Below, piece after piece: positions 1 to 64,000 of a DNA stretch of 64,000 nucleotides (within the stretch, counting starts at the first letter, position 1; each line of letters begins with the position of its first letter). Below the pieces are notes generated by a model. That model saw nothing but the letters and a program-made list of their open reading frames with translations, made no database searches and had not been told where the DNA came from. A program made the translations under genes and the position numbers. The DNA is from a virus. The DNA lies in IMG/VR virus record IMGVR_UViG_3300037245_002727, positions 7,325-71,324 of that record; one strand, given 5' to 3'.

Positions 1-383
1 AAATCTTTAGATTTAGACTTATTATCATCTTTCTTATTTGTAGGCGAATCGCCTATGCAGGGTAGGCGAAAAATATTAGTAGTTATTTTCATGAATCTTT
101 TGCGACCATTGAAACCAACTATCTCGAGGACTTTTTTACTTTTAAGTCTGGCAATTGCTTTCGTAACCGATGTTTCATGTAAGCCTAATTTTTTTGAGAT
201 ATAGCTATTTGAAGCATAGCATATATTTTCTTTGTTTTGCTGAAGAGAATATATTAACGAAGCAACTAATGCTTCACCTGGCCTTATCTTTTCGGTTTGT
301 AGTAATTTGCATGGGACCATAATATAAAACAATTTTTCTTCTGGTTCATCAGATGTAAATTTTTCAGGTATCTCTAATTTCAT
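1..383 (-). CDS. HTH-domain phage replication protein (runs off the left edge)
   Basis: Not in the ORF track; translated by hand from ATG 383 after an AGGAGG SD: MKLEIPEKF...LIYSLQQNKENICYASNSYISKKLGLHETSVTKAIARLKSKKVLEI. This resembles the N-terminal wHTH of phage replication initiators. Confidence 0.6.
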   Translation of the reverse strand, partial: MKLEIPEKFTSDEPEEKLFYIMVPCKLLQTEKIRPGEALVASLIYSLQQNKENICYASNSYISKKLGLHETSVTKAIARLKSKKVLEIVGFNGRKRFMKITTNIFRLPCIGDSPTNKKDDNKSKSKD

Positions 384-391
384 CGAACCTC

Positions 392-1342
392 CTATAAATT
401 GTGGTTGAAGTTAATTGCTTGTCTTAATTCCAATATGTCTTGGGTAGTCATTTCACCGAGATCATTCGTTATGACATTGTTTAGTATCTCAGCATTCTGA
501 ACATGGTGTCTCATTAAGCGGTATAGTTCCAGGGCTTTTGTTTTTGACTTCGATCTTTTCGTTTTTCGACCGTTAATGTCTATTATATCATTGTCCATCA
601 TTATAAATAGATTGCGTATTTTCTTCTCTTTCAGGAGTAGTACTTGAGTTCTGGTAAAGGTAGTCCCAGAAGTACCTACACTACCATCACCAAATTTCCA
701 AACATCAAACGGCCCTTCGGAAACAAGACAATCTGTATAAGGTCGAACCGAATCAATGTTGTAGATCATTTCTTTTGGAGACAAAGGGACTGAGGTTTTT
801 CGAGGATGAAGGTATGGAAGCATTCTATCATCAATGGCTCGTGAAGTAAAAGAGTAAAGTATACGCCTATTATAATAAGGTATGATAATTCTAAATTTAT
901 ACTTGCCGACTGTAGACACGAATCGTAAGTCATATTTTCGAGTGAGTAAATGTGGATGGAAGCCACGCTTTTTGAGATACTCAGCATGAAGTACTGGTAT
1001 AGTTATTTGGGCTTCTGTAGGGAATAGATTTTTCCTATACCTTTTGGCAGCACCCTTTGGAGGTGGTAGTAATTTGAGATTAGCTACATCGAGATTCTTG
1101 AGTATTTTGGTGACTTGCTTCCGAGTGTAGTTAGTATACTCTTGAACTAAAGTAATGATAGAATGACCACCACACTTCCAACAAGTACATTTTAAATCTT
1201 CTACTCTCACTCCAAAATGATTAGTAGTATCTTCGCAGAAGATGCAATTCATACCTATCCATCCGGGTGCTATGTTTTTTCCACTTAGAGATATCTCAAC
1301 TCCAATGTCTTCTAAAAATTTGATTATATCCATTTCATCCAC
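392..1342 (-). CDS. DNA primase-like protein (Zn finger + TOPRIM)
   Basis: N-terminal CIFC..H..CWKC Zn-binding motif; TOPRIM motifs VSEGPFD and MMDND. Confidence 0.75.
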   Translation of the reverse strand: MDEMDIIKFLEDIGVEISLSGKNIAPGWIGMNCIFCEDTTNHFGVRVEDLKCTCWKCGGHSIITLVQEYTNYTRKQVTKILKNLDVANLKLLPPPKGAAKRYRKNLFPTEAQITIPVLHAEYLKKRGFHPHLLTRKYDLRFVSTVGKYKFRIIIPYYNRRILYSFTSRAIDDRMLPYLHPRKTSVPLSPKEMIYNIDSVRPYTDCLVSEGPFDVWKFGDGSVGTSGTTFTRTQVLLLKEKKIRNLFIMMDNDIIDINGRKTKRSKSKTKALELYRLMRHHVQNAEILNNVITNDLGEMTTQDILELRQAINFNHNL

Positions 1343-2766
1343 CCTTCCTGAATATAAACACTTTGCCTTGCTACACTGTGGCCAGCGAGGTATCTATAAG
1401 GGTCTAAGAAGTCCATGAGAGTTATCTTGGTTTTGCTACTAGTAACTCCAAGTCCTCTACCCATTGCTTGTAGTATTCTTTTCTTTTCCTTCATGGCTGC
1501 TGCGTAAATGACTACCTCCAGGTTCTGCATGGTGATACCTTCCATCCAAACTCTTGAGCATATAGTAATGAGTTCCCTTCCTGCTTTTATTTTATTTAAT
1601 CTCGCTTGCTTCATATCTTCATTCGTTTTTCCTTTCACGAATGGAATACGAATTCCTACATGCCGATATATATGATTTCTGATATTTTGTCCATGTTGTA
1701 TGTTCTCAATTATGATTAGAGTAGGATTATTGAATGCTAATGATAGTTTAACACGGTCGGCAATTAGCTTATGTCTTGACTCATTCTCGATTATGCCATA
1801 TTGATAGTAGTCCTTATAAGTCCGGCACTCATAGTTGATTTGCTTTTCATAAGGAACTACCGCCATTTCAACTCTGGGGGTAGCCACAATACCTTTACTC
1901 ATTGCTTCCTCTACAGATAGCTCTGCCACTATATCCCCAAGCATACCTTCATTGAATAACTCTTCTGCTTTTTCAGTTGGCAGGGTAGCAGTAAAGCCAT
2001 ATCTTCGAGGTGTAGTTATAGTTAAAAGTAGTTTGCCGTACATGGATCGTGGTCGGTTAACGTGATGTGCTTCATCTATCATAATGATATCGAAGACATG
2101 GGACAACTTATCTTTTGGAATTTTGGAGAGTGATTGGATAGTACATATCATGAGACACGAACTATCGGTATTGTCTATATAGAGGAGATCACTTTCAATT
2201 TCTTTGACGTTGCCAGGAGTATAGACAGTTGGAAGTTTTTGACTATATTTTGTGGCCTCTTGCCCTAATTGCTTGATAAGTTCTTTTGTATGAGCGAGTA
2301 GTAATATTCGTTTAGATGGGAATTGACTTGCTATACCAAGTTGAACAATTGTCTTGCCACTTCTGGTAGGCGCAATGATGCGACCGAAGTAGTTCTTTTT
2401 AGTGGCTTCAATTGCTTCAAGTTGATCAGGTCTAAAAGTAATTCCAGGAAGTATAGGCTCTCTTTCTACTGCTACCAAGTCAACTGTCTTCTTCATATCT
2501 TGTGCTTTGACTATAATACCTTCGGCTTTGCAGTACTTTAAGACACGCGGTAAAGAACCCATAAAGAAGTGTCCACCGGTCTTATCATTTCCGGTAATGA
2601 ATGGAGAGTATTGATTGCGAAGTACTCCTGACTTGCCTTTCCATCCTGCTTTGTGTTCCCAATATGTTTTATCGTATTGAAAAAGTTCTTTAATTTTTAA
2701 TCGAAGTGTTTTATTTATTTTGCATCTTAACGGGTTGTCTTTGAATATTTTATATCGTCTGTTCAT
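1324..2766 (-). CDS. SF2 DNA helicase (UvsW/ResIII-like)
   Basis: Q motif FRPDQ, Walker A APTRSGKT, DEAH box, motif III FTAT, motif VI QAMGRGL. Confidence 0.85.
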   Translation of the reverse strand: MNRRYKIFKDNPLRCKINKTLRLKIKELFQYDKTYWEHKAGWKGKSGVLRNQYSPFITGNDKTGGHFFMGSLPRVLKYCKAEGIIVKAQDMKKTVDLVAVEREPILPGITFRPDQLEAIEATKKNYFGRIIAPTRSGKTIVQLGIASQFPSKRILLLAHTKELIKQLGQEATKYSQKLPTVYTPGNVKEIESDLLYIDNTDSSCLMICTIQSLSKIPKDKLSHVFDIIMIDEAHHVNRPRSMYGKLLLTITTPRRYGFTATLPTEKAEELFNEGMLGDIVAELSVEEAMSKGIVATPRVEMAVVPYEKQINYECRTYKDYYQYGIIENESRHKLIADRVKLSLAFNNPTLIIIENIQHGQNIRNHIYRHVGIRIPFVKGKTNEDMKQARLNKIKAGRELITICSRVWMEGITMQNLEVVIYAAAMKEKKRILQAMGRGLGVTSSKTKITLMDFLDPYRYLAGHSVARQSVYIQEGWMKWI

Positions 2767-2832
2767 GCTGTTCTCCCCCTATGGATAGTGTGTTTGGCAG
2801 TCCCCGGTCCGACTAGTTATCTATATCTATAT

Positions 2833-2841
2833 ATTATAACA
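2833..2841 (-). promoter_or_regulatory. Extended -10 promoter for the helicase/primase operon
   Basis: TGTTATAAT on the minus strand, about 65 nt upstream of the helicase ATG. Confidence 0.5.
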
Positions 2842-2855
2842 CAAAAAAAAAGCAC

Positions 2856-2900
2856 AAAAAAAAGCGACCCAGAAAAATTAATTCCGAGTCGCTTTTTATT
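2856..2900 (-). terminator. Intrinsic terminator ending the cassette-array transcript
   Basis: AAAAAGCGAC...GTCGCTTTTT stem followed by a T run on the minus strand. Confidence 0.7.
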
Positions 2901-2914
2901 TTAAATCCTCCTCG

Positions 2915-3220
2915 TTAAAAATGAGACACCCACGTTTTCAACTCTTCCATCACATGGTTGACAATGAAAGTTGGCCACCTTTTTTCGAGAAAATATTTTA
3001 CACTATTTTTCGTAATCAAACCGGTTTCCGTAGTTATCAAGTGAAAATATTCTTTTGGAGTATCGAGAACTATTGCTATTATTTTCTTTGACTCATTGCA
3101 TAAGTCAGAATACTCTCGAAATTTTGCGACCTTTTCAAAAGGACTTTGTTCTGTAGATGGGATACTATTTTCGATTGTTACCTCTCCGTCGTTTGAGTTT
3201 GGCTGTTGGGGTTTTGGCAA
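2915..3220 (-). CDS. Hypothetical protein (start uncertain)
   Basis: ORF co-directional with the operon. Confidence 0.5.
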   Translation of the reverse strand: MPKPQQPNSNDGEVTIENSIPSTEQSPFEKVAKFREYSDLCNESKKIIAIVLDTPKEYFHLITTETGLITKNSVKYFLEKRWPTFIVNHVMEELKTWVSHF

Positions 3221-3626
3221 TTTTGACTCTCCTTCTTTTAAGTGGTTTCGATTTCTTTTTTCTCCGAACTTTAAGTCCTGATTGGTGTTTTTCTGTTTTC
3301 AACTTGAGTACTTCCGAAGTTTCGATATAGTACTTTTGAATTATCGCTTTTACTTCTTGCTCAAATTGTCTACAACTTTTACAAGGGTTCCAATCTTCGA
3401 GATTCTTTTCATTAAACCGTCTTTGAAGACAATTTAATATATGCAATCTTTGCCGGTTGATGTCACAATAAAAAGTAGTAACTGGGTTGAAGTATTGGCA
3501 GGTATCGGAGTCAATTGATATTTTAGACTTCGTTACTTTGCATTTTTTTAGAAGATCTTCACCGACTTTCCGGACAGGATTCAAAATTTTGGAATCCATG
3601 AAGTGATAGCAGTATAGACATTTCAT
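3165..3626 (-). CDS. Cys-rich hypothetical protein with a very basic C-terminus
   Basis: CLYC and CKSC motifs; C-terminal LKVRR/LKRRR repeats. Confidence 0.65.
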   Translation of the reverse strand: MKCLYCYHFMDSKILNPVRKVGEDLLKKCKVTKSKISIDSDTCQYFNPVTTFYCDINRQRLHILNCLQRRFNEKNLEDWNPCKSCRQFEQEVKAIIQKYYIETSEVLKLKTEKHQSGLKVRRKKKSKPLKRRRVKIAKTPTAKLKRRRGNNRK

Positions 3627-3670
3627 AAAGAACCTTTCTGATTTAAGTTAGCAGTATAACAGCCTATAAC

Positions 3671-4579
3671 CTATAAGTCAATTTTTCTTTTGAGTTCGAC
3701 ATTAGGTATCTTCTCAAGCTTTGCCATAATTCCCTCTAGCTTGCCGGAAATCTCATTTCGAAAGTCATCATTATTTTTCAGTCTGTCTATACTTACTTTC
3801 TTCATTTCCCGTCTAAGTCTGCCAACTATCATGGTTAGTTTTTTGTCGTCTACTTCGCCACGCCACAGATCATCCCACTTGTCTATAAAGCGAGAGATAG
3901 AACCGACAGACTTTCCATGTAGTTCGTCACCGTCATCTTGACATTTGCTGTGCAAGTTGTCTATACGCTTCAGTAAGTCATTCCCAATAACTGTCACTGT
4001 CATTTCTTCCATCTCGTCTAACATACCTTTAATCTTGGAGACCTGCATTTGGTATGCCTTGCTGTCAAATACTTCGAGTCCTTTTGAAGGTACTCCGAAG
4101 TAGAAGGGAGTCCATCGAATATAAAATCGTTGCCTGATTTCTTTTTTACTCGGATAGAGTTCAGGGTGATATTCGTTGGGATATTTTTTCTTGAACTTTG
4201 CCTTGAGAGAAGTAATTGCTTCAGCAAGTATTTCTACCCTCTCATAAAACATCGGCATATATTCATTATTCAAGGTCTCTTCTACTTCGAGTATTTTATC
4301 TTGTGGGATTCGAAAAACAGAGTCAATAGGGAAGGGAAGTGAATTGTTTTTGACAAAGTACTTCGCTTTATTTTGTACTGTCAAGATATCATCTATCAGA
4401 GTTTTATCATGAAGTAAATCTTGGGTAGCTCTCACAATTTCCTTTGGAACTTTCTTGCCAAGTTTATTCTTATCAAACTTCGCGGAAGCAGTCCAAAAAC
4501 CTCTCTGAAAGTTAATCAGTACGCACTCATTTAGTTTGTCAATCCTTTGAGTCAAGTCAATGCTCGTATTTTTAGCCAT
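3671..4579 (-). CDS. DUF3150-like protein
   Basis: Length about 300 aa; the FW..SAK, SLPF...F.IP and YPS..EIR.RF...W segments resemble DUF3150 (recognised by eye). Confidence 0.55.
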   Translation of the reverse strand: MAKNTSIDLTQRIDKLNECVLINFQRGFWTASAKFDKNKLGKKVPKEIVRATQDLLHDKTLIDDILTVQNKAKYFVKNNSLPFPIDSVFRIPQDKILEVEETLNNEYMPMFYERVEILAEAITSLKAKFKKKYPNEYHPELYPSKKEIRQRFYIRWTPFYFGVPSKGLEVFDSKAYQMQVSKIKGMLDEMEEMTVTVIGNDLLKRIDNLHSKCQDDGDELHGKSVGSISRFIDKWDDLWRGEVDDKKLTMIVGRLRREMKKVSIDRLKNNDDFRNEISGKLEGIMAKLEKIPNVELKRKIDL

Positions 4580-4680
4580 GATATAAATCCTCCTATTAGT
4601 TTAGATAACTCATAATTGAGATACCTGCGAAAGGTAGTCAAACCAAATTGCTTCAGCTTGACTACCCTGCCCGGTTTCAA

Positions 4681-5169
4681 TTAGTAGTCGAGTCTGTCCA
4701 CCATGTCTTCATACATGGTTATCATCTCGGAGGTAGCACACTCGAGAGAATTGTCGTCATCTACTTCTTCCATGAAATTCATAAAAGCTTTTTCAAATGC
4801 TTTGACTTTCTTTTTCGAAGGTTTTTTGTCGGGTTTCCTTCTCTTGCTATCCGGTTCGAATTCTTCACTATCGTGGTCATCATTCTCATCCTCTTCAGAG
4901 CATTCTCGAATCTCTTTTGAGACAACTTCTAATAATGTTGGATGCAGTTTGTTTCGACTTTCTGCCATGGAATCCTGTAAGATGGTTGATAGTACTTCTT
5001 GAGTTAACTCGATACAGCCATGTTTGCTTATAGTCTCGGATTCCACAAGAATGTCATATAGAGTAGTAAAGCTTTCTCTCAAGTAATGAGCTGTTTCCTT
5101 AACGAGGGTTTCAAGTGCTTTACTTTCCCATACTTCGATTAAAGCCACTTTTCTTTTCATCTTCGCCAT
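4681..5169 (-). CDS. Acidic hypothetical protein (cassette)
   Basis: GGAGGATT SD; the stop codon forms the end of the repeat. Confidence 0.75.
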   Translation of the reverse strand: MAKMKRKVALIEVWESKALETLVKETAHYLRESFTTLYDILVESETISKHGCIELTQEVLSTILQDSMAESRNKLHPTLLEVVSKEIRECSEEDENDDHDSEEFEPDSKRRKPDKKPSKKKVKAFEKAFMNFMEEVDDDNSLECATSEMITMYEDMVDRLDY

Positions 5170-5265
5170 GATTTAATCCTCCAATGTAGTTATAGGTAAA
5201 TCATAATTGAGATACCTGCTAGGTAGACAAACGAGATGCTTGTCTACCCTGCCCGGTTTCAATCA

Positions 5266-6237
5266 TTATCGGCCACGCCGACGGACTTTCAACTTGGTAG
5301 TTGTTTTCTTTGAATGTCTTCGAATCGAGAGACTTGATTGCTTCTCTTTTCGTCTCGTTTTCAATTTGACTTCAGCATCACCGACGGGACCAACAAAATT
5401 TTCATAGATGCTTGTAATAGCAGTCATCCATGTTTTTGTTGGTTTGGCTTTCCCGTCCCACTTCTCCGGAATTTTAATGTATTCCGTCAAAAGTTCTTCA
5501 GCACTTTCGGCTGACATGTTATCAGCTATGACGTACCGAGAAGGCTCGTGGATGATCGAATACTTTCCATTTGACTTCGATACTACAAAGAAGTCCGGTC
5601 TACCAGACACAATGTCCTGGACTTGCTCAGAGACCATTTCAGAGAGTACTTTGATGAACTTCTTAGTCATTAAAGCAAATCGAACTTTCAAGATGGTGTT
5701 AACATCTTCTCTCGTGAGGAAGTCCTCTTTTGAGTCAAGCGGTTTTGGCTTGTTAATGTCTAACTTTGGTTTCGGCTCAAGTGCTTTCTTATCATCCACT
5801 TGCTGGGGAGTAGTCTTCTTTTGAAGTCCAGCTTTGTCATGGATCTTTTTGATGAAAGCTTTCTCTTCGGCAGCTGTTTTCTCCGGTGGTTTTTTCTTCA
5901 CGACGAATGCTTTCCTGTCAGCCGCTTTGACTTCCAAAACTAAGTCTTTAATAACTCTTCGATCCCAACATTTACAGCAAGTAACTTCCGTTGGATCTTT
6001 CCAAATGCCAGGTTCAAGAAGTACTTTCTTATTGCAAAGCATTGATCCATCGGCAGTCACAGCGTGAACCACTGAACCAATAACGCGACTATTGTAACCT
6101 ATAATCCAGTCACTTGATTTGACTGCTTTGGGTGTTGTTTCCGGCGTTTTGGTAGAGGGTTTCTCTTGACTACCTTTCTGCTGCTTTGCTCTGGCGGCAT
6201 TGGCTTCGGCTTTTTTTTGCTTATTACTTTTTGACAT
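5266..6237 (-). CDS. Lys-rich hypothetical protein (cassette)
   Basis: SD; possible Zn site H..C..CCKC; basic C-terminal tag. Confidence 0.75.
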   Translation of the reverse strand: MSKSNKQKKAEANAARAKQQKGSQEKPSTKTPETTPKAVKSSDWIIGYNSRVIGSVVHAVTADGSMLCNKKVLLEPGIWKDPTEVTCCKCWDRRVIKDLVLEVKAADRKAFVVKKKPPEKTAAEEKAFIKKIHDKAGLQKKTTPQQVDDKKALEPKPKLDINKPKPLDSKEDFLTREDVNTILKVRFALMTKKFIKVLSEMVSEQVQDIVSGRPDFFVVSKSNGKYSIIHEPSRYVIADNMSAESAEELLTEYIKIPEKWDGKAKPTKTWMTAITSIYENFVGPVGDAEVKLKTRRKEKQSSLSIRRHSKKTTTKLKVRRRGR

Positions 6238-6332
6238 TTTTCAAATCCTCCTATGTTAGATAACTCATAATTGAGATACCTGCTATAGGTAGTCAAACTG
6301 TCTTAAAGCTTGACTACCCTGCCCGGTTTCAA

Positions 6333-6512
6333 TCATTTTACTTCTTTTCCTGATAAGGCTGCATGGTATGCTTCCTTTGTGCTCATTTTGATTGGAGGTT
6401 TCGGCTTGTACACTGCTGAATATATTATGTGCAATGGTATTGTAATAAATAAACCGAAGAAGCCAAACAAAAAAGCAAAAAAATGTAATGTAATAAATAT
6501 GAGATGACCCAT
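6333..6512 (-). CDS. Small membrane protein (cassette)
   Basis: Likely start is MGHLIF after GGAGG; hydrophobic N-terminal half. Confidence 0.65.
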   Translation of the reverse strand: MGHLIFITLHFFAFLFGFFGLFITIPLHIIYSAVYKPKPPIKMSTKEAYHAALSGKEVK

Positions 6513-6608
6513 AATAAACCTCCATGTAGTTATAGGTACTTCATAATTGAGATACCTGCGGAAGGTAGTCAAACTGTCTTAAAGCTTGACTACCCTGCCC
6601 GGTTTCAA

Positions 6609-6797
6609 TTATACATTGTCAAATTGAGATTTGTAATACTTTTCATAGTGCTTTCTTGACATTGTGAGATAACATGTTTCGTGTGTTTTCAAGTCAGTAA
6701 TCGGCACTATTACCTTGACTGGTATACCTGCTTCACAAAAAGGACATTCTTTTGTTGGGCAGCCAATCATTTTCGATGGACTTTTTTTGTCTTCCAA
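6609..6797 (-). CDS. Small Cys-containing protein
   Basis: SD GGAGGT with a TTG start; CP..CPFC motif. Confidence 0.6.
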   Translation of the reverse strand: MEDKKSPSKMIGCPTKECPFCEAGIPVKVIVPITDLKTHETCYLTMSRKHYEKYYKSQFDNV

Positions 6798-6805
6798 GTT
6801 ACCTC

Positions 6806-8230
6806 CTAAACATCTATACGACGTTTCTTTAATTTAACTTTCTCTCCAATCATATCATCACTTTTAATAGTCCGTCCCTCTGACCATTTTTCCAGTCCCA
6901 CGATTTCCTCTTTCATAGTAGTGTATAGAGGCAACACGAATTTGCTTGCTTCTATAAGAGTTGAACCTCTCATTTCAGCATTGTGGCAGAGAGTTTCAAT
7001 TTCGCTACCCGACCAATGATCTGTTTTCGGAATGACTTTACATTGGTTGGGAGTCAATTGGAACTTGTCTATATAGTGATTCATGATCTTCTTCCGAACC
7101 TTTTCATTGGGTAGTCCGATATAAATCGGTGCGGTGTCCCAGCGGCCTGCTCGTAAGTACTCTGGAGGCAAACCACGGAAGGTGTTACAAGTACCACCGA
7201 TGTAGCATCCAGGCGGTCTATTCTGAAAGAACTCTAAGAATTGGCCGATTGCTCTGCTAGTTACTCCACTATCCATAGAACTACTTCCGCCGACTCCGGC
7301 AAATTGCTTTTCCATTTCATCGAAGACGAAATAACTATCACCCAATGACCATGCAAGGTCGATAAGTGCTTTGACGTTTTTGTCAGTTTCGCCATGATAC
7401 TTTGAGAATAGCTGACCTGTATTAATCATTAGAGTCAATTTTTTGGAAGCATATGCAAATGACTTCACCAACATTGTTTTACCACAGCCTGGAGGTCCGA
7501 TGAATAGTACACCTTTCGCATTGGGATTGTGAATTGTAGACATAACAAAATCTCTTGGAATGTCATAACCAATAATGTCTTCAGGTTTGACGGTTGGTTC
7601 GAGTACTGTAGCCAATCCAGAATTTTTAATTGCTTGACTTCTATAATCGTTTATCACTTTAATGTCAAACCTTTTCTCTTTTACAAGCGATAAATTATAG
7701 ACATTTTGCAATTCCCTTTTTGGCAAGCCTTTTGAGGCATTAACAATTTGCTTAAGGTCTTTGCCTTTCGGCATAAATTCTTTAGCCGGTGATGAATGCT
7801 CGATTATTTCCTGGATTTCTTCACTATCTGGAAGTTTTAACTCTATCATAGTGAAGTCATTTTTTAACTCAGCAGGTATTTTCTCGACAGGCGCTACCAC
7901 TACAATGGCTTTGCCTTCATTTGCCCAAACAGAAAATGAATCCTGTATTGTTTGGATAACCGGTGGCTTGTCTATAAACCAATGAAAGTTATACAGGAAT
8001 TTTACTGCTCGACCTTGAGTACTAGTTAACTCATTCAAAGGTTGTAATCCAGGCATTGGTCCAGCAGAGTCTAAACAATTCCAAGAGGTAACTTGGGCTT
8101 TACTACCATCTTTGAATTCAAAGTTTTCGATTGCTTCCTGAACACTCGTCTTCACTCGATCTGCTTCGGAAGTATTAATCCAGTAGCAAGGGAAGCCAGC
8201 TCGAAGATGGTCGATAAGTTGCTGACACAT
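6806..8230 (-). CDS. AAA+ ATPase, Ycf46/SpoVK-like
   Basis: Walker A GPPGCGKT, Walker B FVFDEMEK, SRH LPPEYLRAGRWD, SGSEIE lid; degenerate N-terminal AAA domain typical of Ycf46. Confidence 0.85.
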   Translation of the reverse strand: MCQQLIDHLRAGFPCYWINTSEADRVKTSVQEAIENFEFKDGSKAQVTSWNCLDSAGPMPGLQPLNELTSTQGRAVKFLYNFHWFIDKPPVIQTIQDSFSVWANEGKAIVVVAPVEKIPAELKNDFTMIELKLPDSEEIQEIIEHSSPAKEFMPKGKDLKQIVNASKGLPKRELQNVYNLSLVKEKRFDIKVINDYRSQAIKNSGLATVLEPTVKPEDIIGYDIPRDFVMSTIHNPNAKGVLFIGPPGCGKTMLVKSFAYASKKLTLMINTGQLFSKYHGETDKNVKALIDLAWSLGDSYFVFDEMEKQFAGVGGSSSMDSGVTSRAIGQFLEFFQNRPPGCYIGGTCNTFRGLPPEYLRAGRWDTAPIYIGLPNEKVRKKIMNHYIDKFQLTPNQCKVIPKTDHWSGSEIETLCHNAEMRGSTLIEASKFVLPLYTTMKEEIVGLEKWSEGRTIKSDDMIGEKVKLKKRRIDV

Positions 8231-8326
8231 AATAAATCCTCCTATTGTATAGGTAAATCATAATTGAGATACCTGCGGAAAGTAGTCAAACTTAACTAAT
8301 TGCTTGACTACCCTGCCCGGTTTCAA

Positions 8327-8578
8327 TCAAAAGGGTGATAAAAAGGGAAGGTAGATAAAATTTTCGCTACCAAGATATTTTCGATATTCCTGTAATTCTT
8401 TCATGGCTTGCTTATAGTTAAATCTATCAACAAGATATGGTGTTGGAGTTTCCTCTTCTTGGACTAAGACAAGAAAATGTTTATCTTTATCGAAGTCAAG
8501 AACAGAATCCATTTCCCGAAATCCATGAAATGACTTCTCTTCTTCTTTCCTTCTAACAACGGTTTCTTTCAATTCCAT
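8327..8578 (-). CDS. Hypothetical protein (cassette)
   Basis: SD leader; the stop lies in the repeat end. Confidence 0.7.
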   Translation of the reverse strand: MELKETVVRRKEEEKSFHGFREMDSVLDFDKDKHFLVLVQEEETPTPYLVDRFNYKQAMKELQEYRKYLGSENFIYLPFLSPF

Positions 8579-8670
8579 TTTTAATCCTCCTATTTGGTAG
8601 GTACTTCATAATTGAGATACCTGCTGAAGGTAGACAATCCTTTCAGATTGCCTACCCTGCCCGGTTTCAA

Positions 8671-9051
8671 TTAATCGTCATACATCAATACCAGTTTAAC
8701 ATCACCGTTTGGGAGTGTTACTTCTGAGTAGTCGGTAACTTCCATCCAATCAATTGCTTGGGTGACTTCTTCTTTCCAGTAACCTTGAATGCATTTGGAT
8801 AAAGTTTCCATACTCAGTTGGCCGTTTTTAGCGCCCCAATGGTCATATTTTACATCACCTTCATTTGTCACTGCGATTGGGTATTTCCAATCGGGTAGCA
8901 GACAAGAAGCAATACAAGGGACTTTGTTACTACCATATTGGTCGATAAGATGCTTGCCTGTCTGGATTTGAGTAGCTCCAATGTCTTTACAAGTTTTCAG
9001 AAAGAGGAGAGCATTCTTGATATTCGCTTCATAAGTATAGATATGAGACAT
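8671..9051 (-). CDS. DUF1257 (Ycf35)-like protein
   Basis: MSH...IKN N-terminus, YD.WG motif and C-terminal L.NG.VKL are typical of DUF1257. Confidence 0.6.
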   Translation of the reverse strand: MSHIYTYEANIKNALLFLKTCKDIGATQIQTGKHLIDQYGSNKVPCIASCLLPDWKYPIAVTNEGDVKYDHWGAKNGQLSMETLSKCIQGYWKEEVTQAIDWMEVTDYSEVTLPNGDVKLVLMYDD

Positions 9052-9245
9052 TATTCGAATCCTTTCGTTTTAAAATGTTCAACGATAGAAGTATGGTTTA
9101 CGACTGCTTTCGCCGCTTCTATCATCACTTCGAATGAATCAGCTTCCGGAGTACACTTTGAAAGTATTTTAACTAGTCTTGCACATTTTTGACCATAGGC
9201 TGATTCGTTTATTAACTGTTCGAATATTTTCGTTCTTTTGGACAC
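9051..9245 (-). CDS. Hypothetical protein
   Basis: SD AGGAG; stop/start coupled to the next gene. Confidence 0.55.
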   Translation of the reverse strand: MSKRTKIFEQLINESAYGQKCARLVKILSKCTPEADSFEVMIEAAKAVVNHTSIVEHFKTKGFE

Positions 9246-9267
9246 TTTTATATCTCCTAGTTAATAG

Positions 9268-9468
9268 TTATCCACACCACCCAGAAGGCAACCCGTTTGA
9301 AATGTTATCTTCTTCTTGGTAGTACTCGTCTTTTACTTCACTCTCGACAGGTTCACCAAAAAGATCATCCAAAAAGGCTGTCTTTTGTAGACATGCGGCA
9401 CCTTTGAAGTCAAATGCTTCTCTCTTAATTTTACCATCTTTGGTAATTGTTATTTCGACTCTTGGCAT
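9268..9468 (-). CDS. DUF2997-like protein
   Basis: VEITI..DG.I......F.G..C...T..L...G.......EYY pattern. Confidence 0.65.
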   Translation of the reverse strand: MPRVEITITKDGKIKREAFDFKGAACLQKTAFLDDLFGEPVESEVKDEYYQEEDNISNGLPSGWCG

Positions 9469-9559
9469 GAAATCCTCCTATATAGTATTAGGTAACTCAT
9501 AATTGAGATACCTGCGGAAGGTAGTCAAACATAAGCTTGACTACCCTGCCCGGTTTCAA

Positions 9560-9739
9560 TTATTCATTTAGTTTTTCTTTCGGGATTATAAGTTCGATGG
9601 TGCCATTTTCCCATTCGCGAGATATTATGTCGCGAGTAGTTTCGTCTAAAATAGCTACCTCATTAATCCAGATTAGAAAAACTTTTCCAATGAGACCTTC
9701 CTTTTCCGCTGCTTTGTATGGAATTGAAATTGATTTCAT
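9560..9739 (-). CDS. Hypothetical 59-aa protein (not in ORF track)
   Basis: Hand translation MKSISIPYKAAEKEG...EKLNE*; SD AGGAG; the TAA forms the repeat end. Confidence 0.6.
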   Translation of the reverse strand: MKSISIPYKAAEKEGLIGKVFLIWINEVAILDETTRDIISREWENGTIELIIPKEKLNE

Positions 9740-9748
9740 AATAGGCTC

Positions 9749-9961
9749 CTAGTAAATCGGTTTGCCTTGTCTCGCGACGTCTCTTTGCATTGCTTTCATA
9801 TCTTGCTTGATTGTAATTTGCCGTTTATGATGGGTGAAGCAGTATTTCGCTTCTGGTACTTTAGCAAGCAAGTTTAGCTTGAGACCTTTATTACAAATGA
9901 GACAAAAACGTTTTGTCGATACTTCGCGAAAATTAAACGGTTTTCTGGAAGTTGCTGACAT
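9749..9961 (-). CDS. Small Zn-finger-like protein (cassette)
   Basis: Likely start MSATSRK after the SD; CLIC..CFTH. Confidence 0.6.
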   Translation of the reverse strand: MSATSRKPFNFREVSTKRFCLICNKGLKLNLLAKVPEAKYCFTHHKRQITIKQDMKAMQRDVARQGKPIY

Positions 9962-10052
9962 AATAAATCCTCCTATATCTGGTAACTCATAATTGAGATA
10001 CCTGCCAGATAGACAAGTCATATAGACCATTGTCTATCCTGCCCGGTTTCAA

Positions 10053-10247
10053 TTACTTCTTTTTTTCTTTGGCTTTTTTGTAAATTTGTAATGTTTTTAA
10101 AGACATGTAGATAACTTCTTCAACATCGGTTATGAAGCCACAGACTTGACAAATTTCTTCATCACCTTCTATTATACTGTAACAATGCCCACAAGCATAG
10201 TCATCGTTGGGACTGTCTATAATATGAATTAAGCAAGTTGTTCCCAT
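10053..10247 (-). CDS. Small Zn-ribbon protein (cassette)
   Basis: CGHC...CQVC. Confidence 0.65.
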   Translation of the reverse strand: MGTTCLIHIIDSPNDDYACGHCYSIIEGDEEICQVCGFITDVEEVIYMSLKTLQIYKKAKEKKK

Positions 10248-10339
10248 TTTTAATCCTCCTATTTGGTAGGTACTTCATAATTGAGATACCTGCTGAAGGT
10301 AGACAATCCTTTCAGATTGCCTACCCTGCCCGGTTTCAA

Positions 10340-10546
10340 TTAGTCGTCTGTATCGTCTTCGACGATTTCAATGATGATTCTTTTTGGCATGTTTTTGACT
10401 TTCTCTTTGTCAAAGTAGATGGTGCCAGAGATAGGCTCCGAGTAGTCACCAACCTTAAAACGCGCTTTTCTTTTGGTATCTTTCTCGAAAACTGCTTCAA
10501 CAACCATTTCATCTGATTTCTTTTTACTACTTGCTTTCTTCGCCAT
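10340..10546 (-). CDS. Hypothetical protein (cassette)
   Basis: SD; stop at the repeat end. Confidence 0.7.
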   Translation of the reverse strand: MAKKASSKKKSDEMVVEAVFEKDTKRKARFKVGDYSEPISGTIYFDKEKVKNMPKRIIIEIVEDDTDD

Positions 10547-10641
10547 GATTGAAAATCCTCCAATGTAGTTATAGGCACTTCATAATTGAGATACCTGCCA
10601 GGTAGACAAGTCATATAGACCATTGTCTACCCTGCCCGGTT

Positions 10642-10794
10642 TCAATTGATAATATTAAATAGTTTTGCCATACTGGTATAGTATTCTTTATCAAGTCTAT
10701 ATGTCATAAGTCGATTCCAGCGATACATAACCTTTTCAGCATGGCCGAAGTTGAAGTTAAATCGAAAAATTAAAAGGCAAATAAATAGTTTCAT
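10642..10794 (-). CDS. Hypothetical 50-aa protein (not in ORF track)
   Basis: Hand translation MKLFICLLIF...LFNIIN*; the TGA lies inside the repeat. Confidence 0.45.
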   Translation of the reverse strand: MKLFICLLIFRFNFNFGHAEKVMYRWNRLMTYRLDKEYYTSMAKLFNIIN

Positions 10795-10796
10795 TT

Positions 10797-11000
10797 TTAC
10801 CCCATGTAGTCATTTCGGATGACGTTAATGCCGTGGATGCGTACTCCATGCTTTCTGATATGTCTCTTGAATATCTTGCCATACGGCACCCCTTTATAGG
10901 ATTTCCGTACCATGACGGTTTTGGCATTACTACTGACGATTTCGACAACCCTTGCGATTCCATCAACTCTGGCATGTCCAAATAAAATAGCGGTATTCAT
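10797..11000 (-). CDS. Small basic protein (cassette)
   Basis: Follows the AGGAGGATT leader. Confidence 0.65.
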   Translation of the reverse strand: MNTAILFGHARVDGIARVVEIVSSNAKTVMVRKSYKGVPYGKIFKRHIRKHGVRIHGINVIRNDYMG

Positions 11001-11090
11001 AATAAATCCTCCTATGCATTAGATAACTCATAATTGAGATACCTGCGGAAGGTAGTCAAAGTTTCCCTTGACTACCCTGCCCGGTTTCAA

Positions 11091-11267
11091 TTAGGTTTTC
11101 TTATTTCTTTTCGCCATAAGGAGTACTGTTATCGCATTCAACTCTCGAACAGACATGCGAAGTAATCCACTTTGAGTGTCTACCCATTCACTTCTCTCCG
11201 GTAGATAAGCATTTGGCCGAAGTAGTTCAAGAATATTTTCAATCATTTCCATTTTTCGCTTTCCCAT
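11091..11267 (-). CDS. Hypothetical protein
   Basis: Start MGKRK after GGAGGAG. Confidence 0.6.
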   Translation of the reverse strand: MGKRKMEMIENILELLRPNAYLPERSEWVDTQSGLLRMSVRELNAITVLLMAKRNKKT

Positions 11268-11269
11268 GA

Positions 11270-11437
11270 TTAACTCCTCCATGTAGTTGACTTCATTGCA
11301 TCGACAATTTTACTATCTTCTATAATTGAGTCATCTTGACATTTTGAATCGCTACAAACTGTTTTTCCAGTAGCATATGCAAGATGAATATTTTTACCAG
11401 AGTCAATGAATTCTTTTTTACAGAAGTCACATTTCAT
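11270..11437 (-). CDS. 55-aa Cys-rich protein (not in ORF track)
   Basis: Hand translation MKCDFCKKEF...VCSDSKC...WRS* after the cassette leader. Confidence 0.6.
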   Translation of the reverse strand: MKCDFCKKEFIDSGKNIHLAYATGKTVCSDSKCQDDSIIEDSKIVDAMKSTTWRS

Positions 11438-11532
11438 TTTTTAATCCTCCTATTTGGTAGGTACTTCATAATTGAGATACCTGCGAAAGGTAGTCAAACC
11501 AAATTGCTTCAGCTTGACTACCCTGCCCGGTT

Positions 11533-11682
11533 TCAATTAATCATTTCCCAGAACTTATAAAACAACGCTTTGAAGTCAAACCTTTTTGCGAGGTAGTTAT
11601 AAGTTAAGTTGATGATATCGAGCATTCCAAGTAGTGCAAGGAATGCGATAATAAACATAAGCCATCCGGATAACTGCATCAT
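11533..11682 (-). CDS. 49-aa membrane peptide (not in ORF track)
   Basis: MMQLSGWLMFIIAFLALLGML...; SD GAGGAG; the TGA lies inside the repeat. Confidence 0.5.
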   Translation of the reverse strand: MMQLSGWLMFIIAFLALLGMLDIINLTYNYLAKRFDFKALFYKFWEMIN

Positions 11683-11684
11683 TT

Positions 11685-12011
11685 TTAGACTCCTCTTTTA
11701 TGTTTATGGCAGAAAAGAATATTATTAATCCCGGCTACATGGAATGAATCGTTATAAAGCATTGACTCACCACATTTGCCACAGTTTAACTCGAAGTCGG
11801 TAGTCAATTCACGATTGTTCTCTTGAGTTAAATAAGCGAATTCTTTCAGGCCGCGTTTTACAGGAACTTTAAAATTTTTCGGCGCTGTTTTCCAGGTTTT
11901 GCACTTTCCATTGACTCTCCATCGTTGTGGAGTGCCGTCGGCATTGCATTGAAAGATGTGAAAAATTTCTGTTCCAATTGATAGTGCCATTGCGGTTTCC
12001 TTGTTTATCAT
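11685..12011 (-). CDS. Hypothetical protein with a C-terminal Cys/His cluster (cassette)
   Basis: SD leader; CGKC...CHKH. Confidence 0.7.
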   Translation of the reverse strand: MINKETAMALSIGTEIFHIFQCNADGTPQRWRVNGKCKTWKTAPKNFKVPVKRGLKEFAYLTQENNRELTTDFELNCGKCGESMLYNDSFHVAGINNILFCHKHKRGV

Positions 12012-12086
12012 CTTTAATCCTCCTATATGTAGTATAACACATAATTGTGTTACCTGCCGAAGGTAGTCAAACCGTTTAAAGCTTGA

Positions 12087-12545
12087 CTACCCTGCCCGGT
12101 TATACAATTTAGCGTAATATGCATTTGGAGTGGAGAAGTAAATGTCCCGAGTTCCTTTATAGTAAAAGCCACTTGAGACAGATATTTTTTGCAATTCCGA
12201 AGGCTGAATTCCGACTGCTTCATAATAGCTACCAGACTTTCTATCAGTAGTAACCAAATGATTTTCGAAAGTTAACATTTTGCCTTTCTTGTTTTCTGTT
12301 TGGCCAGTTACTAGGTAGCAGAATTCTAATTCGTCTCTCATTAATCTGTCGTTATGAACTTCTCTCATTCCGTCTAAGAAAGCGGAGATGTGTCGAGGAG
12401 TTCCTTTCGGCAAGTTCTTTTTGATTTCCAAAAATCTCTCATTAATTGTATCTGAAGTCAAATGAGAGAAACGAGCACTTGAAAATAAAGAGTTAACGGC
12501 TGATTTCGCACTTGTCTGGACATTGCTTTGTCTATTATAATTCAT
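12087..12545 (-). CDS. Hypothetical protein reading into variant repeat 13
   Basis: SD leader; the TAG stop lies inside the hairpin. Confidence 0.7.
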   Translation of the reverse strand: MNYNRQSNVQTSAKSAVNSLFSSARFSHLTSDTINERFLEIKKNLPKGTPRHISAFLDGMREVHNDRLMRDELEFCYLVTGQTENKKGKMLTFENHLVTTDRKSGSYYEAVGIQPSELQKISVSSGFYYKGTRDIYFSTPNAYYAKLYNRAG

Positions 12546-12644
12546 TGTAAATCCTCCTATTTGGTAGGTACTTCATAATTGAGATACCTGCGGAAGGTAG
12601 TCAAACTTAAGTACTCGCTTGACTACCCTGCCCGGTTTCAATCG

Positions 12645-13010
12645 TTAAAAAATGTGTACTGTGTACGCCACTTTAATGATTTTTCCATCGGTTTCGATTA
12701 CTCCCATAGCGTCTAAAGTGGCGATAATAACTGAAATATAACCGCCACAAGTAGCTTGCATATCAGGTCCGCCAGATTTGACTCTTAAGTTATTGGCATA
12801 TTTGGCGACTTTGAGCGCGGTGAAACTTTTCATTTGGGAGTAATGTTTGAAGGACTTTGCGACGGCTTCACTCACTGTCAGAACACCGTTGGGCGGAGAG
12901 AAGTAGTTTGAAGATTTCCCAATTTGCTTGTCTGCGACTTTCTCCAACTTCTCGAAAGTTTGCTTCATGGTCGAAAAACTTTTCTCTAATTGTTTGGCTT
13001 CGCTTAACAT
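12645..13010 (-). CDS. Hypothetical protein (cassette)
   Basis: SD leader. Confidence 0.7.
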   Translation of the reverse strand: MLSEAKQLEKSFSTMKQTFEKLEKVADKQIGKSSNYFSPPNGVLTVSEAVAKSFKHYSQMKSFTALKVAKYANNLRVKSGGPDMQATCGGYISVIIATLDAMGVIETDGKIIKVAYTVHIF

Positions 13011-13109
13011 TTTTAAATCCTCCTATTTAAGTTAGATAACTCATAATTGAGATACCTTCGTAAGTAGTCAAACCGTTTAAAGCTTGACTACTCCGAGCCG
13101 GTTTCAATT

Positions 13110-13376
13110 TTAGAAAGTCTTAGACATTTCAAGATTTTTAATTGATAGAGTAAGTTTTTCCCCACAGTCTGAACAAGTACTTTTGGCAGTGTTAACAGTA
13201 GGCCAAACTACCCAATTGACTTCATGGCAACATTTGAGACACCGATGCTCACTTTTATAAACATTATAATCGACGCCAGTTGTCTTCTCGATATAGTTAC
13301 AAGAAAGTTTTTCAGTATTAAGAACTATGCGAGTCATTTTGTTTTTACCCATAGAGATATTCATAACACTAGACAT
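13110..13376 (-). CDS. Zn-ribbon protein (cassette)
   Basis: CLKC...CSDC. Confidence 0.7.
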   Translation of the reverse strand: MSSVMNISMGKNKMTRIVLNTEKLSCNYIEKTTGVDYNVYKSEHRCLKCCHEVNWVVWPTVNTAKSTCSDCGEKLTLSIKNLEMSKTF

Positions 13377-13467
13377 TTTTAATCCTCCTATTTGGTAGGT
13401 ACTTCATAATTGAGATACCTGCTAAAGGTAGTCAAACTATATGTTTGACTACCCTGCCCGGTTTCAA

Positions 13468-13803
13468 TTACTTATAATTTTTAACACCTTTCAGCTTTCG
13501 TTTGGTATTACGACGAATTCTTTTACCTATAAGATCTGTATCAATACCTTTATCTCGAAGGTAGATAAAAAACTGTCGAATTGTTTTACTTCCCTTCATG
13601 GAGTTACATGTTTTACAACATGTTACCAGATTACTTGCTGAGTTATCACCACCAAGTTCTTGAGAGATAATATGGTCGAGAGTTAAAATCGAGTTTTCAG
13701 GAGCATTGCCACAGTAGATACATTTTAAATTGTCTCTTTTGTAGATTGCATGTCTCTTGAGAGTTCGAATCCATTTGCCACCATTATTAGCTATATTAGC
13801 CAT
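13468..13803 (-). CDS. HNH endonuclease (cassette)
   Basis: RD..KCIYCG...TLDHII....GG....NLVTCCKTCN..KG. Confidence 0.9.
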   Translation of the reverse strand: MANIANNGGKWIRTLKRHAIYKRDNLKCIYCGNAPENSILTLDHIISQELGGDNSASNLVTCCKTCNSMKGSKTIRQFFIYLRDKGIDTDLIGKRIRRNTKRKLKGVKNYK

Positions 13804-13889
13804 GATATATCCTCCTATTGGGTACTTCTTAATTGAGATACCTGCTAAAGGTAGTCAAACCTTTTTAAGCTTGACTACCCTGCCCGGTT

Positions 13890-14111
13890 TCAATCTCTAT
13901 CGGTAAACATTCCAGTTGTATAGTTAACAGTTTTGAAGTATATCTTCAAGTTTTCCATATCACTTCCATGGCATTCGTTGGAGAAGGTTGTAAAATCATC
14001 GGCTTCCACTAAGTCTTCAAAAAGCATTATTTTATTATCGTCATCTTTGAGATACTTTTTTAGAGACTTGCCAGTCGTTTTGTATGTCACTATTCTTAAT
14101 ATTCCAAACAT
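13890..14111 (-). CDS. Hypothetical protein (cassette)
   Basis: SD; the TGA lies inside the repeat. Confidence 0.7.
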   Translation of the reverse strand: MFGILRIVTYKTTGKSLKKYLKDDDNKIMLFEDLVEADDFTTFSNECHGSDMENLKIYFKTVNYTTGMFTDRD

Positions 14112-14200
14112 ATTTAACTCTCCTATGTATGAGGTATTCGTAATTGAGATACCTGCGGAAGGTAGTCAAAGTTTCCCTTGACTACCCTGCCCGGTTTCAA

Positions 14201-14503
14201 TTAAATAACTTCGATGATATATCTCATATAATCGTAACCTTGAGTATCGACTAAATAAAACTTATCATCAACTACTAAAATAAACTTTTGGAAACCTGGT
14301 TTGAAGTCAAAGTCCAGAGTTAAATAATTGTGCATGTTGTTATTATCATGCCACAGAACTTCGGACTTAAGTTCAGGAAAGCAATTTAAGTTATAAGGGA
14401 TTTCAGGAACTTCGATGTTTCCAATGTCTTCGATTGTATGAGGTTTATGAGTCATTTCATCCAGGAAGTCAATGTCAGTAACGTTTTGGGGATTCTTTTT
14501 CAT
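14201..14503 (-). CDS. Hypothetical protein, first gene of the array
   Basis: SD AAGGAG; C-terminal VDTQGYDYMRY. Confidence 0.7.
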   Translation of the reverse strand: MKKNPQNVTDIDFLDEMTHKPHTIEDIGNIEVPEIPYNLNCFPELKSEVLWHDNNNMHNYLTLDFDFKPGFQKFILVVDDKFYLVDTQGYDYMRYIIEVI

Positions 14504-14519
14504 TTTTTTCTCTCCTTAT

Positions 14520-15217
14520 TTGTTTGTAGTTAAGTAGCCAACAAGTACTTCAGACATAGTTTCGCAGAGATATCTAATGCTACTGTATATCTCTGAAGCA
14601 CTTAGTAATACTTAACTTCATAGGAGGAGGATTTTTTGTCTGCGAGTTACTTTTTCATGCAATTAGGCAAGTTGTAAGTATTGGAGATAACTTGCAAGCA
14701 AGTACTTTTCACCCGGTATTGTGCTTTATAACTAATCACCTTTATAACGCTCACATGTGAGTTATTTCCCCATTGTAGAATTTTCAATGCGGGAAAGCGT
14801 TTTTAATACCTTGAAAGTATACTTGTCACCAAGTAGCAAGGTAATCAGTAGCACATCGACTTGTGAGCCAAACGCCAACATTTGACTCTTTCACCGTCTT
14901 CAATCATCAACCCTTCGGCTGACTTGCGGTTACTTAGATTACTTAAGTTTTCGAAAGCAGTTTAATCAGAGTTAAGTTGTAAAATCGACGCGGTTCCAAA
15001 TTATCGGTAATCATCAAAAGTGGGAGCGTTGTCAGCCACTATAACTATTTTACGATAATTACTTACTTTCGTAATAAGATTTTTTGTTGCTTAAGGTATA
15101 TTTGGAAACCGTTATTTTGTGACTTGTTATCACTCCAAAGTTTCTTGGGTGATAGAGTAGGTTTCGTCCACTCTGTGGCTACCCCTTCGGCCTATGAATT
15201 GACTGACCGAAGTCAGA
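14520..15217 (-). ncRNA. Candidate large structured non-coding RNA / 5' leader
   Basis: No credible ORF; at least 10 local and long-range helices; a cUUCGg tetraloop at the 5' end on the minus strand (see findings). Confidence 0.55.
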
Positions 15218-15220
15218 CAT

Positions 15221-15248
15221 AAGATAATACGCGAAGGCTTCTTGTCAA
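15221..15248 (-). promoter_or_regulatory. Candidate sigma70 promoter for the ncRNA and cassette array
   Basis: TTGACA-N16-TATCTT on the minus strand, with A-tracts upstream that resemble an UP element. Confidence 0.5.
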
Positions 15249-15639
15249 GTATATATATGGGATTTTTTAATCTTTTTTTAGCCTTCAGGCAAATACCAAG
15301 TGATTTTAGGTACTTACGAAGGCAATTATTTTCTATTTTCAAGTGATAATAATGCTTGGAACCTATACAGACTGACACATGGTGATATAAAAATAGGCCC
15401 AAAAACAGCGGTTTTGTCAAGGTTTATACAAATAGCGCCAGAAATGGAGTTTTAACCGTGATTCAGCCTGAAGCCTTATTCCATAGGCTTTTGGGCAGGA
15501 AATTTATTTTAAATTATTTTGATTTATTTTACGATTTCACGAGATTCGCATTACTTTGGCATATAAATTTCAAAAGTAATGGACTTAGGCTGAATTCAGG
15601 GTAGATGCTTATGTGGTATAGCTTTGGAGGCTGTTTTAA

Positions 15640-15810
15640 CCGCCATAACGGGTATTCTGTTAATTATAGGGGTATTCTACCTGCTATATGCGTATTCTAC
15701 CTGCCACAGCCTATTTTACAGCCATGGTGGTTACGATAGGGGTATTCTATAGCCATGGTGGTTACGACATGCTGTGGTGGTTACGATAGGGGTATTCTGT
15801 TAACGATATG
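15640..15810. repeat. Cluster of short direct repeats (GTATTCT x5, GGTGGTTACGA x3)
   Basis: Seen directly, e.g. GGTGGTTACGATAGGGGTATTCT occurs twice. Confidence 0.7.
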
Positions 15811-15859
15811 CCTTCATAGTAACCACATCACTTGATAATATTGGACTTTCGCAATCTGT

Positions 15860-16200
15860 ATTGAAATTCATATGAATTCATATCATTTGCTAAAACCACT
15901 TGGATATATGCTTATAGGCTTTTAACTGCTTTGACTTCATTTCAATTTTCATTTCATTTCAACTGCTTTTATTTACTCGAATGTTATTGCCAGGTTGTTT
16001 AACCTTTCAAAGCGATTGAATTCATTTCAATTTGAAAGTCATAATGAAAAATTGAAGTGTAGGTTGCTTACTGGTATACTTATAGGCTTCATTTCATATG
16101 AATTCATATCATATCATTTCAATTGCTTTTAATACATATATGCACTGCTATAGCATACACATTGTTTTTAACTCTTCATTTCATTGGCTTTCATATGACA
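15860..16200. repeat. AT-rich TTTCA / TTCATATGAATTCATATCAT repeats
   Basis: Multiple TTTCA units; TTCATATGAATTCATATCAT occurs twice. Confidence 0.6.
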
Positions 16201-16434
16201 TGAAGGTTTGAAAGTAACTTCATAGCACTCTCGTTTGGGTATTCTCTCATAGAGTAAAATGAGACAAAAAGGGGAAGGGCAGTTGGTTTGCCTATAAACA
16301 GATAGACAAGCTTTGCTCAAAAACCTGTAGAGACATAGCAGTGAAGGCGACTTGATAAGAGGGAAGGAGTATGCTACAATTGACTCTCTTAAATCAATTG
16401 TTTCAATACTTAACTTTAACAGATAGGAGTTATC

Positions 16435-17019
16435 ATGGCGCAAAGATTACAATTTAGAAGGAAGCATAAGCGAGTTAATAACTTGTCGAGGAGTTATAAC
16501 AAGCGAGGGTTTCGTGAAGGCAAGTTAACTAATGCGGTTAGACGGTCAATCTTCGAGGCGGTTAGAATTGGTATGACTGAGTATCGAGCAGCCGAAATGG
16601 CAGGCATAACAAAGAAGACATTTGGTAAATGGTTAGATAGGGGGAGGCGAGAGAAACGAGGGAAGTATCACAACTTTCGTAAGAACCTGAAAATGATTAG
16701 TAAGAGTAGAGAGCATGAAGCACTTGAAGTCATTCGCAAGTGCGGGACAGGTATGTATACAGTAGTCGAAAAGAAGATAAAGACTTCAGGTGTAGGTACG
16801 TTAAAACAGACAGAAGTAGAAGTAAAAGAGAAAGTAATACTACCACAATGGCAAGCCCATGCGTGGTATCTTGAGAGGCTTCATAAGGAAACATATGGGA
16901 AGGAAGCAGTACTTGATGAAGCTACTCCAGAAGAGAGAGCACGAACAATTAATCAACTAGTTAAAGCAATGGATTTGAGCGTCCCAGCACCACGCGGAGG
17001 TAATGATGGAGATAGCTAA
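16435..17019 (+). CDS. Terminase small subunit
   Basis: HTH-like AAEMAGITKKTFGKW, WQAHAWYLER motif; immediately upstream of TerL. Confidence 0.75.
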   Translation: MAQRLQFRRKHKRVNNLSRSYNKRGFREGKLTNAVRRSIFEAVRIGMTEYRAAEMAGITKKTFGKWLDRGRREKRGKYHNFRKNLKMISKSREHEALEVIRKCGTGMYTVVEKKIKTSGVGTLKQTEVEVKEKVILPQWQAHAWYLERLHKETYGKEAVLDEATPEERARTINQLVKAMDLSVPAPRGGNDGDS

Positions 17020-18430
17020 TGGTAGAGTTCAATTGACTACACGGCGTGGCGCTCGAATGACTCATGATGCAAGGCTGCATGATAGGTGGTACGCACTAAA
17101 ACCACATATTGAGCAGAATGCTTTTTGGTGTAGTAAATCTCGGTTTAATGTAATCCCTTCAGGTAGGCGTTCTGGCAAGACAGAACTAGCAGGTAAAAGA
17201 AAGATAATCAGGAAAGCACTAGTAGGTAGTCTACACCCTGGTGGAGGTAGATACTTTGCGGCGGCACCTACTTATACACAAGCAAAACGAATCTTCTGGA
17301 AAGATCTGAAGATGATGACGCCAAGGGACATGATTGCCGGCAAGCCTAGTGAAACTGATTTGATGATACCTCTCAAGAACCTATGTGAGATATGGGTATT
17401 GGGACTAGATAAACCGGAGAGATTAGAAGGTAGTCCTTGGGACCATGGTTGTATAGATGAAATTGGTAATACTAGGTCGGAGACATGGGAGCAGCATGTT
17501 CGACCAGCATTAAGTGATAGAGGTGGTTCGTGTGATTTCATAGGAGTACCAGAAGGTAGAAATCACTATTATGATTTGGCAGAGAAAGCACGAAAACAAA
17601 TGAAAGCAGCGGCACTAAAAGGTACTATACCTCGTTGGGCTTTATATCATTGGTTCTCAGAGACAGTACTTTCAGCAGAGGAAATTCAAGAAGCGAAAGA
17701 AGACATGGACGAGTTAGTGTATCAGCAGGAGTATGAAGGTTCGTTTATTAATTTTACAGGTAGGGCGTACTATAACTACAGTGAAAAGAGACATGAAGAG
17801 AAGTGCCTCGATTACTACAATCCACATGATGATATCAATTTCTGTTTTGACTTCAATGTCACTCCTGGAACAGCTACAGTAGTTCAAGAACTTCAAGAAT
17901 ATGAAGACAACGTACCTATTATAGGTAAGACGATTAGTGCTATAATAGGAGAAGTATATATTAAAAGAAATAGTAATACTCCGAAAGTATGCAAGAAGTT
18001 AATTGAGATGTTTGGTAATCATCAGGGTCGAATCTTCTGCTACGGTGATTCTACTGGTGGCGCGAGGGGTACTGCGAAGGTAGAGGGTAGTGATTGGGAG
18101 TTGATAGCTAAAATACTTCGTAAGCATTACGGCCATGATAGAGTCTTCTTCAAAGTGCCGAAACGAATGGGTTCGGAGAGAAGTAGAGTCAATGCAGTTA
18201 ACTCTCGACTACTAACTACTATAGGTGAAAGCTACCTGATAATCGACCCAAACGAGTGCCCTATGACTATAAAAGACTTTGAAGGTGTCATGGTGAAAGA
18301 TGATGGTACTGGCGAGCTGGAAAAGAAAAAAGATAAAATGCTGAGTCATTTGACTGACGGCGTCGGCTACTATATAGTATTCAAGTATCCGATAGATGAT
18401 GCAAGAACTAGTAGTATTATTCAACTCTAA
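17003..18430 (+). CDS. terL: Terminase large subunit
   Basis: Walker A SGRRSGKT, Walker B CIDE, QEYEGSF, nuclease DFN and HLTD motifs. Confidence 0.92.
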   Translation: MMEIANGRVQLTTRRGARMTHDARLHDRWYALKPHIEQNAFWCSKSRFNVIPSGRRSGKTELAGKRKIIRKALVGSLHPGGGRYFAAAPTYTQAKRIFWKDLKMMTPRDMIAGKPSETDLMIPLKNLCEIWVLGLDKPERLEGSPWDHGCIDEIGNTRSETWEQHVRPALSDRGGSCDFIGVPEGRNHYYDLAEKARKQMKAAALKGTIPRWALYHWFSETVLSAEEIQEAKEDMDELVYQQEYEGSFINFTGRAYYNYSEKRHEEKCLDYYNPHDDINFCFDFNVTPGTATVVQELQEYEDNVPIIGKTISAIIGEVYIKRNSNTPKVCKKLIEMFGNHQGRIFCYGDSTGGARGTAKVEGSDWELIAKILRKHYGHDRVFFKVPKRMGSERSRVNAVNSRLLTTIGESYLIIDPNECPMTIKDFEGVMVKDDGTGELEKKKDKMLSHLTDGVGYYIVFKYPIDDARTSSIIQL

Positions 18431-18444
18431 TTGGAGGATTAGAT

Positions 18445-18984
18445 ATGATACCGAATATACTGCCAGAGAAGATCGAATTTGTAGATATGAAGACGGCTGA
18501 GAATGACTATGCCGAATTGTTCGTTGCTTACAAAGAAGCAATTGCTGACTTGAATTCCGAGAGTGAAGAGGGAGCAAGAATTTGGAAGAAGAGGGTGGAG
18601 AAGGGTTTCAGGATACAAGAAGAAGAGATTGCAAAACAAAAAGAGAAGATCGACGAACTCGAAAAGAATGTTCATGGCGTGAATGAGCATTTAATTAAAA
18701 TGAGTAAACAATTGGAAAAAGCCAATACTAGTATTGCTGAGTATAATCTGCTATGTAGTCAAAAGAACTTCCCTATCCAACAGCAGTATTCGAAAATGGG
18801 AGATGATGGGCATAGCAGAAGAGACCCGAAGCCGCCAACCATTATTCCGTATTGGTTAGCTGAAGAGGCGTATAAGTACTACTCGGAGAAGTTCGGTACA
18901 AGTCAGTCTCTTGATAGATTGGCAGAGCGTGGTGGTTTCGGGAGAAGTGAACTCCTAATGCTACTGAGAAAACAAATCGTTTAA
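18445..18984 (+). CDS. Coiled-coil hypothetical protein
   Basis: SD; C-terminal QSLDRLAERGG. Confidence 0.7.
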   Translation: MIPNILPEKIEFVDMKTAENDYAELFVAYKEAIADLNSESEEGARIWKKRVEKGFRIQEEEIAKQKEKIDELEKNVHGVNEHLIKMSKQLEKANTSIAEYNLLCSQKNFPIQQQYSKMGDDGHSRRDPKPPTIIPYWLAEEAYKYYSEKFGTSQSLDRLAERGGFGRSELLMLLRKQIV

Positions 18985-19019
18985 ACTGAAGTTAACTACA
19001 ACGAAACGGAGATGAGACA

Positions 19020-20585
19020 ATGGCTATAATTAAGAAGAAGTATGACGCAGACGCAGTCCAGATGCCGGTTCCAGAGCATAACAGGTTCATGCGAGTGTTA
19101 GAGTTACCTCATAATCTCATGGGTGGAACCAAAGCAATGAGAGCAATGGGAAATGTCTACTTGCCGAAAGAAGAAGCAGAAGAGAGTGATGCTTTTAACT
19201 CTCGTTTAGCAAGGTCATTTCTTTTGAATGCTTTCAGGCGTACTGTCCAAAAGCTTGCCGGGGAAGTATTCTCGAAGGCTATAGACATTCCGGAGAAGTT
19301 ACCCGAAGACATTCGAGGGTGGCTTAAAGATGTCGATCTAAGTGAAAACGATATAACCGAATTCAGCAAGCAAATGTTCCAGGATGGAATCATTGATGGA
19401 ATAGTTCATGTCTTGATTGACTTGCCGGAGATAGAGACAAAGCTCGATGATAATGGGAAGGTAGTATTTCTCGATGTAGCAGAGGGAGAGACAGAAGGCG
19501 TATGGCGTATGCTGACATTGGAGACAATGAAGGCAAAGGGTTGGAGGCCGTACTGGATACAGATTACAGCGAAGAACTTGATTGGTTGGAGATGGGAAAA
19601 GATTAATGGAGAGAAAGTACTTTCTCAAATTCGGGTAGCTGAAATCACCGAAGAAGCTGACGGAAAATACGGAGTAAAAGAGGTCGAGCGTATACGGGTT
19701 ATTAATAAGGATACGTGGGAAGTATGGATATTCAAGGAAAATGAGAAGCATCAAAAGGAGTGGATATTGGAGACACAAGGTACTCATAATCGTGGATATA
19801 TACCCCTTGTCTCATGGATAATCGGTGAGTCAATGAGTGAAATGACTGCTACCCCGCCACTGTCAGATCTTGCCGACCTTAACCTTGCTCACTGGCAGTC
19901 TGCGAGTGATCAGAGAAATATACTTCACTATGCTCGTATGATTACTTACTTCGGTAAGTTATTAGGTATTGAGCCAGGAGCAAAGAACCAAAATCAGAAA
20001 GCAATCATGGGAGCTAATGTTCTAATACATGCTACCGATGAATCCGCTGACTTAAAGGTAGTAGAACATTCGGGGAAAGCAATTGAAGCAGGTAGGAATG
20101 ACTTGAAAGATCTCGAAGTACAAATGAGCAAATACGGATTGGGATTGATCATGGGTACGAAGTCAGGTACACAAACTGCTACTGAGAAAGCAATTGACAC
20201 GGCTGAAAGCGATAGTACTTTGAAGTCGTGGGCTATTAGCTACCAGTTTTTTATGAATCGTTGTATTGCTATGAGTGCGAAGATGGCAGGTATAGAAGAT
20301 GAGCTGGAGCAAGTGAAAGTGAATACCGACTTCAAATCCTTCCTGCGAAGTATGGAGATAACTGCTTTGTGTGAAGCCTTTGTGGACGGGCTTCTGCCAC
20401 GAGAGTTAGTCATTGAGGAACTTCAGAGGAGAGGAGTTATTAAAGAGGATATTGACTTTGTAGACATTATGAAGATGCTCAATGCCGAAGCAGAGGAGCA
20501 AGCAAAGAAGTTCATGCCAGTATATAATCGAAATGTCCTTGGTGATGGTGATAGTGGTGACGGTAATACTTCTGCAACAGAGTAG
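19020..20585 (+). CDS. Portal protein (DUF4055-type)
   Basis: YLPK...E...F..RL.R, PPL.DLA.LNLAHWQ..SD and TATE motifs; follows TerL. Confidence 0.85.
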   Translation: MAIIKKKYDADAVQMPVPEHNRFMRVLELPHNLMGGTKAMRAMGNVYLPKEEAEESDAFNSRLARSFLLNAFRRTVQKLAGEVFSKAIDIPEKLPEDIRGWLKDVDLSENDITEFSKQMFQDGIIDGIVHVLIDLPEIETKLDDNGKVVFLDVAEGETEGVWRMLTLETMKAKGWRPYWIQITAKNLIGWRWEKINGEKVLSQIRVAEITEEADGKYGVKEVERIRVINKDTWEVWIFKENEKHQKEWILETQGTHNRGYIPLVSWIIGESMSEMTATPPLSDLADLNLAHWQSASDQRNILHYARMITYFGKLLGIEPGAKNQNQKAIMGANVLIHATDESADLKVVEHSGKAIEAGRNDLKDLEVQMSKYGLGLIMGTKSGTQTATEKAIDTAESDSTLKSWAISYQFFMNRCIAMSAKMAGIEDELEQVKVNTDFKSFLRSMEITALCEAFVDGLLPRELVIEELQRRGVIKEDIDFVDIMKMLNAEAEEQAKKFMPVYNRNVLGDGDSGDGNTSATE

Positions 20586-20587
20586 TA

Positions 20588-20596
20588 TGTTATAAT
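20588..20596 (+). promoter_or_regulatory. Extended -10 promoter at the start of the small-ORF insert
   Basis: TGTTATAAT just after the portal stop codon. Confidence 0.45.
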
Positions 20597-22489
20597 ATTA
20601 GTAACTATAACTTATAACAATTGGAGGATTTTTATGATAGGCGTTGAAAAGATTATTTGTGGTTGTGGAGGTTTTGTGGAAGAAGTAAAGACGACAAAAA
20701 CTGAGAGACGTTTATTTGGTTGTTCAAGAGATACAGAAGAGAATTCATGTTGCGCTGGCGCTTTTAAATGTTCGAAGTGTAAAGTGCGATGGACAATACA
20801 ATATGAATCACCTGAAATGGAGTAGTAAAGATTATTTGTAATTGGAGGATTACTATGAGGCAATTTAACAATGTTATTTTTCTTGGCAGTGGCAATACAT
20901 ATGACTATGACAAACTAATTCGAAGACTCAAAGAAGGCTTAGAAATTTTAGCCGGTCTTCAGCAACCTTCTCGTTGTGGTTCGCAAGAAGAGAAGCAAAG
21001 CAGCGATGCAGTAGAAGTGACAATGAAAGCAGAGTTGATGGATATCATTGAAGACATTACGGTTGCTCTCGGTGCGGAAGTAATTAATGAAGTTAAACCG
21101 GAAGTAGAAGTTTTACCGAAGCCGGATAAAGTTCATGCTTTACTGGAAGGTGTCGCCTATGAGGTAGAGTATCCTCAAATGAATACCATTAGGCTTTTTC
21201 GAAGTAAAGAATATTAACTGATAGCAATTAGAGGAGAAGAAAATGAATATTTTAAATCACAAGACAATAGGTAAAGTGAGAAGGTTTTTTATTATCGAGG
21301 GAAAGCATCTTTGGAATAGTTGGGTCAGGACGGCTACTTCATATTTAGGTTAACGTATAGCAATTGGAGGATTGACTATGAAGTTAAAACGTAGAAAGCC
21401 TGGTAAAGGTAAAGTAAAGTTAAAGCGTCGGGAGAAGAAGGTACTGACGAAATCAGAAGTACTTGAGAAGTTCTTCAAGATAATCGAAAACAATACTACA
21501 GCATGGTATGGAATATTTGAGAATGCCGAATGTCTCAAGTGTGGGGCAGTAGCTAAAGGCATGATACGAGTAGGTTCCATGAAGTTCTGTTTCAATTGTT
21601 TTCAAGAAGAGTTTGGCTTGAATCTTGTTGAACGAGACAAAGTTGTCTATGATAAGTGGCTTGAGTATCAGCATAAGCGTTGGGAGGAGGAGTTATTATG
21701 AGTGATAATCGAGATGTTTTTAAAGAGGCGTTTATGTCTCCTACTAATGTTTGTGGCGGATTTCATGCATGTGTTAATCGTACCTTTGAGCATGATCTTG
21801 AAGACTGCGAAGAGTGCAAAGAAGATGCAATGACTGCAACCATAGGAGTATTATTTGGAGTAGTTAAAGAGATGGAGAGGAGGTCAAATGAGTAAAGACA
21901 ACGAAAGCAATATGACCAAGATATTAATGGAGGCATCAAAACGTCTTGATAGTAATGGGAGTTGCCCAGGATTTTATCAATGCTCTAACCGAGAATTTGA
22001 AAGCGGGAAAGTAGATTGTGAGGAGTGCAAGGAAGATGCTTTGAGCGCGATGAGAGCATTTGAAGTAGGAGGGTAGTTATGCTGAAGCATAGGCGGTTAT
22101 TTTGTTCTGTCTGCCAGGAGAAGCAATTCGAAACTCCTTCTGGTATGACTTGTAAGAACGGCCATGGTGGCGAAGATGCACTGGTCGGTAAGCGAACTAA
22201 AAAGTCAAAACGGGTAACAGAAGATGACTACATGGAGTTATCCGCCTTATTGAATAGCCATGCGAGAACATGGTTCACGGACTTTGTTAATGCTACCTGT
22301 ATCAAGTGTAGTATACCATCTCTTCGAATGATAATGGTTGGGCCAATCTTTTTCTGCCCAACTTGTTTTCTGGAGGAGTTCGAATTCAGAGAAGAGAAGT
22401 CAATTCCTACTTATCGAAAATGGTACGATAAGAATCTGGAAAGGCTTATGAAGAAAGATTTACTACCTATTTTAAAAGGGAGGTAAGAA

Positions 22490-22942
22490 ATGAGTAAAGT
22501 AGAACTATTTGCTGACGCGGATTGTTGGAAGTTTAAATGGGACTACCCTGAAGAGTTTAGTTCGTATGGCTGTGGACCCGGTGGTATAGGCGATTTCCTT
22601 GTACCTGATACAGTTTATGGCTTGTCTATACGGGAAGCCTGTCGAATCCATGATTGGGGTTATAGACATTGTGAAATGTCAAGTGAGGAAGACCGTGCTC
22701 GTCATGATCGAATACTTCACAATAACTCACAACGCATCATCACTGCCGGGACTGATTGGCGATGGGTCAAAGTACTTCGTATGAGGCGAGCGTTAACCTA
22801 CTACCAGATGGTCCGTAACTTCGGTGCCAATGCTTATTGGGGAGAACGCAATGTGGCAAAGGATATGGCTGAAGTAGAGATTGTTAAAGTAAAGGCGACG
22901 GTCATTGTAAAGAAGGAATTGAAACGTATGATAGACTTATAG
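22490..22942 (+). CDS. Phospholipase A2-like / DUF1353-like protein
   Basis: YGCGPGG...ACRIHDWGY (CxxHDxxY) motif. Confidence 0.5.
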   Translation: MSKVELFADADCWKFKWDYPEEFSSYGCGPGGIGDFLVPDTVYGLSIREACRIHDWGYRHCEMSSEEDRARHDRILHNNSQRIITAGTDWRWVKVLRMRRALTYYQMVRNFGANAYWGERNVAKDMAEVEIVKVKATVIVKKELKRMIDL

Positions 22943-23434
22943 GTGAAACAATAATCAGTTTAACTTCGTAAATGGTAGCATTACCAAAGGAGGTTCTATG
23001 TGTAGTTATGAAGACATTGAAGACATTGGCTATTGTATGAAACCCTATGATAAGGAGGCGTGTGGTGACTGTTATGCTGCTACTGAAGGCGATTGTCCTG
23101 GAATGCGTAACATGGTTAAGAAAGTGGAGGATGAAAGAGATGCCGGATAGCAAACCAAACGTTATTGAGTCAATGCCAAGGGTAGTACTTTTTTACTCTG
23201 CAATCTCCTTCCATTTAGTTAAGATAGCTGCTTCACAGCAGTTAGAAGAAGCCCAATTTCATTGGAGACAAATGAGATACTACCGGGATGAATGGAGGTT
23301 GATTAATCCATCCGTAATAGTGTGGCCGACAGAAGAGGAGTTCTTTCAGCAAATAGCTGCTGACGGCCAGTGTATTCACATCGTGGCGGCGATTAAGAAG
23401 TTTAATTTGTTAGATACTACTTGAGGAGATAGAC

Positions 23435-23623
23435 ATGCCAACTTTACGAGGATATTGGATGTTTGGTAAGCAGCATTATGGGAAGCCTATACATAAGGTT
23501 CCTTCGAGTTATTTGTTATGGGCAGCAGAGAACTTGAAGGTTGAAGCATGGTGCTGCAAAGCGGATGAAGAATGGCAGTGGAGAGAGAAGTATAACGAGC
23601 ATGTGGGGGATGGCGATGAGTGA
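23435..23623 (+). CDS. DUF3820-like small protein
   Basis: MFGK.HYGK.I..VP.SYL.W pattern. Confidence 0.55.
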   Translation: MPTLRGYWMFGKQHYGKPIHKVPSSYLLWAAENLKVEAWCCKADEEWQWREKYNEHVGDGDE

Positions 23624-26600
23624 ACCAGCCCCATTAAACAATGTTATCAAAGTAACAAAGGAAATGGCTGCACGAGTAGTAGAGCAGCAAAGAGACAATC
23701 CTAAATGTGTTGGGATTATCGTTTTGTCTCTAGGTGAAGATGGAGGTTATCATTCGACTATTACTGATGGGTGCTATTCGAAGATGTTTGGCACTATAGG
23801 CATCTTAAGCTATGCTAAAAGCATCTTTGAAGCAGACTGTCGAAGACTTAATGAGCATGAAGATGATTAAAAAGGAGGTAGTAATATGACAGAATGGCCT
23901 AGTCAAATGTCGTGGGCGAATGATGTTGCCTCGCAAAGTATGTCTCTCCCGGAGTCTGTAGTACTTCATGCGATTGTTTCTTGGCATCTTGTTCACATTG
24001 GGACTGCTACCCATAAGGGTGAAGCAATCTTTCACTGGAAGCAAATCAAGTATTATCGAAACCATTGGCAGAATGCGATTTGTCAACCGGGTGACAAATG
24101 GTTAGATGGGAAAGAGATGATTGAGGAGTTAAGAAAAACCGGCAAGTGTAATGAGTTAATTGAAGCAATTGACCGTCATGAATTATCGGAAGTAGAATAA
24201 TAATCATGGTATAGTTAAGTACGAGGAGGATTAGATATGAGTACAAGTGACCAAAAAACGATTGGTTTGGAAGAGGCGTTTCAGAAGCGAATGGAACAGA
24301 AAAGAAGTAATAAGGTTATACGCAAAAAGCTGGCGAAAGAACTTGATAAAAAAAGGGCTGCTAAAAAAGAATCTTTCATGCCAACTTTGGGTGACGATGT
24401 GCCGAAGTATTGTACATTGAAAACCGTAACGTTTTATGACTTCATGACCGAAGTTGGTACGGTGGCGCAAAATTGGAAGGAGGAGGCAAGGAACTTAAGT
24501 GTAGTTAATCCTGGCAACCCGGTAAGTACTTTGCTTGTTACCAATGTCAGTCGTATGGCAGATCTTTTGGTAGGAGTACTTCAGAAGTATGTGGAAATAA
24601 TTAAGTTAGACAACATCGAGATGCAGGAGGGGTTTAATGCCCAACAGGAAAAAGGAGACAAGCCAGCCACTTGAACAGGATGAGCAATGGTTGGAAGAGG
24701 ACGGAATCAAATTTCGACTTACTAGTGGTCGAGTGGAGATAGTTAAACAGGTAGGGGAAGTACTTCACTTAGCTATATCCTTTCAGACTAAAGATAGGTA
24801 TTGGCATCAACTGAAAGTGAAGATAAACAGAAAACACTTTAAACAAATGTAAGGAAGCAATTATGCATGGAGAGAAAAGGCTTTGTAATGAAGGGGCATC
24901 GCCTGTTTTAATGCGGAAAGCAGAAGTAGTAGAAGATGAGTGTCTCGGTTGCGTATTCTATTGGGAGTGCGATTCTCCGTGCTATAATTATTATGCGAAG
25001 TTGTTTGGGAAAGAAGTTAAACCATTTAAAATGTAGAGAGGTAACGACATGAGCAGAGTAATAACTGCGAGTGATAGAGAATGGCGAGCCAGAATGGATG
25101 CGGATACACTGGCTGAGGCAAATGTCATTGAGGGAGACAAACCTCGTATGAAAGCGGCACAACAAAAGGCTGGTTCAATGGCTGAAGACAAACAGGAAGA
25201 GGCATCGGCAATGAAACAAGTGGCAAAGCCCGGAAGTGGTGGAAGTAGTAATGGGCCGTCGAAGAGTAGCAGTACAAAGAAGCCAACTGCGAAGGCTGCT
25301 GTTAACTCTTTGACTTCAGGCATTCCGGGAGTCGGCGGTAGAAGGAGATAACTTATAGCTTGTCTCATATGTTTGCGTTTAGCATCTCGGAGCGATTTTC
25401 ATTTCTGGATTAGCAGCTTAGATATGAGACAAGAGTTATCAATTGGAGGAGGCAACATGGAAGAAAAGATGTTCGTTTTAATTGGTTTGGGTGAAGAGTT
25501 AAGTGAGAGGCTAATTACTTGCCAATGTTATTTTGATTTTGCTGCTCGTGGTAAAAGATTGGCGTTTCCTCTTGGAGTGAAGTCAATTGACAAACTAACT
25601 ATCTCAGATGTAGTCGATGCAGGGTGGCGGAGAGATGCAGTTGGTTGGAAGTGCCCGGAATGTGTTGCTCGGTTAGAAGAAGAAGTAAAGGTAAGTGAAT
25701 TTCACACTAAGAGAGTAATCCCGAATTGGAAATTCAGAATAGGTGAAGAGTAATGAAAACTGAGATCGAAGCTGAGCACTTGATATTCATAGGCACATGG
25801 GTAGTCATTGCACTGGTAGTGACTTTCGCTGTGAAGTTAATTATAGCATATGTCATTCCGGGGCTGGAATGGTGGCATGACTTAGGAGGGTTATTATGAA
25901 TGTAGTAAAGATACCAGCAGAAGAAGTAGTTATATACATAATTGACTATAAGAGAGAAATGGGTTTGGATTCTCTTGGCTCAGTGACTAGAGCGAAAGTG
26001 AAAGCAAACCTGAAGGAAGCAATTGAAAAAGATGGCATGAAGGCAATCGGGAATATAAAAACTTCTCGCGTTTATGTTGAGCGTGTAGCTATAGTTACTT
26101 ATTGGGTTCAGGCGGCACCAAAGAAGTACTTCGAGCAGGAAGTAAAAGAAACCGATGACTCTATCTTAGGAGGATTGTGGAAGCCTGGACATAAAGCTAA
26201 GTGCGAGCATGACTTTAGCTTAGGAAGATTGTGGAAGCCTGGAGATAAGTTACACTTCCATACTGAAATTGATCTTATGCATAAGGAAGCATTGGTCGCT
26301 GAAAAGTATATTACTGTTGATTGCATTGTCTTAAAGGAAGTCCGGTGGTGCAACCGTTGTGGAACTTTCGAAGAGGAGGTCCTCAATGAGATACTTTCCG
26401 TATGACTTCTTAGCAAGTCGGTTATACCACAAGATTTTCTGTGATGCAGAAGAAGAGGAGGAAGAAGGTGGACAAGAAGTACTTTGGGGTTCGCTCAATG
26501 TAGGTAATAAACCTGAATGGATGATAGTACGTCTGTCTGAAGCTACCTTGCTTGGTACGACTTTGATGCAAGTCAATGTCTCTAAGTCATTAGGTATGAA

Positions 26601-28050
26601 GTTAACCAGTTATGCCGGGACGGTGGATGAGAAGTGAAAGGAGAGAATCAAAATGTCTTTTGATTTTTCAATATACTTCCCTTATTATTTTACTGCAAGC
26701 CGGATATACGATAAGTTTTTTTCTGATACGAAGAAGTCACCTGCTGCTTTCTGGGAATTGATTTGGACGAAAAGGAAACCGGAATGGGCGATTCGACGAT
26801 TGAGAGAGATGGAAAAGCTTGGCAAGGTTTTGATGGGAGTAAATGTGGAGAAGAGATTACTTCTCGGAATGACTATCGTTGTTGGAGTTAGTCATGGGCC
26901 TAATCTTTTTTATAACTTATGGAAAGAAGGCTTGGAGGCAAGAGAGGAGTTTGAAAAAGAGTATATGGGTGAATGGTTAGACATAATAGGTGAACCTCGG
27001 GTAGCAATACTCAATTCAGAATGGGAATGCGGGATAAACAAGAATGAGGAGGATAAATGAGAACAGTAGAATTTGAAGAACAGGTAGTAGTACTACTGAA
27101 GCCACCGAGTATGATTGATGAGCAGTGTGGTTCATTGCCTATCTGGACTGATGGTAGTGAATGCATAAGTAAATGGAAAATGTCTTTTCGTGAGAAAATG
27201 CATTGCTTATTTTGTGGCTTTGTTTGGGTGAGAATTATCTCTGGCAATACTCAGCCACCTATATTAATCGAAGCACATAATGAGATGTTCAAGGAGGAAG
27301 TAAAAGATGATCTTAATGACTGAACTACAATCAATTCGAATAGCAGGTTTTATGAATACTCTTTGTCCGGGTGACAATTACTACTCTCAAATGGCCGTAG
27401 ATGATGACCAGTCAACCCCGAAGCAGAATATGGCTGGAGAGTTCTTGAATCATAAAGTCATGCCGGAAAGCTGGCTTACCGACGGGATGGAAAGACTATT
27501 GACTGTCGCAGATAAGTTGGATTACTCTAATCTTTTAAAAACCTGAGGAGTAGTCATGCCGCCTCTTAATAAATGCGAACTTATATTGTCGAAGATGGAT
27601 GGAGTAGAGATAACTCCTGGAATCTTTTTAATCGGTGAACCAACTCCAAGATCGGATTTAGGAGATATGTCATTTGCTTGTTTAGCTAATATCAATGGTA
27701 TGCTTGTAGTTGTGGAATTGGTTGCTAAACTGAAAGGAGGAGTAAATGAAGACAAGTGAAGTTATTCGGGCAGGTTTTTACTACTGGCGAGCGGCTGAAA
27801 TGGATTCTTGTCACGTTATAGTCATTCAGGTGTCAGAGTATAAATATAAAGACGCTCCTGGACGGTTGCATGTCCAGGCGTTGATTCCAGTTGGTGGTTC
27901 TGCATTTGGAGATAAGTATTCTTTTTATGGGCCGATAGAAAATATTCCTTCTGGGGAGTGGTTCGGTCCACTACTCGTATGGAAAGATGGGAGTGAATGT
28001 TGAGAAGTCATTAGCTATGAAGTAAAGTTAATTGAAAAGGGAGAAGTCAA

Positions 28051-29415
28051 ATGCCAAGATTAACTCGTAGGCAATTGCTTGATAGGATTAGAGAGATGCG
28101 AACAGTAGAGATGTTCGCCGGCCAGGAAGATTTCATTCGTCGTAATATCACGGAACTTTCGAGTGCTATGGAACAATCCACATCGGAGATAGCTAAAATC
28201 ATTAGAGGTACTCATCCGAGGTATAGGCGTATTATTCGATCTCTTCGCGAAGGGCCGCGACCAGTAGGCGTTGGCGGATGGACTGATCAGCGATTACTAT
28301 TAGTGCTCGATAGTATAGATAACATGTCGCGTGAGATAGAAGTAATTGCTCAAGAGAGTATTATTAGAACTTCTTCGGCAATTGCTTCCGATGTGTATGA
28401 GAACTATTCTGATATATTATCATTCGGTAACAGGATTCCATCGTTTACTTCTACTGAGTTGTCTATGAATCAAATCAGAGCATTTGTTGAAGACACGCCT
28501 GTGGGAGGAGTACAACTTAGAGAGTTTGTCGGACGTATCTTCAATGACTATACGCAAGCCGATATTCGAAATGAAATGTTTGTAGGCGCATTACAAGGAG
28601 AAGGTATTCCAAAGTTAACTCGTCGCATTCAGGATAAGTATACCTGGCTTGATCGACCACAGTATAATCGAATAATAAGGCAAGCGAGAAATAAAGGATT
28701 TGAAGGAAGCAAACTTTCTAATTGGATTGCTAGGAAAGAGCAAAGAGTCATTAGACAGAATGCTATTACTGCTGCTCGTACTCATACTCAATCTGTAGCG
28801 GTTGATAGCATGAAACGAACATATAGACAAAATTCAGATATCATAAAGAACTATGAGTGGAATGCTACCATGGAACCTGGCTTTACTATAAGTGGTAGAG
28901 GCACTTGTATCCGATGTGCCGCGCTCGATGGTCAGGTATATGCTTCGATTGGAGACATGCCACAAATGCCATTGCATCCTAATTGTAGATGCTTACCTTT
29001 ACCGTTAACTAAGTCATGGAAAGAGTTGGGTTTTACTAGTAGGGAAACCGACTCTATTATAAAAGATAATCGTCCTTATGCTATCAGAGAGAGTGATGCT
29101 GAAATGGTTAGAGGGAGGGGAAGAAGTATTGGAGCTGGTGGCAGACGAATCTTGGGAAGTAGTGGTCCACGGGCAAGTGGTCGTGACTACAACGAGTGGT
29201 TTGACGATAGAGATAACTTCTTTAAGATGAATGTTGCCGGTCCCTCGAGAGCTAAATGGTTAAAGGGTAGACGAGGTAGAACGCTTTCTGATTTGGTAGA
29301 TAGAAGTACTGGGGAGTTAATCAATCTCGAAGACTTGTCGGGTAGTACTCCGGTCATAAGCAGAAGGGAGTATATAGAGGAGTTCGGTAGTCATGCGGAG
29401 CAAAGTCGGTTGTAA
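28051..29415 (+). CDS. Minor head protein, Mu gpF/SPP1 gp7-like
   Basis: ART.T, W.AT, TCIRCAALDG and P.HPNCRC motifs. Confidence 0.85.
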   Translation: MPRLTRRQLLDRIREMRTVEMFAGQEDFIRRNITELSSAMEQSTSEIAKIIRGTHPRYRRIIRSLREGPRPVGVGGWTDQRLLLVLDSIDNMSREIEVIAQESIIRTSSAIASDVYENYSDILSFGNRIPSFTSTELSMNQIRAFVEDTPVGGVQLREFVGRIFNDYTQADIRNEMFVGALQGEGIPKLTRRIQDKYTWLDRPQYNRIIRQARNKGFEGSKLSNWIARKEQRVIRQNAITAARTHTQSVAVDSMKRTYRQNSDIIKNYEWNATMEPGFTISGRGTCIRCAALDGQVYASIGDMPQMPLHPNCRCLPLPLTKSWKELGFTSRETDSIIKDNRPYAIRESDAEMVRGRGRSIGAGGRRILGSSGPRASGRDYNEWFDDRDNFFKMNVAGPSRAKWLKGRRGRTLSDLVDRSTGELINLEDLSGSTPVISRREYIEEFGSHAEQSRL

Positions 29416-29458
29416 GTACTTAGAAGTAAAGGGTTTTTACTATTACTACTTGTTATAG

Positions 29459-29487
29459 TTGACATTGAAAGAGTTATCCTATAGAAT
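29459..29487 (+). promoter_or_regulatory. Sigma70 promoter
   Basis: TTGACA-N17-TAGAAT. Confidence 0.7.
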
Positions 29488-29531
29488 AAAAAAAGTTTAA
29501 CAATTACCTTTTTATATAAAGGAGCATAACT

Positions 29532-29978
29532 ATGACTCAAACTCAATTGAACAATTTAGTTTTGGCTGCAAACAATCTACCAATAGGCGTCTTGAGTCAA
29601 GCCCAGATCAATCAATTGGTGAAGTCAAATGGTAACATGAAGAACTTGAACCCTGGAGATGCAGCGGTATCAATCGCTGACGACGATATTGCTGCCGATG
29701 CTGCCGATGACGCTTATGACTCTGGCGATACAGATTTTGCTACAGAGGGCATTGAAGTCGGAGCGTGGATTGCTGTCGCTGGTTTCACTACAGGAGCAAA
29801 CAACGGAACCAAGAAAGTACTCGTGGTGTCCGATGCTACCTGTGAAGTGGATGGAGATCTTACAAATGAAGCAGTTGGGGATGATGTAACAATCTCTTGC
29901 GAAGTTCCGCGAAGACATATTTCCAACGTGAGACATTTGGTTGATTCAAATATCAAGGCAAGTAATTTGCCGAGTTAA
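29532..29978 (+). CDS. Putative structural protein sharing a domain with the tail tube proteins
   Basis: DFATEGIEVGAWIAVAGFTTGANNG matches inserts in both tail-tube proteins. Confidence 0.65.
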   Translation: MTQTQLNNLVLAANNLPIGVLSQAQINQLVKSNGNMKNLNPGDAAVSIADDDIAADAADDAYDSGDTDFATEGIEVGAWIAVAGFTTGANNGTKKVLVVSDATCEVDGDLTNEAVGDDVTISCEVPRRHISNVRHLVDSNIKASNLPS

Positions 29979-30066
29979 CTATATCTATATGGCAAGAGAG
30001 AAGTATTATTATTATTAATCTATTAAATATGTAATGCGGAGAGTACTTCGCGGAGAGGTGGCAAGT

Positions 30067-30903
30067 ATGCCTTGGAAAAAGGATGACAATGACGGAATCG
30101 TCATTGGTGAAAGTGGTAATCCGGTTTTTGTTTACCCGGATGGAAATGAAGTGGACTTCGACGCAGATCGGCAAGTAGTAAAGATTCGTGAGTTAACGGA
30201 AAAGGCATCCAAAAGGAAGACTTCTTTGGATACCGCAAATGGTTCGTTGTCTTTACTCACTGAAGCCGGTATAGATGTCGAAGATAATGAGTCAATTAAG
30301 ACTTACATTAAAGCGGCCAAAACGAATGCTGACACTGTGAAGAACTATGATGATAAAGACATGGTGGCTGCGGATGAAGTTCAGAAGATCAAGGATGAGG
30401 AAGCCAAAAGGTATACTGATCAAATCGCTGCGAATGACCGGAAGTACAAAACGGCCATTGAGACAAAGGATGCTTTACTTGTAGCGAAAGATGCCTCCAT
30501 CCATAAGAGCATTGTTCGGAATGCTTTCTTGACTTCTGACTTTGTTAAAAACAAAACGTCCTATCCGACGGCCGAAATTGCCTACCGAGATTTGCAAGGC
30601 AAGTTCATTGTTGAAGAAGTGGATGGCGAAGCAGTAGCATTCGGCATTGATCGAGATGGAGATAAACTTCACTCGCTCAAAGACCCGACTGACTACGCTG
30701 GCGCTCATGAAGCAATCGAAATTATTATCACCAATCATCCGCAGAAAGAAGCATTACTTCTTGCTGAAGGCACTGGGACCGGCGCTGAAGCTGGCAAGAA
30801 GAAAACACTCGCCAGCACAAAGATAGTCCAACATGCCGACAAAGAAGCATTTGGTGTAAACATCGAAAAGATTGCATCAGGTGAAGTAAGAGTTCAATTG
30901 TAG
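30067..30903 (+). CDS. Capsid scaffolding protein (DUF6651-like)
   Basis: MPWKKD..G....G.PVFV..DG.E..FD N-terminus; coiled coil; directly upstream of the capsid gene. Confidence 0.75.
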   Translation: MPWKKDDNDGIVIGESGNPVFVYPDGNEVDFDADRQVVKIRELTEKASKRKTSLDTANGSLSLLTEAGIDVEDNESIKTYIKAAKTNADTVKNYDDKDMVAADEVQKIKDEEAKRYTDQIAANDRKYKTAIETKDALLVAKDASIHKSIVRNAFLTSDFVKNKTSYPTAEIAYRDLQGKFIVEEVDGEAVAFGIDRDGDKLHSLKDPTDYAGAHEAIEIIITNHPQKEALLLAEGTGTGAEAGKKKTLASTKIVQHADKEAFGVNIEKIASGEVRVQL

Positions 30904-31031
30904 ATATCTCATCTTTTAACTTAACGCTTATAAACAGTTTTGTTTGCCTCCTGAAGTGGCAGGAGAGATAACGACAGTTTGTCTTCTGCTTTTTTTACTA
31001 TAACTTTAACTACTTTCAGGAGGTAATTCAA

Positions 31032-32165
31032 ATGGCTAACACGTTAACTGAAGTAATCCCGCAGATCCTTGCTCAAGGCTTGATGGCGCTTCGCGGCGCT
31101 TGCGTTATGCCACAACTTGTCAACCGAAGTTATGGCAATGATGCCAAAGCCAAAGGCGAAACCGTTGATGTTCCCATTCCGTCTGCTGTCGCTGCTCAGG
31201 CAGTGGTTCCGGCGGCCACGCCACAAAGTACTCCTAATTTGGTGCCGACTTCTGCTGCTTTGAAACTGGATCAATGGTATGAGGCACCTTTTCATATCAC
31301 TGATAAAGAGAGATCCATGGCAATGGAAGGTATCATTCCCATGCAAGCAAGTGAAGCAATCAAAGCAATTGCTCGACAAGTCAATGCTCACATCTTCTCC
31401 AAGTTCTACCTGGTCGGCGGTTTTTCCGGAACACCTGGGACCACGCCGTTTGCGACCACGACGGCCGATGCGACCGATGCTCGGAAGGTATTGAATCTTC
31501 AACTCGCGCCCATGGAAGATCGGCGCTTTGTTCTCGATCCTGACGCAGAAGCAAATGCACTTAACTTACGAGCATTTCAAGACTATTCCTGGTCAGGTTC
31601 CCTCGACGCTATTCGTGATGGCAAACTGAATCAAAAACTCGGTTTCAATTGGTTTATGGATCAGCAAGCACCGAACCAAACCAAAGGAACGGAAGACGGT
31701 AACTACACCACCGATGCTTCAGGGTATGCGGTTGGCGTGAAGACGTTGACTACCATCACTGGCTCTGGAACTATTCTGGCTGGCGATACCTTTACCATTG
31801 CTGGAGATACAATGACTTACTCTTGTACTTCCAACATGACCGCTCCCGGTGCTCTCGCTTTCTCTCCTGGATTGTTTCAAGTAATTGCAGCGGGTGCAGC
31901 CGCGATTACCGTTAAAGGGGTGTCGGGTACTACCTATCCGCAGTCACTTGCCTTTCATCGAGATTGCTTTGCTTTCGCATCGCGCCCGTTAATCGACGAA
32001 ACTGATGGACTGGGAAATATCATTACTTCCGCTGTTGATCCTGTATCCGGCCTCGCTTTGCGCCTTGAGGTATCTCGCGAGCACAAGAGGACTCGTTGGT
32101 CTTTTGACTTGCTGTGGGGTAGTCAATGCGTTCGCCCCGAACTCGGTTGCCGCCTGTGGGGATAA
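31032..32165 (+). CDS. Major capsid protein (P22 coat-like)
   Basis: MANTLT...; KGETVDVP, LAFHRDCFAFASRPL and FDLLWG...RPEL motifs. Confidence 0.88.
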   Translation: MANTLTEVIPQILAQGLMALRGACVMPQLVNRSYGNDAKAKGETVDVPIPSAVAAQAVVPAATPQSTPNLVPTSAALKLDQWYEAPFHITDKERSMAMEGIIPMQASEAIKAIARQVNAHIFSKFYLVGGFSGTPGTTPFATTTADATDARKVLNLQLAPMEDRRFVLDPDAEANALNLRAFQDYSWSGSLDAIRDGKLNQKLGFNWFMDQQAPNQTKGTEDGNYTTDASGYAVGVKTLTTITGSGTILAGDTFTIAGDTMTYSCTSNMTAPGALAFSPGLFQVIAAGAAAITVKGVSGTTYPQSLAFHRDCFAFASRPLIDETDGLGNIITSAVDPVSGLALRLEVSREHKRTRWSFDLLWGSQCVRPELGCRLWG

Positions 32166-32213
32166 GCTCCCACATCATCTGATGAGTGAAGTATAACTCG
32201 TTGGATTCGCCAA

Positions 32214-32279
32214 AGAGCGAAGTTGATCCTCTCCATCCTTGCCGGGTCATGGTGCAGTGGTTGGCTTCGCTTTTTTTTT
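32214..32279 (+). terminator. Intrinsic terminator after the capsid gene
   Basis: GCGAAGTTGA...TTGGCTTCGC followed by T9. Confidence 0.6.
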
Positions 32280-32306
32280 GTTAACTTTAACTCGTTAGGA
32301 GGAAAT

Positions 32307-32519
32307 ATGAAATTCATGGGAAGACCTTGTCCAACAGTTGTTATTGTAAGCGCAATAACTGGCAAACCGGTTAAGATTAATAAGTCCGATTACGATGCCA
32401 AACCGGATAAGTATGAATTATTCGTCGAAGAAGTAAAAGCTACTCCGGCCAAAGATGCAGTCAAAACCGAAGAAGAAAATACTTCTTTAAAACGGAGAGT
32501 GAAGAAAACCGGACGATAA
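32307..32519 (+). CDS. Small protein after the capsid gene
   Basis: SD AGGAGG; INKSDYD motif. Confidence 0.6.
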   Translation: MKFMGRPCPTVVIVSAITGKPVKINKSDYDAKPDKYELFVEEVKATPAKDAVKTEEENTSLKRRVKKTGR

Positions 32520-32696
32520 CTAGGGAGTCAAATCTCTAATGATTGGTCAGTGCAATGAAAGATATATTTCGTGGAGTGATTTTTAGTGTAGCAGCTATCA
32601 TGGTGATTTTAACTTATGTCTTTTTTGCACTTCCGATTATTATGTTTGATTATTATTCTTGTAAAAAATAATATTTTAATAAATTGGAGGATTATT

Positions 32697-33110
32697 ATGA
32701 AAAGATTACTACTTATACTTATTACTTTTTTGTTTTTATTTTCTACTGTAACCATTGCTGACGCTGTTTCTAGTAACAAGACTTTAAAGTTTGCTTGGGA
32801 GCAAATCATCCCTTCAGACATGGGAGGGTGGACCATGCATTATGGCTTGAATCAAGGTGGCCCTTATGTAATGACTGTAGACATTCCTTATGATACATGC
32901 AATATGACTACTAGTCCTCCGGAGTGTGCAGCGCCAGTACCTATAATAATGATTGTAGGAGGTGGGGAAGCAACCTACTATTTCGTGCTCGATGCCTATG
33001 ACTTATCCGGCAATTACTCAGATCTAAGTAATGAGGTTAGTCAGGCGTTGGATTTTTTGCCACCGGGTGTCCCAACGGAGTTCACTGTAGTAATACCATT
33101 GGGGCAATAA
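32697..33110 (+). CDS. Secreted Fn3-like protein
   Basis: Signal peptide; W...GW..HYG...G.Y...YYFVL.AYD.SGN.S..SNEV. Confidence 0.65.
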   Translation: MKRLLLILITFLFLFSTVTIADAVSSNKTLKFAWEQIIPSDMGGWTMHYGLNQGGPYVMTVDIPYDTCNMTTSPPECAAPVPIIMIVGGGEATYYFVLDAYDLSGNYSDLSNEVSQALDFLPPGVPTEFTVVIPLGQ

Positions 33111-33145
33111 TACTTTTACTACTAAATTAAAAGGGAGAAAATGAG

Positions 33146-33487
33146 ATGGCACGACCCAGAATATTTGACTATGACTCTGAATCAGACGAGGAAGTTGTGA
33201 TGTCCGGGGTTGAAGGTGCTCAATTAACCTGGATCGGTATTAATCCAATTACTACGCCTGGGGGTAAAGAACCCTTTATGCACATGGTTTTTGTTGAGGG
33301 TGTGTTGAATCAGGTTGGTGATGCGATTGAGACTATCACAAAGAAAAGTCCTCAGATAAATTTGGAGGGCCAGGAATTTACAGATTTTTATCTGGCTAAT
33401 AAAGCAGTTATTGATGATTTGGTACGGGCAGTTTATATTGCTGTAGCGAGCAAAACTGGTAAAACTGGAGCAATTATAGAGAGCTAA
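33146..33487 (+). CDS. Hypothetical structural-region protein
   Basis: SD; in the structural operon. Confidence 0.65.
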   Translation: MARPRIFDYDSESDEEVVMSGVEGAQLTWIGINPITTPGGKEPFMHMVFVEGVLNQVGDAIETITKKSPQINLEGQEFTDFYLANKAVIDDLVRAVYIAVASKTGKTGAIIES

Positions 33488-33488
33488 A

Positions 33489-35807
33489 ATGGCTGTTGCA
33501 CTCAATCATGATGAAGTCGTACAGATAACTCTAAGTGCTACAGGTTCGTGGGAGCGCAGGGACCTGGATAGTGATTTTGTCTTACCTGCTGGCACGACTG
33601 GAGTGATGCTTGTATTTCTTAATTCGAGCGGTGATACTCATGCAATAGGAGTACGCGAGCACGATAATAGTAATTTTACATCTATAAGAGACCTAAGGAC
33701 GGGAGCCAGGGCAAGTTGTTACGTTAAATGTGATGCAAATCATGAAGTAGACATTTATCGTGAAAATAGTGAAATGACTGTCTTCTTAATTGGTTATTTT
33801 ACTACTGACGCAACTTGGTTATCATCTCCAGTTGGTGTTCATCCCGGAGGTAGTGGATCATGGACTGACATACCTTTGTCCGATTTCACTGAAGGCGGTG
33901 AATTATTTGCAATCTTAGAGATTGGTACTGGTACTGGCGATTATATAAACTTCAGGTATAAAGGAGCAGCCGACGATAGAACAGATAGTAGATCTTCTGG
34001 TCATTTTTGGATCATCGTTCCTTTAGATGGTTCTGATATAATTGAAGTCAATCCAGAGAGTTCAAGTGCTTGGATTGATCTTGTTGGATTCATAAATGCT
34101 GGTACTATTCGAACTACCGGAGGATCAGATCTTTTTAATGGTTTAGCTACAGGTTCGTATGTAGATATTACGTTACCCGACGCCGGAAAAGAGATTGCAA
34201 TTTTAGAACCGTTTTCTACGTCTGACTATCAGTTTGACCTTCGTCCTAATGGAGGAACAAGTTGGCCTGATCTCTATCGTACCAACAGAGAACACAGTGG
34301 AACGCATATAGTACAAATTGATGGTAGCAATCTTGCGGAAGCAAAAATATCAAATGGTGGTCTTGAGGTTTACTGTTGGGGTTATCTTGAGGCCGTAGGC
34401 GCTGGCGGCGGGTCAACATTACTATTTCCTTCAAGTGTTTCTGCGGACAGTTTAAGTAGTGATGCGAGTATTAATGTTTTACGAAAAGTTATCTCATCAA
34501 TCGTTAGTGATAGTTTAACTTTAGATGCTAAATTAAATATACTCCGAAGAGTCATTTCATCAACTCTTGGAAATAGTTTAAGTAGTGAAGCTAGTATTAA
34601 TGTTTTGAGAAGAGTCATTTCATCAACTCTTGGAAATAGTTTAAGTAGTGAAGCTAGTATTAATGTTTTACGAAAAGTTATTTCATCAACTCTTGGAAAT
34701 AGTTTAACTAGTGATGCTAATTTAAGCATTGCAGAAATCATAGCCTTTGTCTCATCTATGTTTGGCGATAGTTTAAGTAGTGAAGCCAATGTTGATATTT
34801 TAAGGAAAATAACTTCGTCAACTCTTGGTGATAGTTTAACAAGTGAAGCTAGTATTAATGTTTTACGAAAAGTTATTTCATCAACTCTTGGTGATAGTTT
34901 AACAAGTGAAGCCAGTATTAATATTTTGAGAAGAGTTATTTCATCAACTCTTGGAAATAGCTTAACTTCTGATGCTAGTCTTGTTTGGGCAAAGTTTTTT
35001 ATTTCAAATATGTCTGGAGACAGTTTGACTTCAGATGCTAAATTAAATATACTTCGAAAGGTTATTACTTCAGTTATCGGGGATAGTTTAACTAGTGATG
35101 CTAATTTAAGCATTGCAGGACTTAAAGTTTTTATTTCATCTATGCTTGGTGATAGTTTAACTGCTGAAGCTGATTTTAATATACTTCGTAAAATTGTATC
35201 AAGTATATCTGGAGACAGTTTAACTTCAGATGCTAAATTGATTCAATTGATTTCTTTTGTATCAAGTATATCTGGGGATTCTGAAACCAGTGAATCAAGT
35301 TTGCAAGTACTCCGTTTGTTTATCTCAAATATTGGTGGAGATACAATTACTTCTGACGCTGCTCTCAAAGTCTTAAGATTAATTGTTTCATCTGCTTCTG
35401 GGGATTCGTTAACATCGGATGCAACTGTTTTACTAGGTGCATTAAAAACATTCGTTTCTTTAATGTCTGGTAGCTCTGAAACGACTAACATACAACTAGC
35501 AGTAATTCGATTAATTAACTCTTCTATTGGTGGAGATACAATTACTTCTGACGCTGCTCTCAAAGTCTTAAGATTGATTGCCACTAGTGTTAGTGGAGAT
35601 AGCTTAACTTCAGATGATGTTCGTATAATATTGATAATAATAGGTTTGATTTCTAACCCTGCAATTTCAGATGAAAGTAAAGTATTTGCTATCTCTGACG
35701 AAAGCATTGCTTTTGGGATTAGCGACAAATCACTTGCTTTAGGAATTAGCGACAAATCACTTGCTTTAGGAATTACGGAAGTTGATAACCAACTTGAGAT
35801 AACTTAG
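33489..35807 (+). CDS. Repeat-rich putative virion fibre/decoration protein
   Basis: Beta-rich N-terminal region, then many 22-24-aa repeats (ISSTLGNSLSSEASINVLRRV). Confidence 0.7.
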   Translation: MAVALNHDEVVQITLSATGSWERRDLDSDFVLPAGTTGVMLVFLNSSGDTHAIGVREHDNSNFTSIRDLRTGARASCYVKCDANHEVDIYRENSEMTVFLIGYFTTDATWLSSPVGVHPGGSGSWTDIPLSDFTEGGELFAILEIGTGTGDYINFRYKGAADDRTDSRSSGHFWIIVPLDGSDIIEVNPESSSAWIDLVGFINAGTIRTTGGSDLFNGLATGSYVDITLPDAGKEIAILEPFSTSDYQFDLRPNGGTSWPDLYRTNREHSGTHIVQIDGSNLAEAKISNGGLEVYCWGYLEAVGAGGGSTLLFPSSVSADSLSSDASINVLRKVISSIVSDSLTLDAKLNILRRVISSTLGNSLSSEASINVLRRVISSTLGNSLSSEASINVLRKVISSTLGNSLTSDANLSIAEIIAFVSSMFGDSLSSEANVDILRKITSSTLGDSLTSEASINVLRKVISSTLGDSLTSEASINILRRVISSTLGNSLTSDASLVWAKFFISNMSGDSLTSDAKLNILRKVITSVIGDSLTSDANLSIAGLKVFISSMLGDSLTAEADFNILRKIVSSISGDSLTSDAKLIQLISFVSSISGDSETSESSLQVLRLFISNIGGDTITSDAALKVLRLIVSSASGDSLTSDATVLLGALKTFVSLMSGSSETTNIQLAVIRLINSSIGGDTITSDAALKVLRLIATSVSGDSLTSDDVRIILIIIGLISNPAISDESKVFAISDESIAFGISDKSLALGISDKSLALGITEVDNQLEIT

Positions 35808-35826
35808 TTTATAAGGAGAAAAAGAA

Positions 35827-36672
35827 ATGGGATCAATATCACAATTTGTAGAAGGGACAGTATTAGATCATACCTTTAATGGAGCAGGTGTAGCTTATAC
35901 TCCTCCAAGTGAAATCTTTCTTGGTTTGAGTACTGCTGATGCGACAAATAACGCTTCGGGGATTGCTGAACCTGCGGGTGGAAGTTATGCTAGGATTGCG
36001 ATTACTTTCGATGCCGCTGCTGCTCGCGCAATTGCAAATGTTATTGCTAACTTTGCTGAGGCTACTGGGGCATGGGGCTTAATAAGTGATTGGTTTATTG
36101 CTGACCACATTTCAAATGTTACTTTTGGATCAAACGTTGAAATGCTTGCTTTCGGTGCCTTTAGCGAGTCGAAGTCAATTGTCTCCGGTAATAGCCCAAC
36201 TATCCCGGCTGGAGATATAGATATCTCATTTAAAACCCTTGCGACTAAAGGAACTAATGAAAATATTTCAGATTACCTTGCGAACAAACTACTTGATTTC
36301 GTTTTCCGGAATCAGGCTTTTGTTCAACCTGATACCTTCATGGGATATGCTACGACTATACTTGCTGACAATACAACTGGTAGTACTGTTGTCGATCCTT
36401 CCGGAAATAACTACTCAAGGAAGCAAGTTAATGAAAACGGAGGTAGTTCTCCAACATGGAATTTACAATCTTCACAATTGGTTGACAATGCTCACGATAT
36501 TGATATGCCTACACCTTCAGGTTCATGGGGAACACTAGTTAGTCAATTTATTGCCGATGATCTAAGTGCGGGGAATATACTTTGTTATGATAATGGTGTT
36601 GACGATCAACTAGTTGGAACTGACGATACAGTTAGAGCAGAAGCCGGAGCGTGTGACATTGCAATGACTTAA
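35827..36672 (+). CDS. Phage structural protein with an internally duplicated domain
   Basis: Two copies of IS....LD..F.....P...F.G..T....G....P.G..Y.R.......WG.....FIAD. Confidence 0.7.
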   Translation: MGSISQFVEGTVLDHTFNGAGVAYTPPSEIFLGLSTADATNNASGIAEPAGGSYARIAITFDAAAARAIANVIANFAEATGAWGLISDWFIADHISNVTFGSNVEMLAFGAFSESKSIVSGNSPTIPAGDIDISFKTLATKGTNENISDYLANKLLDFVFRNQAFVQPDTFMGYATTILADNTTGSTVVDPSGNNYSRKQVNENGGSSPTWNLQSSQLVDNAHDIDMPTPSGSWGTLVSQFIADDLSAGNILCYDNGVDDQLVGTDDTVRAEAGACDIAMT

Positions 36673-36687
36673 TAGGAGGGAAGTAAA

Positions 36688-36996
36688 ATGCTAACGTTTT
36701 TTCAAGGATATGATAATGTTCAAATAGTTGAATTAACTGAAGATGGCTCAGCTCAGTCATTGTCGGCTGTCACGAAAGTAGAGATTACTTTTGATGGAGT
36801 TACTTATGATTCAGATACAACACCTGGAGCATTTGATTGGGAAACTGTCGAGACTCAGTTAATTTTAAGATGTGGATTACTTCCTAGTATTCCTGTTGCG
36901 AAAGATACAAAAGCAGAAATTGTTACGATTGATCCGAGTAATCCAAATGGTATTGTCTGGGGTAGAGTAGCAATTAAAATTGATGAAGTAAGTTAA
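36688..36996 (+). CDS. Hypothetical structural protein
   Basis: SD AGGAGG. Confidence 0.65.
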   Translation: MLTFFQGYDNVQIVELTEDGSAQSLSAVTKVEITFDGVTYDSDTTPGAFDWETVETQLILRCGLLPSIPVAKDTKAEIVTIDPSNPNGIVWGRVAIKIDEVS

Positions 36997-37012
36997 TCTT
37001 GAAGGAGTAGAA

Positions 37013-37327
37013 ATGATTTATCAACTAGTCATTCAAATCTTTATGGCTTTTTCATTAATTGCTGGTCTTACAATGTTAATTTTTACAATTGGATACAGAA
37101 GTAAACTTCGTAGAATCGAAAGAGCTAACCGATATATTCTAGGAGCATTACTTGTTTATAGTGTAACTATCCGCTTTTTACTTATCTTACCTGTAAATAT
37201 TCCTTACTTCGAATTGACTTCGATTGGTTTTGATTTTTTTTACATCTCTCTTTGTTTATTTTTTAATATTAATATTTTGAAACGAGGTGAAGAATATGAC
37301 GACAGAAAAAACAATCGGAGTAAATAA
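37013..37327 (+). CDS. Membrane protein with about 3 TM segments (holin candidate)
   Basis: Hydrophobic segments; charged C-terminus. Confidence 0.45.
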   Translation: MIYQLVIQIFMAFSLIAGLTMLIFTIGYRSKLRRIERANRYILGALLVYSVTIRFLLILPVNIPYFELTSIGFDFFYISLCLFFNINILKRGEEYDDRKNNRSK

Positions 37328-37790
37328 TACTTTAGTTAAAATTATTGGTTTGATTGGTTCAGTAATTGCTACTTTAGCTTTGTTTGTCGGTGCTGTTATG
37401 TGGATATCTGTTAGTATGGCAGATAACAAAATTCGAATTGAGGGTATCGAAAAAGATCATGTAAAATATGAAAATCTCATTCGTGAAAATAGACAACTTT
37501 TAAATCAACATAGTAAGTTATTAGTTATATTGGAACAGCATGGCAATCGTCTTGAATTGTTGACAAATTTTATGACTCAAGGTGGCCGTTTTACGGCTGA
37601 TGAAGGAAAAGAGATTTCAGATGAAATAGGAAAAGTAAAAGAACGGTTACAGCATTACGCAATTCTCGAAACAGAACTTTCTTGGATAAAAAAGTCAATG
37701 GCGAGAATTGAAAGAGATTTAGCACTTAGATTTGATAGTCTTCAAAAAAAGATTGAAATAAATATAGCAAATAATCATAAGGAGAAGTAG
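37287..37790 (+). CDS. TM plus coiled-coil protein
   Basis: One N-terminal TM segment; heptad repeats. Confidence 0.55.
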   Translation: MKNMTTEKTIGVNNTLVKIIGLIGSVIATLALFVGAVMWISVSMADNKIRIEGIEKDHVKYENLIRENRQLLNQHSKLLVILEQHGNRLELLTNFMTQGGRFTADEGKEISDEIGKVKERLQHYAILETELSWIKKSMARIERDLALRFDSLQKKIEINIANNHKEK

Positions 37791-37792
37791 AA

Positions 37793-38377
37793 ATGCCTAC
37801 AAGCATTGGTGGAATTAAAATACCAGAATTAACTTATCCGGTTTTGACTTCAAGTTCAATTTTCTATATTGATACAGGTTTTCTTGAAGACTATGTCGAG
37901 ATAATGGGACTTGATAGTACTTTTCCAGCAGCTGGAGTTAGTGACGCTGAAAAGCAGTCAGCCGTCTATCGAGCGCAAGTGTATATTGAGTCATTGGTGT
38001 TTCAAGGAGGGAAGACAGAACCGTATAACCAAATACTTCAGTTTCCAAGATATGCGATATATGATAATGATGGAGTACTCATTGACTCCGATCAAACGCC
38101 ATATGATATTTTTAATGCTGTAGCTGAAGGCGCTTATTTGGAGTACAATTCAATTGGAGTACTTCAGCCACAAATTGTTCCAACAAATTTGGCTCCTATT
38201 TCGAATGAAGAGGTATCTGCCGGTTCTGTTTCGACGAAGACTTCTTATGATACGAGTAAAATGTCTCAAGAGGTTTCGCATAAGCTTGGTGGTGATCTTT
38301 ATACTCGACTAGTTAATTATCTTGAAAATTGGCTTGGAGTCACTGGAACAACCTTTATGAAAGTTGCGAGGACTTAG
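37793..38377 (+). CDS. Head-tail adaptor (DnaT-like family)
   Basis: KQ.A..RA..YI...F.G.K....Q.LQFPR...P.DI..A.AE.A pattern. Confidence 0.7.
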   Translation: MPTSIGGIKIPELTYPVLTSSSIFYIDTGFLEDYVEIMGLDSTFPAAGVSDAEKQSAVYRAQVYIESLVFQGGKTEPYNQILQFPRYAIYDNDGVLIDSDQTPYDIFNAVAEGAYLEYNSIGVLQPQIVPTNLAPISNEEVSAGSVSTKTSYDTSKMSQEVSHKLGGDLYTRLVNYLENWLGVTGTTFMKVART

Positions 38378-38379
38378 TC

Positions 38380-38784
38380 ATGGGATTACGAGAGACAATA
38401 CAATTGAAGTTAGCTATTGCTTTCGCCGGACCTTTGGCAGATGCAGTGAAGATATTTGACTTTACTTCTCTTGACAATGAGCCAAGCTATGACCCGGAGA
38501 CAGGTGTCGGGGCAACCGACGTAGTCATTCCTGGCTTATCAGGAGCATTTGTTGACTTTACTGTTAAAGAGATTGTATCGCTTAATAGTGCCTTAACTGA
38601 AGAAGAGAAAGTTAAGCCGACTGATGTGAAGTTAATTGCACTTCAGAATGTCTTGACTACTCAACCAAAGAAAGGTGATAGTGTAACAATCTCTGGAGGG
38701 ATAATATTGAAAGTAATTTCCTGGAAGCAAGACCCGGCGGAAGCGACTTATGAAATTCAGTTAAGGACTATGGCCGATGCCTAA
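38380..38784 (+). CDS. Head closure protein
   Basis: YDPETG...D.KLI.LQ...P..GD...QDPA.ATYEIQLR. Confidence 0.65.
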   Translation: MGLRETIQLKLAIAFAGPLADAVKIFDFTSLDNEPSYDPETGVGATDVVIPGLSGAFVDFTVKEIVSLNSALTEEEKVKPTDVKLIALQNVLTTQPKKGDSVTISGGIILKVISWKQDPAEATYEIQLRTMADA

Positions 38785-39199
38785 TTTAAGCATACCAATT
38801 CCAGATGATTTTGGCGAAATGTCTATAGAAGATTTGGATGACTACATTACTGAGAAGATTGATCAAATAACTCGTAAGCTTATTTTAGATTTGTTTACTC
38901 TTCTTGTAGTCTGGACTCCAGCTGATACAGGTAGGGCGAGAGCTGGTTGGGGAATAGCGAAGCGAAGCCCGTCAACAAGTGAACCCGGAGAAGGAGATTA
39001 CTTTCCAGAGCCAAGACCATCGAGAAATGTTTTCAAACCGAGTGACTTACTTATTTGGTATATTACGAATAATGTCTCATATATAGAAGTACTTGATGAT
39101 GGTAGAAGTATTCGTGATGGGCAGATGCGTGGTTCAGAACAGGCTCCAACTGGAATGACTTCACTTGCTTTACAAGAACTTGAGAGGTCGATGCTATGA
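38777..39199 (+). CDS. HK97 gp10-like tail completion protein
   Basis: TPADTGRARAGW...YITNN..YI..L..G...S.QAP.GM. Confidence 0.75.
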   Translation: MPNLSIPIPDDFGEMSIEDLDDYITEKIDQITRKLILDLFTLLVVWTPADTGRARAGWGIAKRSPSTSEPGEGDYFPEPRPSRNVFKPSDLLIWYITNNVSYIEVLDDGRSIRDGQMRGSEQAPTGMTSLALQELERSML

Positions 39200-39600
39200 C
39201 AATTATTAGTAATCTAAATTTGGATTTGGCAAGATTAGCGATTGAATCTAAACTACAAGATAACTGGAGTGAGACACCTATCGCTTTTCAAGACGTGCCT
39301 TATAAAGTCAATGCTGCCGAAGAGTTTATAGCATTGAACATTTTATGGTCAGGTAGTGAATCAGTAACAATAGTATCAGATGGGCCGGTGAGGGATTGGG
39401 GTATAGTAATGGTCGAAGTATTTGCAATTCCAGATCAAGGGACAGAGCGAGTACTGGAAATTTGTGGAGATGTTCGAGCAGTATTCCAAGAATGGGCTGC
39501 TGGCGGCATTTGCTTCCAGCAAGGTACTGCCAGACGGATAGGAGTCATGGGTGACTTCTTAAAGTATATTGTCGAAATACCCTTTTACTACCAAGGATAA
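39196..39600 (+). CDS. Tail terminator-like protein
   Basis: Gene position; W..TPIAF.....G.V.V.VF.....G pattern. Confidence 0.6.
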   Translation: MTIISNLNLDLARLAIESKLQDNWSETPIAFQDVPYKVNAAEEFIALNILWSGSESVTIVSDGPVRDWGIVMVEVFAIPDQGTERVLEICGDVRAVFQEWAAGGICFQQGTARRIGVMGDFLKYIVEIPFYYQG

Positions 39601-39605
39601 AAGTA

Positions 39606-40772
39606 ATGAGTGGATTAACTGGAGATACCACATTATCGTATATCGAAGAAGTAGTCGAGGGAGTTATTCCAACGAACCCGGTTTTTCAAGAACTACCAAC
39701 TCTTTCTGTAGAGATAGAAGAAAAGTTTAGTACAAAGAATCTATACTACTTGAATGACAGAAGCCCTAATGAAATGATATTGACTCAGAGTATTATTACT
39801 GGCTTTGCTGGTTTTGAATTATCTTATGAAGCCTGGAAGCCGTTCTTGATAGAAGTACTTCGCAATGATAGTACTGCTTATGAAGATTTTAGTTTTGAGT
39901 CAGATTTTATAACTTCAGCAATAAGTCCTAATAGATTCGAAGCCGGTGGCACGTTGGATTTTGCCGCTGAAGGATTAGATATCGGCCAATATATAAAGGT
40001 GTCTGGGTTTGCTCAATCAAACAATAATGGAATTTTTAAAATCATTGCATTATCGGGAAGTGAATGGATAAGGGTTGTTGGAGACAATGATTTGACTGTT
40101 GAAGACCCTGAAGATAGAATAATTATAACAGTTTTAAGCTACGCAGACAATAAGCAGCCAGGAAAAACATATACTTTTCGAAAGTACTCGGAAGTAGATG
40201 GAGCACCATTTTATGAATACTTCACTGGATGCAAAATAGATAAGATATATTTAAATTTTAGAATTGGCGAAATCATTTCAGGTTTATTATTTATTAAAGG
40301 GCTTAAGAGAACAGCAGTACAAGTGACTGGCGAGAGTGTTGTAGAAGTAGCTAGTTATGCTTTAATGGCGGCAACGACTGCTATCGGTCATATCTACATG
40401 GGTTCTGTTGTAAGTCCTGAAAGGGTTTTCACCGAGTTAAATATCGAGTTAGATAACTTATGCAAACCGGGCAATCAACTTGCTGACCTTTCGCCTGAGA
40501 TTATTTTGGATGACTTGTTTGCCGTTAGTATTTCTGGACAGATATATTTTGAAGATTTAGATGTCTACAAAAAGTGGTCAGCAGAAACGAATATGGATTT
40601 TGGATTGAAGATGAGTGATGGCTCAAATGAGATAGCTATCGCCATGAATAAATGTCGGTTGGTATCTATCACTAAACCTGTTCCAGGAAAGAATGCTTAT
40701 TTACTTGAGCGATTTACAATAACTTCATTGCTGGATACAAATGATCATTGCGTTTACTTTAACTTTCACTAA
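39606..40772 (+). CDS. Tail tube protein paralog 1
   Basis: LSYIEE...G.IP..P.FQ.LP; aligns along its length with the next gene. Confidence 0.65.
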   Translation: MSGLTGDTTLSYIEEVVEGVIPTNPVFQELPTLSVEIEEKFSTKNLYYLNDRSPNEMILTQSIITGFAGFELSYEAWKPFLIEVLRNDSTAYEDFSFESDFITSAISPNRFEAGGTLDFAAEGLDIGQYIKVSGFAQSNNNGIFKIIALSGSEWIRVVGDNDLTVEDPEDRIIITVLSYADNKQPGKTYTFRKYSEVDGAPFYEYFTGCKIDKIYLNFRIGEIISGLLFIKGLKRTAVQVTGESVVEVASYALMAATTAIGHIYMGSVVSPERVFTELNIELDNLCKPGNQLADLSPEIILDDLFAVSISGQIYFEDLDVYKKWSAETNMDFGLKMSDGSNEIAIAMNKCRLVSITKPVPGKNAYLLERFTITSLLDTNDHCVYFNFH

Positions 40773-40783
40773 GGAGAATAATT

Positions 40784-41971
40784 ATGTCTGTATCAACTAC
40801 AAATCTGGCAAGTCTTGCGTATGTTGCTGAAACTGTGCCTGGAACAATTCCGACCAGTCCAGCATTCCAATTACTACCCGTTCTTTCAATTGATTTGCTC
40901 GAAAAAATTGTCGGCGTCGCGAGTGAAGCAATTACCGGAAATAGGATGAAAGGAGATATAGTCATTGTCGATGCTGACGTTGGCGGTGACAGTAACTACG
41001 AGTTATCTTATACGCCATGGAAGCCTTTGATGATTGCTTTACTACAGCAGGGTGGAACCGCCGATGCTGCTGTAGCCATTAGTGCTTCGGATATTTCAGC
41101 CGTCGCGTCGGGTGGGACTTTTGAGTCAAGTGGAACCAACTTTGTTACTGAAAATGTAGCAGTCGGGCAATGGCTTAAAGTTGCCGGTTTCACTGAATCG
41201 AAAAACAACGGAATCTTTCGAATTACTGCGGTGGCAAGTGGAGCAATTACTATTGACTCTACTCTCCATCCCGATGGTTTGACGGATGAAGCAATTGGCG
41301 ATGCAGTTACCATGAAAAGTGATATGTATCGAAATGGTTCCAGTGTTATAGATACTTTTTCAATGAGGAAAAGAGTCTATGTTGGAGCGACGCCATACTA
41401 CTTCTACTACCCTGGATGCATTGTCAACTCAATGTCTTTCGCCATGACCACTGCGAGTATTATCACCGGGGCGATGAATATGGTTGGTACGGTTGGAGAG
41501 GGAACAGCTTCTCCAAAATCTGGAGAGACAACTGTGGTCGTACCGGAATACCATCTTTTGAATGCTACTTCTTCTGTCGGCGCAACTTACCTTTCGAGTT
41601 TAACTACAGCGGTTTTTAACTCGTTAAGTTTGAATGTTAACAATAACATGACTGCAAAGAAAGGCATCGGAACATTGGGTGCTTTGGATCAAGGAGCATT
41701 TGACTTTGAAGTAATTGTCGATTGTGAGTTATACTTCGAAGATTTGACTTTGTATAATAACTTCAAAAATTCGACCGGTTTTATTACTGCCGTTGAGATG
41801 ACCGACTCTGCTGGGAATTCAATTGTGATGTCGATGCCCAATTGTAAGTTTTTAAATTTGACTGAGCCAATTCCGGGAAAGAATAACTTCCTTATGGAAT
41901 CCGGTCAAATCGAGTCCCTTGCCGACCCGACATTAGGTTGTAACTTTCAACTTGACTTCATGTCGGCTTAG
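40784..41971 (+). CDS. Major tail tube protein (paralog 2)
   Basis: LAYVAET.PG.IP.SP.FQ; GGD...ELS; Y.GC.V.S; LYFED..LY. Confidence 0.8.
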   Translation: MSVSTTNLASLAYVAETVPGTIPTSPAFQLLPVLSIDLLEKIVGVASEAITGNRMKGDIVIVDADVGGDSNYELSYTPWKPLMIALLQQGGTADAAVAISASDISAVASGGTFESSGTNFVTENVAVGQWLKVAGFTESKNNGIFRITAVASGAITIDSTLHPDGLTDEAIGDAVTMKSDMYRNGSSVIDTFSMRKRVYVGATPYYFYYPGCIVNSMSFAMTTASIITGAMNMVGTVGEGTASPKSGETTVVVPEYHLLNATSSVGATYLSSLTTAVFNSLSLNVNNNMTAKKGIGTLGALDQGAFDFEVIVDCELYFEDLTLYNNFKNSTGFITAVEMTDSAGNSIVMSMPNCKFLNLTEPIPGKNNFLMESGQIESLADPTLGCNFQLDFMSA

Positions 41972-42114
41972 CAGTAGGGATGCCTGTTGGCTTGTGTATT
42001 CATTTAGGTTTTGATCCTCCTCCCTATTTGAGTCATAGGCCAACAGGTTTTACTTGTAGTAAATGATAGAGATGAGGGGAGTCATTAAAACAACAAAACA
42101 AATTTGGAGGAACT

Positions 42115-42495
42115 ATGATTAAGATTACGAAAACAGATTCTAGTAAGGAGACAAAGGGAGTGTGGACAACGTACGAGCATGTCGAAGTACTTATCGCCAG
42201 AATGAACAATGCAGGTTTCTTGAGAGCATTGAGAGACAAAGCAAAGTCAACCGTGGAAGGAAGTCTGCAAGGAATGTCTACAGAGAAGAGTGACACGTTA
42301 ATGATCGAAGTTATGGCTGAGCACATTCTGCTTGACTGGAAATCGTTTGACTTTGATGGCGAAACAATTGACTACAACCTGGAAAATGCAATATCTCTTT
42401 TGACTCATGACCCGGACTTTCGAGATTACATTTCTGATTACTCTCGCAATGTCTCAAACTTCATGCAGGATTTCGGTGATGTCGTGGGAAAATAG
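42115..42495 (+). CDS. Tail assembly chaperone (G)
   Basis: GVW...LIAR.NN..F...ILLDW...Y..ENA..LL; ends in the slippery sequence GGGAAAA. Confidence 0.8.
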   Translation: MIKITKTDSSKETKGVWTTYEHVEVLIARMNNAGFLRALRDKAKSTVEGSLQGMSTEKSDTLMIEVMAEHILLDWKSFDFDGETIDYNLENAISLLTHDPDFRDYISDYSRNVSNFMQDFGDVVGK

Positions 42496-42836
42496 TTTCG
42501 CTCCTCGATTGGGTTTTTGAATATGGAAAATCTGAATCACTTGAGACATTTAAAATGCTCGCGAAGGCGGGGAGGAAAACGCCGTTAGATATACTCCCCG
42601 TCTTAGATGCTTTCGAGGAGTGGTATAACGAAGTATATAATAAGCTGTCTGCTCAAAGAAATTTTAATGGGTATTTGGTAGTAAGTGAAGTCATTGCTTA
42701 TTGCAAGATAACTGATTTGATAGACCCTTTACCCATAGTAGTTAACATCATTCTTGAAATTGATATGCAGTTTAAAGAATTGGTTCACGAAAGGAAAGGC
42801 CATGCCAAAAGAGATCCCAATAAAAATAACCATTGA
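42486..42836 (+). CDS. Chaperone GT extension via -1 frameshift
   Basis: The -1 frame from GGG AAA ATA (42486) is open and in frame with ORF 42555-42836. Confidence 0.7.
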   Translation, partial: GKIVSLLDWVFEYGKSESLETFKMLAKAGRKTPLDILPVLDAFEEWYNEVYNKLSAQRNFNGYLVVSEVIAYCKITDLIDPLPIVVNIILEIDMQFKELVHERKGHAKRDPNKNNH

Positions 42837-45591
42837 TAACCGACAAGCCAAAGGAGAAGCAAAAGAAGTACAAGATGAAGTAAAGAAAGTTGGGAAAGAA
42901 GGGAAAAAAGCTGGAGACAAAGTCGGGAAGAGTTTTGTTGATGGTTTTAGGAAAGCAAAGAAGTCAATCATGACCGTGAAGAACTCCATGATGGGGCTTG
43001 TGGCTATAGTTGCTACTGGGGCTTTTGCTAGTATGGCAAAAGAGGCACTTAAGGCGGCAGATAATATTGCAAAGACTGCAAACAAAATTGGTTTGACTAC
43101 CGATGCACTTCAGGAATATCAATTTGCTGCTAGTCAATCTGGAATCAAGATGCGTACTTTTAATATGTCCTTCCAAAGGTTCGGTCGGCGTATTGCAGAG
43201 GTAGCAATTGGGACCGGTGAGTTATTGAAGACAACTCAGCAATACAACTTTGAAGTTAAGAAGCAAGACGGAACAATAAAAGATATTAATACTTTATTCT
43301 CTGAGTATGGCGAATTAATCAGGACTGCTGCTACAGATCAAGAAGCATTACGTCTGGCTTTTAAGGCATTTGACTCTGAAGGTGCAGTCATGGTTAACTT
43401 GTTTCGTGGTGGTACAAAAACTCTCGCTGAGTATATTTCAATGGCGAATGAACTCGGTTTGGTATTAAGTGAAGAAGTTATTGGAAAGTCAACTGAAGTA
43501 GTTGACAAGTTAGACATTTTGAAAAAACAACTCGGAGTAACTTTCACTACAGCGATTGTAGACAACGCAGAAGCACTTGCAAGTTCGTTTGGCCTTATAG
43601 CAAAAGCGGCAGGATCAATTGGAAGGGGGATGGCAACGAGAAGTCGTTTTGAGACAGTCAAAGAAGCGAGTCAATTGGATGTTGAGGGAATGCTTGATTT
43701 TAAGAAGTTTAGGGAAATGACTTACTACGAAGGCCAACAGTATGTCGATGCAGTCAAAGATATTTTTGCTCAGGTCGAAGCAATTCAACAGGGTGCTGGG
43801 CCGCGAAGTAGGTGGAGAGGAGTCGAAGAAGTAGGCGCTGAAGCTCCGCCTGAAAGTGAGCAAGATAGAATAAGACGTGTAGCAAAAGAAAGAGAAGAAG
43901 CGCGGTTAGCAATGATAGTAGCAGAAGAAGCGTATGTTCAGCGGATGGATGAGTTAAACCAAGAACTTGAATTCCAAGTCAATAAAGAAATTCGTGATCG
44001 TAAAGCAGGTAGTGAAGCAATCATTGAATTGATTAACAAACAAAAGGCGGAAGAAGAATACGGGAAGCAACAAGATATCGAAGACTGGGGTGGAGTCTTT
44101 GATGATTGGGGTGATAGTGTAGAAGTAGCAGAAGACAAATGGGGCGCGTTTCGGGATATGGTAAAAGATTCGAGTCATGATATGACTGAAGCATTTGTTG
44201 ACTTTGCTATGACTGGAAAGGCAAGTGTTAAAGATATGATTGACTCTATGATTAAAGACTTTTTACGGTTCGCTTTACAGAAAGCAATCTTCGGTCCACT
44301 CATGGGTGGCCTTGCTGATATGTTTCCTGGACCTAGTGATATTAAAGTTCCAATAGAACATACTGGAAGTGGTTCAGTTGGCATGAATCGTGAGATTACT
44401 TTTCCAACTAGATATACCGGTAGTGACTCAGTTGGAATGACTCGTAGTATATCTAAACCTGTTCGTAGTATATCAGACATACTGATTTCGACTAAGCATA
44501 CAGGAAGTGACTCTATCGGAATGACTCGTAGTATTTCAGATATTATTCTTCCAACTAAACATACGGGTAGTGATTCAATTGGTATGTCTCGTAGTATATC
44601 TAAACCCATTAGAAGCGTCTCAGATATTATTTTTCCAACTAAACATACGAGTAGTGATTCAATTGGTATGAACCGTAAGATACCGATGAATGGCTTGAGT
44701 GAAATTATTCTTCCAACTAAACATACGGGAAGTGATTCATTGGGGATGAGCCGTAAGATTCCAGTTGGAGGTATCTCAAATATATTGCTTCCAATTAAGC
44801 ATACAGGAAGTGATTCAGTTGGTATGTCTCGTAGTATAACGAACATAATACTGCCAACTAAACATACTGGAGGAGATTCAGTTGGTACGTCTCGTAGTAT
44901 AACGAACATAATACTGCCAACTAAACATACTGGAGGAGATTCAGTTGGTACGTCTCGTAGTATACCGAAACCTATCCGAAGTATTTCAGACATACTGATT
45001 CCAACTAAACATACTGGAGGAGATTCAGTTGGTATGTCTCGTAGTATAACGAACATAATACTGCCAACTAAACATACCGGTAGTGACTCAGTTGGTACGT
45101 CTCGTAGTATACCGAAACCTATCCGAAGTATTTCAGACATACTGGTTCCAACTAAACATACTGGAGGAGATTCAGTTGGAATGCTTCGTAACATAATGGT
45201 TCCAACTAAACATACTGGAGGAGATTCAGTTGGAATGCTTCGTAACATAATGGTTCCGACTAGTCAAGGGAGTGACCCGGTTGCGATGCCTAGTAGCTTA
45301 CCTATATTTCATAATGGTTTGCGCGGCAATGAATACCCTGCAATACTCGAAAGAGGCGAGGAGGTAAGTACCAAAGAACAAGTCCGAGCAGGTGGAAGAG
45401 AAGATATTAAAATAGAAGTAATTGTGGTTAGAGGCTCTGGAGATAAAACAAGAACGGAAGAGAGACAAGATAGCGGTTCTGGAGTGAGACAACTAATGAT
45501 TATGGTCGGCGATGATATAGCTCGCGGAGGCCCGGTGGCTCAAACGATAGAAGGAACATATAACTTAGTAAGAAAGGGGAGGGTTGTCTAA
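42802..45591 (+). CDS. Tape measure protein with an amplified C-terminal repeat
   Basis: Position after the chaperone; AD.IAK.A.KIG....LQE..FAA segment; lambda-type C-terminal region. Confidence 0.85.
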   Translation: MPKEIPIKITIDNRQAKGEAKEVQDEVKKVGKEGKKAGDKVGKSFVDGFRKAKKSIMTVKNSMMGLVAIVATGAFASMAKEALKAADNIAKTANKIGLTTDALQEYQFAASQSGIKMRTFNMSFQRFGRRIAEVAIGTGELLKTTQQYNFEVKKQDGTIKDINTLFSEYGELIRTAATDQEALRLAFKAFDSEGAVMVNLFRGGTKTLAEYISMANELGLVLSEEVIGKSTEVVDKLDILKKQLGVTFTTAIVDNAEALASSFGLIAKAAGSIGRGMATRSRFETVKEASQLDVEGMLDFKKFREMTYYEGQQYVDAVKDIFAQVEAIQQGAGPRSRWRGVEEVGAEAPPESEQDRIRRVAKEREEARLAMIVAEEAYVQRMDELNQELEFQVNKEIRDRKAGSEAIIELINKQKAEEEYGKQQDIEDWGGVFDDWGDSVEVAEDKWGAFRDMVKDSSHDMTEAFVDFAMTGKASVKDMIDSMIKDFLRFALQKAIFGPLMGGLADMFPGPSDIKVPIEHTGSGSVGMNREITFPTRYTGSDSVGMTRSISKPVRSISDILISTKHTGSDSIGMTRSISDIILPTKHTGSDSIGMSRSISKPIRSVSDIIFPTKHTSSDSIGMNRKIPMNGLSEIILPTKHTGSDSLGMSRKIPVGGISNILLPIKHTGSDSVGMSRSITNIILPTKHTGGDSVGTSRSITNIILPTKHTGGDSVGTSRSIPKPIRSISDILIPTKHTGGDSVGMSRSITNIILPTKHTGSDSVGTSRSIPKPIRSISDILVPTKHTGGDSVGMLRNIMVPTKHTGGDSVGMLRNIMVPTSQGSDPVAMPSSLPIFHNGLRGNEYPAILERGEEVSTKEQVRAGGREDIKIEVIVVRGSGDKTRTEERQDSGSGVRQLMIMVGDDIARGGPVAQTIEGTYNLVRKGRVV

Positions 45592-45941
45592 TGGCTACAT
45601 GGCCGAGCGGTTTACCACAAAGGTTTGAACCTGATACTTTCCAATTAACTTATGGTAACAATATTAAAAGATCTGAAATGAGTCAAGGTTCACCGAAGTC
45701 AAGACGTTTAAGTACTTCGGCACCACAGATAGTAAGTGGTTCCATGCTATTGACTGCGAGTCAATTCACTATATGGAATACGTTTTATAAAGTGACTCTT
45801 TTTGATGGCAATGACCCTTTTGATTGGCTCCATCCGATTGACGGTAGCAATGAAGTATTTGAATTTACGAGTCAACCAATTATTACTTCTGCCGGGGGAA
45901 CTAATTGGAATCTTGACATGGAACTGGAGATACAAGCATGA
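45591..45941 (+). CDS. Distal tail / gpM-like protein
   Basis: MATWPS.LP...RSEM..G..K.RR......F..FY..TL.DG...F.W. Confidence 0.7.
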   Translation: MATWPSGLPQRFEPDTFQLTYGNNIKRSEMSQGSPKSRRLSTSAPQIVSGSMLLTASQFTIWNTFYKVTLFDGNDPFDWLHPIDGSNEVFEFTSQPIITSAGGTNWNLDMELEIQA

Positions 45942-46405
45942 CTACTTCTGCTAATTATGACCGGGCAGCATTCGCTCATAAGACGAGTGAAGTATTATTA
46001 ACTCTACTCGAACTCGACGGTGAAGATTTGGGCGCTCCAATTCGAGTAGTTAACAACAAAGAGGATATAACTCATTTAGGAAATGTCTATCAAGGATTTC
46101 CTTTTTTTGTTAAGAAGCCTACAAATCTGCCACATGAAATGCCAAGAGCTGAGTTATCCGTATGCAATGTCGATAGGATGATTGTTGACGCGGTTAGAGA
46201 TGTAGACTCTCCTTTGACTGTTACTATAACTCAAATACTCGCTTCGGATTTAGATACCATTGAAGATGGTCCCTACTCATTAATATTGAGAGATGTTGGT
46301 TTTAATTATGGGGTTGTCTTCGGGTCGCTCATGGTAGATGATATTTTAAATGAACCTTATCCAGCAGACACCTACGACCCGGTAGTTGCCCCAGGATTAT
46401 TTTAA
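45938..46405 (+). CDS. DUF1833 / gpL-like minor tail protein
   Basis: PIRVVNN.EDI...G..Y...PF...P.A.L.V.NV...PGLF. Confidence 0.75.
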   Translation: MTTSANYDRAAFAHKTSEVLLTLLELDGEDLGAPIRVVNNKEDITHLGNVYQGFPFFVKKPTNLPHEMPRAELSVCNVDRMIVDAVRDVDSPLTVTITQILASDLDTIEDGPYSLILRDVGFNYGVVFGSLMVDDILNEPYPADTYDPVVAPGLF

Positions 46406-46797
46406 TGAATGACTACATACCTCCATGGGTAGATGCTTATATCGGTTTGCCATTTGCTGAAATTGATTGCTATAACCTTATACGCAAGGTTTATATAGAA
46501 CAGTTTACTATCGACCTACCAGACTTGACTGAAGAGTATAAGAACGCCTTTGATATTGACAATATAACCGGCCTTTATGCAAGAGAGATGAGACAAAATT
46601 GGATGGAATGTGAAAAGCCTATTTTCGGTTGTGTTGGCGTCTTCCGAGTCATAGGTCAATTATGGCATTGCGGCATGATAGTCAATTGGGAGTCTATGCT
46701 TCATACTCAGCATAGTAGTATTAACAGTTGTCTTGAGTCATTTGATAGTCTTGAATGGAAAAATAAAAGAGTGGGGTTCTATAGTTATGTTGGATAA
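46405..46797 (+). CDS. NlpC/P60 (gpK-like) tail protein
   Basis: YIGLPF..IDCY.L; HCG; MLH. Confidence 0.8.
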   Translation: MNDYIPPWVDAYIGLPFAEIDCYNLIRKVYIEQFTIDLPDLTEEYKNAFDIDNITGLYAREMRQNWMECEKPIFGCVGVFRVIGQLWHCGMIVNWESMLHTQHSSINSCLESFDSLEWKNKRVGFYSYVG

Positions 46798-49700
46798 ATA
46801 TGACGATAAAAAACAATTGGTAGCACTTCCTTTTGGTGAGCTTGAAAAGATAAAGTATTCTAAATCTCAATCGCTCACCGAGATGATTAAAGAAGTTAAC
46901 CTTGATATATTACTTTCCCCTGAAGTAAATAGTGGGAGAGTTTTCGTCGATGGGGTATTGATAAATAAAGAGTACTGGAATATTACTATTCCGGTTGAAG
47001 GAAGTGTAGTACATATCGGAGTAGTTCCAGAAGGTGGCGATGGTGGTAAAATAGCTCGCTCTATAGCTATGATTGTAGTCATGGCAATTGCATGGTGGGC
47101 TGGTCCTGCTATTGGAGTAGCAATGTTTGGAGCTGGAACCACTGGCGCTGGAATAGCTGGAGGAGTCATTGCTGCTGGTATAGGCATTGCTGGAATGCTT
47201 GCAGTAAATGCTTTGATACCGATGCCTGGAACGGGTAGAGAGAAAGACAGTACGGTGGAGAGTAACTCCATGCTCGGAATAAATAATTCTTCTCGACCTT
47301 ATGAGCCAGTGCAAAGATTATTTGGAACACATAAGTTTTATCCTCCATATGCTATAGCTCCTTTCACGGAAGTTGTTGGAGATAAAACAATTGGATATTA
47401 TGTCTTCTGTATTGGCAAAGGTTCTTATGATTTAGATGCAATGAAGATCGGTGAAAATGCTTTGAGTAACTACTCCGAGTATACTATGCAACAAGGTTTT
47501 AAAGATGATATAGATATTTTTTCGAGAGGAGACATTAATGAAGAAAACCTTGCTGTGAACTTAACGAAAGCTGATGGCCCGTATACACAAACAACGCAAC
47601 CTTTGACTACCGAGATATCAATTGACTTTGCATGTAATGCACTGTATGGTATCTATGATGGCAGTGGCAATGTTGCTCCAAGAACTATTCAATTTAATAT
47701 TGAATATCGTCCAGAGTCAGGTGGTAGTTGGGTTCCTTTAACTGGTAGTAATCCAGTTAATATTACTCGTAAGACACAAAAGGGTTTTTCTGTTAACTTT
47801 GGAAAAAGTGGTTTAGCTGAAGATACTTATGAAATCAGAGTTTCGAGAGTAACTAACGACGATGACCCTCCAACCGGCACTTCTGGTTACTCATTTACTA
47901 CAAGTAGTTTTGTGTGGAGCAAACTTCGATCTATTAAAAATACTTCTCCATGGACACTTGATGGAGTTACTTTAGTTGCATTGAAAATAAGACTGGACGG
48001 GCAAATAAATGCTGGAGTTGATACGTTTAATTTGATGGTAAGTTCTTTACTTCCTGCATGGAATGGTAGTAGTTGGGATACTGCGATTGCTTCTCGAAAT
48101 CCGGCATGGGTTTATACCGAAGTATTAAAAGGTTCATCTAATAGACGAGCAGTAGAAGATGAAGAACTTGACTTAACTGGTTTGAAATCGTGGGCTGATG
48201 AATGTACTACCAAAGAATTTTATTTCGACGGAGTCATTGAAAATAGAGGGACGGTTTATAATTTACTTCGTGCTGTAGCATCAGTCGGTAGAGCTACTCC
48301 TGGTAGGACTGTTGCTGGGAAGTATACGGTAGTTAGAGACATTGATCAAGCAGTACGAACTCAGCTCATTACTCCTCATAACAGTTGGGGTTTTTCAGGA
48401 AGGAAAGCATTTCAGGATATACCTCATGCTTTAAAATGTCGGTTCACTAACTCTGAAAAAGATTTTCTACCAGATGAAAGGCTTGTCTATCGCTCAGGGT
48501 ACGATGTAGACAACGCAACTCTTTTTGAGACGCATGACTTTCCCTATATAACTACTCCAGACCATGTATGGAAGTTAGCTACTTACCATCTTGCGCAAGC
48601 ATTACTTCGCCCTGAAATATTTAATATTTCGATGGACTTTGAACATATAGCTAATAAGACTACTCGAGGAAGTAAAGTCGGTTTTTCTTATGACGCAATC
48701 TTGGTTGGATTAGGTTCTGCATTAGTGAAGTCAGTTTCACTTGATGGAAATGACGATTGTACTGGTATCACTATGAACAATAGTTTGACTATGGAAGCCG
48801 GAAAAACATATGGAATGAATATTAGGCGATCCATTGATGGTAGACAAACTGCCGGTTCGATAGTATTAGATCTTGGTGAACATAAGTCAATTACTTTTAA
48901 TCCAGTCATACCAGATACGGATGTACCAGCTATTGGAGACTTAGTTAATTTTGGCGAAGCTGGTTTAATTGACTTAGATTGTATGGTTCAAAGTATTATT
49001 CCAATCAATGATTCGGATGCAACTTTGTCTCTAGTAGAAGATGCACCGGCTGTTAGAACTGCTGACGATGGTTATCCCGATAGTCATGATTCGAAGATAA
49101 CTCATCCAGGAAAGTATAACGAAATTCCTTATGCTGTAGCGATTGAAAATATTAGTATCATCTCTCAGAAAGATACTCTCTCAATATTAAATCAAACAGG
49201 CAACATCACTGTCGCAGTTGACTTTTCAGTTGATGCTACCAGTGGAGTTCAGCCGGATAGTTTTCAAGGGCAGTACTATGACCAAGAAGACATTGATGGA
49301 GAGTGGATTTCGCTGCCCAATATCCTTGGTTCTGATTCGCGTACATTTGAAGTATTAGTACAAAACGGTTTAATTTATGACTTCAGAGTCAGATCTGTTA
49401 GCAAGTATGGGGAGACAAGTGTTTGGGATACATACTATGATTATTTAGTTGACTATACTGATTTGATTCCTAATGACATTACTGGACTTGCTTTGATTCA
49501 AGGTGGTACTTATTGGCCTGGAGTAAATGTGGAGATAATTTGGAATGTTCCAACTGATTTATGGAATGTTGAGAAGTTTAGAGTATTTGTCTACGAGACA
49601 AGTCCTATGACTTTACTTCGGCCTTCAGAATATGTAGACAAGAATCAAATTACTTATAGTTATACTTTTGCTATGAACCAAGAAGACAATGGAGGAACGC

Positions 49701-52700
49701 CTATTACTGATTTGACTTTTCGTGTTTCTGCTATTAGTCAAACAGGAGAAGAAGGTGCATATGGTGAATTGGAAGTTACTAACCGAGCGCCAGGAAATGT
49801 CGATGGGTTGCTTGCTATCGGTCGTATGGGAGCAGTAGAGTTCACATGGTATGCAAGTCCTGATAGTGACTTTAAATACTTTAGCTATAGACTCAAAGTA
49901 GGGACGGACGCTTGGTCTATATGGAATAATACAACCGCGACTAGTATATTTCGGATTTTAACGAATGAAGAAAAAGATGATCATGGTAGTGAAGCATCTA
50001 TAAATATGGAGATTCAGGTTTATGATTGGTTCGAGCAATCTTCTTCTGTTATAAGTATAAGTGCTAACTGCGAAGGTTTAGCTATAGACATAACTGATAT
50101 AGATGATATTGGTGTACTATCTACTATCTTTCAAGATGTGCCAGTCATACAAGGTCTTACATTTCAAAATGCTTCACCTTCTGTTGGTTATGTTGCTTGG
50201 TCCGCGCATACGATTTACTTAAATGGTAACGAGTACTTGATAGCTGCTGGTTCTGGGAGAGGCACGTATATTTTATGGAAAGATAAGAAAGAATATTTAC
50301 TTACACAGGACGTGCATCCAACTGACTATAGCAGAGATGTTATGGATACCGTTACGGTTACAGTCAATGATATAACATTGAGTGATGGAGTAGAAAAGAT
50401 TGTTGATACTCTTGTCGGCCCTGCTTGGCATACAACGGGTTCAGGAGTAGGAGCATATATTAAAATTGAACAAGAAGGTAGTAGTGTCAAAGGTTATAGG
50501 AGCTGTAGTATTCTTGCGGAAGATGCTGGCTACACTGGAATTTACTCGATTCAGTATAGTAGTAATGGTTCTGACTGGGATGATGCAGTTACAGACTTTG
50601 CTCCTAATGCTGCTGGTGGTAACTCTATTTCATGGGAGAATATGGGAGCGTATAAATATTGGCGTTTATATTTGACTACTCCAGGAGATGGAACGTGGTT
50701 TGAGGAATTAGAATTTTTCGAACCGAGCACTTGGAAACCAAAAGAAGATTGGATCATTGCTACAGCTATTAATGGAAATCATCAAAAAGCAATTGATGCA
50801 ATTGCTAATCAAGTAATTGGTAGTGCTTGGATTCAAGACCTTGCAGTCACTAATGCGAAGATTCAAGACCTTGCCGTCACTAATGCGAAGATCACTAGTT
50901 TAGACGCTGCAAAGATTACTACTGGTTATTTAAGTGCAAATCGAATCGAAGCCGGTAGTATAGTAATAGGTAAATTATCTGATGGTGTAGTTAATTTAAT
51001 CGCTGACGCTCAAGCCGCTGCCGATGCTGCTCAGAGTGATGCTACTGCTGCTGCTGCCGCTGCTGCTGCTGCTCTGGTGGAGTTAGATGAAATTGCTTCT
51101 GATTCTAAAATAACTCCAGTAGAGAAGTTAACTATAAAGCCGATGTGGGAAGATATAGTAGTAGAAGGAAAACTCGTGACTGGTACGATACCAGTGCAAG
51201 CCTTTTTATTTGGAGTACCAGATACCGATTTTGACACAGCTTTCGCTGCTTTGGATACTTATATATATGAGACCACGCATGTATTCGATAGTATGACTAG
51301 TACTACAACTATTGTCAGAGCTGATTGGGATGCCGCATGGAAGGACTACTATAAAGAGAGGACAGATCTGTTAAATGACATTGCTGCCAAAGCAAAAGAA
51401 TTAGCTGATGCTGCTATGAATGCCGCTGCTGTATCAGTATTCAATGAAATATTTGATGACCCGAATGGAGATATAACTACTCGATGGGTTAACTATCAAG
51501 GGGAAGGAGAACAGGAAATTATTATAGATAGTGGGGCAAATGTTGGAGGCAAACTTTGGAAGTTGGGTAATAATAGTGGAGATGATGAGTATCAAACTAT
51601 CTATCACAAGTCAATTCCATTTCACTCTGAAAAATTGTATCGCATTCGCTGTAGATTAAAACGTATTGCTGGAATCGGTCTTTGCTTGCTTAGTATTTCA
51701 GGACGTAATGGAGCAGATGATGGTTGGGTTGCTTATGATGGAGAGACAAACGGGACAACAGGTAATTATGGCCGTCATGCTATTTTAAGTTCTGAGTTTT
51801 TGCCTCCTGTGTGGCAAACTATGACAGCATATGTCAAAGGTAGGGCTGCAACTGGTAGTAATATACCACATGTCGATCCTGATGATCCGGCAGTACTTCA
51901 TGATGATGTGAGATACTTCAGGCCGCAAATACATACGGGCAGGGGAGATACAGCAACTTATCTCATTGATTATTTTACTGTAGACATAATGCCAGACAGT
52001 TTAGATAATATTCCTGATGGAATTACTTTCGGCAAAGTGGCTGGTACTTATCTATCTGCTGGTAAAGTAGTTATCTCTGGAGATGTAGACAATCATATAG
52101 TACTGGATGGCTTTGCTGGACACATATATATCAACGACGAGACTTTTGGAAACAAGGGTATCCAAGCTGACTATAATGAAGGAGAGCCAAGATTCCATGT
52201 AGGCAATGGTAGTGCAGAATTTTTTAAATATGATCAAGTCAATGGAGTTCAAATATCAACTGAAAAAGAGAATGCTATTACTCTCAAATCTGGTGCGAGT
52301 ATTCTTCTTGAAGATGGAGGTAGTATTAAGCTGGAAGCCGGTGGAGATATCTATATGTCACCATCAGATACTGATCCATCCAAAATAATCTTTAAAGATT
52401 CAGGCATAGGAACTTACGATATAGAGATTCAGCGGATTACTACAAATGATAGACTATCAATTGCGCCGACCACTTATGCGACTTGCGATTTTGAGATTGG
52501 CTCTGTTGGTGGTAGTGTTCGAGAGTTTGCGGAAGTAAATATATCAGCATACTCGTGGGCGACAATGACTGCAAGCAACCGAACAGAGTCAGCAGGAATT
52601 TCTTTTAGTGGGGCACAGGGTGCAGTATTCATTAATGCCACTGGAGGGATACAAATTAGTGCTTCAGGTGGTGGCGGTGTAGATGTGAGTAATTGGCTTA

Positions 52701-52852
52701 AGTTAGCTGTTTTGTCTACTGAGCCTTCGAGTCCTCAGAATGGAACGATGGCGATATGTGATGGAAGTGGCTGGCAAATAATTTCGACAAGAAAAGTTTT
52801 AGTAGTATGGCTTGATGGTGCTTGGATACAAATTGCTTATGGTGCACTATAA
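46787..52852 (+). CDS. Tail tip / host-specificity protein (gpI-gpJ-like, with receptor-binding extensions)
   Basis: N-terminal gpI-like GGDGGK segment; SRNPAWV; Fn3-like repeats; AKIQDLAVTNAKI repeats. Confidence 0.85.
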   Translation: MLDKYDDKKQLVALPFGELEKIKYSKSQSLTEMIKEVNLDILLSPEVNSGRVFVDGVLINKEYWNITIPVEGSVVHIGVVPEGGDGGKIARSIAMIVVMAIAWWAGPAIGVAMFGAGTTGAGIAGGVIAAGIGIAGMLAVNALIPMPGTGREKDSTVESNSMLGINNSSRPYEPVQRLFGTHKFYPPYAIAPFTEVVGDKTIGYYVFCIGKGSYDLDAMKIGENALSNYSEYTMQQGFKDDIDIFSRGDINEENLAVNLTKADGPYTQTTQPLTTEISIDFACNALYGIYDGSGNVAPRTIQFNIEYRPESGGSWVPLTGSNPVNITRKTQKGFSVNFGKSGLAEDTYEIRVSRVTNDDDPPTGTSGYSFTTSSFVWSKLRSIKNTSPWTLDGVTLVALKIRLDGQINAGVDTFNLMVSSLLPAWNGSSWDTAIASRNPAWVYTEVLKGSSNRRAVEDEELDLTGLKSWADECTTKEFYFDGVIENRGTVYNLLRAVASVGRATPGRTVAGKYTVVRDIDQAVRTQLITPHNSWGFSGRKAFQDIPHALKCRFTNSEKDFLPDERLVYRSGYDVDNATLFETHDFPYITTPDHVWKLATYHLAQALLRPEIFNISMDFEHIANKTTRGSKVGFSYDAILVGLGSALVKSVSLDGNDDCTGITMNNSLTMEAGKTYGMNIRRSIDGRQTAGSIVLDLGEHKSITFNPVIPDTDVPAIGDLVNFGEAGLIDLDCMVQSIIPINDSDATLSLVEDAPAVRTADDGYPDSHDSKITHPGKYNEIPYAVAIENISIISQKDTLSILNQTGNITVAVDFSVDATSGVQPDSFQGQYYDQEDIDGEWISLPNILGSDSRTFEVLVQNGLIYDFRVRSVSKYGETSVWDTYYDYLVDYTDLIPNDITGLALIQGGTYWPGVNVEIIWNVPTDLWNVEKFRVFVYETSPMTLLRPSEYVDKNQITYSYTFAMNQEDNGGTPITDLTFRVSAISQTGEEGAYGELEVTNRAPGNVDGLLAIGRMGAVEFTWYASPDSDFKYFSYRLKVGTDAWSIWNNTTATSIFRILTNEEKDDHGSEASINMEIQVYDWFEQSSSVISISANCEGLAIDITDIDDIGVLSTIFQDVPVIQGLTFQNASPSVGYVAWSAHTIYLNGNEYLIAAGSGRGTYILWKDKKEYLLTQDVHPTDYSRDVMDTVTVTVNDITLSDGVEKIVDTLVGPAWHTTGSGVGAYIKIEQEGSSVKGYRSCSILAEDAGYTGIYSIQYSSNGSDWDDAVTDFAPNAAGGNSISWENMGAYKYWRLYLTTPGDGTWFEELEFFEPSTWKPKEDWIIATAINGNHQKAIDAIANQVIGSAWIQDLAVTNAKIQDLAVTNAKITSLDAAKITTGYLSANRIEAGSIVIGKLSDGVVNLIADAQAAADAAQSDATAAAAAAAAALVELDEIASDSKITPVEKLTIKPMWEDIVVEGKLVTGTIPVQAFLFGVPDTDFDTAFAALDTYIYETTHVFDSMTSTTTIVRADWDAAWKDYYKERTDLLNDIAAKAKELADAAMNAAAVSVFNEIFDDPNGDITTRWVNYQGEGEQEIIIDSGANVGGKLWKLGNNSGDDEYQTIYHKSIPFHSEKLYRIRCRLKRIAGIGLCLLSISGRNGADDGWVAYDGETNGTTGNYGRHAILSSEFLPPVWQTMTAYVKGRAATGSNIPHVDPDDPAVLHDDVRYFRPQIHTGRGDTATYLIDYFTVDIMPDSLDNIPDGITFGKVAGTYLSAGKVVISGDVDNHIVLDGFAGHIYINDETFGNKGIQADYNEGEPRFHVGNGSAEFFKYDQVNGVQISTEKENAITLKSGASILLEDGGSIKLEAGGDIYMSPSDTDPSKIIFKDSGIGTYDIEIQRITTNDRLSIAPTTYATCDFEIGSVGGSVREFAEVNISAYSWATMTASNRTESAGISFSGAQGAVFINATGGIQISASGGGGVDVSNWLKLAVLSTEPSSPQNGTMAICDGSGWQIISTRKVLVVWLDGAWIQIAYGAL

Positions 52853-52872
52853 AAAATTGGAGGAGTTATAAA

Positions 52873-53034
52873 ATGGGACAATCAATATCGACGGATAAAA
52901 TGTTTGAGATGTTTGGCAGGGTGTGTTTAGAACGAGATTTATTAATTATTGAAAATCAATTACTAAAGAAAAAAAATGAAGAGTTGAAAGCATTATTTCC
53001 AGACAAAGTAAAGGAGGCGAGCCGTGACGATTAG
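52873..53034 (+). CDS. Small coiled-coil protein
   Basis: SD GGAGGAG. Confidence 0.55.
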   Translation: MGQSISTDKMFEMFGRVCLERDLLIIENQLLKKKNEELKALFPDKVKEASRDD

Positions 53035-53299
53035 TGACAACATGAAAGCAGTATTTGATAATCACTCTCAAAGTTCGGTTGTAGTTGACTTGGTAGGTAA
53101 GTTTAAACACAACAAAAAAGACATGCTCCGGCTGGATTCATTTGTAAATCATCGAGTGGAGGGAGCAAACTTCAAATTGATTCCGGCTGATTTGAAAAGT
53201 ACTTTGAATCGTTATTGGGAACTAGTCAAAAGTTTCAATACGGCTGTTAGTGCTGATGATGATATTCGAGAGCTGTTGGGATGGAAGGAAGGGGAGTAG
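53024..53299 (+). CDS. Hypothetical protein
   Basis: SD AGGAGG with a GTG start. Confidence 0.55.
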   Translation: MTISDNMKAVFDNHSQSSVVVDLVGKFKHNKKDMLRLDSFVNHRVEGANFKLIPADLKSTLNRYWELVKSFNTAVSADDDIRELLGWKEGE

Positions 53300-53305
53300 T
53301 GAGGT

Positions 53306-53354
53306 AACGGGTATAAGCAAGCTGGCCGGTATTGTAGCTTATACCCGTTCCTTT
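53306..53354. terminator. Hairpin between convergent operons
   Basis: 13-bp stem AACGGGTATAAGC / GCTTATACCCGTT followed by CCTTTT. Confidence 0.65.
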
Positions 53355-54091
53355 TAGAAGTGTAGTATTACGGAAGTAGTACTCGCAGAACCAACGGTTG
53401 ATGAAGTGATTTCAATTGACTTCAATAATCCTAAAGTTTCGAACTTAACTTCTTTGTGTTCGTGTTTATCATCATGCTCATTGTCTACCTCCTCCGGAGT
53501 AGCCATTTCACCGAGTTCTTCAACGTCGGCCATTATAAGTTTGCCATTGGCCTTGAGTTGATCATTCCCGTTGTCAATTAACTGCATTGACTTTATCAAA
53601 GCGTCATCCCATGTCAACTCCAATCCATCGTTATTCATCCAGTAGTAATACTTTGAGATGACTCCAACTGTCTTTCGTTGCCGCTGGATATAGTTGCCAA
53701 GAATTGTTTTGTGAATGAGACGAGTCATAGCTGATTTAATTGCCGAAGGGTTTGTCTCAATCATTTCAGAGAGTGCTTTAATTGTAAAGCGTTCTTCGGG
53801 ATTAGCAAGCAGTATAGCAATGATTCCCATACGACAATTACTTCCTGCTTTCTTCATATTGTTTTGGTAGTTAAGTGCGTTCACATGTTTTTGACTCATT
53901 TGTTTTATCTCCCCATGTTCTTCTTTTTCTTGTCTGTGAGTATAGTGTGGGTTTCGATAAGGATATACTTCATCGTCTTCGATAGATTTCCGACACTCCT
54001 CTCCACTCCTTATTTTTTCTTCCATGAGTGCGTAGAGTGGTTTCCCTTGAAAAGTAATGCCATCTAAGTTTTCACTCATGTCTACTCCCAT
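53354..54091 (-). CDS. Putative wHTH DNA-binding protein
   Basis: IIAILLANPEERFTIKALSEMIETNPSAIKSAMTRL. Confidence 0.5.
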   Translation of the reverse strand: MGVDMSENLDGITFQGKPLYALMEEKIRSGEECRKSIEDDEVYPYRNPHYTHRQEKEEHGEIKQMSQKHVNALNYQNNMKKAGSNCRMGIIAILLANPEERFTIKALSEMIETNPSAIKSAMTRLIHKTILGNYIQRQRKTVGVISKYYYWMNNDGLELTWDDALIKSMQLIDNGNDQLKANGKLIMADVEELGEMATPEEVDNEHDDKHEHKEVKFETLGLLKSIEITSSTVGSASTTSVILHF

Positions 54092-54423
54092 TTTTCTTTT
54101 TTGGTTGAACCAACTCCTCCCATACCTCCAAGGACATTTTCTACATTGGGAGTAGTTATCATATTAAAAGAACCGAATGCTTTTTTCGCAAGAAGATGGA
54201 AAGAAGACAATACTTCTTCTGCTTCCTTGAGTTTATCTTCTTTTATTTGTTCGCATTGGGGACATCTTCCAACTTTTATTTCGATACAATCATCCAAGTC
54301 GGCGTCATCACCGTCGAAGACTCTGCGAGCACGAACTCTCCCTCCACACTTGAAGCAGGTAAATTTGAATTGCAAGTTGACATGGATAACATCTTTAATT
54401 TTCAGTGACTGTTTTTGGGGCAT
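54082..54423 (-). CDS. Zn-ribbon protein
   Basis: CFKC...CPQC. Confidence 0.6.
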   Translation of the reverse strand: MPQKQSLKIKDVIHVNLQFKFTCFKCGGRVRARRVFDGDDADLDDCIEIKVGRCPQCEQIKEDKLKEAEEVLSSFHLLAKKAFGSFNMITTPNVENVLGGMGGVGSTKKEKWE

Positions 54424-54817
54424 GTTTTCTCCTCCTGACTTTTAGTTTAATTTCTCTTCTAGTTTTTAGTTTTACTTTCCTCCTGATTTTTAACTTGACT
54501 AGTTTCGTTTCACCACATTCAAGACAGTGTTCTCCTTTATGACATGGCTTGCAAAGGGTTTCCAAGTACCTTGCTTCACAGAGAAGGTGTTTATAAATCT
54601 CTTGAATCATTAAATCCCAATTAGGTATTTTACCAATCTTATGATGGACTTGTACTTTGAATTCTTTGCCTTTAGCCATGGTTTGTTTGCGAAGACATTT
54701 CTGGCAAGTGTAGTTATCTCGCTTCAATGCGGCTGCTCGTTCTCTACTCCTAAGGAACAACCGATGTAAGGCGTTTTTGATTTGACCTTTTGGTGTTTCT
54801 ATTAATCTTTTTCCCAT
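54395..54817 (-). CDS. HNH endonuclease
   Basis: RDNYTCQKC...VHH...LETLCKPCH. Confidence 0.8.
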   Translation of the reverse strand: MGKRLIETPKGQIKNALHRLFLRSRERAAALKRDNYTCQKCLRKQTMAKGKEFKVQVHHKIGKIPNWDLMIQEIYKHLLCEARYLETLCKPCHKGEHCLECGETKLVKLKIRRKVKLKTRREIKLKVRRRKHAPKTVTEN

Positions 54818-55046
54818 TGTCTTCTCTCGGTGCAATTGTTATGCCATGCAATGTCCATGCGGCTTGGTTCATAGGGTGCTTTGAAACTGAAAATCGTTTG
54901 CCTACTCGTATACCTCCAAACCATCCAGGCTCAAGTACTTTAACTACCTCGAGTAGGTAGGTAGTACTATGACCATTGGAACTTATATTGACTATATCTA
55001 CCAAGCATACATAGTTGTCTTCAGTGTACTTCCACATGAAAGGCAT
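54750..55046 (-). CDS. Hypothetical protein
   Basis: Co-directional ORF. Confidence 0.5.
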   Translation of the reverse strand: MPFMWKYTEDNYVCLVDIVNISSNGHSTTYLLEVVKVLEPGWFGGIRVGKRFSVSKHPMNQAAWTLHGITIAPREDNGKKINRNTKRSNQKRLTSVVP

Positions 55047-55050
55047 TTCA

Positions 55051-56052
55051 TCACCCTTTGAAGTTAGCTTCTATCTTCTCGAAATATTCGCGTTCGCATA
55101 ATGAGACAAAACCATATTTGGTAAATACTTTGATAATCTTCTTTAAGGTGACTTTATCTTTAGCTACTTCATAGGGTGGGATTCTTTCAGGTCGGTAGGG
55201 AAGTTTAACTAGTATCTTGTTTCTCCTGATAATCTTCTTCCCTTCTTTGGAAACTATTCGAGCATATATTTTGCCAGTCTTAGTAAGTTGTTTATTGATG
55301 AACTTCAAAGCTTTACTACTCACATGCTTTGGGTCGCTTACTCCTTCAATGCCGGGGACATCATCACTTTCGCAACCACCAATTGCTTTCGCTCTTGCCC
55401 ACTGACTTACTTTGATTCCATACTTCTTGACGAAGAGTCTTTTGGTGAAGATCTTCTCCATCATGAATAGATACATATCAGCCATGTCTAACAGTTGATA
55501 GAAGTCGCCGTCATTGGAGATGATTATTTTCCGGCCTTCTTGGTTTTTCTCCATGAGTAAATGAGCAATGATATCATCGGCTTCAAATCCATGAAAAACG
55601 AAGTTATTATTGAACCCCATGTCAGGTAGTATAACTTTACTCAATTCGACAATTTGTTGGAACATTTGGTTATGTTCGACAATGTCTTCGGCTTCCATTT
55701 GGGCGCGTCTCTCCACCCTTTTGTACTTGTATAGCTTATAGTCATTATATCTATACGTTGCCTTACTGTCCCAAAAGAATATGACGCGGTTTGTTTTGAA
55801 CTTCTCGCATAAGTCAAAGATGCGTCTAATAAAACCGTATATAACGCCTGTGGGTTTGCCGTTATAACTTAAGGGACCATTAGCATGAAAAGCAGCATAG
55901 CAAATTGGCTGACAGTCAACTAGTAATAGGGGAATCCCACCTCGTCTTACGGTCAGAGACTTCTTTGCTAAAAGCTTTTTCGACTTTCCGGAATTTCTTC
56001 GCGGCTTCTTTCCTGATCTTATTTTCATAGCCTTTCCTTTCGATGTAGGCAA
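55051..56052 (-). CDS. 5'-3' exonuclease / flap endonuclease (T4 RNase H or Pol I N-terminal-like; start uncertain)
   Basis: LLVD, YK..R, FEADDIIA, IISNDGDFYQL and SDDVPGI.GV motifs. Confidence 0.9.
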   Translation of the reverse strand: MPTSKGKAMKIRSGKKPRRNSGKSKKLLAKKSLTVRRGGIPLLLVDCQPICYAAFHANGPLSYNGKPTGVIYGFIRRIFDLCEKFKTNRVIFFWDSKATYRYNDYKLYKYKRVERRAQMEAEDIVEHNQMFQQIVELSKVILPDMGFNNNFVFHGFEADDIIAHLLMEKNQEGRKIIISNDGDFYQLLDMADMYLFMMEKIFTKRLFVKKYGIKVSQWARAKAIGGCESDDVPGIEGVSDPKHVSSKALKFINKQLTKTGKIYARIVSKEGKKIIRRNKILVKLPYRPERIPPYEVAKDKVTLKKIIKVFTKYGFVSLCEREYFEKIEANFKG

Positions 56053-57082
56053 TTACTTCTTTCATGCTGGAAAATTCTTGGCCTCTCCATTTCTTTTTGG
56101 ATTTAGTTGAAGGTATACCAACCGCATATTTAAAACATGAAGTCAAATCATCTATACCGTAATCATAGAGTATAGTAAATTCAGCTTGCCTATATGGTTT
56201 CGCAGTTTTATTTTTCTCTATCTTCACTGCTACGTCTATGGAGTAAATCCGTTCTTCTCCGAATTTAGTTCCCTTATTTTTCCTTGCTTCTCTTATCCAT
56301 GCCTCTTGGTGCATAGCATGATCAAAGGCTTTGCCACCGGTTCGATAACTCTGCTTTTGGAATTTGGTAGCATTCATTACTTTCCGGATTTGTGAGACAA
56401 TGATTAATGTGGCGTCAGTACCATTATCACTCATTAACTCAGAAGTTTTGGCGAAAAACCCAGAAGACCATTTCTGCTTCTCTCCATCATAACTACCTTC
56501 CATGTCTGAGCCACTTTTTATTGACTCATTAAATCGGTCAAGCTGTTCGGCAGATCTTAGGAAGTCCCATGTGTCAACTATGTAGAGAAGTGCTTGCCTG
56601 GTTTTCTTGCCTGTCTTGAGTGAAGTAGCTCGCTTGATAAAGTCTCTTCCCATGTGCTGGACATTTGGGCTTCTTATCATTTCGAGTGAGTCTACAAAGG
56701 GGTCTCCAAACATTAACCTTAAAGGGAAGTCCATTACACCTTCAGGATTATTGTAGACAACTATGGGATCGACGACCTTCGGCCAAATGAGAGATTCAGT
56801 AAACGGGAGGAAGTAAAAGAAGTTGGCTGCTGCTTCAAGTGCTAATGCTGACTTACCGGCTGACTTGTCTCCAACGATGTTGTCTACTCTACCCCTTGCC
56901 CAACCACGGTCCCACATGCCACTTAAGGAAAGGTTTAAACGAGTACTACCAGTAGGGAAGTAATCGCATGGGATATCTGACTCTTCTGCTACAGGTCGAT
57001 TTTTCTTGGTAGATCTTTTTGTTTTGAGTTTAACTTTTTTTGAGCTATCTTTTTTGTCTCTTCTATTTTTGAGCTGTCCCAT
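55916..57082 (-). CDS. RecA/UvsX-like recombinase
   Basis: PTGS..LN..L.G...G..RGR...I.G...AGKS, IVD, SQIR, TGGKA and KNK..PY motifs. Confidence 0.88.
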   Translation of the reverse strand: MGQLKNRRDKKDSSKKVKLKTKRSTKKNRPVAEESDIPCDYFPTGSTRLNLSLSGMWDRGWARGRVDNIVGDKSAGKSALALEAAANFFYFLPFTESLIWPKVVDPIVVYNNPEGVMDFPLRLMFGDPFVDSLEMIRSPNVQHMGRDFIKRATSLKTGKKTRQALLYIVDTWDFLRSAEQLDRFNESIKSGSDMEGSYDGEKQKWSSGFFAKTSELMSDNGTDATLIIVSQIRKVMNATKFQKQSYRTGGKAFDHAMHQEAWIREARKNKGTKFGEERIYSIDVAVKIEKNKTAKPYRQAEFTILYDYGIDDLTSCFKYAVGIPSTKSKKKWRGQEFSSMKEVIAYIERKGYENKIRKEAAKKFRKVEKAFSKEVSDRKTRWDSPITS

Positions 57083-57354
57083 GTTTCCTCCACAGTTGTT
57101 AAGTGTACGGAGCTAACCGTCGCATTAGCAATTTGACTTCCGGTTATTTGTTGCGATTGTTGCGAGTCAATTCTTTCGTTTAATAACTCATTGCCGTCAA
57201 TTGTTGAATTGTTATTTTCAGATCGAACAGGTTCAAGTACTCTTTCAAATTTGCCTATCCCCTTGTATCGGTAGTTGAAGCCGGTACTTCGTTTAAGCCT
57301 GTCGATTTCTTTTTGGATTAAGAAAGGTGCTAATTGATCTGTAATGTCTACCAT
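56989..57354 (-). CDS. Hypothetical protein
   Basis: SD AGGTG. Confidence 0.5.
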   Translation of the reverse strand: MVDITDQLAPFLIQKEIDRLKRSTGFNYRYKGIGKFERVLEPVRSENNNSTIDGNELLNERIDSQQSQQITGSQIANATVSSVHLTTVEETWDSSKIEETKKIAQKKLNSKQKDLPRKIDL

Positions 57355-57413
57355 GGCATCACCTAAAAAAAGTGCCAGGGTTTCAATCCTGACACTTCAT
57401 TGAAGTACTTCTG

Positions 57414-58547
57414 TTATAGCAATTCCATTTCGTCGATGACTGCTTCGGCCAACTCTGTCTCATCTTCATAGTCATCCGGGTCGAGTTCCAAATCATTTGC
57501 TTTAACGATTCGCTTGAGTTCTTTCATAGACATGTCTTCGACGTCCTCAGAAGTTAAGGCATTGTCTTCATCATCATCATCATCGTCATCATCATCGTCG
57601 TCGTCCATGTCCTCGAGTTCCTCTCTGATAAGGTTACGAGTCTTTTTGAACTTTGACTTCTTTTTGATTTTGGTAGACAAGTCAAATTTCCTGACAATGA
57701 CTTTTAAATCGTCCATGTCCTCCGCTTCGTTTAACTCTTCCAAACCGGCAGCCGTTGAGTCATCGTCATCATCATCTCTATCGTCGTCCACTCCTGCTCG
57801 TCCTTTACCAGACCCGAAGTAAAGCTCTGTGACTTCTTCATAGGTAGGTATTGGAATCAACTCATCTAAGACGAGACATTCATCTAGCCATCTGTCTTTG
57901 ATCTTGTAGTCACGCGGTTCGAATTTAAACCCGGTATACTTCGGGTAGTCATTCTGACCTTTCGCCGGTTTGACTTCAAATGAGATACTCTTGCCTTTAT
58001 CCGGATTGGCAAAGTCAGTCGTCTTCGAAGGCTTGCCACCACGGGACCGAATCTTGGCAATGTCCATAATATTTTCCATTGAGTAGAAGTAAGGAGCATC
58101 CCAAATCTGAACACCTTTCTTCTCTTCACCCTTGTCATATACTACCACATTGAACAGCACCCAGTTCTTTGGCCGGAGAGGTTTCCACTTTGACTCATCG
58201 GCTTTCTCTTCGATCAAGTCGGCTTGGTGTTCGCAGATTGGGCAGTCACCAAGTCCCATTGCTTGTAGACAAAGTACTCTCGCATTTTGATGCCCAACAT
58301 CTCGGTGCATGTAGTACTCCAAGCGATAAGTATTTTCGCCTTCCGATTTATCAGGATGATTGGGACCGGCAAAGAAGGGAAGTATATCGATGATATGTTC
58401 GCCTACTCCACATTTCCACAAGGGAACATTTCCAATAACGATGGAAGGGTTCTTCCCTTGCTCTGCTTTCTTCCGGTCTTTTTCAATTTGATTGTTCAAA
58501 CCTTTCGCTAACTTCTTTCTTCTTTCTTTAGCAGTCATTTTTCCCAT
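57414..58547 (-). CDS. gp32-like single-stranded DNA-binding protein
   Basis: IDILPF, H...CL...G.CPICE, NV, DF..P.KG and acidic tail; adjacent to RecA. Confidence 0.7.
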   Translation of the reverse strand: MGKMTAKERRKKLAKGLNNQIEKDRKKAEQGKNPSIVIGNVPLWKCGVGEHIIDILPFFAGPNHPDKSEGENTYRLEYYMHRDVGHQNARVLCLQAMGLGDCPICEHQADLIEEKADESKWKPLRPKNWVLFNVVVYDKGEEKKGVQIWDAPYFYSMENIMDIAKIRSRGGKPSKTTDFANPDKGKSISFEVKPAKGQNDYPKYTGFKFEPRDYKIKDRWLDECLVLDELIPIPTYEEVTELYFGSGKGRAGVDDDRDDDDDDSTAAGLEELNEAEDMDDLKVIVRKFDLSTKIKKKSKFKKTRNLIREELEDMDDDDDDDDDDDDEDNALTSEDVEDMSMKELKRIVKANDLELDPDDYEDETELAEAVIDEMELL

Positions 58548-58698
58548 TGTTCTGTCCTCCAGTCTGTTTAAGGTTTTTGTGTTCTTCGAACCACGACTTT
58601 GCTGCCCCAGCTCCTATCATCCGTCCTGCGAAGTATAATAGAAACCCGAGTACTATAGCGCCGAAAATGATTCCCAAACCAATTGTAAGATAACTCAT
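58528..58698 (-). CDS. Small membrane protein
   Basis: Single TM segment; start MSYLT. Confidence 0.5.
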   Translation of the reverse strand: MSYLTIGLGIIFGAIVLGFLLYFAGRMIGAGAAKSWFEEHKNLKQTGGQNNGKNDC

Positions 58699-58730
58699 AA
58701 TGTGCCCCTTTCTCAATTTGCTACTAGTCA

Positions 58731-61700
58731 TTATAACATATTTTTAAATCCTGTAGCATTGAGAGTTCTGAAAAAGTTAGACATGCCTCGCTTAAAGTGC
58801 TTTTTATTTTCAGGATTACGGTGAGTAGATGATGGATGAATACACCAACAAACCCACATTCCATACTCTTCGAGCCATTGAGTAGTTCCGTTTAATGCAG
58901 TAATGCCAGATAGTTTGCCGGTGAAGTAATACAAGGCATTATTTCCGAATGCTATAGAGATAACTGGTTTGACTTTCTTTAACTCTTTATTAAGCCATAA
59001 TGAACAAGCGTCTATTTCTATTGCGCTTACGTCATTGTGTCTTGGCATACATTTGTTTATAGTTGTAACATAGAAATGTTTCGGGTAGTACTTTCTTTTT
59101 TTCATTGCATTCCAAATAACTTTACTACCCTTGGATTCTTCAATGACTGCAATGTTGAACTCTCCAAGTTTCGGAGCAATGGTGACTGGAGAGTTTATTT
59201 TTAAATCGCAAGCAGTACATTTCCAAAGTTTTTTCATGAATCTTTTTCTTAAATCGAAAGAAGGTTCCTGAATTAACTTCTCCCAATCAAAATGCTTCTT
59301 GAGATATTTATAGTCACCTGCCAGGGCAAGTTCTAAATGCCTTGCTCTCAATGTGTTTCCGGATAACTCATAGAGTTTTTTGTATTGCTGCTTTGGACTG
59401 GTAGATATTCGGAAACTGAAGTACTTCTTTAAAGTCCTGGTTGGGATTGTTTTTTCCTTCTCTCGATAGGCATCAATATTGAGTAATGTTTTTGCCAGTG
59501 CATCATCGTGCGGTTTCGTGACACCAAAGAGACTTGCAGTCATTCTTGTTTGCTTTGCTTCATGTGCTTTGACTTCACCCAATCCTTCTACTTCTCTGAA
59601 AGGTATGTATAACTTGTCTTCTTTTGCTACCCACTTAGTTGCCTGAGTTTCTCCTTTAACCATAGGAGGTATTAGCTCAAGCCCTACCCTGTAAGCTTCT
59701 TCAACTAACTCTTTCTTTTTATCTTTCGCGCCGAAAGTAAGAGAGGAGCAAATGAATTCTGTTGGGTAGTAATGTTTTATCCAAGCACACCAATAGGCAA
59801 TGGTAGCATACTCGACCGAGTGAGCTAAGTTGAAACCGTACTTTGCCCAACTTTGCAATCCTTGCCAGAACGTTTTTGCTTCTTTTCGTAAAAGAGTTTT
59901 TTCTGAACGGCAGCCATTGACAAATTGCTTCTTATATTTGGCAAATTCTTTCGGGTCTCTTTTTTTTCCGATGATTTTCCGAATTTTATCTGCCGTACTA
60001 TACGGTAGTCCAGCGACTTTGTGGATAACGGCCATAACTTGTTCCTGGTATACGAGTAACCCATATGTATTCTGTGTAATGGTCTCATATATAGCGTGTT
60101 TCGCATTCCATTTTCCTCCGTTCTTTCGAAGTATGTAGTCATTAGTCATTCCAGAACCAAGTGGACCGGGCCTTGACAGGGCAATGACTGCCACGATATC
60201 GTTAAATACTTCTATAGGCATTTGATCAATTAATGACTTGGTAGCATAACCTGTTACTTGAAATAAACCAATAACATTTCCTTGATTAATATCACTTATA
60301 ACTTTACTATCATCCAGTGGAATGTCTTCAAAGATAATCTTTTTATCATAATTATCTTGTATTAAATCGCGAGTCATACCGAGAATGCTCAACATTTTGA
60401 GAGATAGGATATCTAACTTCATCAAACCCATGTACTCTGTATCATCTTTCTCCCAGTTAACCATTTGCATTCCATCTCGAATGATAATATTGCATCTTCC
60501 AGATGTTCTTATATTCCTTTTACTAATAACTAGTCCGGCGGCATGTTTACTTCTCGTCCTGATTTGACCTTCTAACTTTCTCGCAAGTTTAATTATTTCA
60601 GGATACTTCATAGAGTACTCAATGCCTTCAGGACTTTCAAGGGCAATGTCTAATCCGTTTTCCATTTCACGGTCGATTGTTTTGGTGAACTCATTTGTCT
60701 CATGGTCATTGATTTGAAATACTCTCGCCACATCTTTGATTGCTGCCCTTGACTTCATTCGATTGAAAGTGCTTATACCTGCTACATGATTTTTTCCATA
60801 CTTCTGTTCCAGGTAGGCAATCGCTGCTTTGATTTTGGTATGCTCAATGTCTATATCTATATCGGGAAAGTCAATTCTGTCTTCTGTGATAAAGCGTTCA
60901 AAGGGCAGGTCCCATTCAATCGGGTCGATTGTAGTAATGCCTAGCAAGTAGGCAACGAGACTGCATCCAACAGAGCCACGACCGGGACCAACTAAGACGT
61001 TGTTACCCTTGCACCATTCGATAAAATCTTCGACAATGATAAAATATCTTAGAAATTTTTTGCCTTCAATTACATTCATCTCTCGTTCGTATCTTGCCTG
61101 GTATTCTGGCATTTCACTGAATTTCTTGTCAAAGTTTCGAAGCATACCTGTTCCACAAGCAATCCCAATGTATTCTCTTTCCATAGATCTGTGTACGCCT
61201 TTACGAGGTAGCATTACTTTTTTGGGAGTGAGTCGAAAGTCTTCGCACTTCTCTGCAATCTCCATAGTATTAGTGAGATATTTCTTTTTGCCGATACCTT
61301 GCTTCTTCATTGCGGAGAACATATTTTTCGAAGACTTCAGGTTCAATGTGTTGATTTCAAACTTCCATCTTTTTTCATTGTTCCAGGTTGTTTTTGTTTG
61401 GATTGCGAGTAGTACTTCTTGAGCCTTGGCATCACTCCGGTTGACATAGTGGCAGTCATTAGATACGAAAATGTTTCGTCCGAACTTCTTGGCAAGCTTA
61501 ATTACTTTCTTGTTATGCTCTCTTTGCCAGTCAGTATCCATAGGCATTACTTCAAAGTAAAGGTCTTCACCGATCTTTTTGTTAATGGCTTTCAAGAACT
61601 CTAATCCCGCATCCATGTTGACAAACGATGCAGGGCAAGCGGTAGCAATGATTAATCCTTCAAGGTGTTCGAGAAGGTAGTCAAAGGTAACTCGTGGCTT

Positions 61701-62030
61701 GTAGTAAAAGCCTTTATCATTGGCAAAGGAGAGAATCTTACATAAGTTATTAAAGCCTGTTTTATTTTTAATGAGTGTCAGTAAATGGCCTTGCTTCCGA
61801 GTCTTGGCAATTTTAGGAATGACGTATAGCTCGCATCCAGAAATTGGGATTACTTCATTCGCTACACAAGCTTTCTGGAATTGAATCAATCCGTCTATAC
61901 TACTATGGTCGGTGCAAGCTAAATGACTATACCCCATCTCGGAAGCGCGTTTGGCATAAGCATTAACATTGCCAAAACCGTCAAGGGTAGAGTATTCGGT
62001 ATGCACATGAAGATGAGTGAAGTCAATCAT
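58731..62030 (-). CDS. dnaE: DNA polymerase III alpha subunit with a C-terminal UDG-like domain
   Basis: PHP domain HLHVHTEYS.LDG; GPGRGS; FPDIDID; KHAAG; KLDILSL; YQEQVM; YGFNLAHS. Confidence 0.93.
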   Translation of the reverse strand: MIDFTHLHVHTEYSTLDGFGNVNAYAKRASEMGYSHLACTDHSSIDGLIQFQKACVANEVIPISGCELYVIPKIAKTRKQGHLLTLIKNKTGFNNLCKILSFANDKGFYYKPRVTFDYLLEHLEGLIIATACPASFVNMDAGLEFLKAINKKIGEDLYFEVMPMDTDWQREHNKKVIKLAKKFGRNIFVSNDCHYVNRSDAKAQEVLLAIQTKTTWNNEKRWKFEINTLNLKSSKNMFSAMKKQGIGKKKYLTNTMEIAEKCEDFRLTPKKVMLPRKGVHRSMEREYIGIACGTGMLRNFDKKFSEMPEYQARYEREMNVIEGKKFLRYFIIVEDFIEWCKGNNVLVGPGRGSVGCSLVAYLLGITTIDPIEWDLPFERFITEDRIDFPDIDIDIEHTKIKAAIAYLEQKYGKNHVAGISTFNRMKSRAAIKDVARVFQINDHETNEFTKTIDREMENGLDIALESPEGIEYSMKYPEIIKLARKLEGQIRTRSKHAAGLVISKRNIRTSGRCNIIIRDGMQMVNWEKDDTEYMGLMKLDILSLKMLSILGMTRDLIQDNYDKKIIFEDIPLDDSKVISDINQGNVIGLFQVTGYATKSLIDQMPIEVFNDIVAVIALSRPGPLGSGMTNDYILRKNGGKWNAKHAIYETITQNTYGLLVYQEQVMAVIHKVAGLPYSTADKIRKIIGKKRDPKEFAKYKKQFVNGCRSEKTLLRKEAKTFWQGLQSWAKYGFNLAHSVEYATIAYWCAWIKHYYPTEFICSSLTFGAKDKKKELVEEAYRVGLELIPPMVKGETQATKWVAKEDKLYIPFREVEGLGEVKAHEAKQTRMTASLFGVTKPHDDALAKTLLNIDAYREKEKTIPTRTLKKYFSFRISTSPKQQYKKLYELSGNTLRARHLELALAGDYKYLKKHFDWEKLIQEPSFDLRKRFMKKLWKCTACDLKINSPVTIAPKLGEFNIAVIEESKGSKVIWNAMKKRKYYPKHFYVTTINKCMPRHNDVSAIEIDACSLWLNKELKKVKPVISIAFGNNALYYFTGKLSGITALNGTTQWLEEYGMWVCWCIHPSSTHRNPENKKHFKRGMSNFFRTLNATGFKNML

Positions 62031-62425
62031 TTTGTCTCCTGCTTCAGTATCGCTTCTTTTATTTGTAATGCTGTTCGTTCCCAGGTTGTTAGTGATAGAT
62101 ACATAGTAATCCATGTCGCCGCACTATCACTACCGTCGATACGAATGACTATATAAAATGACCTGTCAACATGGTAACGAGCTATAGATATATGACCTTG
62201 TTTTATATCCGGGTACAAATTTGTCTTAACAGATATTCGTCCTCCCATTAAAAAACCCAACTCGTGCTTCATTGCTTCGATACAAGCTTTCCTGTAAACG
62301 GTTTCGTAATGCTGTGGAGTCTCAAAGATTATGACTAGTGCATGTTTGTCTATAACCTGTTGCGCGGTTTGGCTTGCACAAGCCGTCAGTAAAAAGATTA
62401 AAGTTACGAGTAGTAATTTTTTCAT
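62027..62425 (-). CDS. Lipoprotein
   Basis: Lipobox LLTAC. Confidence 0.65.
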   Translation of the reverse strand: MKKLLLVTLIFLLTACASQTAQQVIDKHALVIIFETPQHYETVYRKACIEAMKHELGFLMGGRISVKTNLYPDIKQGHISIARYHVDRSFYIVIRIDGSDSAATWITMYLSLTTWERTALQIKEAILKQETK

Positions 62426-62703
62426 TTTCTTCTCCTGAATTTTAGTTTAACTGATTCTATTTGTCTCTTCGGCCAACAATGATTAACTGCTTTTTCGTGA
62501 TACTTGTCTTGACTACAGTAACCGAGGCAAATACTAATACTGCCAAGTAATCCAGGTTTGACAATAGATTTCGATAAACCTGCTTTGCAGAAATGCATAC
62601 TTGATTTTTTCCATTGACTACATAAGATATTAAAGCAGCATTCCCCAGGGTGATTCATATTTATGTAGTCAATGTCTTCTTGCTCAAGATTGCTATTTCT
62701 CAT
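62422..62703 (-). CDS. Cys-rich hypothetical protein
   Basis: Start MRNSN after GAGGAG. Confidence 0.55.
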   Translation of the reverse strand: MRNSNLEQEDIDYINMNHPGECCFNILCSQWKKSSMHFCKAGLSKSIVKPGLLGSISICLGYCSQDKYHEKAVNHCWPKRQIESVKLKFRRRK

Positions 62704-62983
62704 GATTTCTCCTCTTATAGAGAAACGCGACGTCAAGGAGGCCATAAGGTATCGGTGGCAATCCAGTTAGGAATAATGAATTGCCGACTGAGTGAAGTAC
62801 TCCGTTCTTGTAAAGAAGTCCCAGGTAGTGAAGACTATCTACTGTATATGACCAGAACCCTTTGCGCCAAAAAGCATAGACAACATGTGAGTTATCTATG
62901 ACTGCTCGAACATGAATCCGTTCTGGATGATTGCCAGATATTCTGTAGCAATAGCCAGGTTTTATTTTGATACGTCTTGGCAT
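62693..62983 (-). CDS. Hypothetical protein
   Basis: Co-directional ORF. Confidence 0.5.
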   Translation of the reverse strand: MPRRIKIKPGYCYRISGNHPERIHVRAVIDNSHVVYAFWRKGFWSYTVDSLHYLGLLYKNGVLHSVGNSLFLTGLPPIPYGLLDVAFLYKRRNHEK

Positions 62984-63213
62984 TGGTCCTCTCTTTCTTT
63001 TGAAGTAAAAGTAATTTTGTTGGTGGCGAGAACGCGGATAAGATCATACGCCGACATTTGTTTTAATCTTGGTATAGTAAAACAAGAAGCAGCGCCACCG
63101 GCTTTGACTACAGATTGAAGTAAATCATGTAGCATTCCAGTCCTCGCCATGAGATGCCTCATCTGCATTTCGAATCTTAACTTCCTTATATATGCTTTCA
63201 CCTTGGGTTTCAT
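62962..63213 (-). CDS. Hypothetical protein
   Basis: SD AAGGAG. Confidence 0.55.
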   Translation of the reverse strand: MKPKVKAYIRKLRFEMQMRHLMARTGMLHDLLQSVVKAGGAASCFTIPRLKQMSAYDLIRVLATNKITFTSKEREDQCQDVSK

Positions 63214-64000
63214 TTACTTGTCTCCTTCCATAATGTGGTAGATGGTTAAGAAAAGTCCTGACCTACCTACCCAATACCATGAATCCCAGCAGTTATCCAT
63301 AATCATCGCTGCCCGCTTGTGTGGTTTGCCTTGAAGTACTTTTGCCATGTAGTTCATAATAGCTCTGCGAACTCTTTCAGCATCCTCTTCAATCTCTTTA
63401 GCTACCTTCATTGTTTCCTTATATGAAGCACCTTTAAGAAGATGTTGGCAAAGTAGATTTATCTTCGGAGAGTCTTCTAACTGAAAATTTTCGATGATAA
63501 TCTTTTGGCTATCAGAGTCTTCATGACCTTGAAGATCATTGAGCAGAACCAAAGCAGATCTTGGAACGCCTTCAGCGGCATGTACTACTCTTTTAATCAT
63601 CCGGTCAGACAAGTCAATCTCTTCTTTTTTACTTACCCTTGTAACTAACTTGGTCATCACTTCGGAGTCAAGGGTAGTAATAAGATATGGTGTTACCCTT
63701 GTCTTGATTGCCGGAAGCAATTTCTGTGGGTCGGTAGTACATAAAATGAAGTAGGTATTTTCCGGTGGCTCCTCCATTATTTCGAGCAAAGCATCTTGGA
63801 AATGCTTCACTGCTTCATGACATTCATTCAAGATGATTACTTTGCCTTTACCTTCGAGCGGGGCATATCTCAAAGCCTCAATAATCTCTCTGGCATCGTC
63901 AATCTTTCGAGAGTCTGCTACATTTATTTCAGTGATTTGAGAATAACTTATGTTTAGCTTGTTGGCAATAATTCTGGCAAAGGTAGTCTTGCCGCAGCCA
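63214..64000 (-). CDS. DnaX/HolB-like clamp-loader subunit (5' end outside the window)
   Basis: Walker A GCGKTTFARI at the window edge; KVIILNECH, ALL..MEEPP, FILCTTDPQKL and G.PR.AL motifs. Confidence 0.85.
   Translation of the reverse strand, partial: GCGKTTFARIIANKLNISYSQITEINVADSRKIDDAREIIEALRYAPLEGKGKVIILNECHEAVKHFQDALLEIMEEPPENTYFILCTTDPQKLLPAIKTRVTPYLITTLDSEVMTKLVTRVSKKEEIDLSDRMIKRVVHAAEGVPRSALVLLNDLQGHEDSDSQKIIIENFQLEDSPKINLLCQHLLKGASYKETMKVAKEIEEDAERVRRAIMNYMAKVLQGKPHKRAAMIMDNCWDSWYWVGRSGLFLTIYHIMEGDK

Follow-up and report, generated by a model that had tools for sequence, protein, structure and literature searches.

An imperfect palindrome of 62–71 nt, present in 18 copies in the early region of an uncultured siphovirus-like phage, probably acts as an RNA punctuation or processing element. 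On balance, we favor a cis-acting role in RNA, as punctuation within one long early mRNA, over a DNA recombination site, and the more specific proposal that RNase III is the cleaving agent is made tentatively. A cutting or insulating signal is most likely because the hairpin sits where related phages carry self-cleaving ribozymes. The window analyzed was a stretch of 64,000 nucleotides of an IMG/VR virus record (IMGVR_UViG_3300037245_002727, positions 7,325 to 71,324). A first-pass annotation of this DNA had offered two roles for the hairpin, singly or together; the one in RNA processing or stability gained support from sense-strand structure, covariation, an alternating second hairpin (P3) and the occurrence of ribozymes at the same junctions.

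All 18 copies, the number given in that annotation, were recovered on the minus strand between 4613 and 14203 by arm searches and by a covariance model (Table 1). The 19-mer of the 5′ arm had 17 matches at no more than 3 mismatches (0.01 expected from shuffles), and the 16-mer of the 3′ arm had 20 matches, 18 of them within the array, versus 0.69 expected. The covariance model (R1), an approach the annotation had recommended, was made from the window's own hairpin copies and scanned over the whole 71.3-kb record; it scored the 18 copies at 81–101 bits and otherwise returned just weak reverse-strand echoes of the same palindromes. The array is located downstream of a divergent region (approximately 14800–16400) and upstream of DUF3150-like, helicase and primase genes. 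A stop codon at or near the start of the palindrome had been claimed, and this holds for 17 of the 18 copies, whose upstream stop codon starts between -3 and +4 nt relative to hairpin base 1 (right at base 1 for 11 of them); in the remaining copy it starts at +19. Every copy is followed by a 5′UTR tail of 26–36 nt before the next ATG, with 14–21 nt between the hairpin end and GGAG and 6–11 nt between GGAG and ATG. Each of the 17 units with a hairpin at both ends contains 1–3 co-oriented ORFs, as had been described; the unit that follows the last hairpin is not bounded downstream.

Table 1. Positions of the hairpin array, its copies and associated genes in the window, with covariance model (R1) scores.
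Feature	Position	Strand	R1 (bits)	Remarks
Whole array	4580..14203	-		18 hairpin-plus-5′UTR units, probably punctuating a leftward early operon
Hairpin copy 1	14141..14203	-	84.6	Fold -28.8 kcal/mol, z -6.0
Hairpin copy 2	13830..13896	-	96.9	
Hairpin copy 3	13407..13470	-	96.5	Fold -27.1 kcal/mol, z -7.9
Hairpin copy 4	13044..13110	-	81.8	Most divergent 5′ arm; compensated changes in inner and small helices
Hairpin copy 5	12576..12644	-	91.5	
Hairpin copy 6	12042..12108	-	81.4	Upstream ORF stops 19 nt into hairpin; outer stem altered in both arms and in downstream third element
Hairpin copy 7	11469..11539	-	94.4	96% identity with copy 18 over 82 nt (family D14)
Hairpin copy 8	11031..11093	-	93.1	
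Hairpin copy 9	10583..10648	-	84.2	Compensated T-A to A-T change in inner stem
Hairpin copy 10	10278..10342	-	91.9	99% identity with copy 13 over 105 nt (family D7); inner-stem G-U pair on sense strand
Hairpin copy 11	9990..10055	-	83.9	Compensated G-C to A-U change
Hairpin copy 12	9500..9562	-	96.1	Upstream of DUF2997 gene
Hairpin copy 13	8609..8673	-	91.9	
Hairpin copy 14	8261..8329	-	93.2	Directly upstream of AAA ATPase gene
Hairpin copy 15	6544..6611	-	100.6	
Hairpin copy 16	6268..6335	-	97.9	Upstream of 323-aa gene
Hairpin copy 17	5204..5265	-	87.7	
Hairpin copy 18	4613..4683	-	95.0	Upstream of DUF3150-like gene
AAA+ ATPase gene	6806..8230	-		Inside array; marker for finding relatives
HNH endonuclease gene	13468..13803	-		One array unit
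DUF2997 gene	9268..9468	-		Core gene, kept in 21 related loci
5′UTR tail (example)	9466..9499	-		Adjoins copy 12; first 9 nt can form P3, with GGAGGA and ATG after them

The repeat has the properties of an RNA that is structured on the mRNA-sense strand: its stems covary, it contains sense-strand G-U pairs and its sense fold is the more stable one. RNAfold reproduced the previously claimed fold, including a variable terminal loop, as a rod of ~25 bp. An outer stem (P1) of 6–7 bp is followed by a pair of bulges, 1 nt in the 5′ arm and 3 nt in the 3′ arm (the net two extra bases of the earlier description), a 3-bp helix, a 2x1 internal loop, a 2–3 bp helix, and an upper stem (P2) of 12 ± 1 bp (10 or more bp by RNAfold) with a small loop; the lower quasi-continuous helix has 12–13 bp. 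Fold energies lay between -25.7 and -31.5 kcal/mol (z-scores, -5.4 to -7.9), and in all 8 copies tested the antisense fold was the less stable one. The 17 distinct copies of the window were paired at 97.6% of 374 cells and had 5 pairs changed on both sides, which 0 of 500 shuffles matched; one sense-strand G-U pair was present in 17 of 17 and another in 5. Relatives contributed 49 distinct copies, in which pairing reached 97.9% of 1032 cells (20–44% in slid controls), with both-sided changes at 20 of 22 pairs and an upper stem of 11–13 bp in 37 copies (mode 12), often with a tetraloop.

Arrays of the same motif, with unrelated inner-stem sequences, were detected in one related viral contig and 22 metagenome contigs. 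In these relatives, an ORF ends at the hairpin base in 58 of 63 testable copies, and a Shine-Dalgarno (SD) sequence and start codon lie downstream of the hairpin in 63 of 64. Several unpaired bases were also strongly conserved when 48 distinct copies from relatives were compared (R in 46, opposing A in 44, first bulge A in 44, internal-loop G in 43 and 5′ bulge A in all 48), in an alignment that is biased, as the pattern used to find the contigs included these bases and the model served as the template for aligning the copies. This conservation exceeds the needs of a generic RNase III substrate and is also what a ribozyme core or a specific protein might require. The terminal loop varies freely, with an insertion of ~50 nt in one copy. 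Variant hairpins with the same architecture and other loop bases occur in the same operons (L038 family b; L066, L068 and L082); these variant families, and the absence of terminators at the repeats, were counted in favor of mRNA punctuation.

The 3′ arm of P1 can pair instead with the first 9 nt of the 5′UTR, forming the alternative hairpin P3. P1 and P3 are mutually exclusive, and both covary. P3 pairing was 84% in window copies and 81% in relatives, and the variable bulge bases changed together with the UTR (A-U 26 and U-G 8; next pair, A-U 24 and C-G 9). When 10 copies from L038 were folded, the 3′ part alone gave a hairpin of 8–9 bp within the first two nucleotides and left the SD open; in 2 L038 copies the P3 state was already favored in the minimum-energy fold. 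In thermodynamic modeling, mean SD accessibility rose from 0.42 to 0.60 on removal of the P1 5′ arm (Wilcoxon p = 0.008), the effect being weak or absent in 7 of the 18 window copies.

In related phages that share this gene order, the corresponding intergenic junctions hold pistol and type II hammerhead ribozymes, as scored with Rfam. One of these phages, L033, contains 5 pistol matches above the Rfam gathering score and 2 type II hammerheads just under it, together with a third copy from that family of repeats, and its pistol ribozymes are found at the junctions corresponding to hairpin copies 16 and 18. The junction of copy 18 is occupied by a type II hammerhead in L036 and L042-L045, and 38 type II hammerhead matches at or above the gathering score were detected in 9 of 16 further related loci. 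In addition, just upstream of the ATPase gene, the place of copy 14 in the window, a hammerhead-core pattern was seen in 12 of 21 relatives. Like the hairpin, the sister-phage ribozymes start at the upstream stop codon and are followed by a spacer and SD. The proposed functional equivalence rests on position, since no Rfam ribozymes occur beside the hairpin arrays of the phages that have them and just one hairpin occurs among the L033 ribozymes.

The tandem hammerhead and pistol operons treated in PMC3088659 and PMC6765202 provide a close comparison, as such ribozymes and the hairpin occupy matching positions between genes when the syntenic early operons of sister phages are compared. According to these sources, ~2-kb polycistronic fragments from three tandem hammerhead arrangements were cleaved during in vitro transcription (Perreault et al. 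2011), and processing of polycistronic mRNA was suggested as their role. Unlike these ribozymes, the hairpin is unbranched, being neither a three-way junction nor a pseudoknot. It matched no family in Rfam 15, and the hammerhead CUGAnGA block had 32 matches in the window versus 37 expected, none of them at any repeat. As far as Rfam 15 and literature searches reach, the element is undescribed, as had been proposed.

The hairpin probably does the same job as the ribozymes of sister phages, splitting a polycistronic transcript into gene-sized mRNAs or insulating cistrons from one another. The cut would most likely be made by a host double-strand-specific RNase III-type endoribonuclease near the central irregular region. 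The upstream cistron would retain P2 as a protective 3′ hairpin, and the downstream cistron would refold so that its new 5′ end carries P3 and its ribosome-binding site is more exposed. RNase III is an assumption here because the phage record encodes no RNase III gene. RNase III processing sites (R1.1 and others) are present between the early genes of phage T7, and similar sites occur in Bacillus phage SP82. According to PMC1540722, E. coli RNase III substrates typically comprise two helical turns, internal loops or bulges confine cleavage to a single strand so that a protective 3′ hairpin is left, and a 28-nt upper stem-loop is released from the T7 R1.1[WC] substrate. The stem lengths of the repeat suggest an RNase III-like geometry: as in R1.1, irregular dsRNA of about two turns, interrupted centrally by an internal loop, lies between cistrons of a long early transcript, the upper stem-loop of ~12 bp plus tetraloop is comparable to the R1.1[WC] product, and a single-strand cut would likewise leave a protective 3′ hairpin (PMC1540722). 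Unlike at the T7 sites, there are 18 near-identical copies in 9.6 kb, bulge and loop bases are conserved across distant phages, and a covarying alternative hairpin extends into the 5′UTR.

An uncleaved structural switch for translational coupling or insulation, or an operator read by a phage RNA-binding protein, appears unlikely, even though several features agree with it. A ribosome terminating at the stop codon at the P1 base would melt the 5′ arm, the 3′ arm would form P3 and the next SD would be freed; in the operator variant, the protein would recognize the conserved loops. The first three P1 bases are indeed the stop codon in 11 of the 18 copies of the window and in 43 of 63 from relatives, and the exclusive, covarying P1 and P3, the modeled gain in SD accessibility when the 5′ arm is unavailable and the two L038 copies that already prefer P3 are all consistent with such a switch. 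However, the SD effect is lacking or weak in the 7 window copies mentioned above, no candidate RNA-binding protein was identified, and the elements filling these slots in relatives have self-cleavage as their only known activity, to which a non-cleaving switch would be a different solution. Cleavage would not preclude a switch, and the two may operate together. That the hairpin itself represents a new class of small self-cleaving ribozymes, which replaced hammerhead and pistol at the same junctions, is quite improbable. Its genomic slots are shared with two ribozyme classes, and it was such genomic association that reportedly led to the discovery of pistol, hatchet and twister-sister. Its size, strong covariation, conserved unpaired bases and lack of an Rfam match would also fit, and its 5′ half resembles the hammerhead "G" and "S" blocks (GAAA, hairpin, U-A) as defined in PMC10085705. 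On the other hand, an unbranched rod lacks the multi-stem junction or pseudoknot expected of self-cleavers, and 10 of 10 tested candidate motifs from ribozyme-bearing contigs, other than hammerhead variants, were uncleaved (PMC10085705). The absence of the CUGAnGA block at the repeats, sister hairpin families of the same operons without the conserved loop bases, and the freely varying terminal loop with its one long insertion also argue against a ribozyme.

A role in integron-like or other site-specific DNA recombination, with the units as mobile gene cassettes, is very unlikely for the hairpin; this was the other role proposed in the annotation. Like attC, the hairpin is an imperfect palindrome with extra-helical bases that separates promoterless, unrelated ORFs; among the 25 array ORFs, 17 lack a homolog in the 51 related loci, and non-adjacent copies are 96–99% identical, variable loops included (families D7, D14 and D15). 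In the suggested comparison of gene order, the position of the DUF2997/126-aa gene pair differed among relatives, some having it ahead of the ATPase gene and others behind; core gene order is kept in most. The recommended recombinase search yielded neither tyrosine nor serine recombinases in six-frame searches of the 71-kb record (~85% complete), extending to this record the earlier statement that an integrase is absent, and none occurred among the Pfam families listed for 89 ORFs. The attC cores (R″/R′) are missing from 18 of 18 copies, again as stated before. Moreover, G-U pairs and energy asymmetry favor the transcript strand, the element runs into a conserved 5′UTR with an RNA-level alternative hairpin, and ribozymes occupy the same places in relatives. 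A PeSL-like regulatory cassette, composed of an early sigma-70 promoter and a terminator stem-loop, is a still fainter prospect. TTGACT and AATTAT with a 17–18 nt spacer (scoring 9 of 12) are present in 11 of 18 window copies, and short repeated elements between small ORFans of an early region resemble the regulatory cassettes between small non-essential ORFs in hyperplastic regions of T4-type phages (PMC2839356). However, the -35-like hexamer is the 3′ arm of the inner stem and is retained in 2 of 49 distinct copies from relatives, and a transcript starting at these hexamers would lose most of the conserved structure. A scan found 5 terminator-like sites in the region versus 8.3 expected, none at any repeat. 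Unlike PeSL, the hairpin has no conserved promoter or terminator, and its conserved part is a covarying RNA fold. PeSL repeats could mediate modular shuffling via homologous recombination, as described in PMC2839356, and by analogy the ~100-nt repeats could possibly serve as passive substrates for homologous recombination.

Eighteen imperfect palindromes of 62-71 nt each were found on the minus strand of the window between positions 4613 and 14203. Within the window, the 19-mer of the 5′ arm matched 17 times with at most 3 mismatches (0.01 expected), and the 16-mer of the 3′ arm matched 20 times, 18 of them inside the array (0.69 expected). R1, a covariance model built from these copies, scored all 18 at 81.4-100.6 bits in a search of the window and the remaining 7.3 kb of the record; elsewhere in that sequence it returned only weaker reverse-strand echoes at the same sites. 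The upstream stop codon starts -3 to +4 nt from the first hairpin base in 17 of the 18 copies (exactly at that base in 11) and at +19 in one. Each hairpin is followed by 14-21 nt, GGAG, a further 6-11 nt and ATG. Bulges of 1 nt and 3 nt are present in all copies, and the 17 units lying between two hairpins each carry 1-3 co-oriented ORFs. The first-pass annotation had described the same 18 copies and the same order of stop codon, GGAG and ATG, and was accurate in both; the covariance-model search that it had proposed also gave matches in related contigs.

The data speak for an RNA structure, formed by the transcript strand. In the 17 distinct copies of the window, standard pairs occupied 97.6% of 374 cells and 5 pairs were changed on both sides, values for pairing and two-sided change that none of 500 shuffles equalled. 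One G-U pair was present in all 17 distinct copies and another in 5; these point to the sense strand because the opposite strand would have A-C mismatches at those positions. In addition, the sense fold was more stable than the antisense fold in all eight copies tested (-25.7 to -31.5 versus -20.1 to -25.7 kcal/mol), with z-scores of -5.4 to -7.9 for the sense fold.

Genes were identified with Pfam and PHROGs (25 of the 38 Pfam families found were listed) in a linear source record of 71,324 bases, estimated to be 85% complete, of which the window is bases 7325-71324. Besides the genes in the table, the plus strand encodes a head morphogenesis protein, a P22-type coat protein, tail tube, tape measure and a GpJ-like tip protein (Pfam/PHROGs). 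The array lies directly downstream of a divergent region at about 14800-16400, which parts it from the structural genes, and continues into the DUF3150-like, helicase and primase genes. Because of this position, we regard the array as the promoter-proximal part of a leftward early/replication operon. A Pfam family was found above cut-off in 3 of the 25 array ORFs, and 17 of the 25 had no tblastn match in 51 related loci. A 65% identical homolog of the array HNH gene was detected near position 4758 of the related locus L037, and in that locus only, which is consistent with a mobile homing-type gene. A further hairpin at 14525-14620 on the minus strand (96 nt, 36 bp) has a different sequence and lies just upstream of the ORF at 14201-14503, which precedes the first repeat of the array.

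Genes of the window placed by domain or family search
Feature	Position	Strand	Basis
Primase	392-1333	-	Pfam/PHROGs
Helicase	1324-2766	-	Pfam/PHROGs
AAA ATPase	6806-8230	-	Pfam above cut-off
DUF2997	9268-9468	-	Pfam above cut-off
HNH endonuclease, free-standing	13468-13803	-	Pfam above cut-off
Large terminase	17006-18430	+	Pfam/PHROGs
Portal	19020-20585	+	Pfam/PHROGs
DnaE-type polymerase (Pol III alpha, PHP domain) with UDG-superfamily domain	58731-62030	-	Pfam/PHROGs
UvsX/RecA-like recombinase		-	Pfam/PHROGs

With the array ATPase gene as a marker, alignment of homologs retrieved 25 related viral loci. R1 detected the motif in just two of them, L038, with two strong and several weaker copies, and L033, with a single copy. 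A gapped pattern shared by the window and L038 then identified 24 metagenome contigs. It also matched three contigs from bacterial genomes, one from a Neomarinimicrobiota MAG and two from Phaeodactylibacter (L087:998-1078, L088:7919-7996, L089:2752-2839). The Neomarinimicrobiota site is inside a 408-aa ORF and the Phaeodactylibacter sites have no inner stem. Given that about two chance matches were expected by our own estimate, these were rejected as chance, as were two of the metagenome contigs with sites inside a bacterial ORF (L072, 5881-5961; L077, 9829-9909).

On the contigs found by the pattern, R1 gave 69 matches, 49 of them distinct; counts of pairing, stem length and alternative folding over these 49 still take in L077, which was removed for counts of unpaired bases and gene setting. 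Sequences of the inner stem were entirely different across the 49 copies, and in 37 of them this stem was a perfect helix of 11-13 bp (mode 12), often closed by a tetraloop. Paired cells made up 97.9% of 1032, with slid controls at 20-44%, and 20 of 22 pairs changed on both sides: the small 2-bp helix alternates between G-C/C-G and G-C/U-A, and both the outer stem and the 3-bp helix covary as well. Unpaired bases were also kept in the 48 remaining distinct copies. All 48 have the A of the 5′ bulge; the internal loop has its G in 43 and R in 46, with the opposing A in 44, and the 3-nt bulge starts with A in 44 but varies at its two other positions. This conservation is biased, as the search pattern contained several of those bases and the alignment was fitted to the model. 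The gene setting was that of the window: an ORF of at least 40 codons ended at the hairpin base in 58 of 63 testable copies, the stop being the first three hairpin bases in 43 of the 63, and a Shine-Dalgarno (SD) sequence and start codon followed in 63 of 64.

A second hairpin family (family b) was observed beside the window-type motif in one operon of L038, on the plus strand at 322-413, 2666-2757, 3726-3815, 4239-4328, 4771-4862, 5140-5235, 6824-6913 and 7862-7953. It has the architecture of the window type, including an alternative 5′-terminal hairpin, with different loop and bulge bases, and loop-base variants of equal architecture were also present in L066, L068 and L082. The occurrence in the same operons of hairpin families that share one architecture and differ in loop bases suggests recognition of shape rather than of a fixed catalytic core. 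The same locus has an early gene built of 15-nt tandem repeats (3820-4059, plus strand), whose product we read as a putative pentapeptide-repeat protein.

The 3′ arm of the outer stem (P1), together with the 3-nt bulge, can also pair with the first 9 nt of the 5′-UTR to form an alternative hairpin (P3) with a loop of 4 nt. The P3 helix was paired in 84% of cases in the window and 81% in relatives, and the bulge bases covaried with the UTR (A-U 26 and U-G 8 at one pair, A-U 24 and C-G 9 at the next). When the 3′ part of 10 L038 copies was folded alone, a hairpin of 8-9 bp formed from the first or second base, leaving the SD unpaired; at full length, the minimum-energy fold was already P3 in 2 of these 10. 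For the window copies, removal of the 5′ arm of P1 raised the mean modelled probability of an unpaired SD from 0.42 to 0.60 (Wilcoxon p = 0.008), an increase that was large in about half of the copies and absent in 7 of 18.

Gene order in the relatives is DUF2997, a 126-aa gene, ATPase, a 323-aa gene, a DUF3150-like gene, a 153-aa gene, helicase and primase, and at junctions that hold hairpins in the window several relatives have self-cleaving ribozymes of known classes, encoded on the same strand. Five pistol ribozymes above gathering (38.6-57.1 bits) were found in L033 (6664-12771, plus strand), along with two type II hammerheads just below gathering and a third copy in the same repeat family. 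In 9 of 16 further loci (L036, L039, L040, L042-L046 and L048), type II hammerhead matches reached or exceeded gathering 38 times, with as many as 8 in one locus; RF02276 scores in relatives were 37.5-59.4 bits. The position directly upstream of the ATPase gene holds copy 14 in the window, the hairpin in L038 and a hammerhead-core pattern in 12 of 21 relatives, L052-L059 having been searched by a regular expression for this core, outside the Rfam scan. Upstream of the DUF3150-like gene are copy 18 in the window, a pistol ribozyme in L033 and a hammerhead in L036 and L042-L045. The ribozymes start right after the stop codon on the coding strand, with a spacer and then an SD downstream. No Rfam ribozyme was detected in 20 hairpin-bearing contigs (66.9 kb), a scan from which the small contigs L076, L078, L079 and L080 were left out. 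The sharing of junctions by hairpin, pistol and hammerhead implies that three or more unrelated RNA elements fill one functional slot. Together with the sense-strand fold and the covariation, these ribozymes support the role in RNA processing or stability that the first-pass annotation had offered as one of its options.

Other elements were observed in these relatives. L037 fills the same slots, among them the one upstream of the ATPase gene, with a repeated intergenic element of its own (6013-6054, 9930-9971 and 12667-12708, plus strand); it consists of a hairpin, a conserved stretch and a second short hairpin, has no Rfam match and is an unclassified candidate RNA. L041 has long near-perfect hairpins ahead of SD sequences (4187-4247 and 6457-6517) and a run of 10-nt periodic repeats, iteron-like in look (3432-3575).

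We infer that the hairpin punctuates the early transcript. RNase III sites lie between the early genes of phage T7, as they do in the Bacillus phage SP82, and the modelled geometry of the hairpin fits an RNase III-type substrate. The lower helices of 7, 3 and 2 bp form a quasi-continuous duplex of about 12-13 bp, below an upper stem (P2) of 12 ± 1 bp with a small loop, so that the double-stranded RNA extends over about two helical turns, as in bacterial RNase III processing sites. At the base of the upper stem, a conserved 2×1 internal loop and a linker of 1-3 nt provide a central irregularity able to limit cleavage to one strand. According to excerpts of PMC1540722, substrates of the E. coli enzyme usually cover two turns of the helix; internal loops or bulges limit RNase III to one phosphodiester, and the remaining 3′ hairpin guards against exonucleases. 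In the same paper, a 28-nt upper stem-loop is released from the T7 substrate R1.1[WC]. If the hairpin were cut on its 3′ side at the upper-stem base, the upstream cistron would end in P2 and the downstream RNA could form P3 at, or close to, the 5′ end so created. No RNase III gene was found in the phage record, and a host enzyme is therefore assumed to be the cleaving agent. No RNA run containing the array was found.

It is also conceivable, though improbable in our judgement, that the hairpin belongs to a new and unusually simple class of self-cleaving ribozyme, a rod of about 65 nt with the bulges and 2×1 internal loop as active site, which may derive from the half of a type II hammerhead that comprises GAAA, stem III and the cleavage site, and which would be interchangeable with hammerhead and pistol for cutting the early polycistronic mRNA. 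Its position, size, covariation and conserved unpaired bases would agree with this, as would the succession of GAAA, a helix and then U-A, ordered as in the L033 hammerheads (a likeness by eye); however, the fold is unbranched, the hammerhead CUGAnGA block is absent from the repeats, and sister hairpin families vary in their loop bases. A hammerhead in disguise was rejected: CUGAnGA occurs 32 times in 64 kb where 37 would be expected, never next to a repeat, and RF02276 matched neither the window at its gathering score nor the array at E ≤ 10. The pistol model RF02679 had no match in the window, and twister-sister was dismissed since it needs a junction and loop-loop contacts (PMC5660989, in the part available), both of which the hairpin lacks. 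Also against a new ribozyme class, excerpts of PMC10085705 report all 10 candidate motifs tested from ribozyme-bearing contigs, hammerhead variants apart, as uncleaved. Tandem hammerheads flanking genes in prophage-like regions cleave fragments of polycistronic RNA in vitro, and a part in mRNA processing has been suggested for them (excerpts of PMC3088659 and PMC6765202); according to the latter, the biological role that hammerhead, pistol and related ribozymes play in bacteria and phages is still largely unsettled. The stop-codon register and the competition between P1 and P3 also fit an uncleaved translational switch, driven by a ribosome stopping at the base of P1, and such a switch may coexist with cleavage.

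An integron-like recombination site, as the first-pass annotation had proposed, fails the defining tests. The imperfect palindrome with extra-helical bases is present but unspecific on its own; a six-frame search for tyrosine recombinases with PF00589 gave no match in the roughly 85% complete record of 71,324 bases, while 14 of 14 control genomes matched, no resolvase was found in the same record, and RYYYAAC and GTTRRRY cores in attC layout occurred in 0 of 18 copies on either strand. The suggested look for excision in read junctions turned up, among contigs of one DNA run compared with the array, 6 joints at the boundaries of repeats, and several loose ends there. The sides of every joint were short (25-55 nt), and 21 contigs fit two places; such joints arise from repeats or other organisms, and we attribute them to further hairpin copies carried by related phages in the sample rather than to excision or shuffling. 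A cassette of promoter and terminator, like the promoter-early stem-loop (PeSL) cassettes of T4-type phages, fails on both components: a match to a sigma-70-like promoter (9 of 12) was present in 11 of 18 copies, but this was rejected because the -35-like hexamer is not conserved in relatives, and no terminator-like site was found at a repeat. It is plausible from sequence comparison that the repeats of about 100 nt serve as passive substrates for homologous recombination, given copies that are 96-99% identical and non-adjacent, the phage's own recombinase, the many ORFans, and a module whose place with respect to the ATPase gene has changed in some relatives. Near relatives comprise just L035, a 5-kb contig ending short of the array, and proteins P0002-P0004 on contigs of at most 4 kb. 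The near-identical copies (8575-8679 and 10244-10348; 4602-4683 and 11458-11539; 9987-10054 and 10580-10647) comprise hairpin and UTR, variable loops included; they suggest recent duplication or gene conversion, and as long direct repeats could delete or duplicate the genes between them.

No Rfam 15 family matched the window at gathering; in the array, a threshold of E ≤ 10 gave six matches of snoRNA, miRNA and lncRNA type, all far below cut-offs. A megablast search with the array matched none of 50,697 phage records, and an exact 17-mer scan of viral contigs likewise gave nothing; a 16-mer scan gave 24 single matches, treated as chance. The hairpin was not found in the literature searched, supplementary motif lists of Weinberg/Breaker-type surveys excepted, so that its novelty rests on Rfam 15 and the literature searches and those supplements could already contain it. 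We file it with phage intergenic mRNA-processing elements, a known kind; no Rfam 15 family corresponds to the hairpin itself.

This phage clade offers a natural comparison, with type II hammerhead, pistol, hairpin or other unclassified motifs at the same early-operon junctions. This pattern argues that selection acts on punctuation of the early transcript, which would give every gene a standard 3′ hairpin and a standard 5′-UTR, an idea directly testable in this clade. If the hairpin is an RNase III site, these phages switch between host-dependent and host-independent RNA processing; if it cleaves itself, it represents a new ribozyme class. In synthetic biology, ribozyme or nuclease 'insulators' make gene expression independent of context. 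The hairpin unit resembles these under either reading, and may explain how unrelated ORFan genes added to the early operon are expressed.

Two further observations concern other parts of the window. The uracil-DNA glycosylase-superfamily domain of the DnaE-type polymerase is C-terminal (residues 969-1080). In the structural region, tandem coding repeats of 63 nt (also 54, 78 and 84 nt) occur on the plus strand at 34363-35194 and 44338-45251, the latter set inside a 929-aa ORF at 42802-45591.

Follow-up and report, generated by a model that had tools for sequence, protein, structure and literature searches.

A previously undescribed structured RNA of about 710 nt heads the early operon of an uncultured sediment phage and carries a candidate anti-Shine-Dalgarno module

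What occupies the long interval between the promoter and the first gene of the leftward early array in an uncultured phage from marine sediment? The window, by which we mean the whole stretch of 64,000 nucleotides that was analysed, carries at this place a region of about 700 nt that the earlier note had described as densely base-paired and non-coding, and had read as a large RNA transcribed from the minus strand and heading an array of small early genes. The minus-strand promoter elements TTGACA-N16-TATCTT were indeed present at 15248-15221 and the cUUCGg hairpin at 15203-15216. The region thus lies directly 3' of a sigma-70-like promoter and directly 5' of the first leftward early gene, as follows:

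15221..15248, minus strand: sigma-70-like promoter (TTGACA, 16-nt spacer, TATCTT), promoter score 10/12
14504..15215, minus strand: whole untranslated structured RNA, from the predicted start until just before the first early gene's ATG, ~710 nt
14201..14503, minus strand: first early gene, 100 aa, no known family (family searches negative)

The position of the -35 and -10 elements is kept in the relatives, which have TTGACA-N16-TACTTT in L002 and TTGACT-N17-TATTGT in the distant L099. Transcription probably starts near 15214-15216. The 3' end of the RNA, any processing of it and its co-transcription with the array are likewise predicted from the sequence; the search for terminator-like sites gave none that would separate the RNA from the first gene. 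No RNA run is listed as containing the stretch, and the one DNA run that has it (X1) consists of contigs. In L099, the RNA is longer (~785 nt).

Relatives of the RNA were found in L002, L088 and L099/L004, so that all comparisons described below are drawn from just four sequences, which fall into two clades of uncultured sediment phages. The IMG/VR scans with TerL gave one close locus and then 80 loci at 46-71% TerL identity, over which nhmmer with the RNA matched in L002 only. A model of the 3' core (R1), which scores 136-162 bits on the four members, was run over 98 + 17 sources and gave strong matches only in these same members; three other listed matches were at chance level (E 0.56, 2.9, 2.6). 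The DNA pattern scans returned L002 only in one case, L002 and L004 only in another, L002 plus one chance match in a third, and 26 loci, three of them real by nhmmer, in a fourth. A pattern scan of metagenomes gave 0 matches, and blastn in distant mode against GenBank phages found no DNA match. Five genome contigs picked up by pattern scanning were all discarded as chance matches.

The folding of the region was compared with that of dinucleotide shuffles, a check that the earlier note had proposed. The minus strand (737 nt) folded to -194.1 kcal/mol, against -156.9 +/- 5.7 in 20 shuffles (z -6.5), while the plus strand reached z -2.9. A sliding 200-nt z-score profile was too noisy for setting the limits of the RNA, because its pairs are long-range.

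For an unbiased test of covariation, the single-sequence minimum free energy (MFE) structure of the window was mapped onto the relatives. In L002, 12-14 pairs were kept through double changes and 18 were broken, and in L088 the corresponding numbers were 11 and 23; the null gave 2.2-2.3 double changes (at most 7-9 in 1000 shuffles) and 35-37 broken pairs. Compensatory changes are therefore above the null in both homologs. The consensus structure of the three close sequences comprises 149 pairs with 97.5% of cells paired. Both sides had changed in 27 of these pairs, a number reached in 0/500 shuffles and compared with 0-2 in slid controls, and at least one compensatory change was seen in 15 of the 23 helices. 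For the 3' core domain, a four-sequence consensus could be drawn across both clades, in which 8 of the 15 pairs are changed on both sides and none is broken.

The same data bear on whether the region acts as RNA at all. An element acting as DNA, for instance an origin of replication, a packaging site or a set of single-strand hairpins, would suit the 1.9-kb divergent intergenic region in which the RNA lies, beside iterons (15655-15798) and TerS, and it would suit the similar fold z on the two strands of L099 (-5.0 and -4.8). We nevertheless consider this reading very improbable: the compensated helices hold 43 G-U cells versus 3 A-C cells, with no 1x1 A-C interruptions, the minus strand of the window folds much better than the plus strand, the conserved promoter points into the region, and the iterons, which the relatives do not conserve, are situated outside it.

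A coding function, either for small proteins or as a decayed gene, is barely credible. The window and L002 do have an ORF of 31-39 codons (MLAFGS..) in common, which in L088 forms part of a 116-codon ORF, but it is absent from L099, and no ORF is common to all four sequences. Substitutions are spread evenly over the codon positions (35-38 per position) with no codon periodicity, so that neither a conserved open frame nor codon-periodic substitution was found. Most indels break the frame, namely 6/7 against L002 (sizes of 1, 2, 5 and 16 nt) and 2/3 against L088 (1 and 16 nt, the third being a 9-nt deletion in L088 that keeps the frame). Moreover, the stems covary, and an overlapping 96-aa ORF at 15130-15420 has no PHROGs match. 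A small plus-strand ORF behind GGAGGAGGA (14637 onward) was also considered and rejected, being frameshifted in L002 and lacking its start codon in L099.

Given the strand-asymmetric fold z, the compensatory evolution in three relatives, the absence of any coding sign and the promoter conserved in L002 and L099, we conclude that the region is a real structured RNA of the minus strand without earlier description, as the note had supposed from the letters of one sequence. The parts of this RNA are given here from 5' to 3' (all on the minus strand):

15203..15216: 5'-terminal hairpin CUGAC-UUCG-GUCAG; stem covaries in L002
15182..15198: Shine-Dalgarno (SD)-like 5' strand UUCAUAGG(CCGAA)GGGG; potential P1 partner of the 3' anti-SD block
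15128..15154: hairpin UAUCAC..GUGAUA (helix 2); four double-changed pairs among three sequences
14952..15071: long composite arm (helices 5-10); nine double-changed pairs in helices 5, 6, 7, 9 and 10
~14931-14944: tandem unpaired AAGUAA motifs, just 5' of helices 11-13
14865..14930: two hairpins (helices 11-13); four double changes in helices 11-12, two one-sided G-U changes in helix 13
14720..14858: conserved multi-branch domain, opening with CGAUGUGCUAC; hairpin 17, variable hairpin 18 and palindromic hairpin 19
14820-14835: GUGA (GNRA) tetraloop hairpin within the multi-branch domain
14643..14715: 3' core domain; helices 20-22 surround a near-symmetric internal loop whose two strands both carry GAAAAGUA; conserved CCUAA
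14620..14637: invariant 18-mer AAAAAAUCCUCCUCCUAU, the anti-SD block; identical in 4/4 sequences, the distant L099 included
14529..14616: long terminal hairpin, 88 nt, ~33 pairs; window versus L088, 3 double, 4 one-sided and 3 broken
14504..14528: linker with the SD AAGGAGAG of the first early gene (SD at 14510-14517), read from the sequence

The 5' third of the RNA is variable and the 3' 450 nt form a conserved multi-domain core, in which covarying stems are combined with sequence-conserved loops (the GUGA tetraloop, the GAAAAGUA/GAAAAGUA internal loop and the unpaired AAGUAA motifs). At the 3' end of the core, the order is fixed as the invariant 18-mer, the long hairpin and the SD of the first gene. 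Invariant columns make up 82% of unpaired versus 73% of paired positions. The multi-branch domain of L099 keeps the spacing of the motifs and the GUGA loop with different stems (UACUUG/CAAGUA is replaced by GCAUA/UAUGU), and its terminal hairpin, of 134 nt, has another stem sequence and an apical expansion rich in GAAGUAA. Since MAFFT did not align the 5' third of L099 reliably with the window clade, we make no claim of homology for that part.

About half of the individual helices listed in the earlier note were borne out by the comparison, and several gave way to better-supported alternatives. Helix 2 (TATCAC..GTGATA, four double changes), helix 19 (CTCACATGTGAG), helix 22 (GCAAGTT/AACTTGC, 14667-14695) and the terminal hairpin at 14529-14616, whose 33 pairs include three double changes between the window and L088, belong to the first group. 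The stem TTCCC/GGGAA of helix 18 also stands, without its CATTG/CAATG tip, which is deleted in the relatives. Similarly, the stem of the 5'-terminal hairpin covaries in L002 (C-G to U-A and G-C to A-U) and its loop there is ACCU instead of UUCG. In contrast, AGTGG/CCACT and TTACGA/TCGTAA are both broken in L002 and L088, and the composite arm of helices 5-10 takes their place. The pairing CGGTTCCAAAT/ATTTGGAAACCG excludes this arm, and the long CAAGTACTTTTCA..GGTATT pairing excludes helices 15-17; in each case, the compensatory changes favour the latter. The palindromic hairpin at 14750-14761 was considered as a dimerisation site and rejected, since L002 has lost the palindrome and L099 lacks it.

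Does this RNA belong to a known family? Across the whole window, no Rfam model reached its gathering score. Permissive Rfam scans gave only six unrelated chance-level matches in 13500-17000 (E up to 10) and only three unrelated matches at the loci of L099, L088 and L002 (E up to 5), so that the search of Rfam for ROOL, GOLLD and introns, which the note had recommended, led to no family. The covariance models of ROOL, GOLLD, OLE, HEARO and raiA did not match the window, the region or the three relative loci. No match was obtained with the models of group I/II introns and small ribozymes; the region, for its part, sits between a promoter and a start codon and not inside a gene, as an intron would. 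The C4 model gave no match, and neither did the riboswitch, T-box and ribosomal-protein leader models within the RNA. A below-threshold match to an S15 leader (E 0.84) was seen inside the TerL gene of L002. In a limited literature search, we found no published description of the RNA; its novelty rests mainly on Rfam 15.

The comparison with ROOL and GOLLD drawn in the earlier note was fair as regards size, and the Rfam scans gave no sign of membership in either. The neighbourhood of these RNAs is typically, though not obligatorily, a tRNA-gene cluster or island, and ARAGORN found 0 tRNA genes in the 64-kb window. What sets the RNA of the window apart further is its place as a promoter-proximal leader of an early operon, with an invariant anti-SD beside an SD. 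The likeness lies in RNAs of 600-800 nt that are carried by phages and have an elaborate structure supported by covariation and, for GOLLD, in a conserved 3' region joined to a variable 5' region, as far as the passages on these RNAs in PMC12286853 describe them. GOLLD is also reported there to pull down ribosomes.

It is possible, though we find it less probable than the reading adopted below, that this is a free-standing ornate RNA whose function in trans has nothing to do with translational gating and whose leader position merely secures early and abundant synthesis. Such an RNA could take part in RNA-only assembly of the ROOL/GOLLD type, or offer many unpaired AAGUAA sites, as a sponge or scaffold, to a binding protein of the host or the phage. 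Its size and dense covarying structure, loops more conserved than stems, the conserved GNRA tetraloop and the purine-rich internal loops all fit, as do the GOLLD-like division into a conserved 3' and a variable 5' part and the ribosome pull-down by GOLLD (PMC12286853, in part). AAGUA occurs 9 times in the RNA of the window (expected 1.9, z 5.4) and 14 times in that of L099 (expected 2.8, z 7.0), i.e., at 12.6-17.7 per kb versus 2.6-3.5 per kb elsewhere in the phage; four of the motifs are conserved and unpaired, and L099 expands AAGUA in the tip of its terminal hairpin. Furthermore, the same RNA precedes different first genes in L088 and in run X1 variants, which suits a self-contained module. 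Several copies of AAGUA in the window are, however, stem halves paired with UACUU, no Rfam model matches, tRNA genes are absent nearby, no terminator of its own was found, and the strictly invariant anti-SD right beside the SD is left unexplained.

It is this anti-SD block that the preferred reading takes as its starting point. The first of its two predicted partners is the SD-like 5' strand, with which it could form P1, the helix that the earlier note had seen as closing a domain of 580 nt (TTCATAGG at 14617-14624 with CCTATGAA at 15191-15198). The duplex energy of P1 was calculated as -15.3 kcal/mol for the window and -16.2 for L002. The second is the first gene's own SD: when their 3' segments were folded in isolation, the window, L088 and L099 each gave an anti-SD:SD helix, which also appears in the full-length MFE structures. 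The two states of the anti-SD are 5.4 kcal/mol apart out of 188. P1 has no counterpart in L099, where the best upstream partner reaches -8.2 kcal/mol and the SD -9.5, i.e., the former is no better; the predicted P1 switch may thus exist in a single clade, or be wrong. The pairings of the anti-SD, the SD and P1, like AGAGT/ACTCT, involve invariant sequences and lie beyond the reach of covariation.

The 18-mer is also antisense to ribosome-binding sites (RBSs) of the array. Perfect complementarity of at least 8 nt to it was found at the RBS of 13/22 leftward genes versus 4/32 late genes. A near-identical RBS, AUAGGAGGAUU, precedes most genes of the leftward array, and the cassettes of L099 likewise carry AUAGGAGGAU. 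AUAGGAGG also stands before late genes, namely TerS of L099 and 4/32 in the window, and a strong generic SD may account for some of the complementarity. The earlier note had suggested a possible link between the RNA and the hairpin repeats. Through the 18-mer, there is such a link to the RBS part of the repeats. To their hairpin part none was found; in the array region, model R1 gave only one chance-level match (8170-8262, plus strand, E 2.9).

Our best reading is that the RNA forms a class of its own among large phage RNAs, and that its anti-SD module would gate the translation of early genes. In its full form, we propose this tentatively, as a riboregulatory leader with an anti-SD switch, RBS targets and cleavage at a hairpin. 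The anti-SD block would have two mutually exclusive partners. Paired with the SD-like 5' strand, it would close the large domain through P1 and leave the ribosome-binding site free, whereas paired with the SD of the first gene it would block initiation. When released, it could also pair with AUAGGAGGAUU before most genes of the leftward array. The long terminal hairpin, which has no U-tract on its 3' side in the window sequence, is a candidate processing site for a double-strand-specific nuclease of the RNase III type. A cut there would disconnect the anti-SD from the SD and, at the same time, free the upstream domain as a stable RNA of ~620 nt. A factor that shifts the fold, for which co-transcriptional folding order or a protein bound at the AAGUAA loops are candidates, would set the time window of early-gene translation. 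Known translational leaders are far shorter than 700 nt, which speaks against gating; the large size of the RNA and its conserved loops far from the SD indicate a further function beyond this model.

Parts of the proposed mechanism have precedents. The N leader of lambda and the early leaders of T7 are processed by RNase III, which cuts in such leaders at a double-stranded stem of about two helical turns; the predicted hairpin of the window has ~33 pairs, with covariation. As in these transcripts, a long imperfect hairpin stands directly upstream of an RBS in an early transcript, and the cut, which is predicted for the RNA of the window, could change access to the RBS and release the upstream RNA. 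There is no sequence similarity, however, and the upstream part here is a large conserved fold rather than a short nut-type site. The antisense RNAs C4 (P1/P7), CI (P4) and CB (N15) are roughly 70-80 nt in length, compared with ~710 nt here, and they are immunity functions of temperate elements, whereas the present array is apparently a lytic early one. They are encoded upstream in the operon of their target genes and are complementary to downstream leader or RBS sequences (PMC8198154, PMC7567579, each in the sections on these RNAs). The RNA of the window would be like them in both respects, its pairing being predicted and its motif overlapping a generic strong SD. The C4 RNA of P1 is described as a leader-encoded antisense RNA that acts on downstream genes of its own operon (PMC8198154, in part), and RNAs of P1, P7, N15 and P4 are listed as such in the corresponding section of PMC7567579. 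That section also mentions an ncRNA of ~800 nt from an ORF-less gap of the lytic Vibrio phage ICP1, and a PLE transcript, 'IIR', with antisense homology to several ORF leaders of PLE itself. As presented there, both were found by RNA-seq without a covariation-supported structure, whereas the RNA of the window, predicted from sequence, has such support; the window also differs in having no DNA similarity to any GenBank phage record.

A bolder variant, in which the RNA would be an RNA-only timer for the whole gene array, seems unlikely to us. The 18 nt would then be a 'master anti-RBS' locked in P1 that, once opened, would shut the early class off. The opening signal might come from an early protein that accumulates on the AAGUAA loops or from a cut in the long hairpin, after which the freed antisense block would pair in trans with AUAGGAGGAUU of at least a dozen early genes. 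Such an RNA would correspond to the C4/CI antisense systems on a large scale and with many targets, and it would co-evolve with a PeSL-like mobile cassette array.

The leader position also admits a cis-acting role in transcription or stability, which we regard as unlikely. The RNA might be a put- or EAR-like processive antiterminator that ensures read-through of the hairpins between the array genes, or a passive, heavily paired 5' UTR that protects 700 nt of untranslated transcript against Rho and RNases. The RNA lies next to the promoter, the operon that it invariably heads has strong hairpins between the genes, no terminator-like site separates it from the first gene, and its 5'-terminal hairpin is of a known stabilising type. 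On the other hand, every array gene has its own promoter-like site, so that read-through may be unneeded, and the intergenic hairpins lack U-tracts. The interval 9000-17000 yielded only two terminator-like sites, a lower number than shuffled sequence gave; both are plus-strand sites and lie outside the repeats. The known antiterminator RNAs measure 65-120 nt, and a passive shield would not keep its loops more conserved than its stems.

Large, intricately folded RNAs of bacteria and phages are rare, and nearly all are without a known function. The RNA described here comes with a readable context, i.e., a defined promoter, the first place in an early operon of the 'take-over' type and an invariant element with candidate RBS targets, and its function is therefore directly testable, unlike that of ROOL or GOLLD. 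If the anti-RBS model is true, it would be a new way for a phage to control a whole gene class via one RNA; if it is false, the RNA is still a compact new target for work on RNA structure. The small size of the family, with four sequences in two clades of uncultured sediment phages, limits its immediate reach.

The first genes were also used in the search for further members. The products of the first gene in the window and in L099 share the C-terminal motif GYDYMRYI. A scan for relatives with the first-gene protein found nothing, and one with the first-gene alignment returned only an unrelated 244-aa protein with the C-terminal motif and no RNA upstream. A 61%-identical homologue of the first gene (P0122) was noted on a JGI contig of 7217 nt, which may carry a fifth member of the RNA family.

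The RNA under study (window positions 14504-15215, minus strand, about 710 nt) is located in a 1.9-kb divergent gap of a 71-kb IMG/VR virus record, 64 kb of which are covered by the window. On one side of the gap are the leftward genes, which occupy the window from its start up to 14503; on the other are the rightward genes, which extend from 16435 on (TerS at 16435, TerL at 17003 and portal at 19020). The stretch is contained in a sole sequencing run, that of a marine sediment metagenome, and the portal identity to the closest cultured phages is only ~33%. The sequence TTGACA-N16-TATCTT, which the earlier note had placed just ahead of the region, is a sigma-70-like promoter located immediately upstream of the RNA on the minus strand (15248-15221; score 10/12). 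Of the two terminator-like sites detected in 9000-17000, neither separates the RNA from the start codon (ATG, 14503) of the first early gene.

The RNA is now represented by four sequences, those of the window and of the relative loci L002, L088, and L099. The TerL of L002 is 92% identical, and its RNA (79-81% identical) is cut in the terminal hairpin; L088 is a 1050-nt contig in which the first ~95 nt of the RNA are missing; L099 (5645 nt) contains the full-length RNA and represents a TerL clade with ~71% identity; L004 and L101 are partial copies. L088 and L099 were obtained by scanning metagenomes with a motif-plus-spacing pattern, and three of the 26 matches were confirmed by nhmmer. No further relatives were found in the phage database, IMG/VR, the metagenome and genome-contig scans, or 80 TerL-related loci, and the RNA is single-copy in the record.

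The folding of 14504-15240 was compared with that of dinucleotide shuffles. The minus strand reached -194.1 kcal/mol vs -156.9 ± 5.7 for the shuffles (z -6.5), none of 20 shuffles folding as well, and the plus strand gave a z of -2.9. The helices of the RNA contain 43 G-U cells vs 3 A-C cells, with no 1x1 A-C interruptions. Both asymmetries, together with the promoter, place the RNA on the minus strand. As the two strands of L099 fold similarly (z -5.0 and -4.8), the energy part of this argument is drawn from the window only. Substitutions are spread evenly over the codon positions (35-38 each), the indels measure 1, 2, 2, 5, 1, 16, and 1 nt against L002 and 1, 9, and 16 nt against L088, and no ORF is common to all four sequences; judged by these sequence patterns, the region is non-coding.

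Covariation was assessed by testing the folds of single sequences against the substitutions of another sequence, which guards against circularity. When the minimum free energy (MFE) fold of the window (208 pairs) was placed on L002, 120 pairs were unchanged, 9 were kept after a one-sided change, 12 were compensated by double changes, and 18 were broken, compared with null values of 2.3 double changes (maximum 9 in 1000) and 35.5 ± 4.0 broken pairs. On L088, the respective numbers were 124, 18, 11, and 23 (null: 2.3 double and 37.5 broken). A weaker signal was still present against L099, where the alignment is poor (29 double changes vs 18.4; 82 broken pairs vs 99.5 ± 6.0 expected). The reciprocal tests agreed, except for the L088 fold on L002, in which 8 double changes were significant (1 of 1000 shuffles reached 8) but broken pairs were not reduced (29 vs 31.8). 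In an earlier run with two sequences, 14 pairs were doubly changed and 18 were broken. When the plus strand was tested, the fold derived from the window gave no signal (4 double, 42 broken), and that derived from L002 gave one, as mirrored helices would. For the three close sequences, RNAalifold yields a consensus of 149 pairs that form 23 helices; 27 of the pairs are changed on both sides, a number reached in 0 of 500 shuffles and compared with 0-2 in slid controls. This consensus was derived from the tested alignment and favours itself, a bias of which the single-sequence tests are free. Unpaired columns are 82% invariant vs 73% for paired columns.

A cmscan against Rfam 15 gave no match at the gathering score in the whole window, and only unrelated chance-level matches at E up to 10 in 13500-17000 and at E up to 5 in the three relatives. 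The large, densely paired non-coding region described in the earlier note was confirmed by folding, covariation, and the non-coding pattern. We conclude that the large ncRNA proposed there exists and is new to Rfam 15, with its strand and outline established.

Elements of the RNA from 5' to 3' (window coordinates; helix numbers are those of the three-sequence consensus)
15203-15216, minus strand: 5'-terminal hairpin; the stem covaries, the loop does not
15182-15198, minus strand: SD-like strand UUCAUAGG..GGGG
14952-15071, minus strand: long composite arm; nine double changes
14865-14930, minus strand: two hairpins (helices 11-13), with tandem unpaired AAGUAA motifs immediately 5'
14720-14858, minus strand: multi-branch domain containing a GUGA tetraloop hairpin
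14643-14715, minus strand: 3' core; 15 pairs, 8 compensated and 0 broken, in both clades
14620-14637, minus strand: invariant 18-mer AAAAAAUCCUCCUCCUAU (anti-SD)
14529-14616, minus strand: 88-nt hairpin, covarying with L088
14510-14517, minus strand: SD AAGGAGAG, ATG next

The motifs reported earlier were found in their places, and the 88-nt hairpin was already among them; three of the helices proposed earlier gave way to the composite arm. The hairpins of the 5' region, between the SD-like strand and the composite arm, are conserved in the window clade and not alignable with L099. The 3' core, whose internal loop carries GAAAAGUA on each of its two strands, is among the few non-coding stretches still alignable between the window and L099. 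The GUGA tetraloop hairpin is kept in L099 on a different stem, and the 88-nt hairpin is replaced there by one of 134 nt that differs in sequence. At 14750-14761, the window has a perfect palindrome of 12 nt, CUCACAUGUGAG, for which L088 has the covarying UCCACAUGUGGA; L002 keeps it in imperfect form, and L099 lacks it. The palindrome could form a hairpin or an intermolecular duplex.

The motif AAGUA is enriched four- to six-fold, with 9 copies in the window RNA (14504-15215, minus strand) vs 1.9 expected and 14 in L099 (3048-3836) vs 2.8 expected. At least four copies are conserved and unpaired, several others being merely stem halves. GAAGUAA occurs five times at the apex of the L099 terminal hairpin and once more between its SD and AUG.

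In L088, the same RNA is followed by a different first gene: the 100-aa first gene is replaced by an ORF (3-407, minus strand) that encodes a signal peptide and matches DUF1254 (E 3.3e-5). On this short contig, the arrangement could reflect a true exchange of cassettes at the RBS or, alternatively, chimeric assembly. Contigs of the sediment sequencing run X1 carry several RNA variants, with divergence setting in directly after 14519 in one and shortly past 14712 in another. Given these divergence points and the different first gene of L088, the borders of the RNA seem to be recombination points, which fits the expectation for a cassette-type early region. One X1 variant is L002-like, another has a different RBS and gene start beyond 14519, a third diverges past 14712, and in a fourth 14890-15023 is replaced by 138 other letters.

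The leftward genes are small, and most have an ~85-nt repeat upstream; between 8212 and 14155, it was counted 9-14 times, according to which core was taken. In minus-strand orientation, the repeat comprises a hairpin (GGUAGUCAA..UUGACUACC), a promoter-like site (TTGACT-N18-AATTAT), a second, small hairpin (CCUA..UAGG), and the RBS AUAGGAGGAUU. In layout, it is like the PeSL promoter/stem-loop cassettes of T4-type phages (PMC2839356 and PMC4122927). The same kind of cassette was found in L099.

The 18-mer of the RNA is the antisense of the cassette RBS. Perfect complementarity to it over 8-10 nt was found for 13 of 22 leftward genes vs 4 of 32 late and 1 of 6 right-arm genes, and the same AUAGGAGGAU is present in the L099 cassettes. 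When the 3' segments of the window, L088, and L099 are folded in isolation, the anti-SD is predicted to pair with the SD of the first gene at the foot of the long hairpin, and the full-length MFEs predict the same pairing. In the window and L002, a far better partner is predicted for it at the 5' end: the energies are -15.3 and -16.2 kcal/mol, compared with -8.7 kcal/mol for the first gene's SD in the window. With this partner it would form P1, the helix that closes the 580-nt domain of the earlier note. Either state can be imposed on the window at little energetic cost (-182.7 vs -188.1 kcal/mol). These pairings are predictions of thermodynamic folding, and, since the sequences are invariant, they lie beyond the reach of covariation.

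From this we infer a leader, the fold of which would determine whether the anti-SD is sequestered or available for masking ribosome-binding sites; cleavage within the long hairpin would uncouple the anti-SD and SD. Such a mechanism is testable. Its weak points are that no P1 partner was found in L099, that AUAGGAGG is also located upstream of some late genes, and that ~700 nt far exceeds the need of such a switch. For these reasons, an independent ornate RNA that functions in trans is given nearly as much weight; it could act as a sponge or scaffold via its AAGUAA loops or form an RNA-only assembly as ROOL and GOLLD do.

Going by PMC12286853, the RNA described here is similar to GOLLD and ROOL in its size, its origin from a phage, and its ornate structure with covariation, and GOLLD likewise combines a conserved 3' half with a variable 5' half. 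The RNA fails their defining model match, and their tRNA neighbourhood is absent here, no tRNA genes being found in the window. The resemblance suggested previously holds for size and phage origin but not for family membership. The C4/CI/CB leader-derived antisense RNAs (PMC8198154 and PMC7567579) are alike in logic but differ in size and sequence. We assign the RNA to a new class of large structured phage RNAs, set apart by its position and its anti-SD module.

An HNH endonuclease gene (window 13468-13803, minus strand; L099 4263-4622) lies two to three genes downstream of the RNA and is kept in both clades. The only homologue of the first early gene beyond the window's own protein is P0122 (120 aa, 61% identical), encoded on a 7217-nt JGI contig, which is probably from another relative and may contain the RNA in a fifth copy. 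The window also has direct repeats, at 15655-15798 and 15861-16201, in the interval from the RNA promoter to TerS: first GGGGTATTCT and CCATGGTGGTTACGA units, followed by AT-rich repeats of the TTCATTTCA type. The interval with these repeats is not alignable with L002, different repeats occupy the same place in L004 and L099, and it may be an origin or a packaging site.
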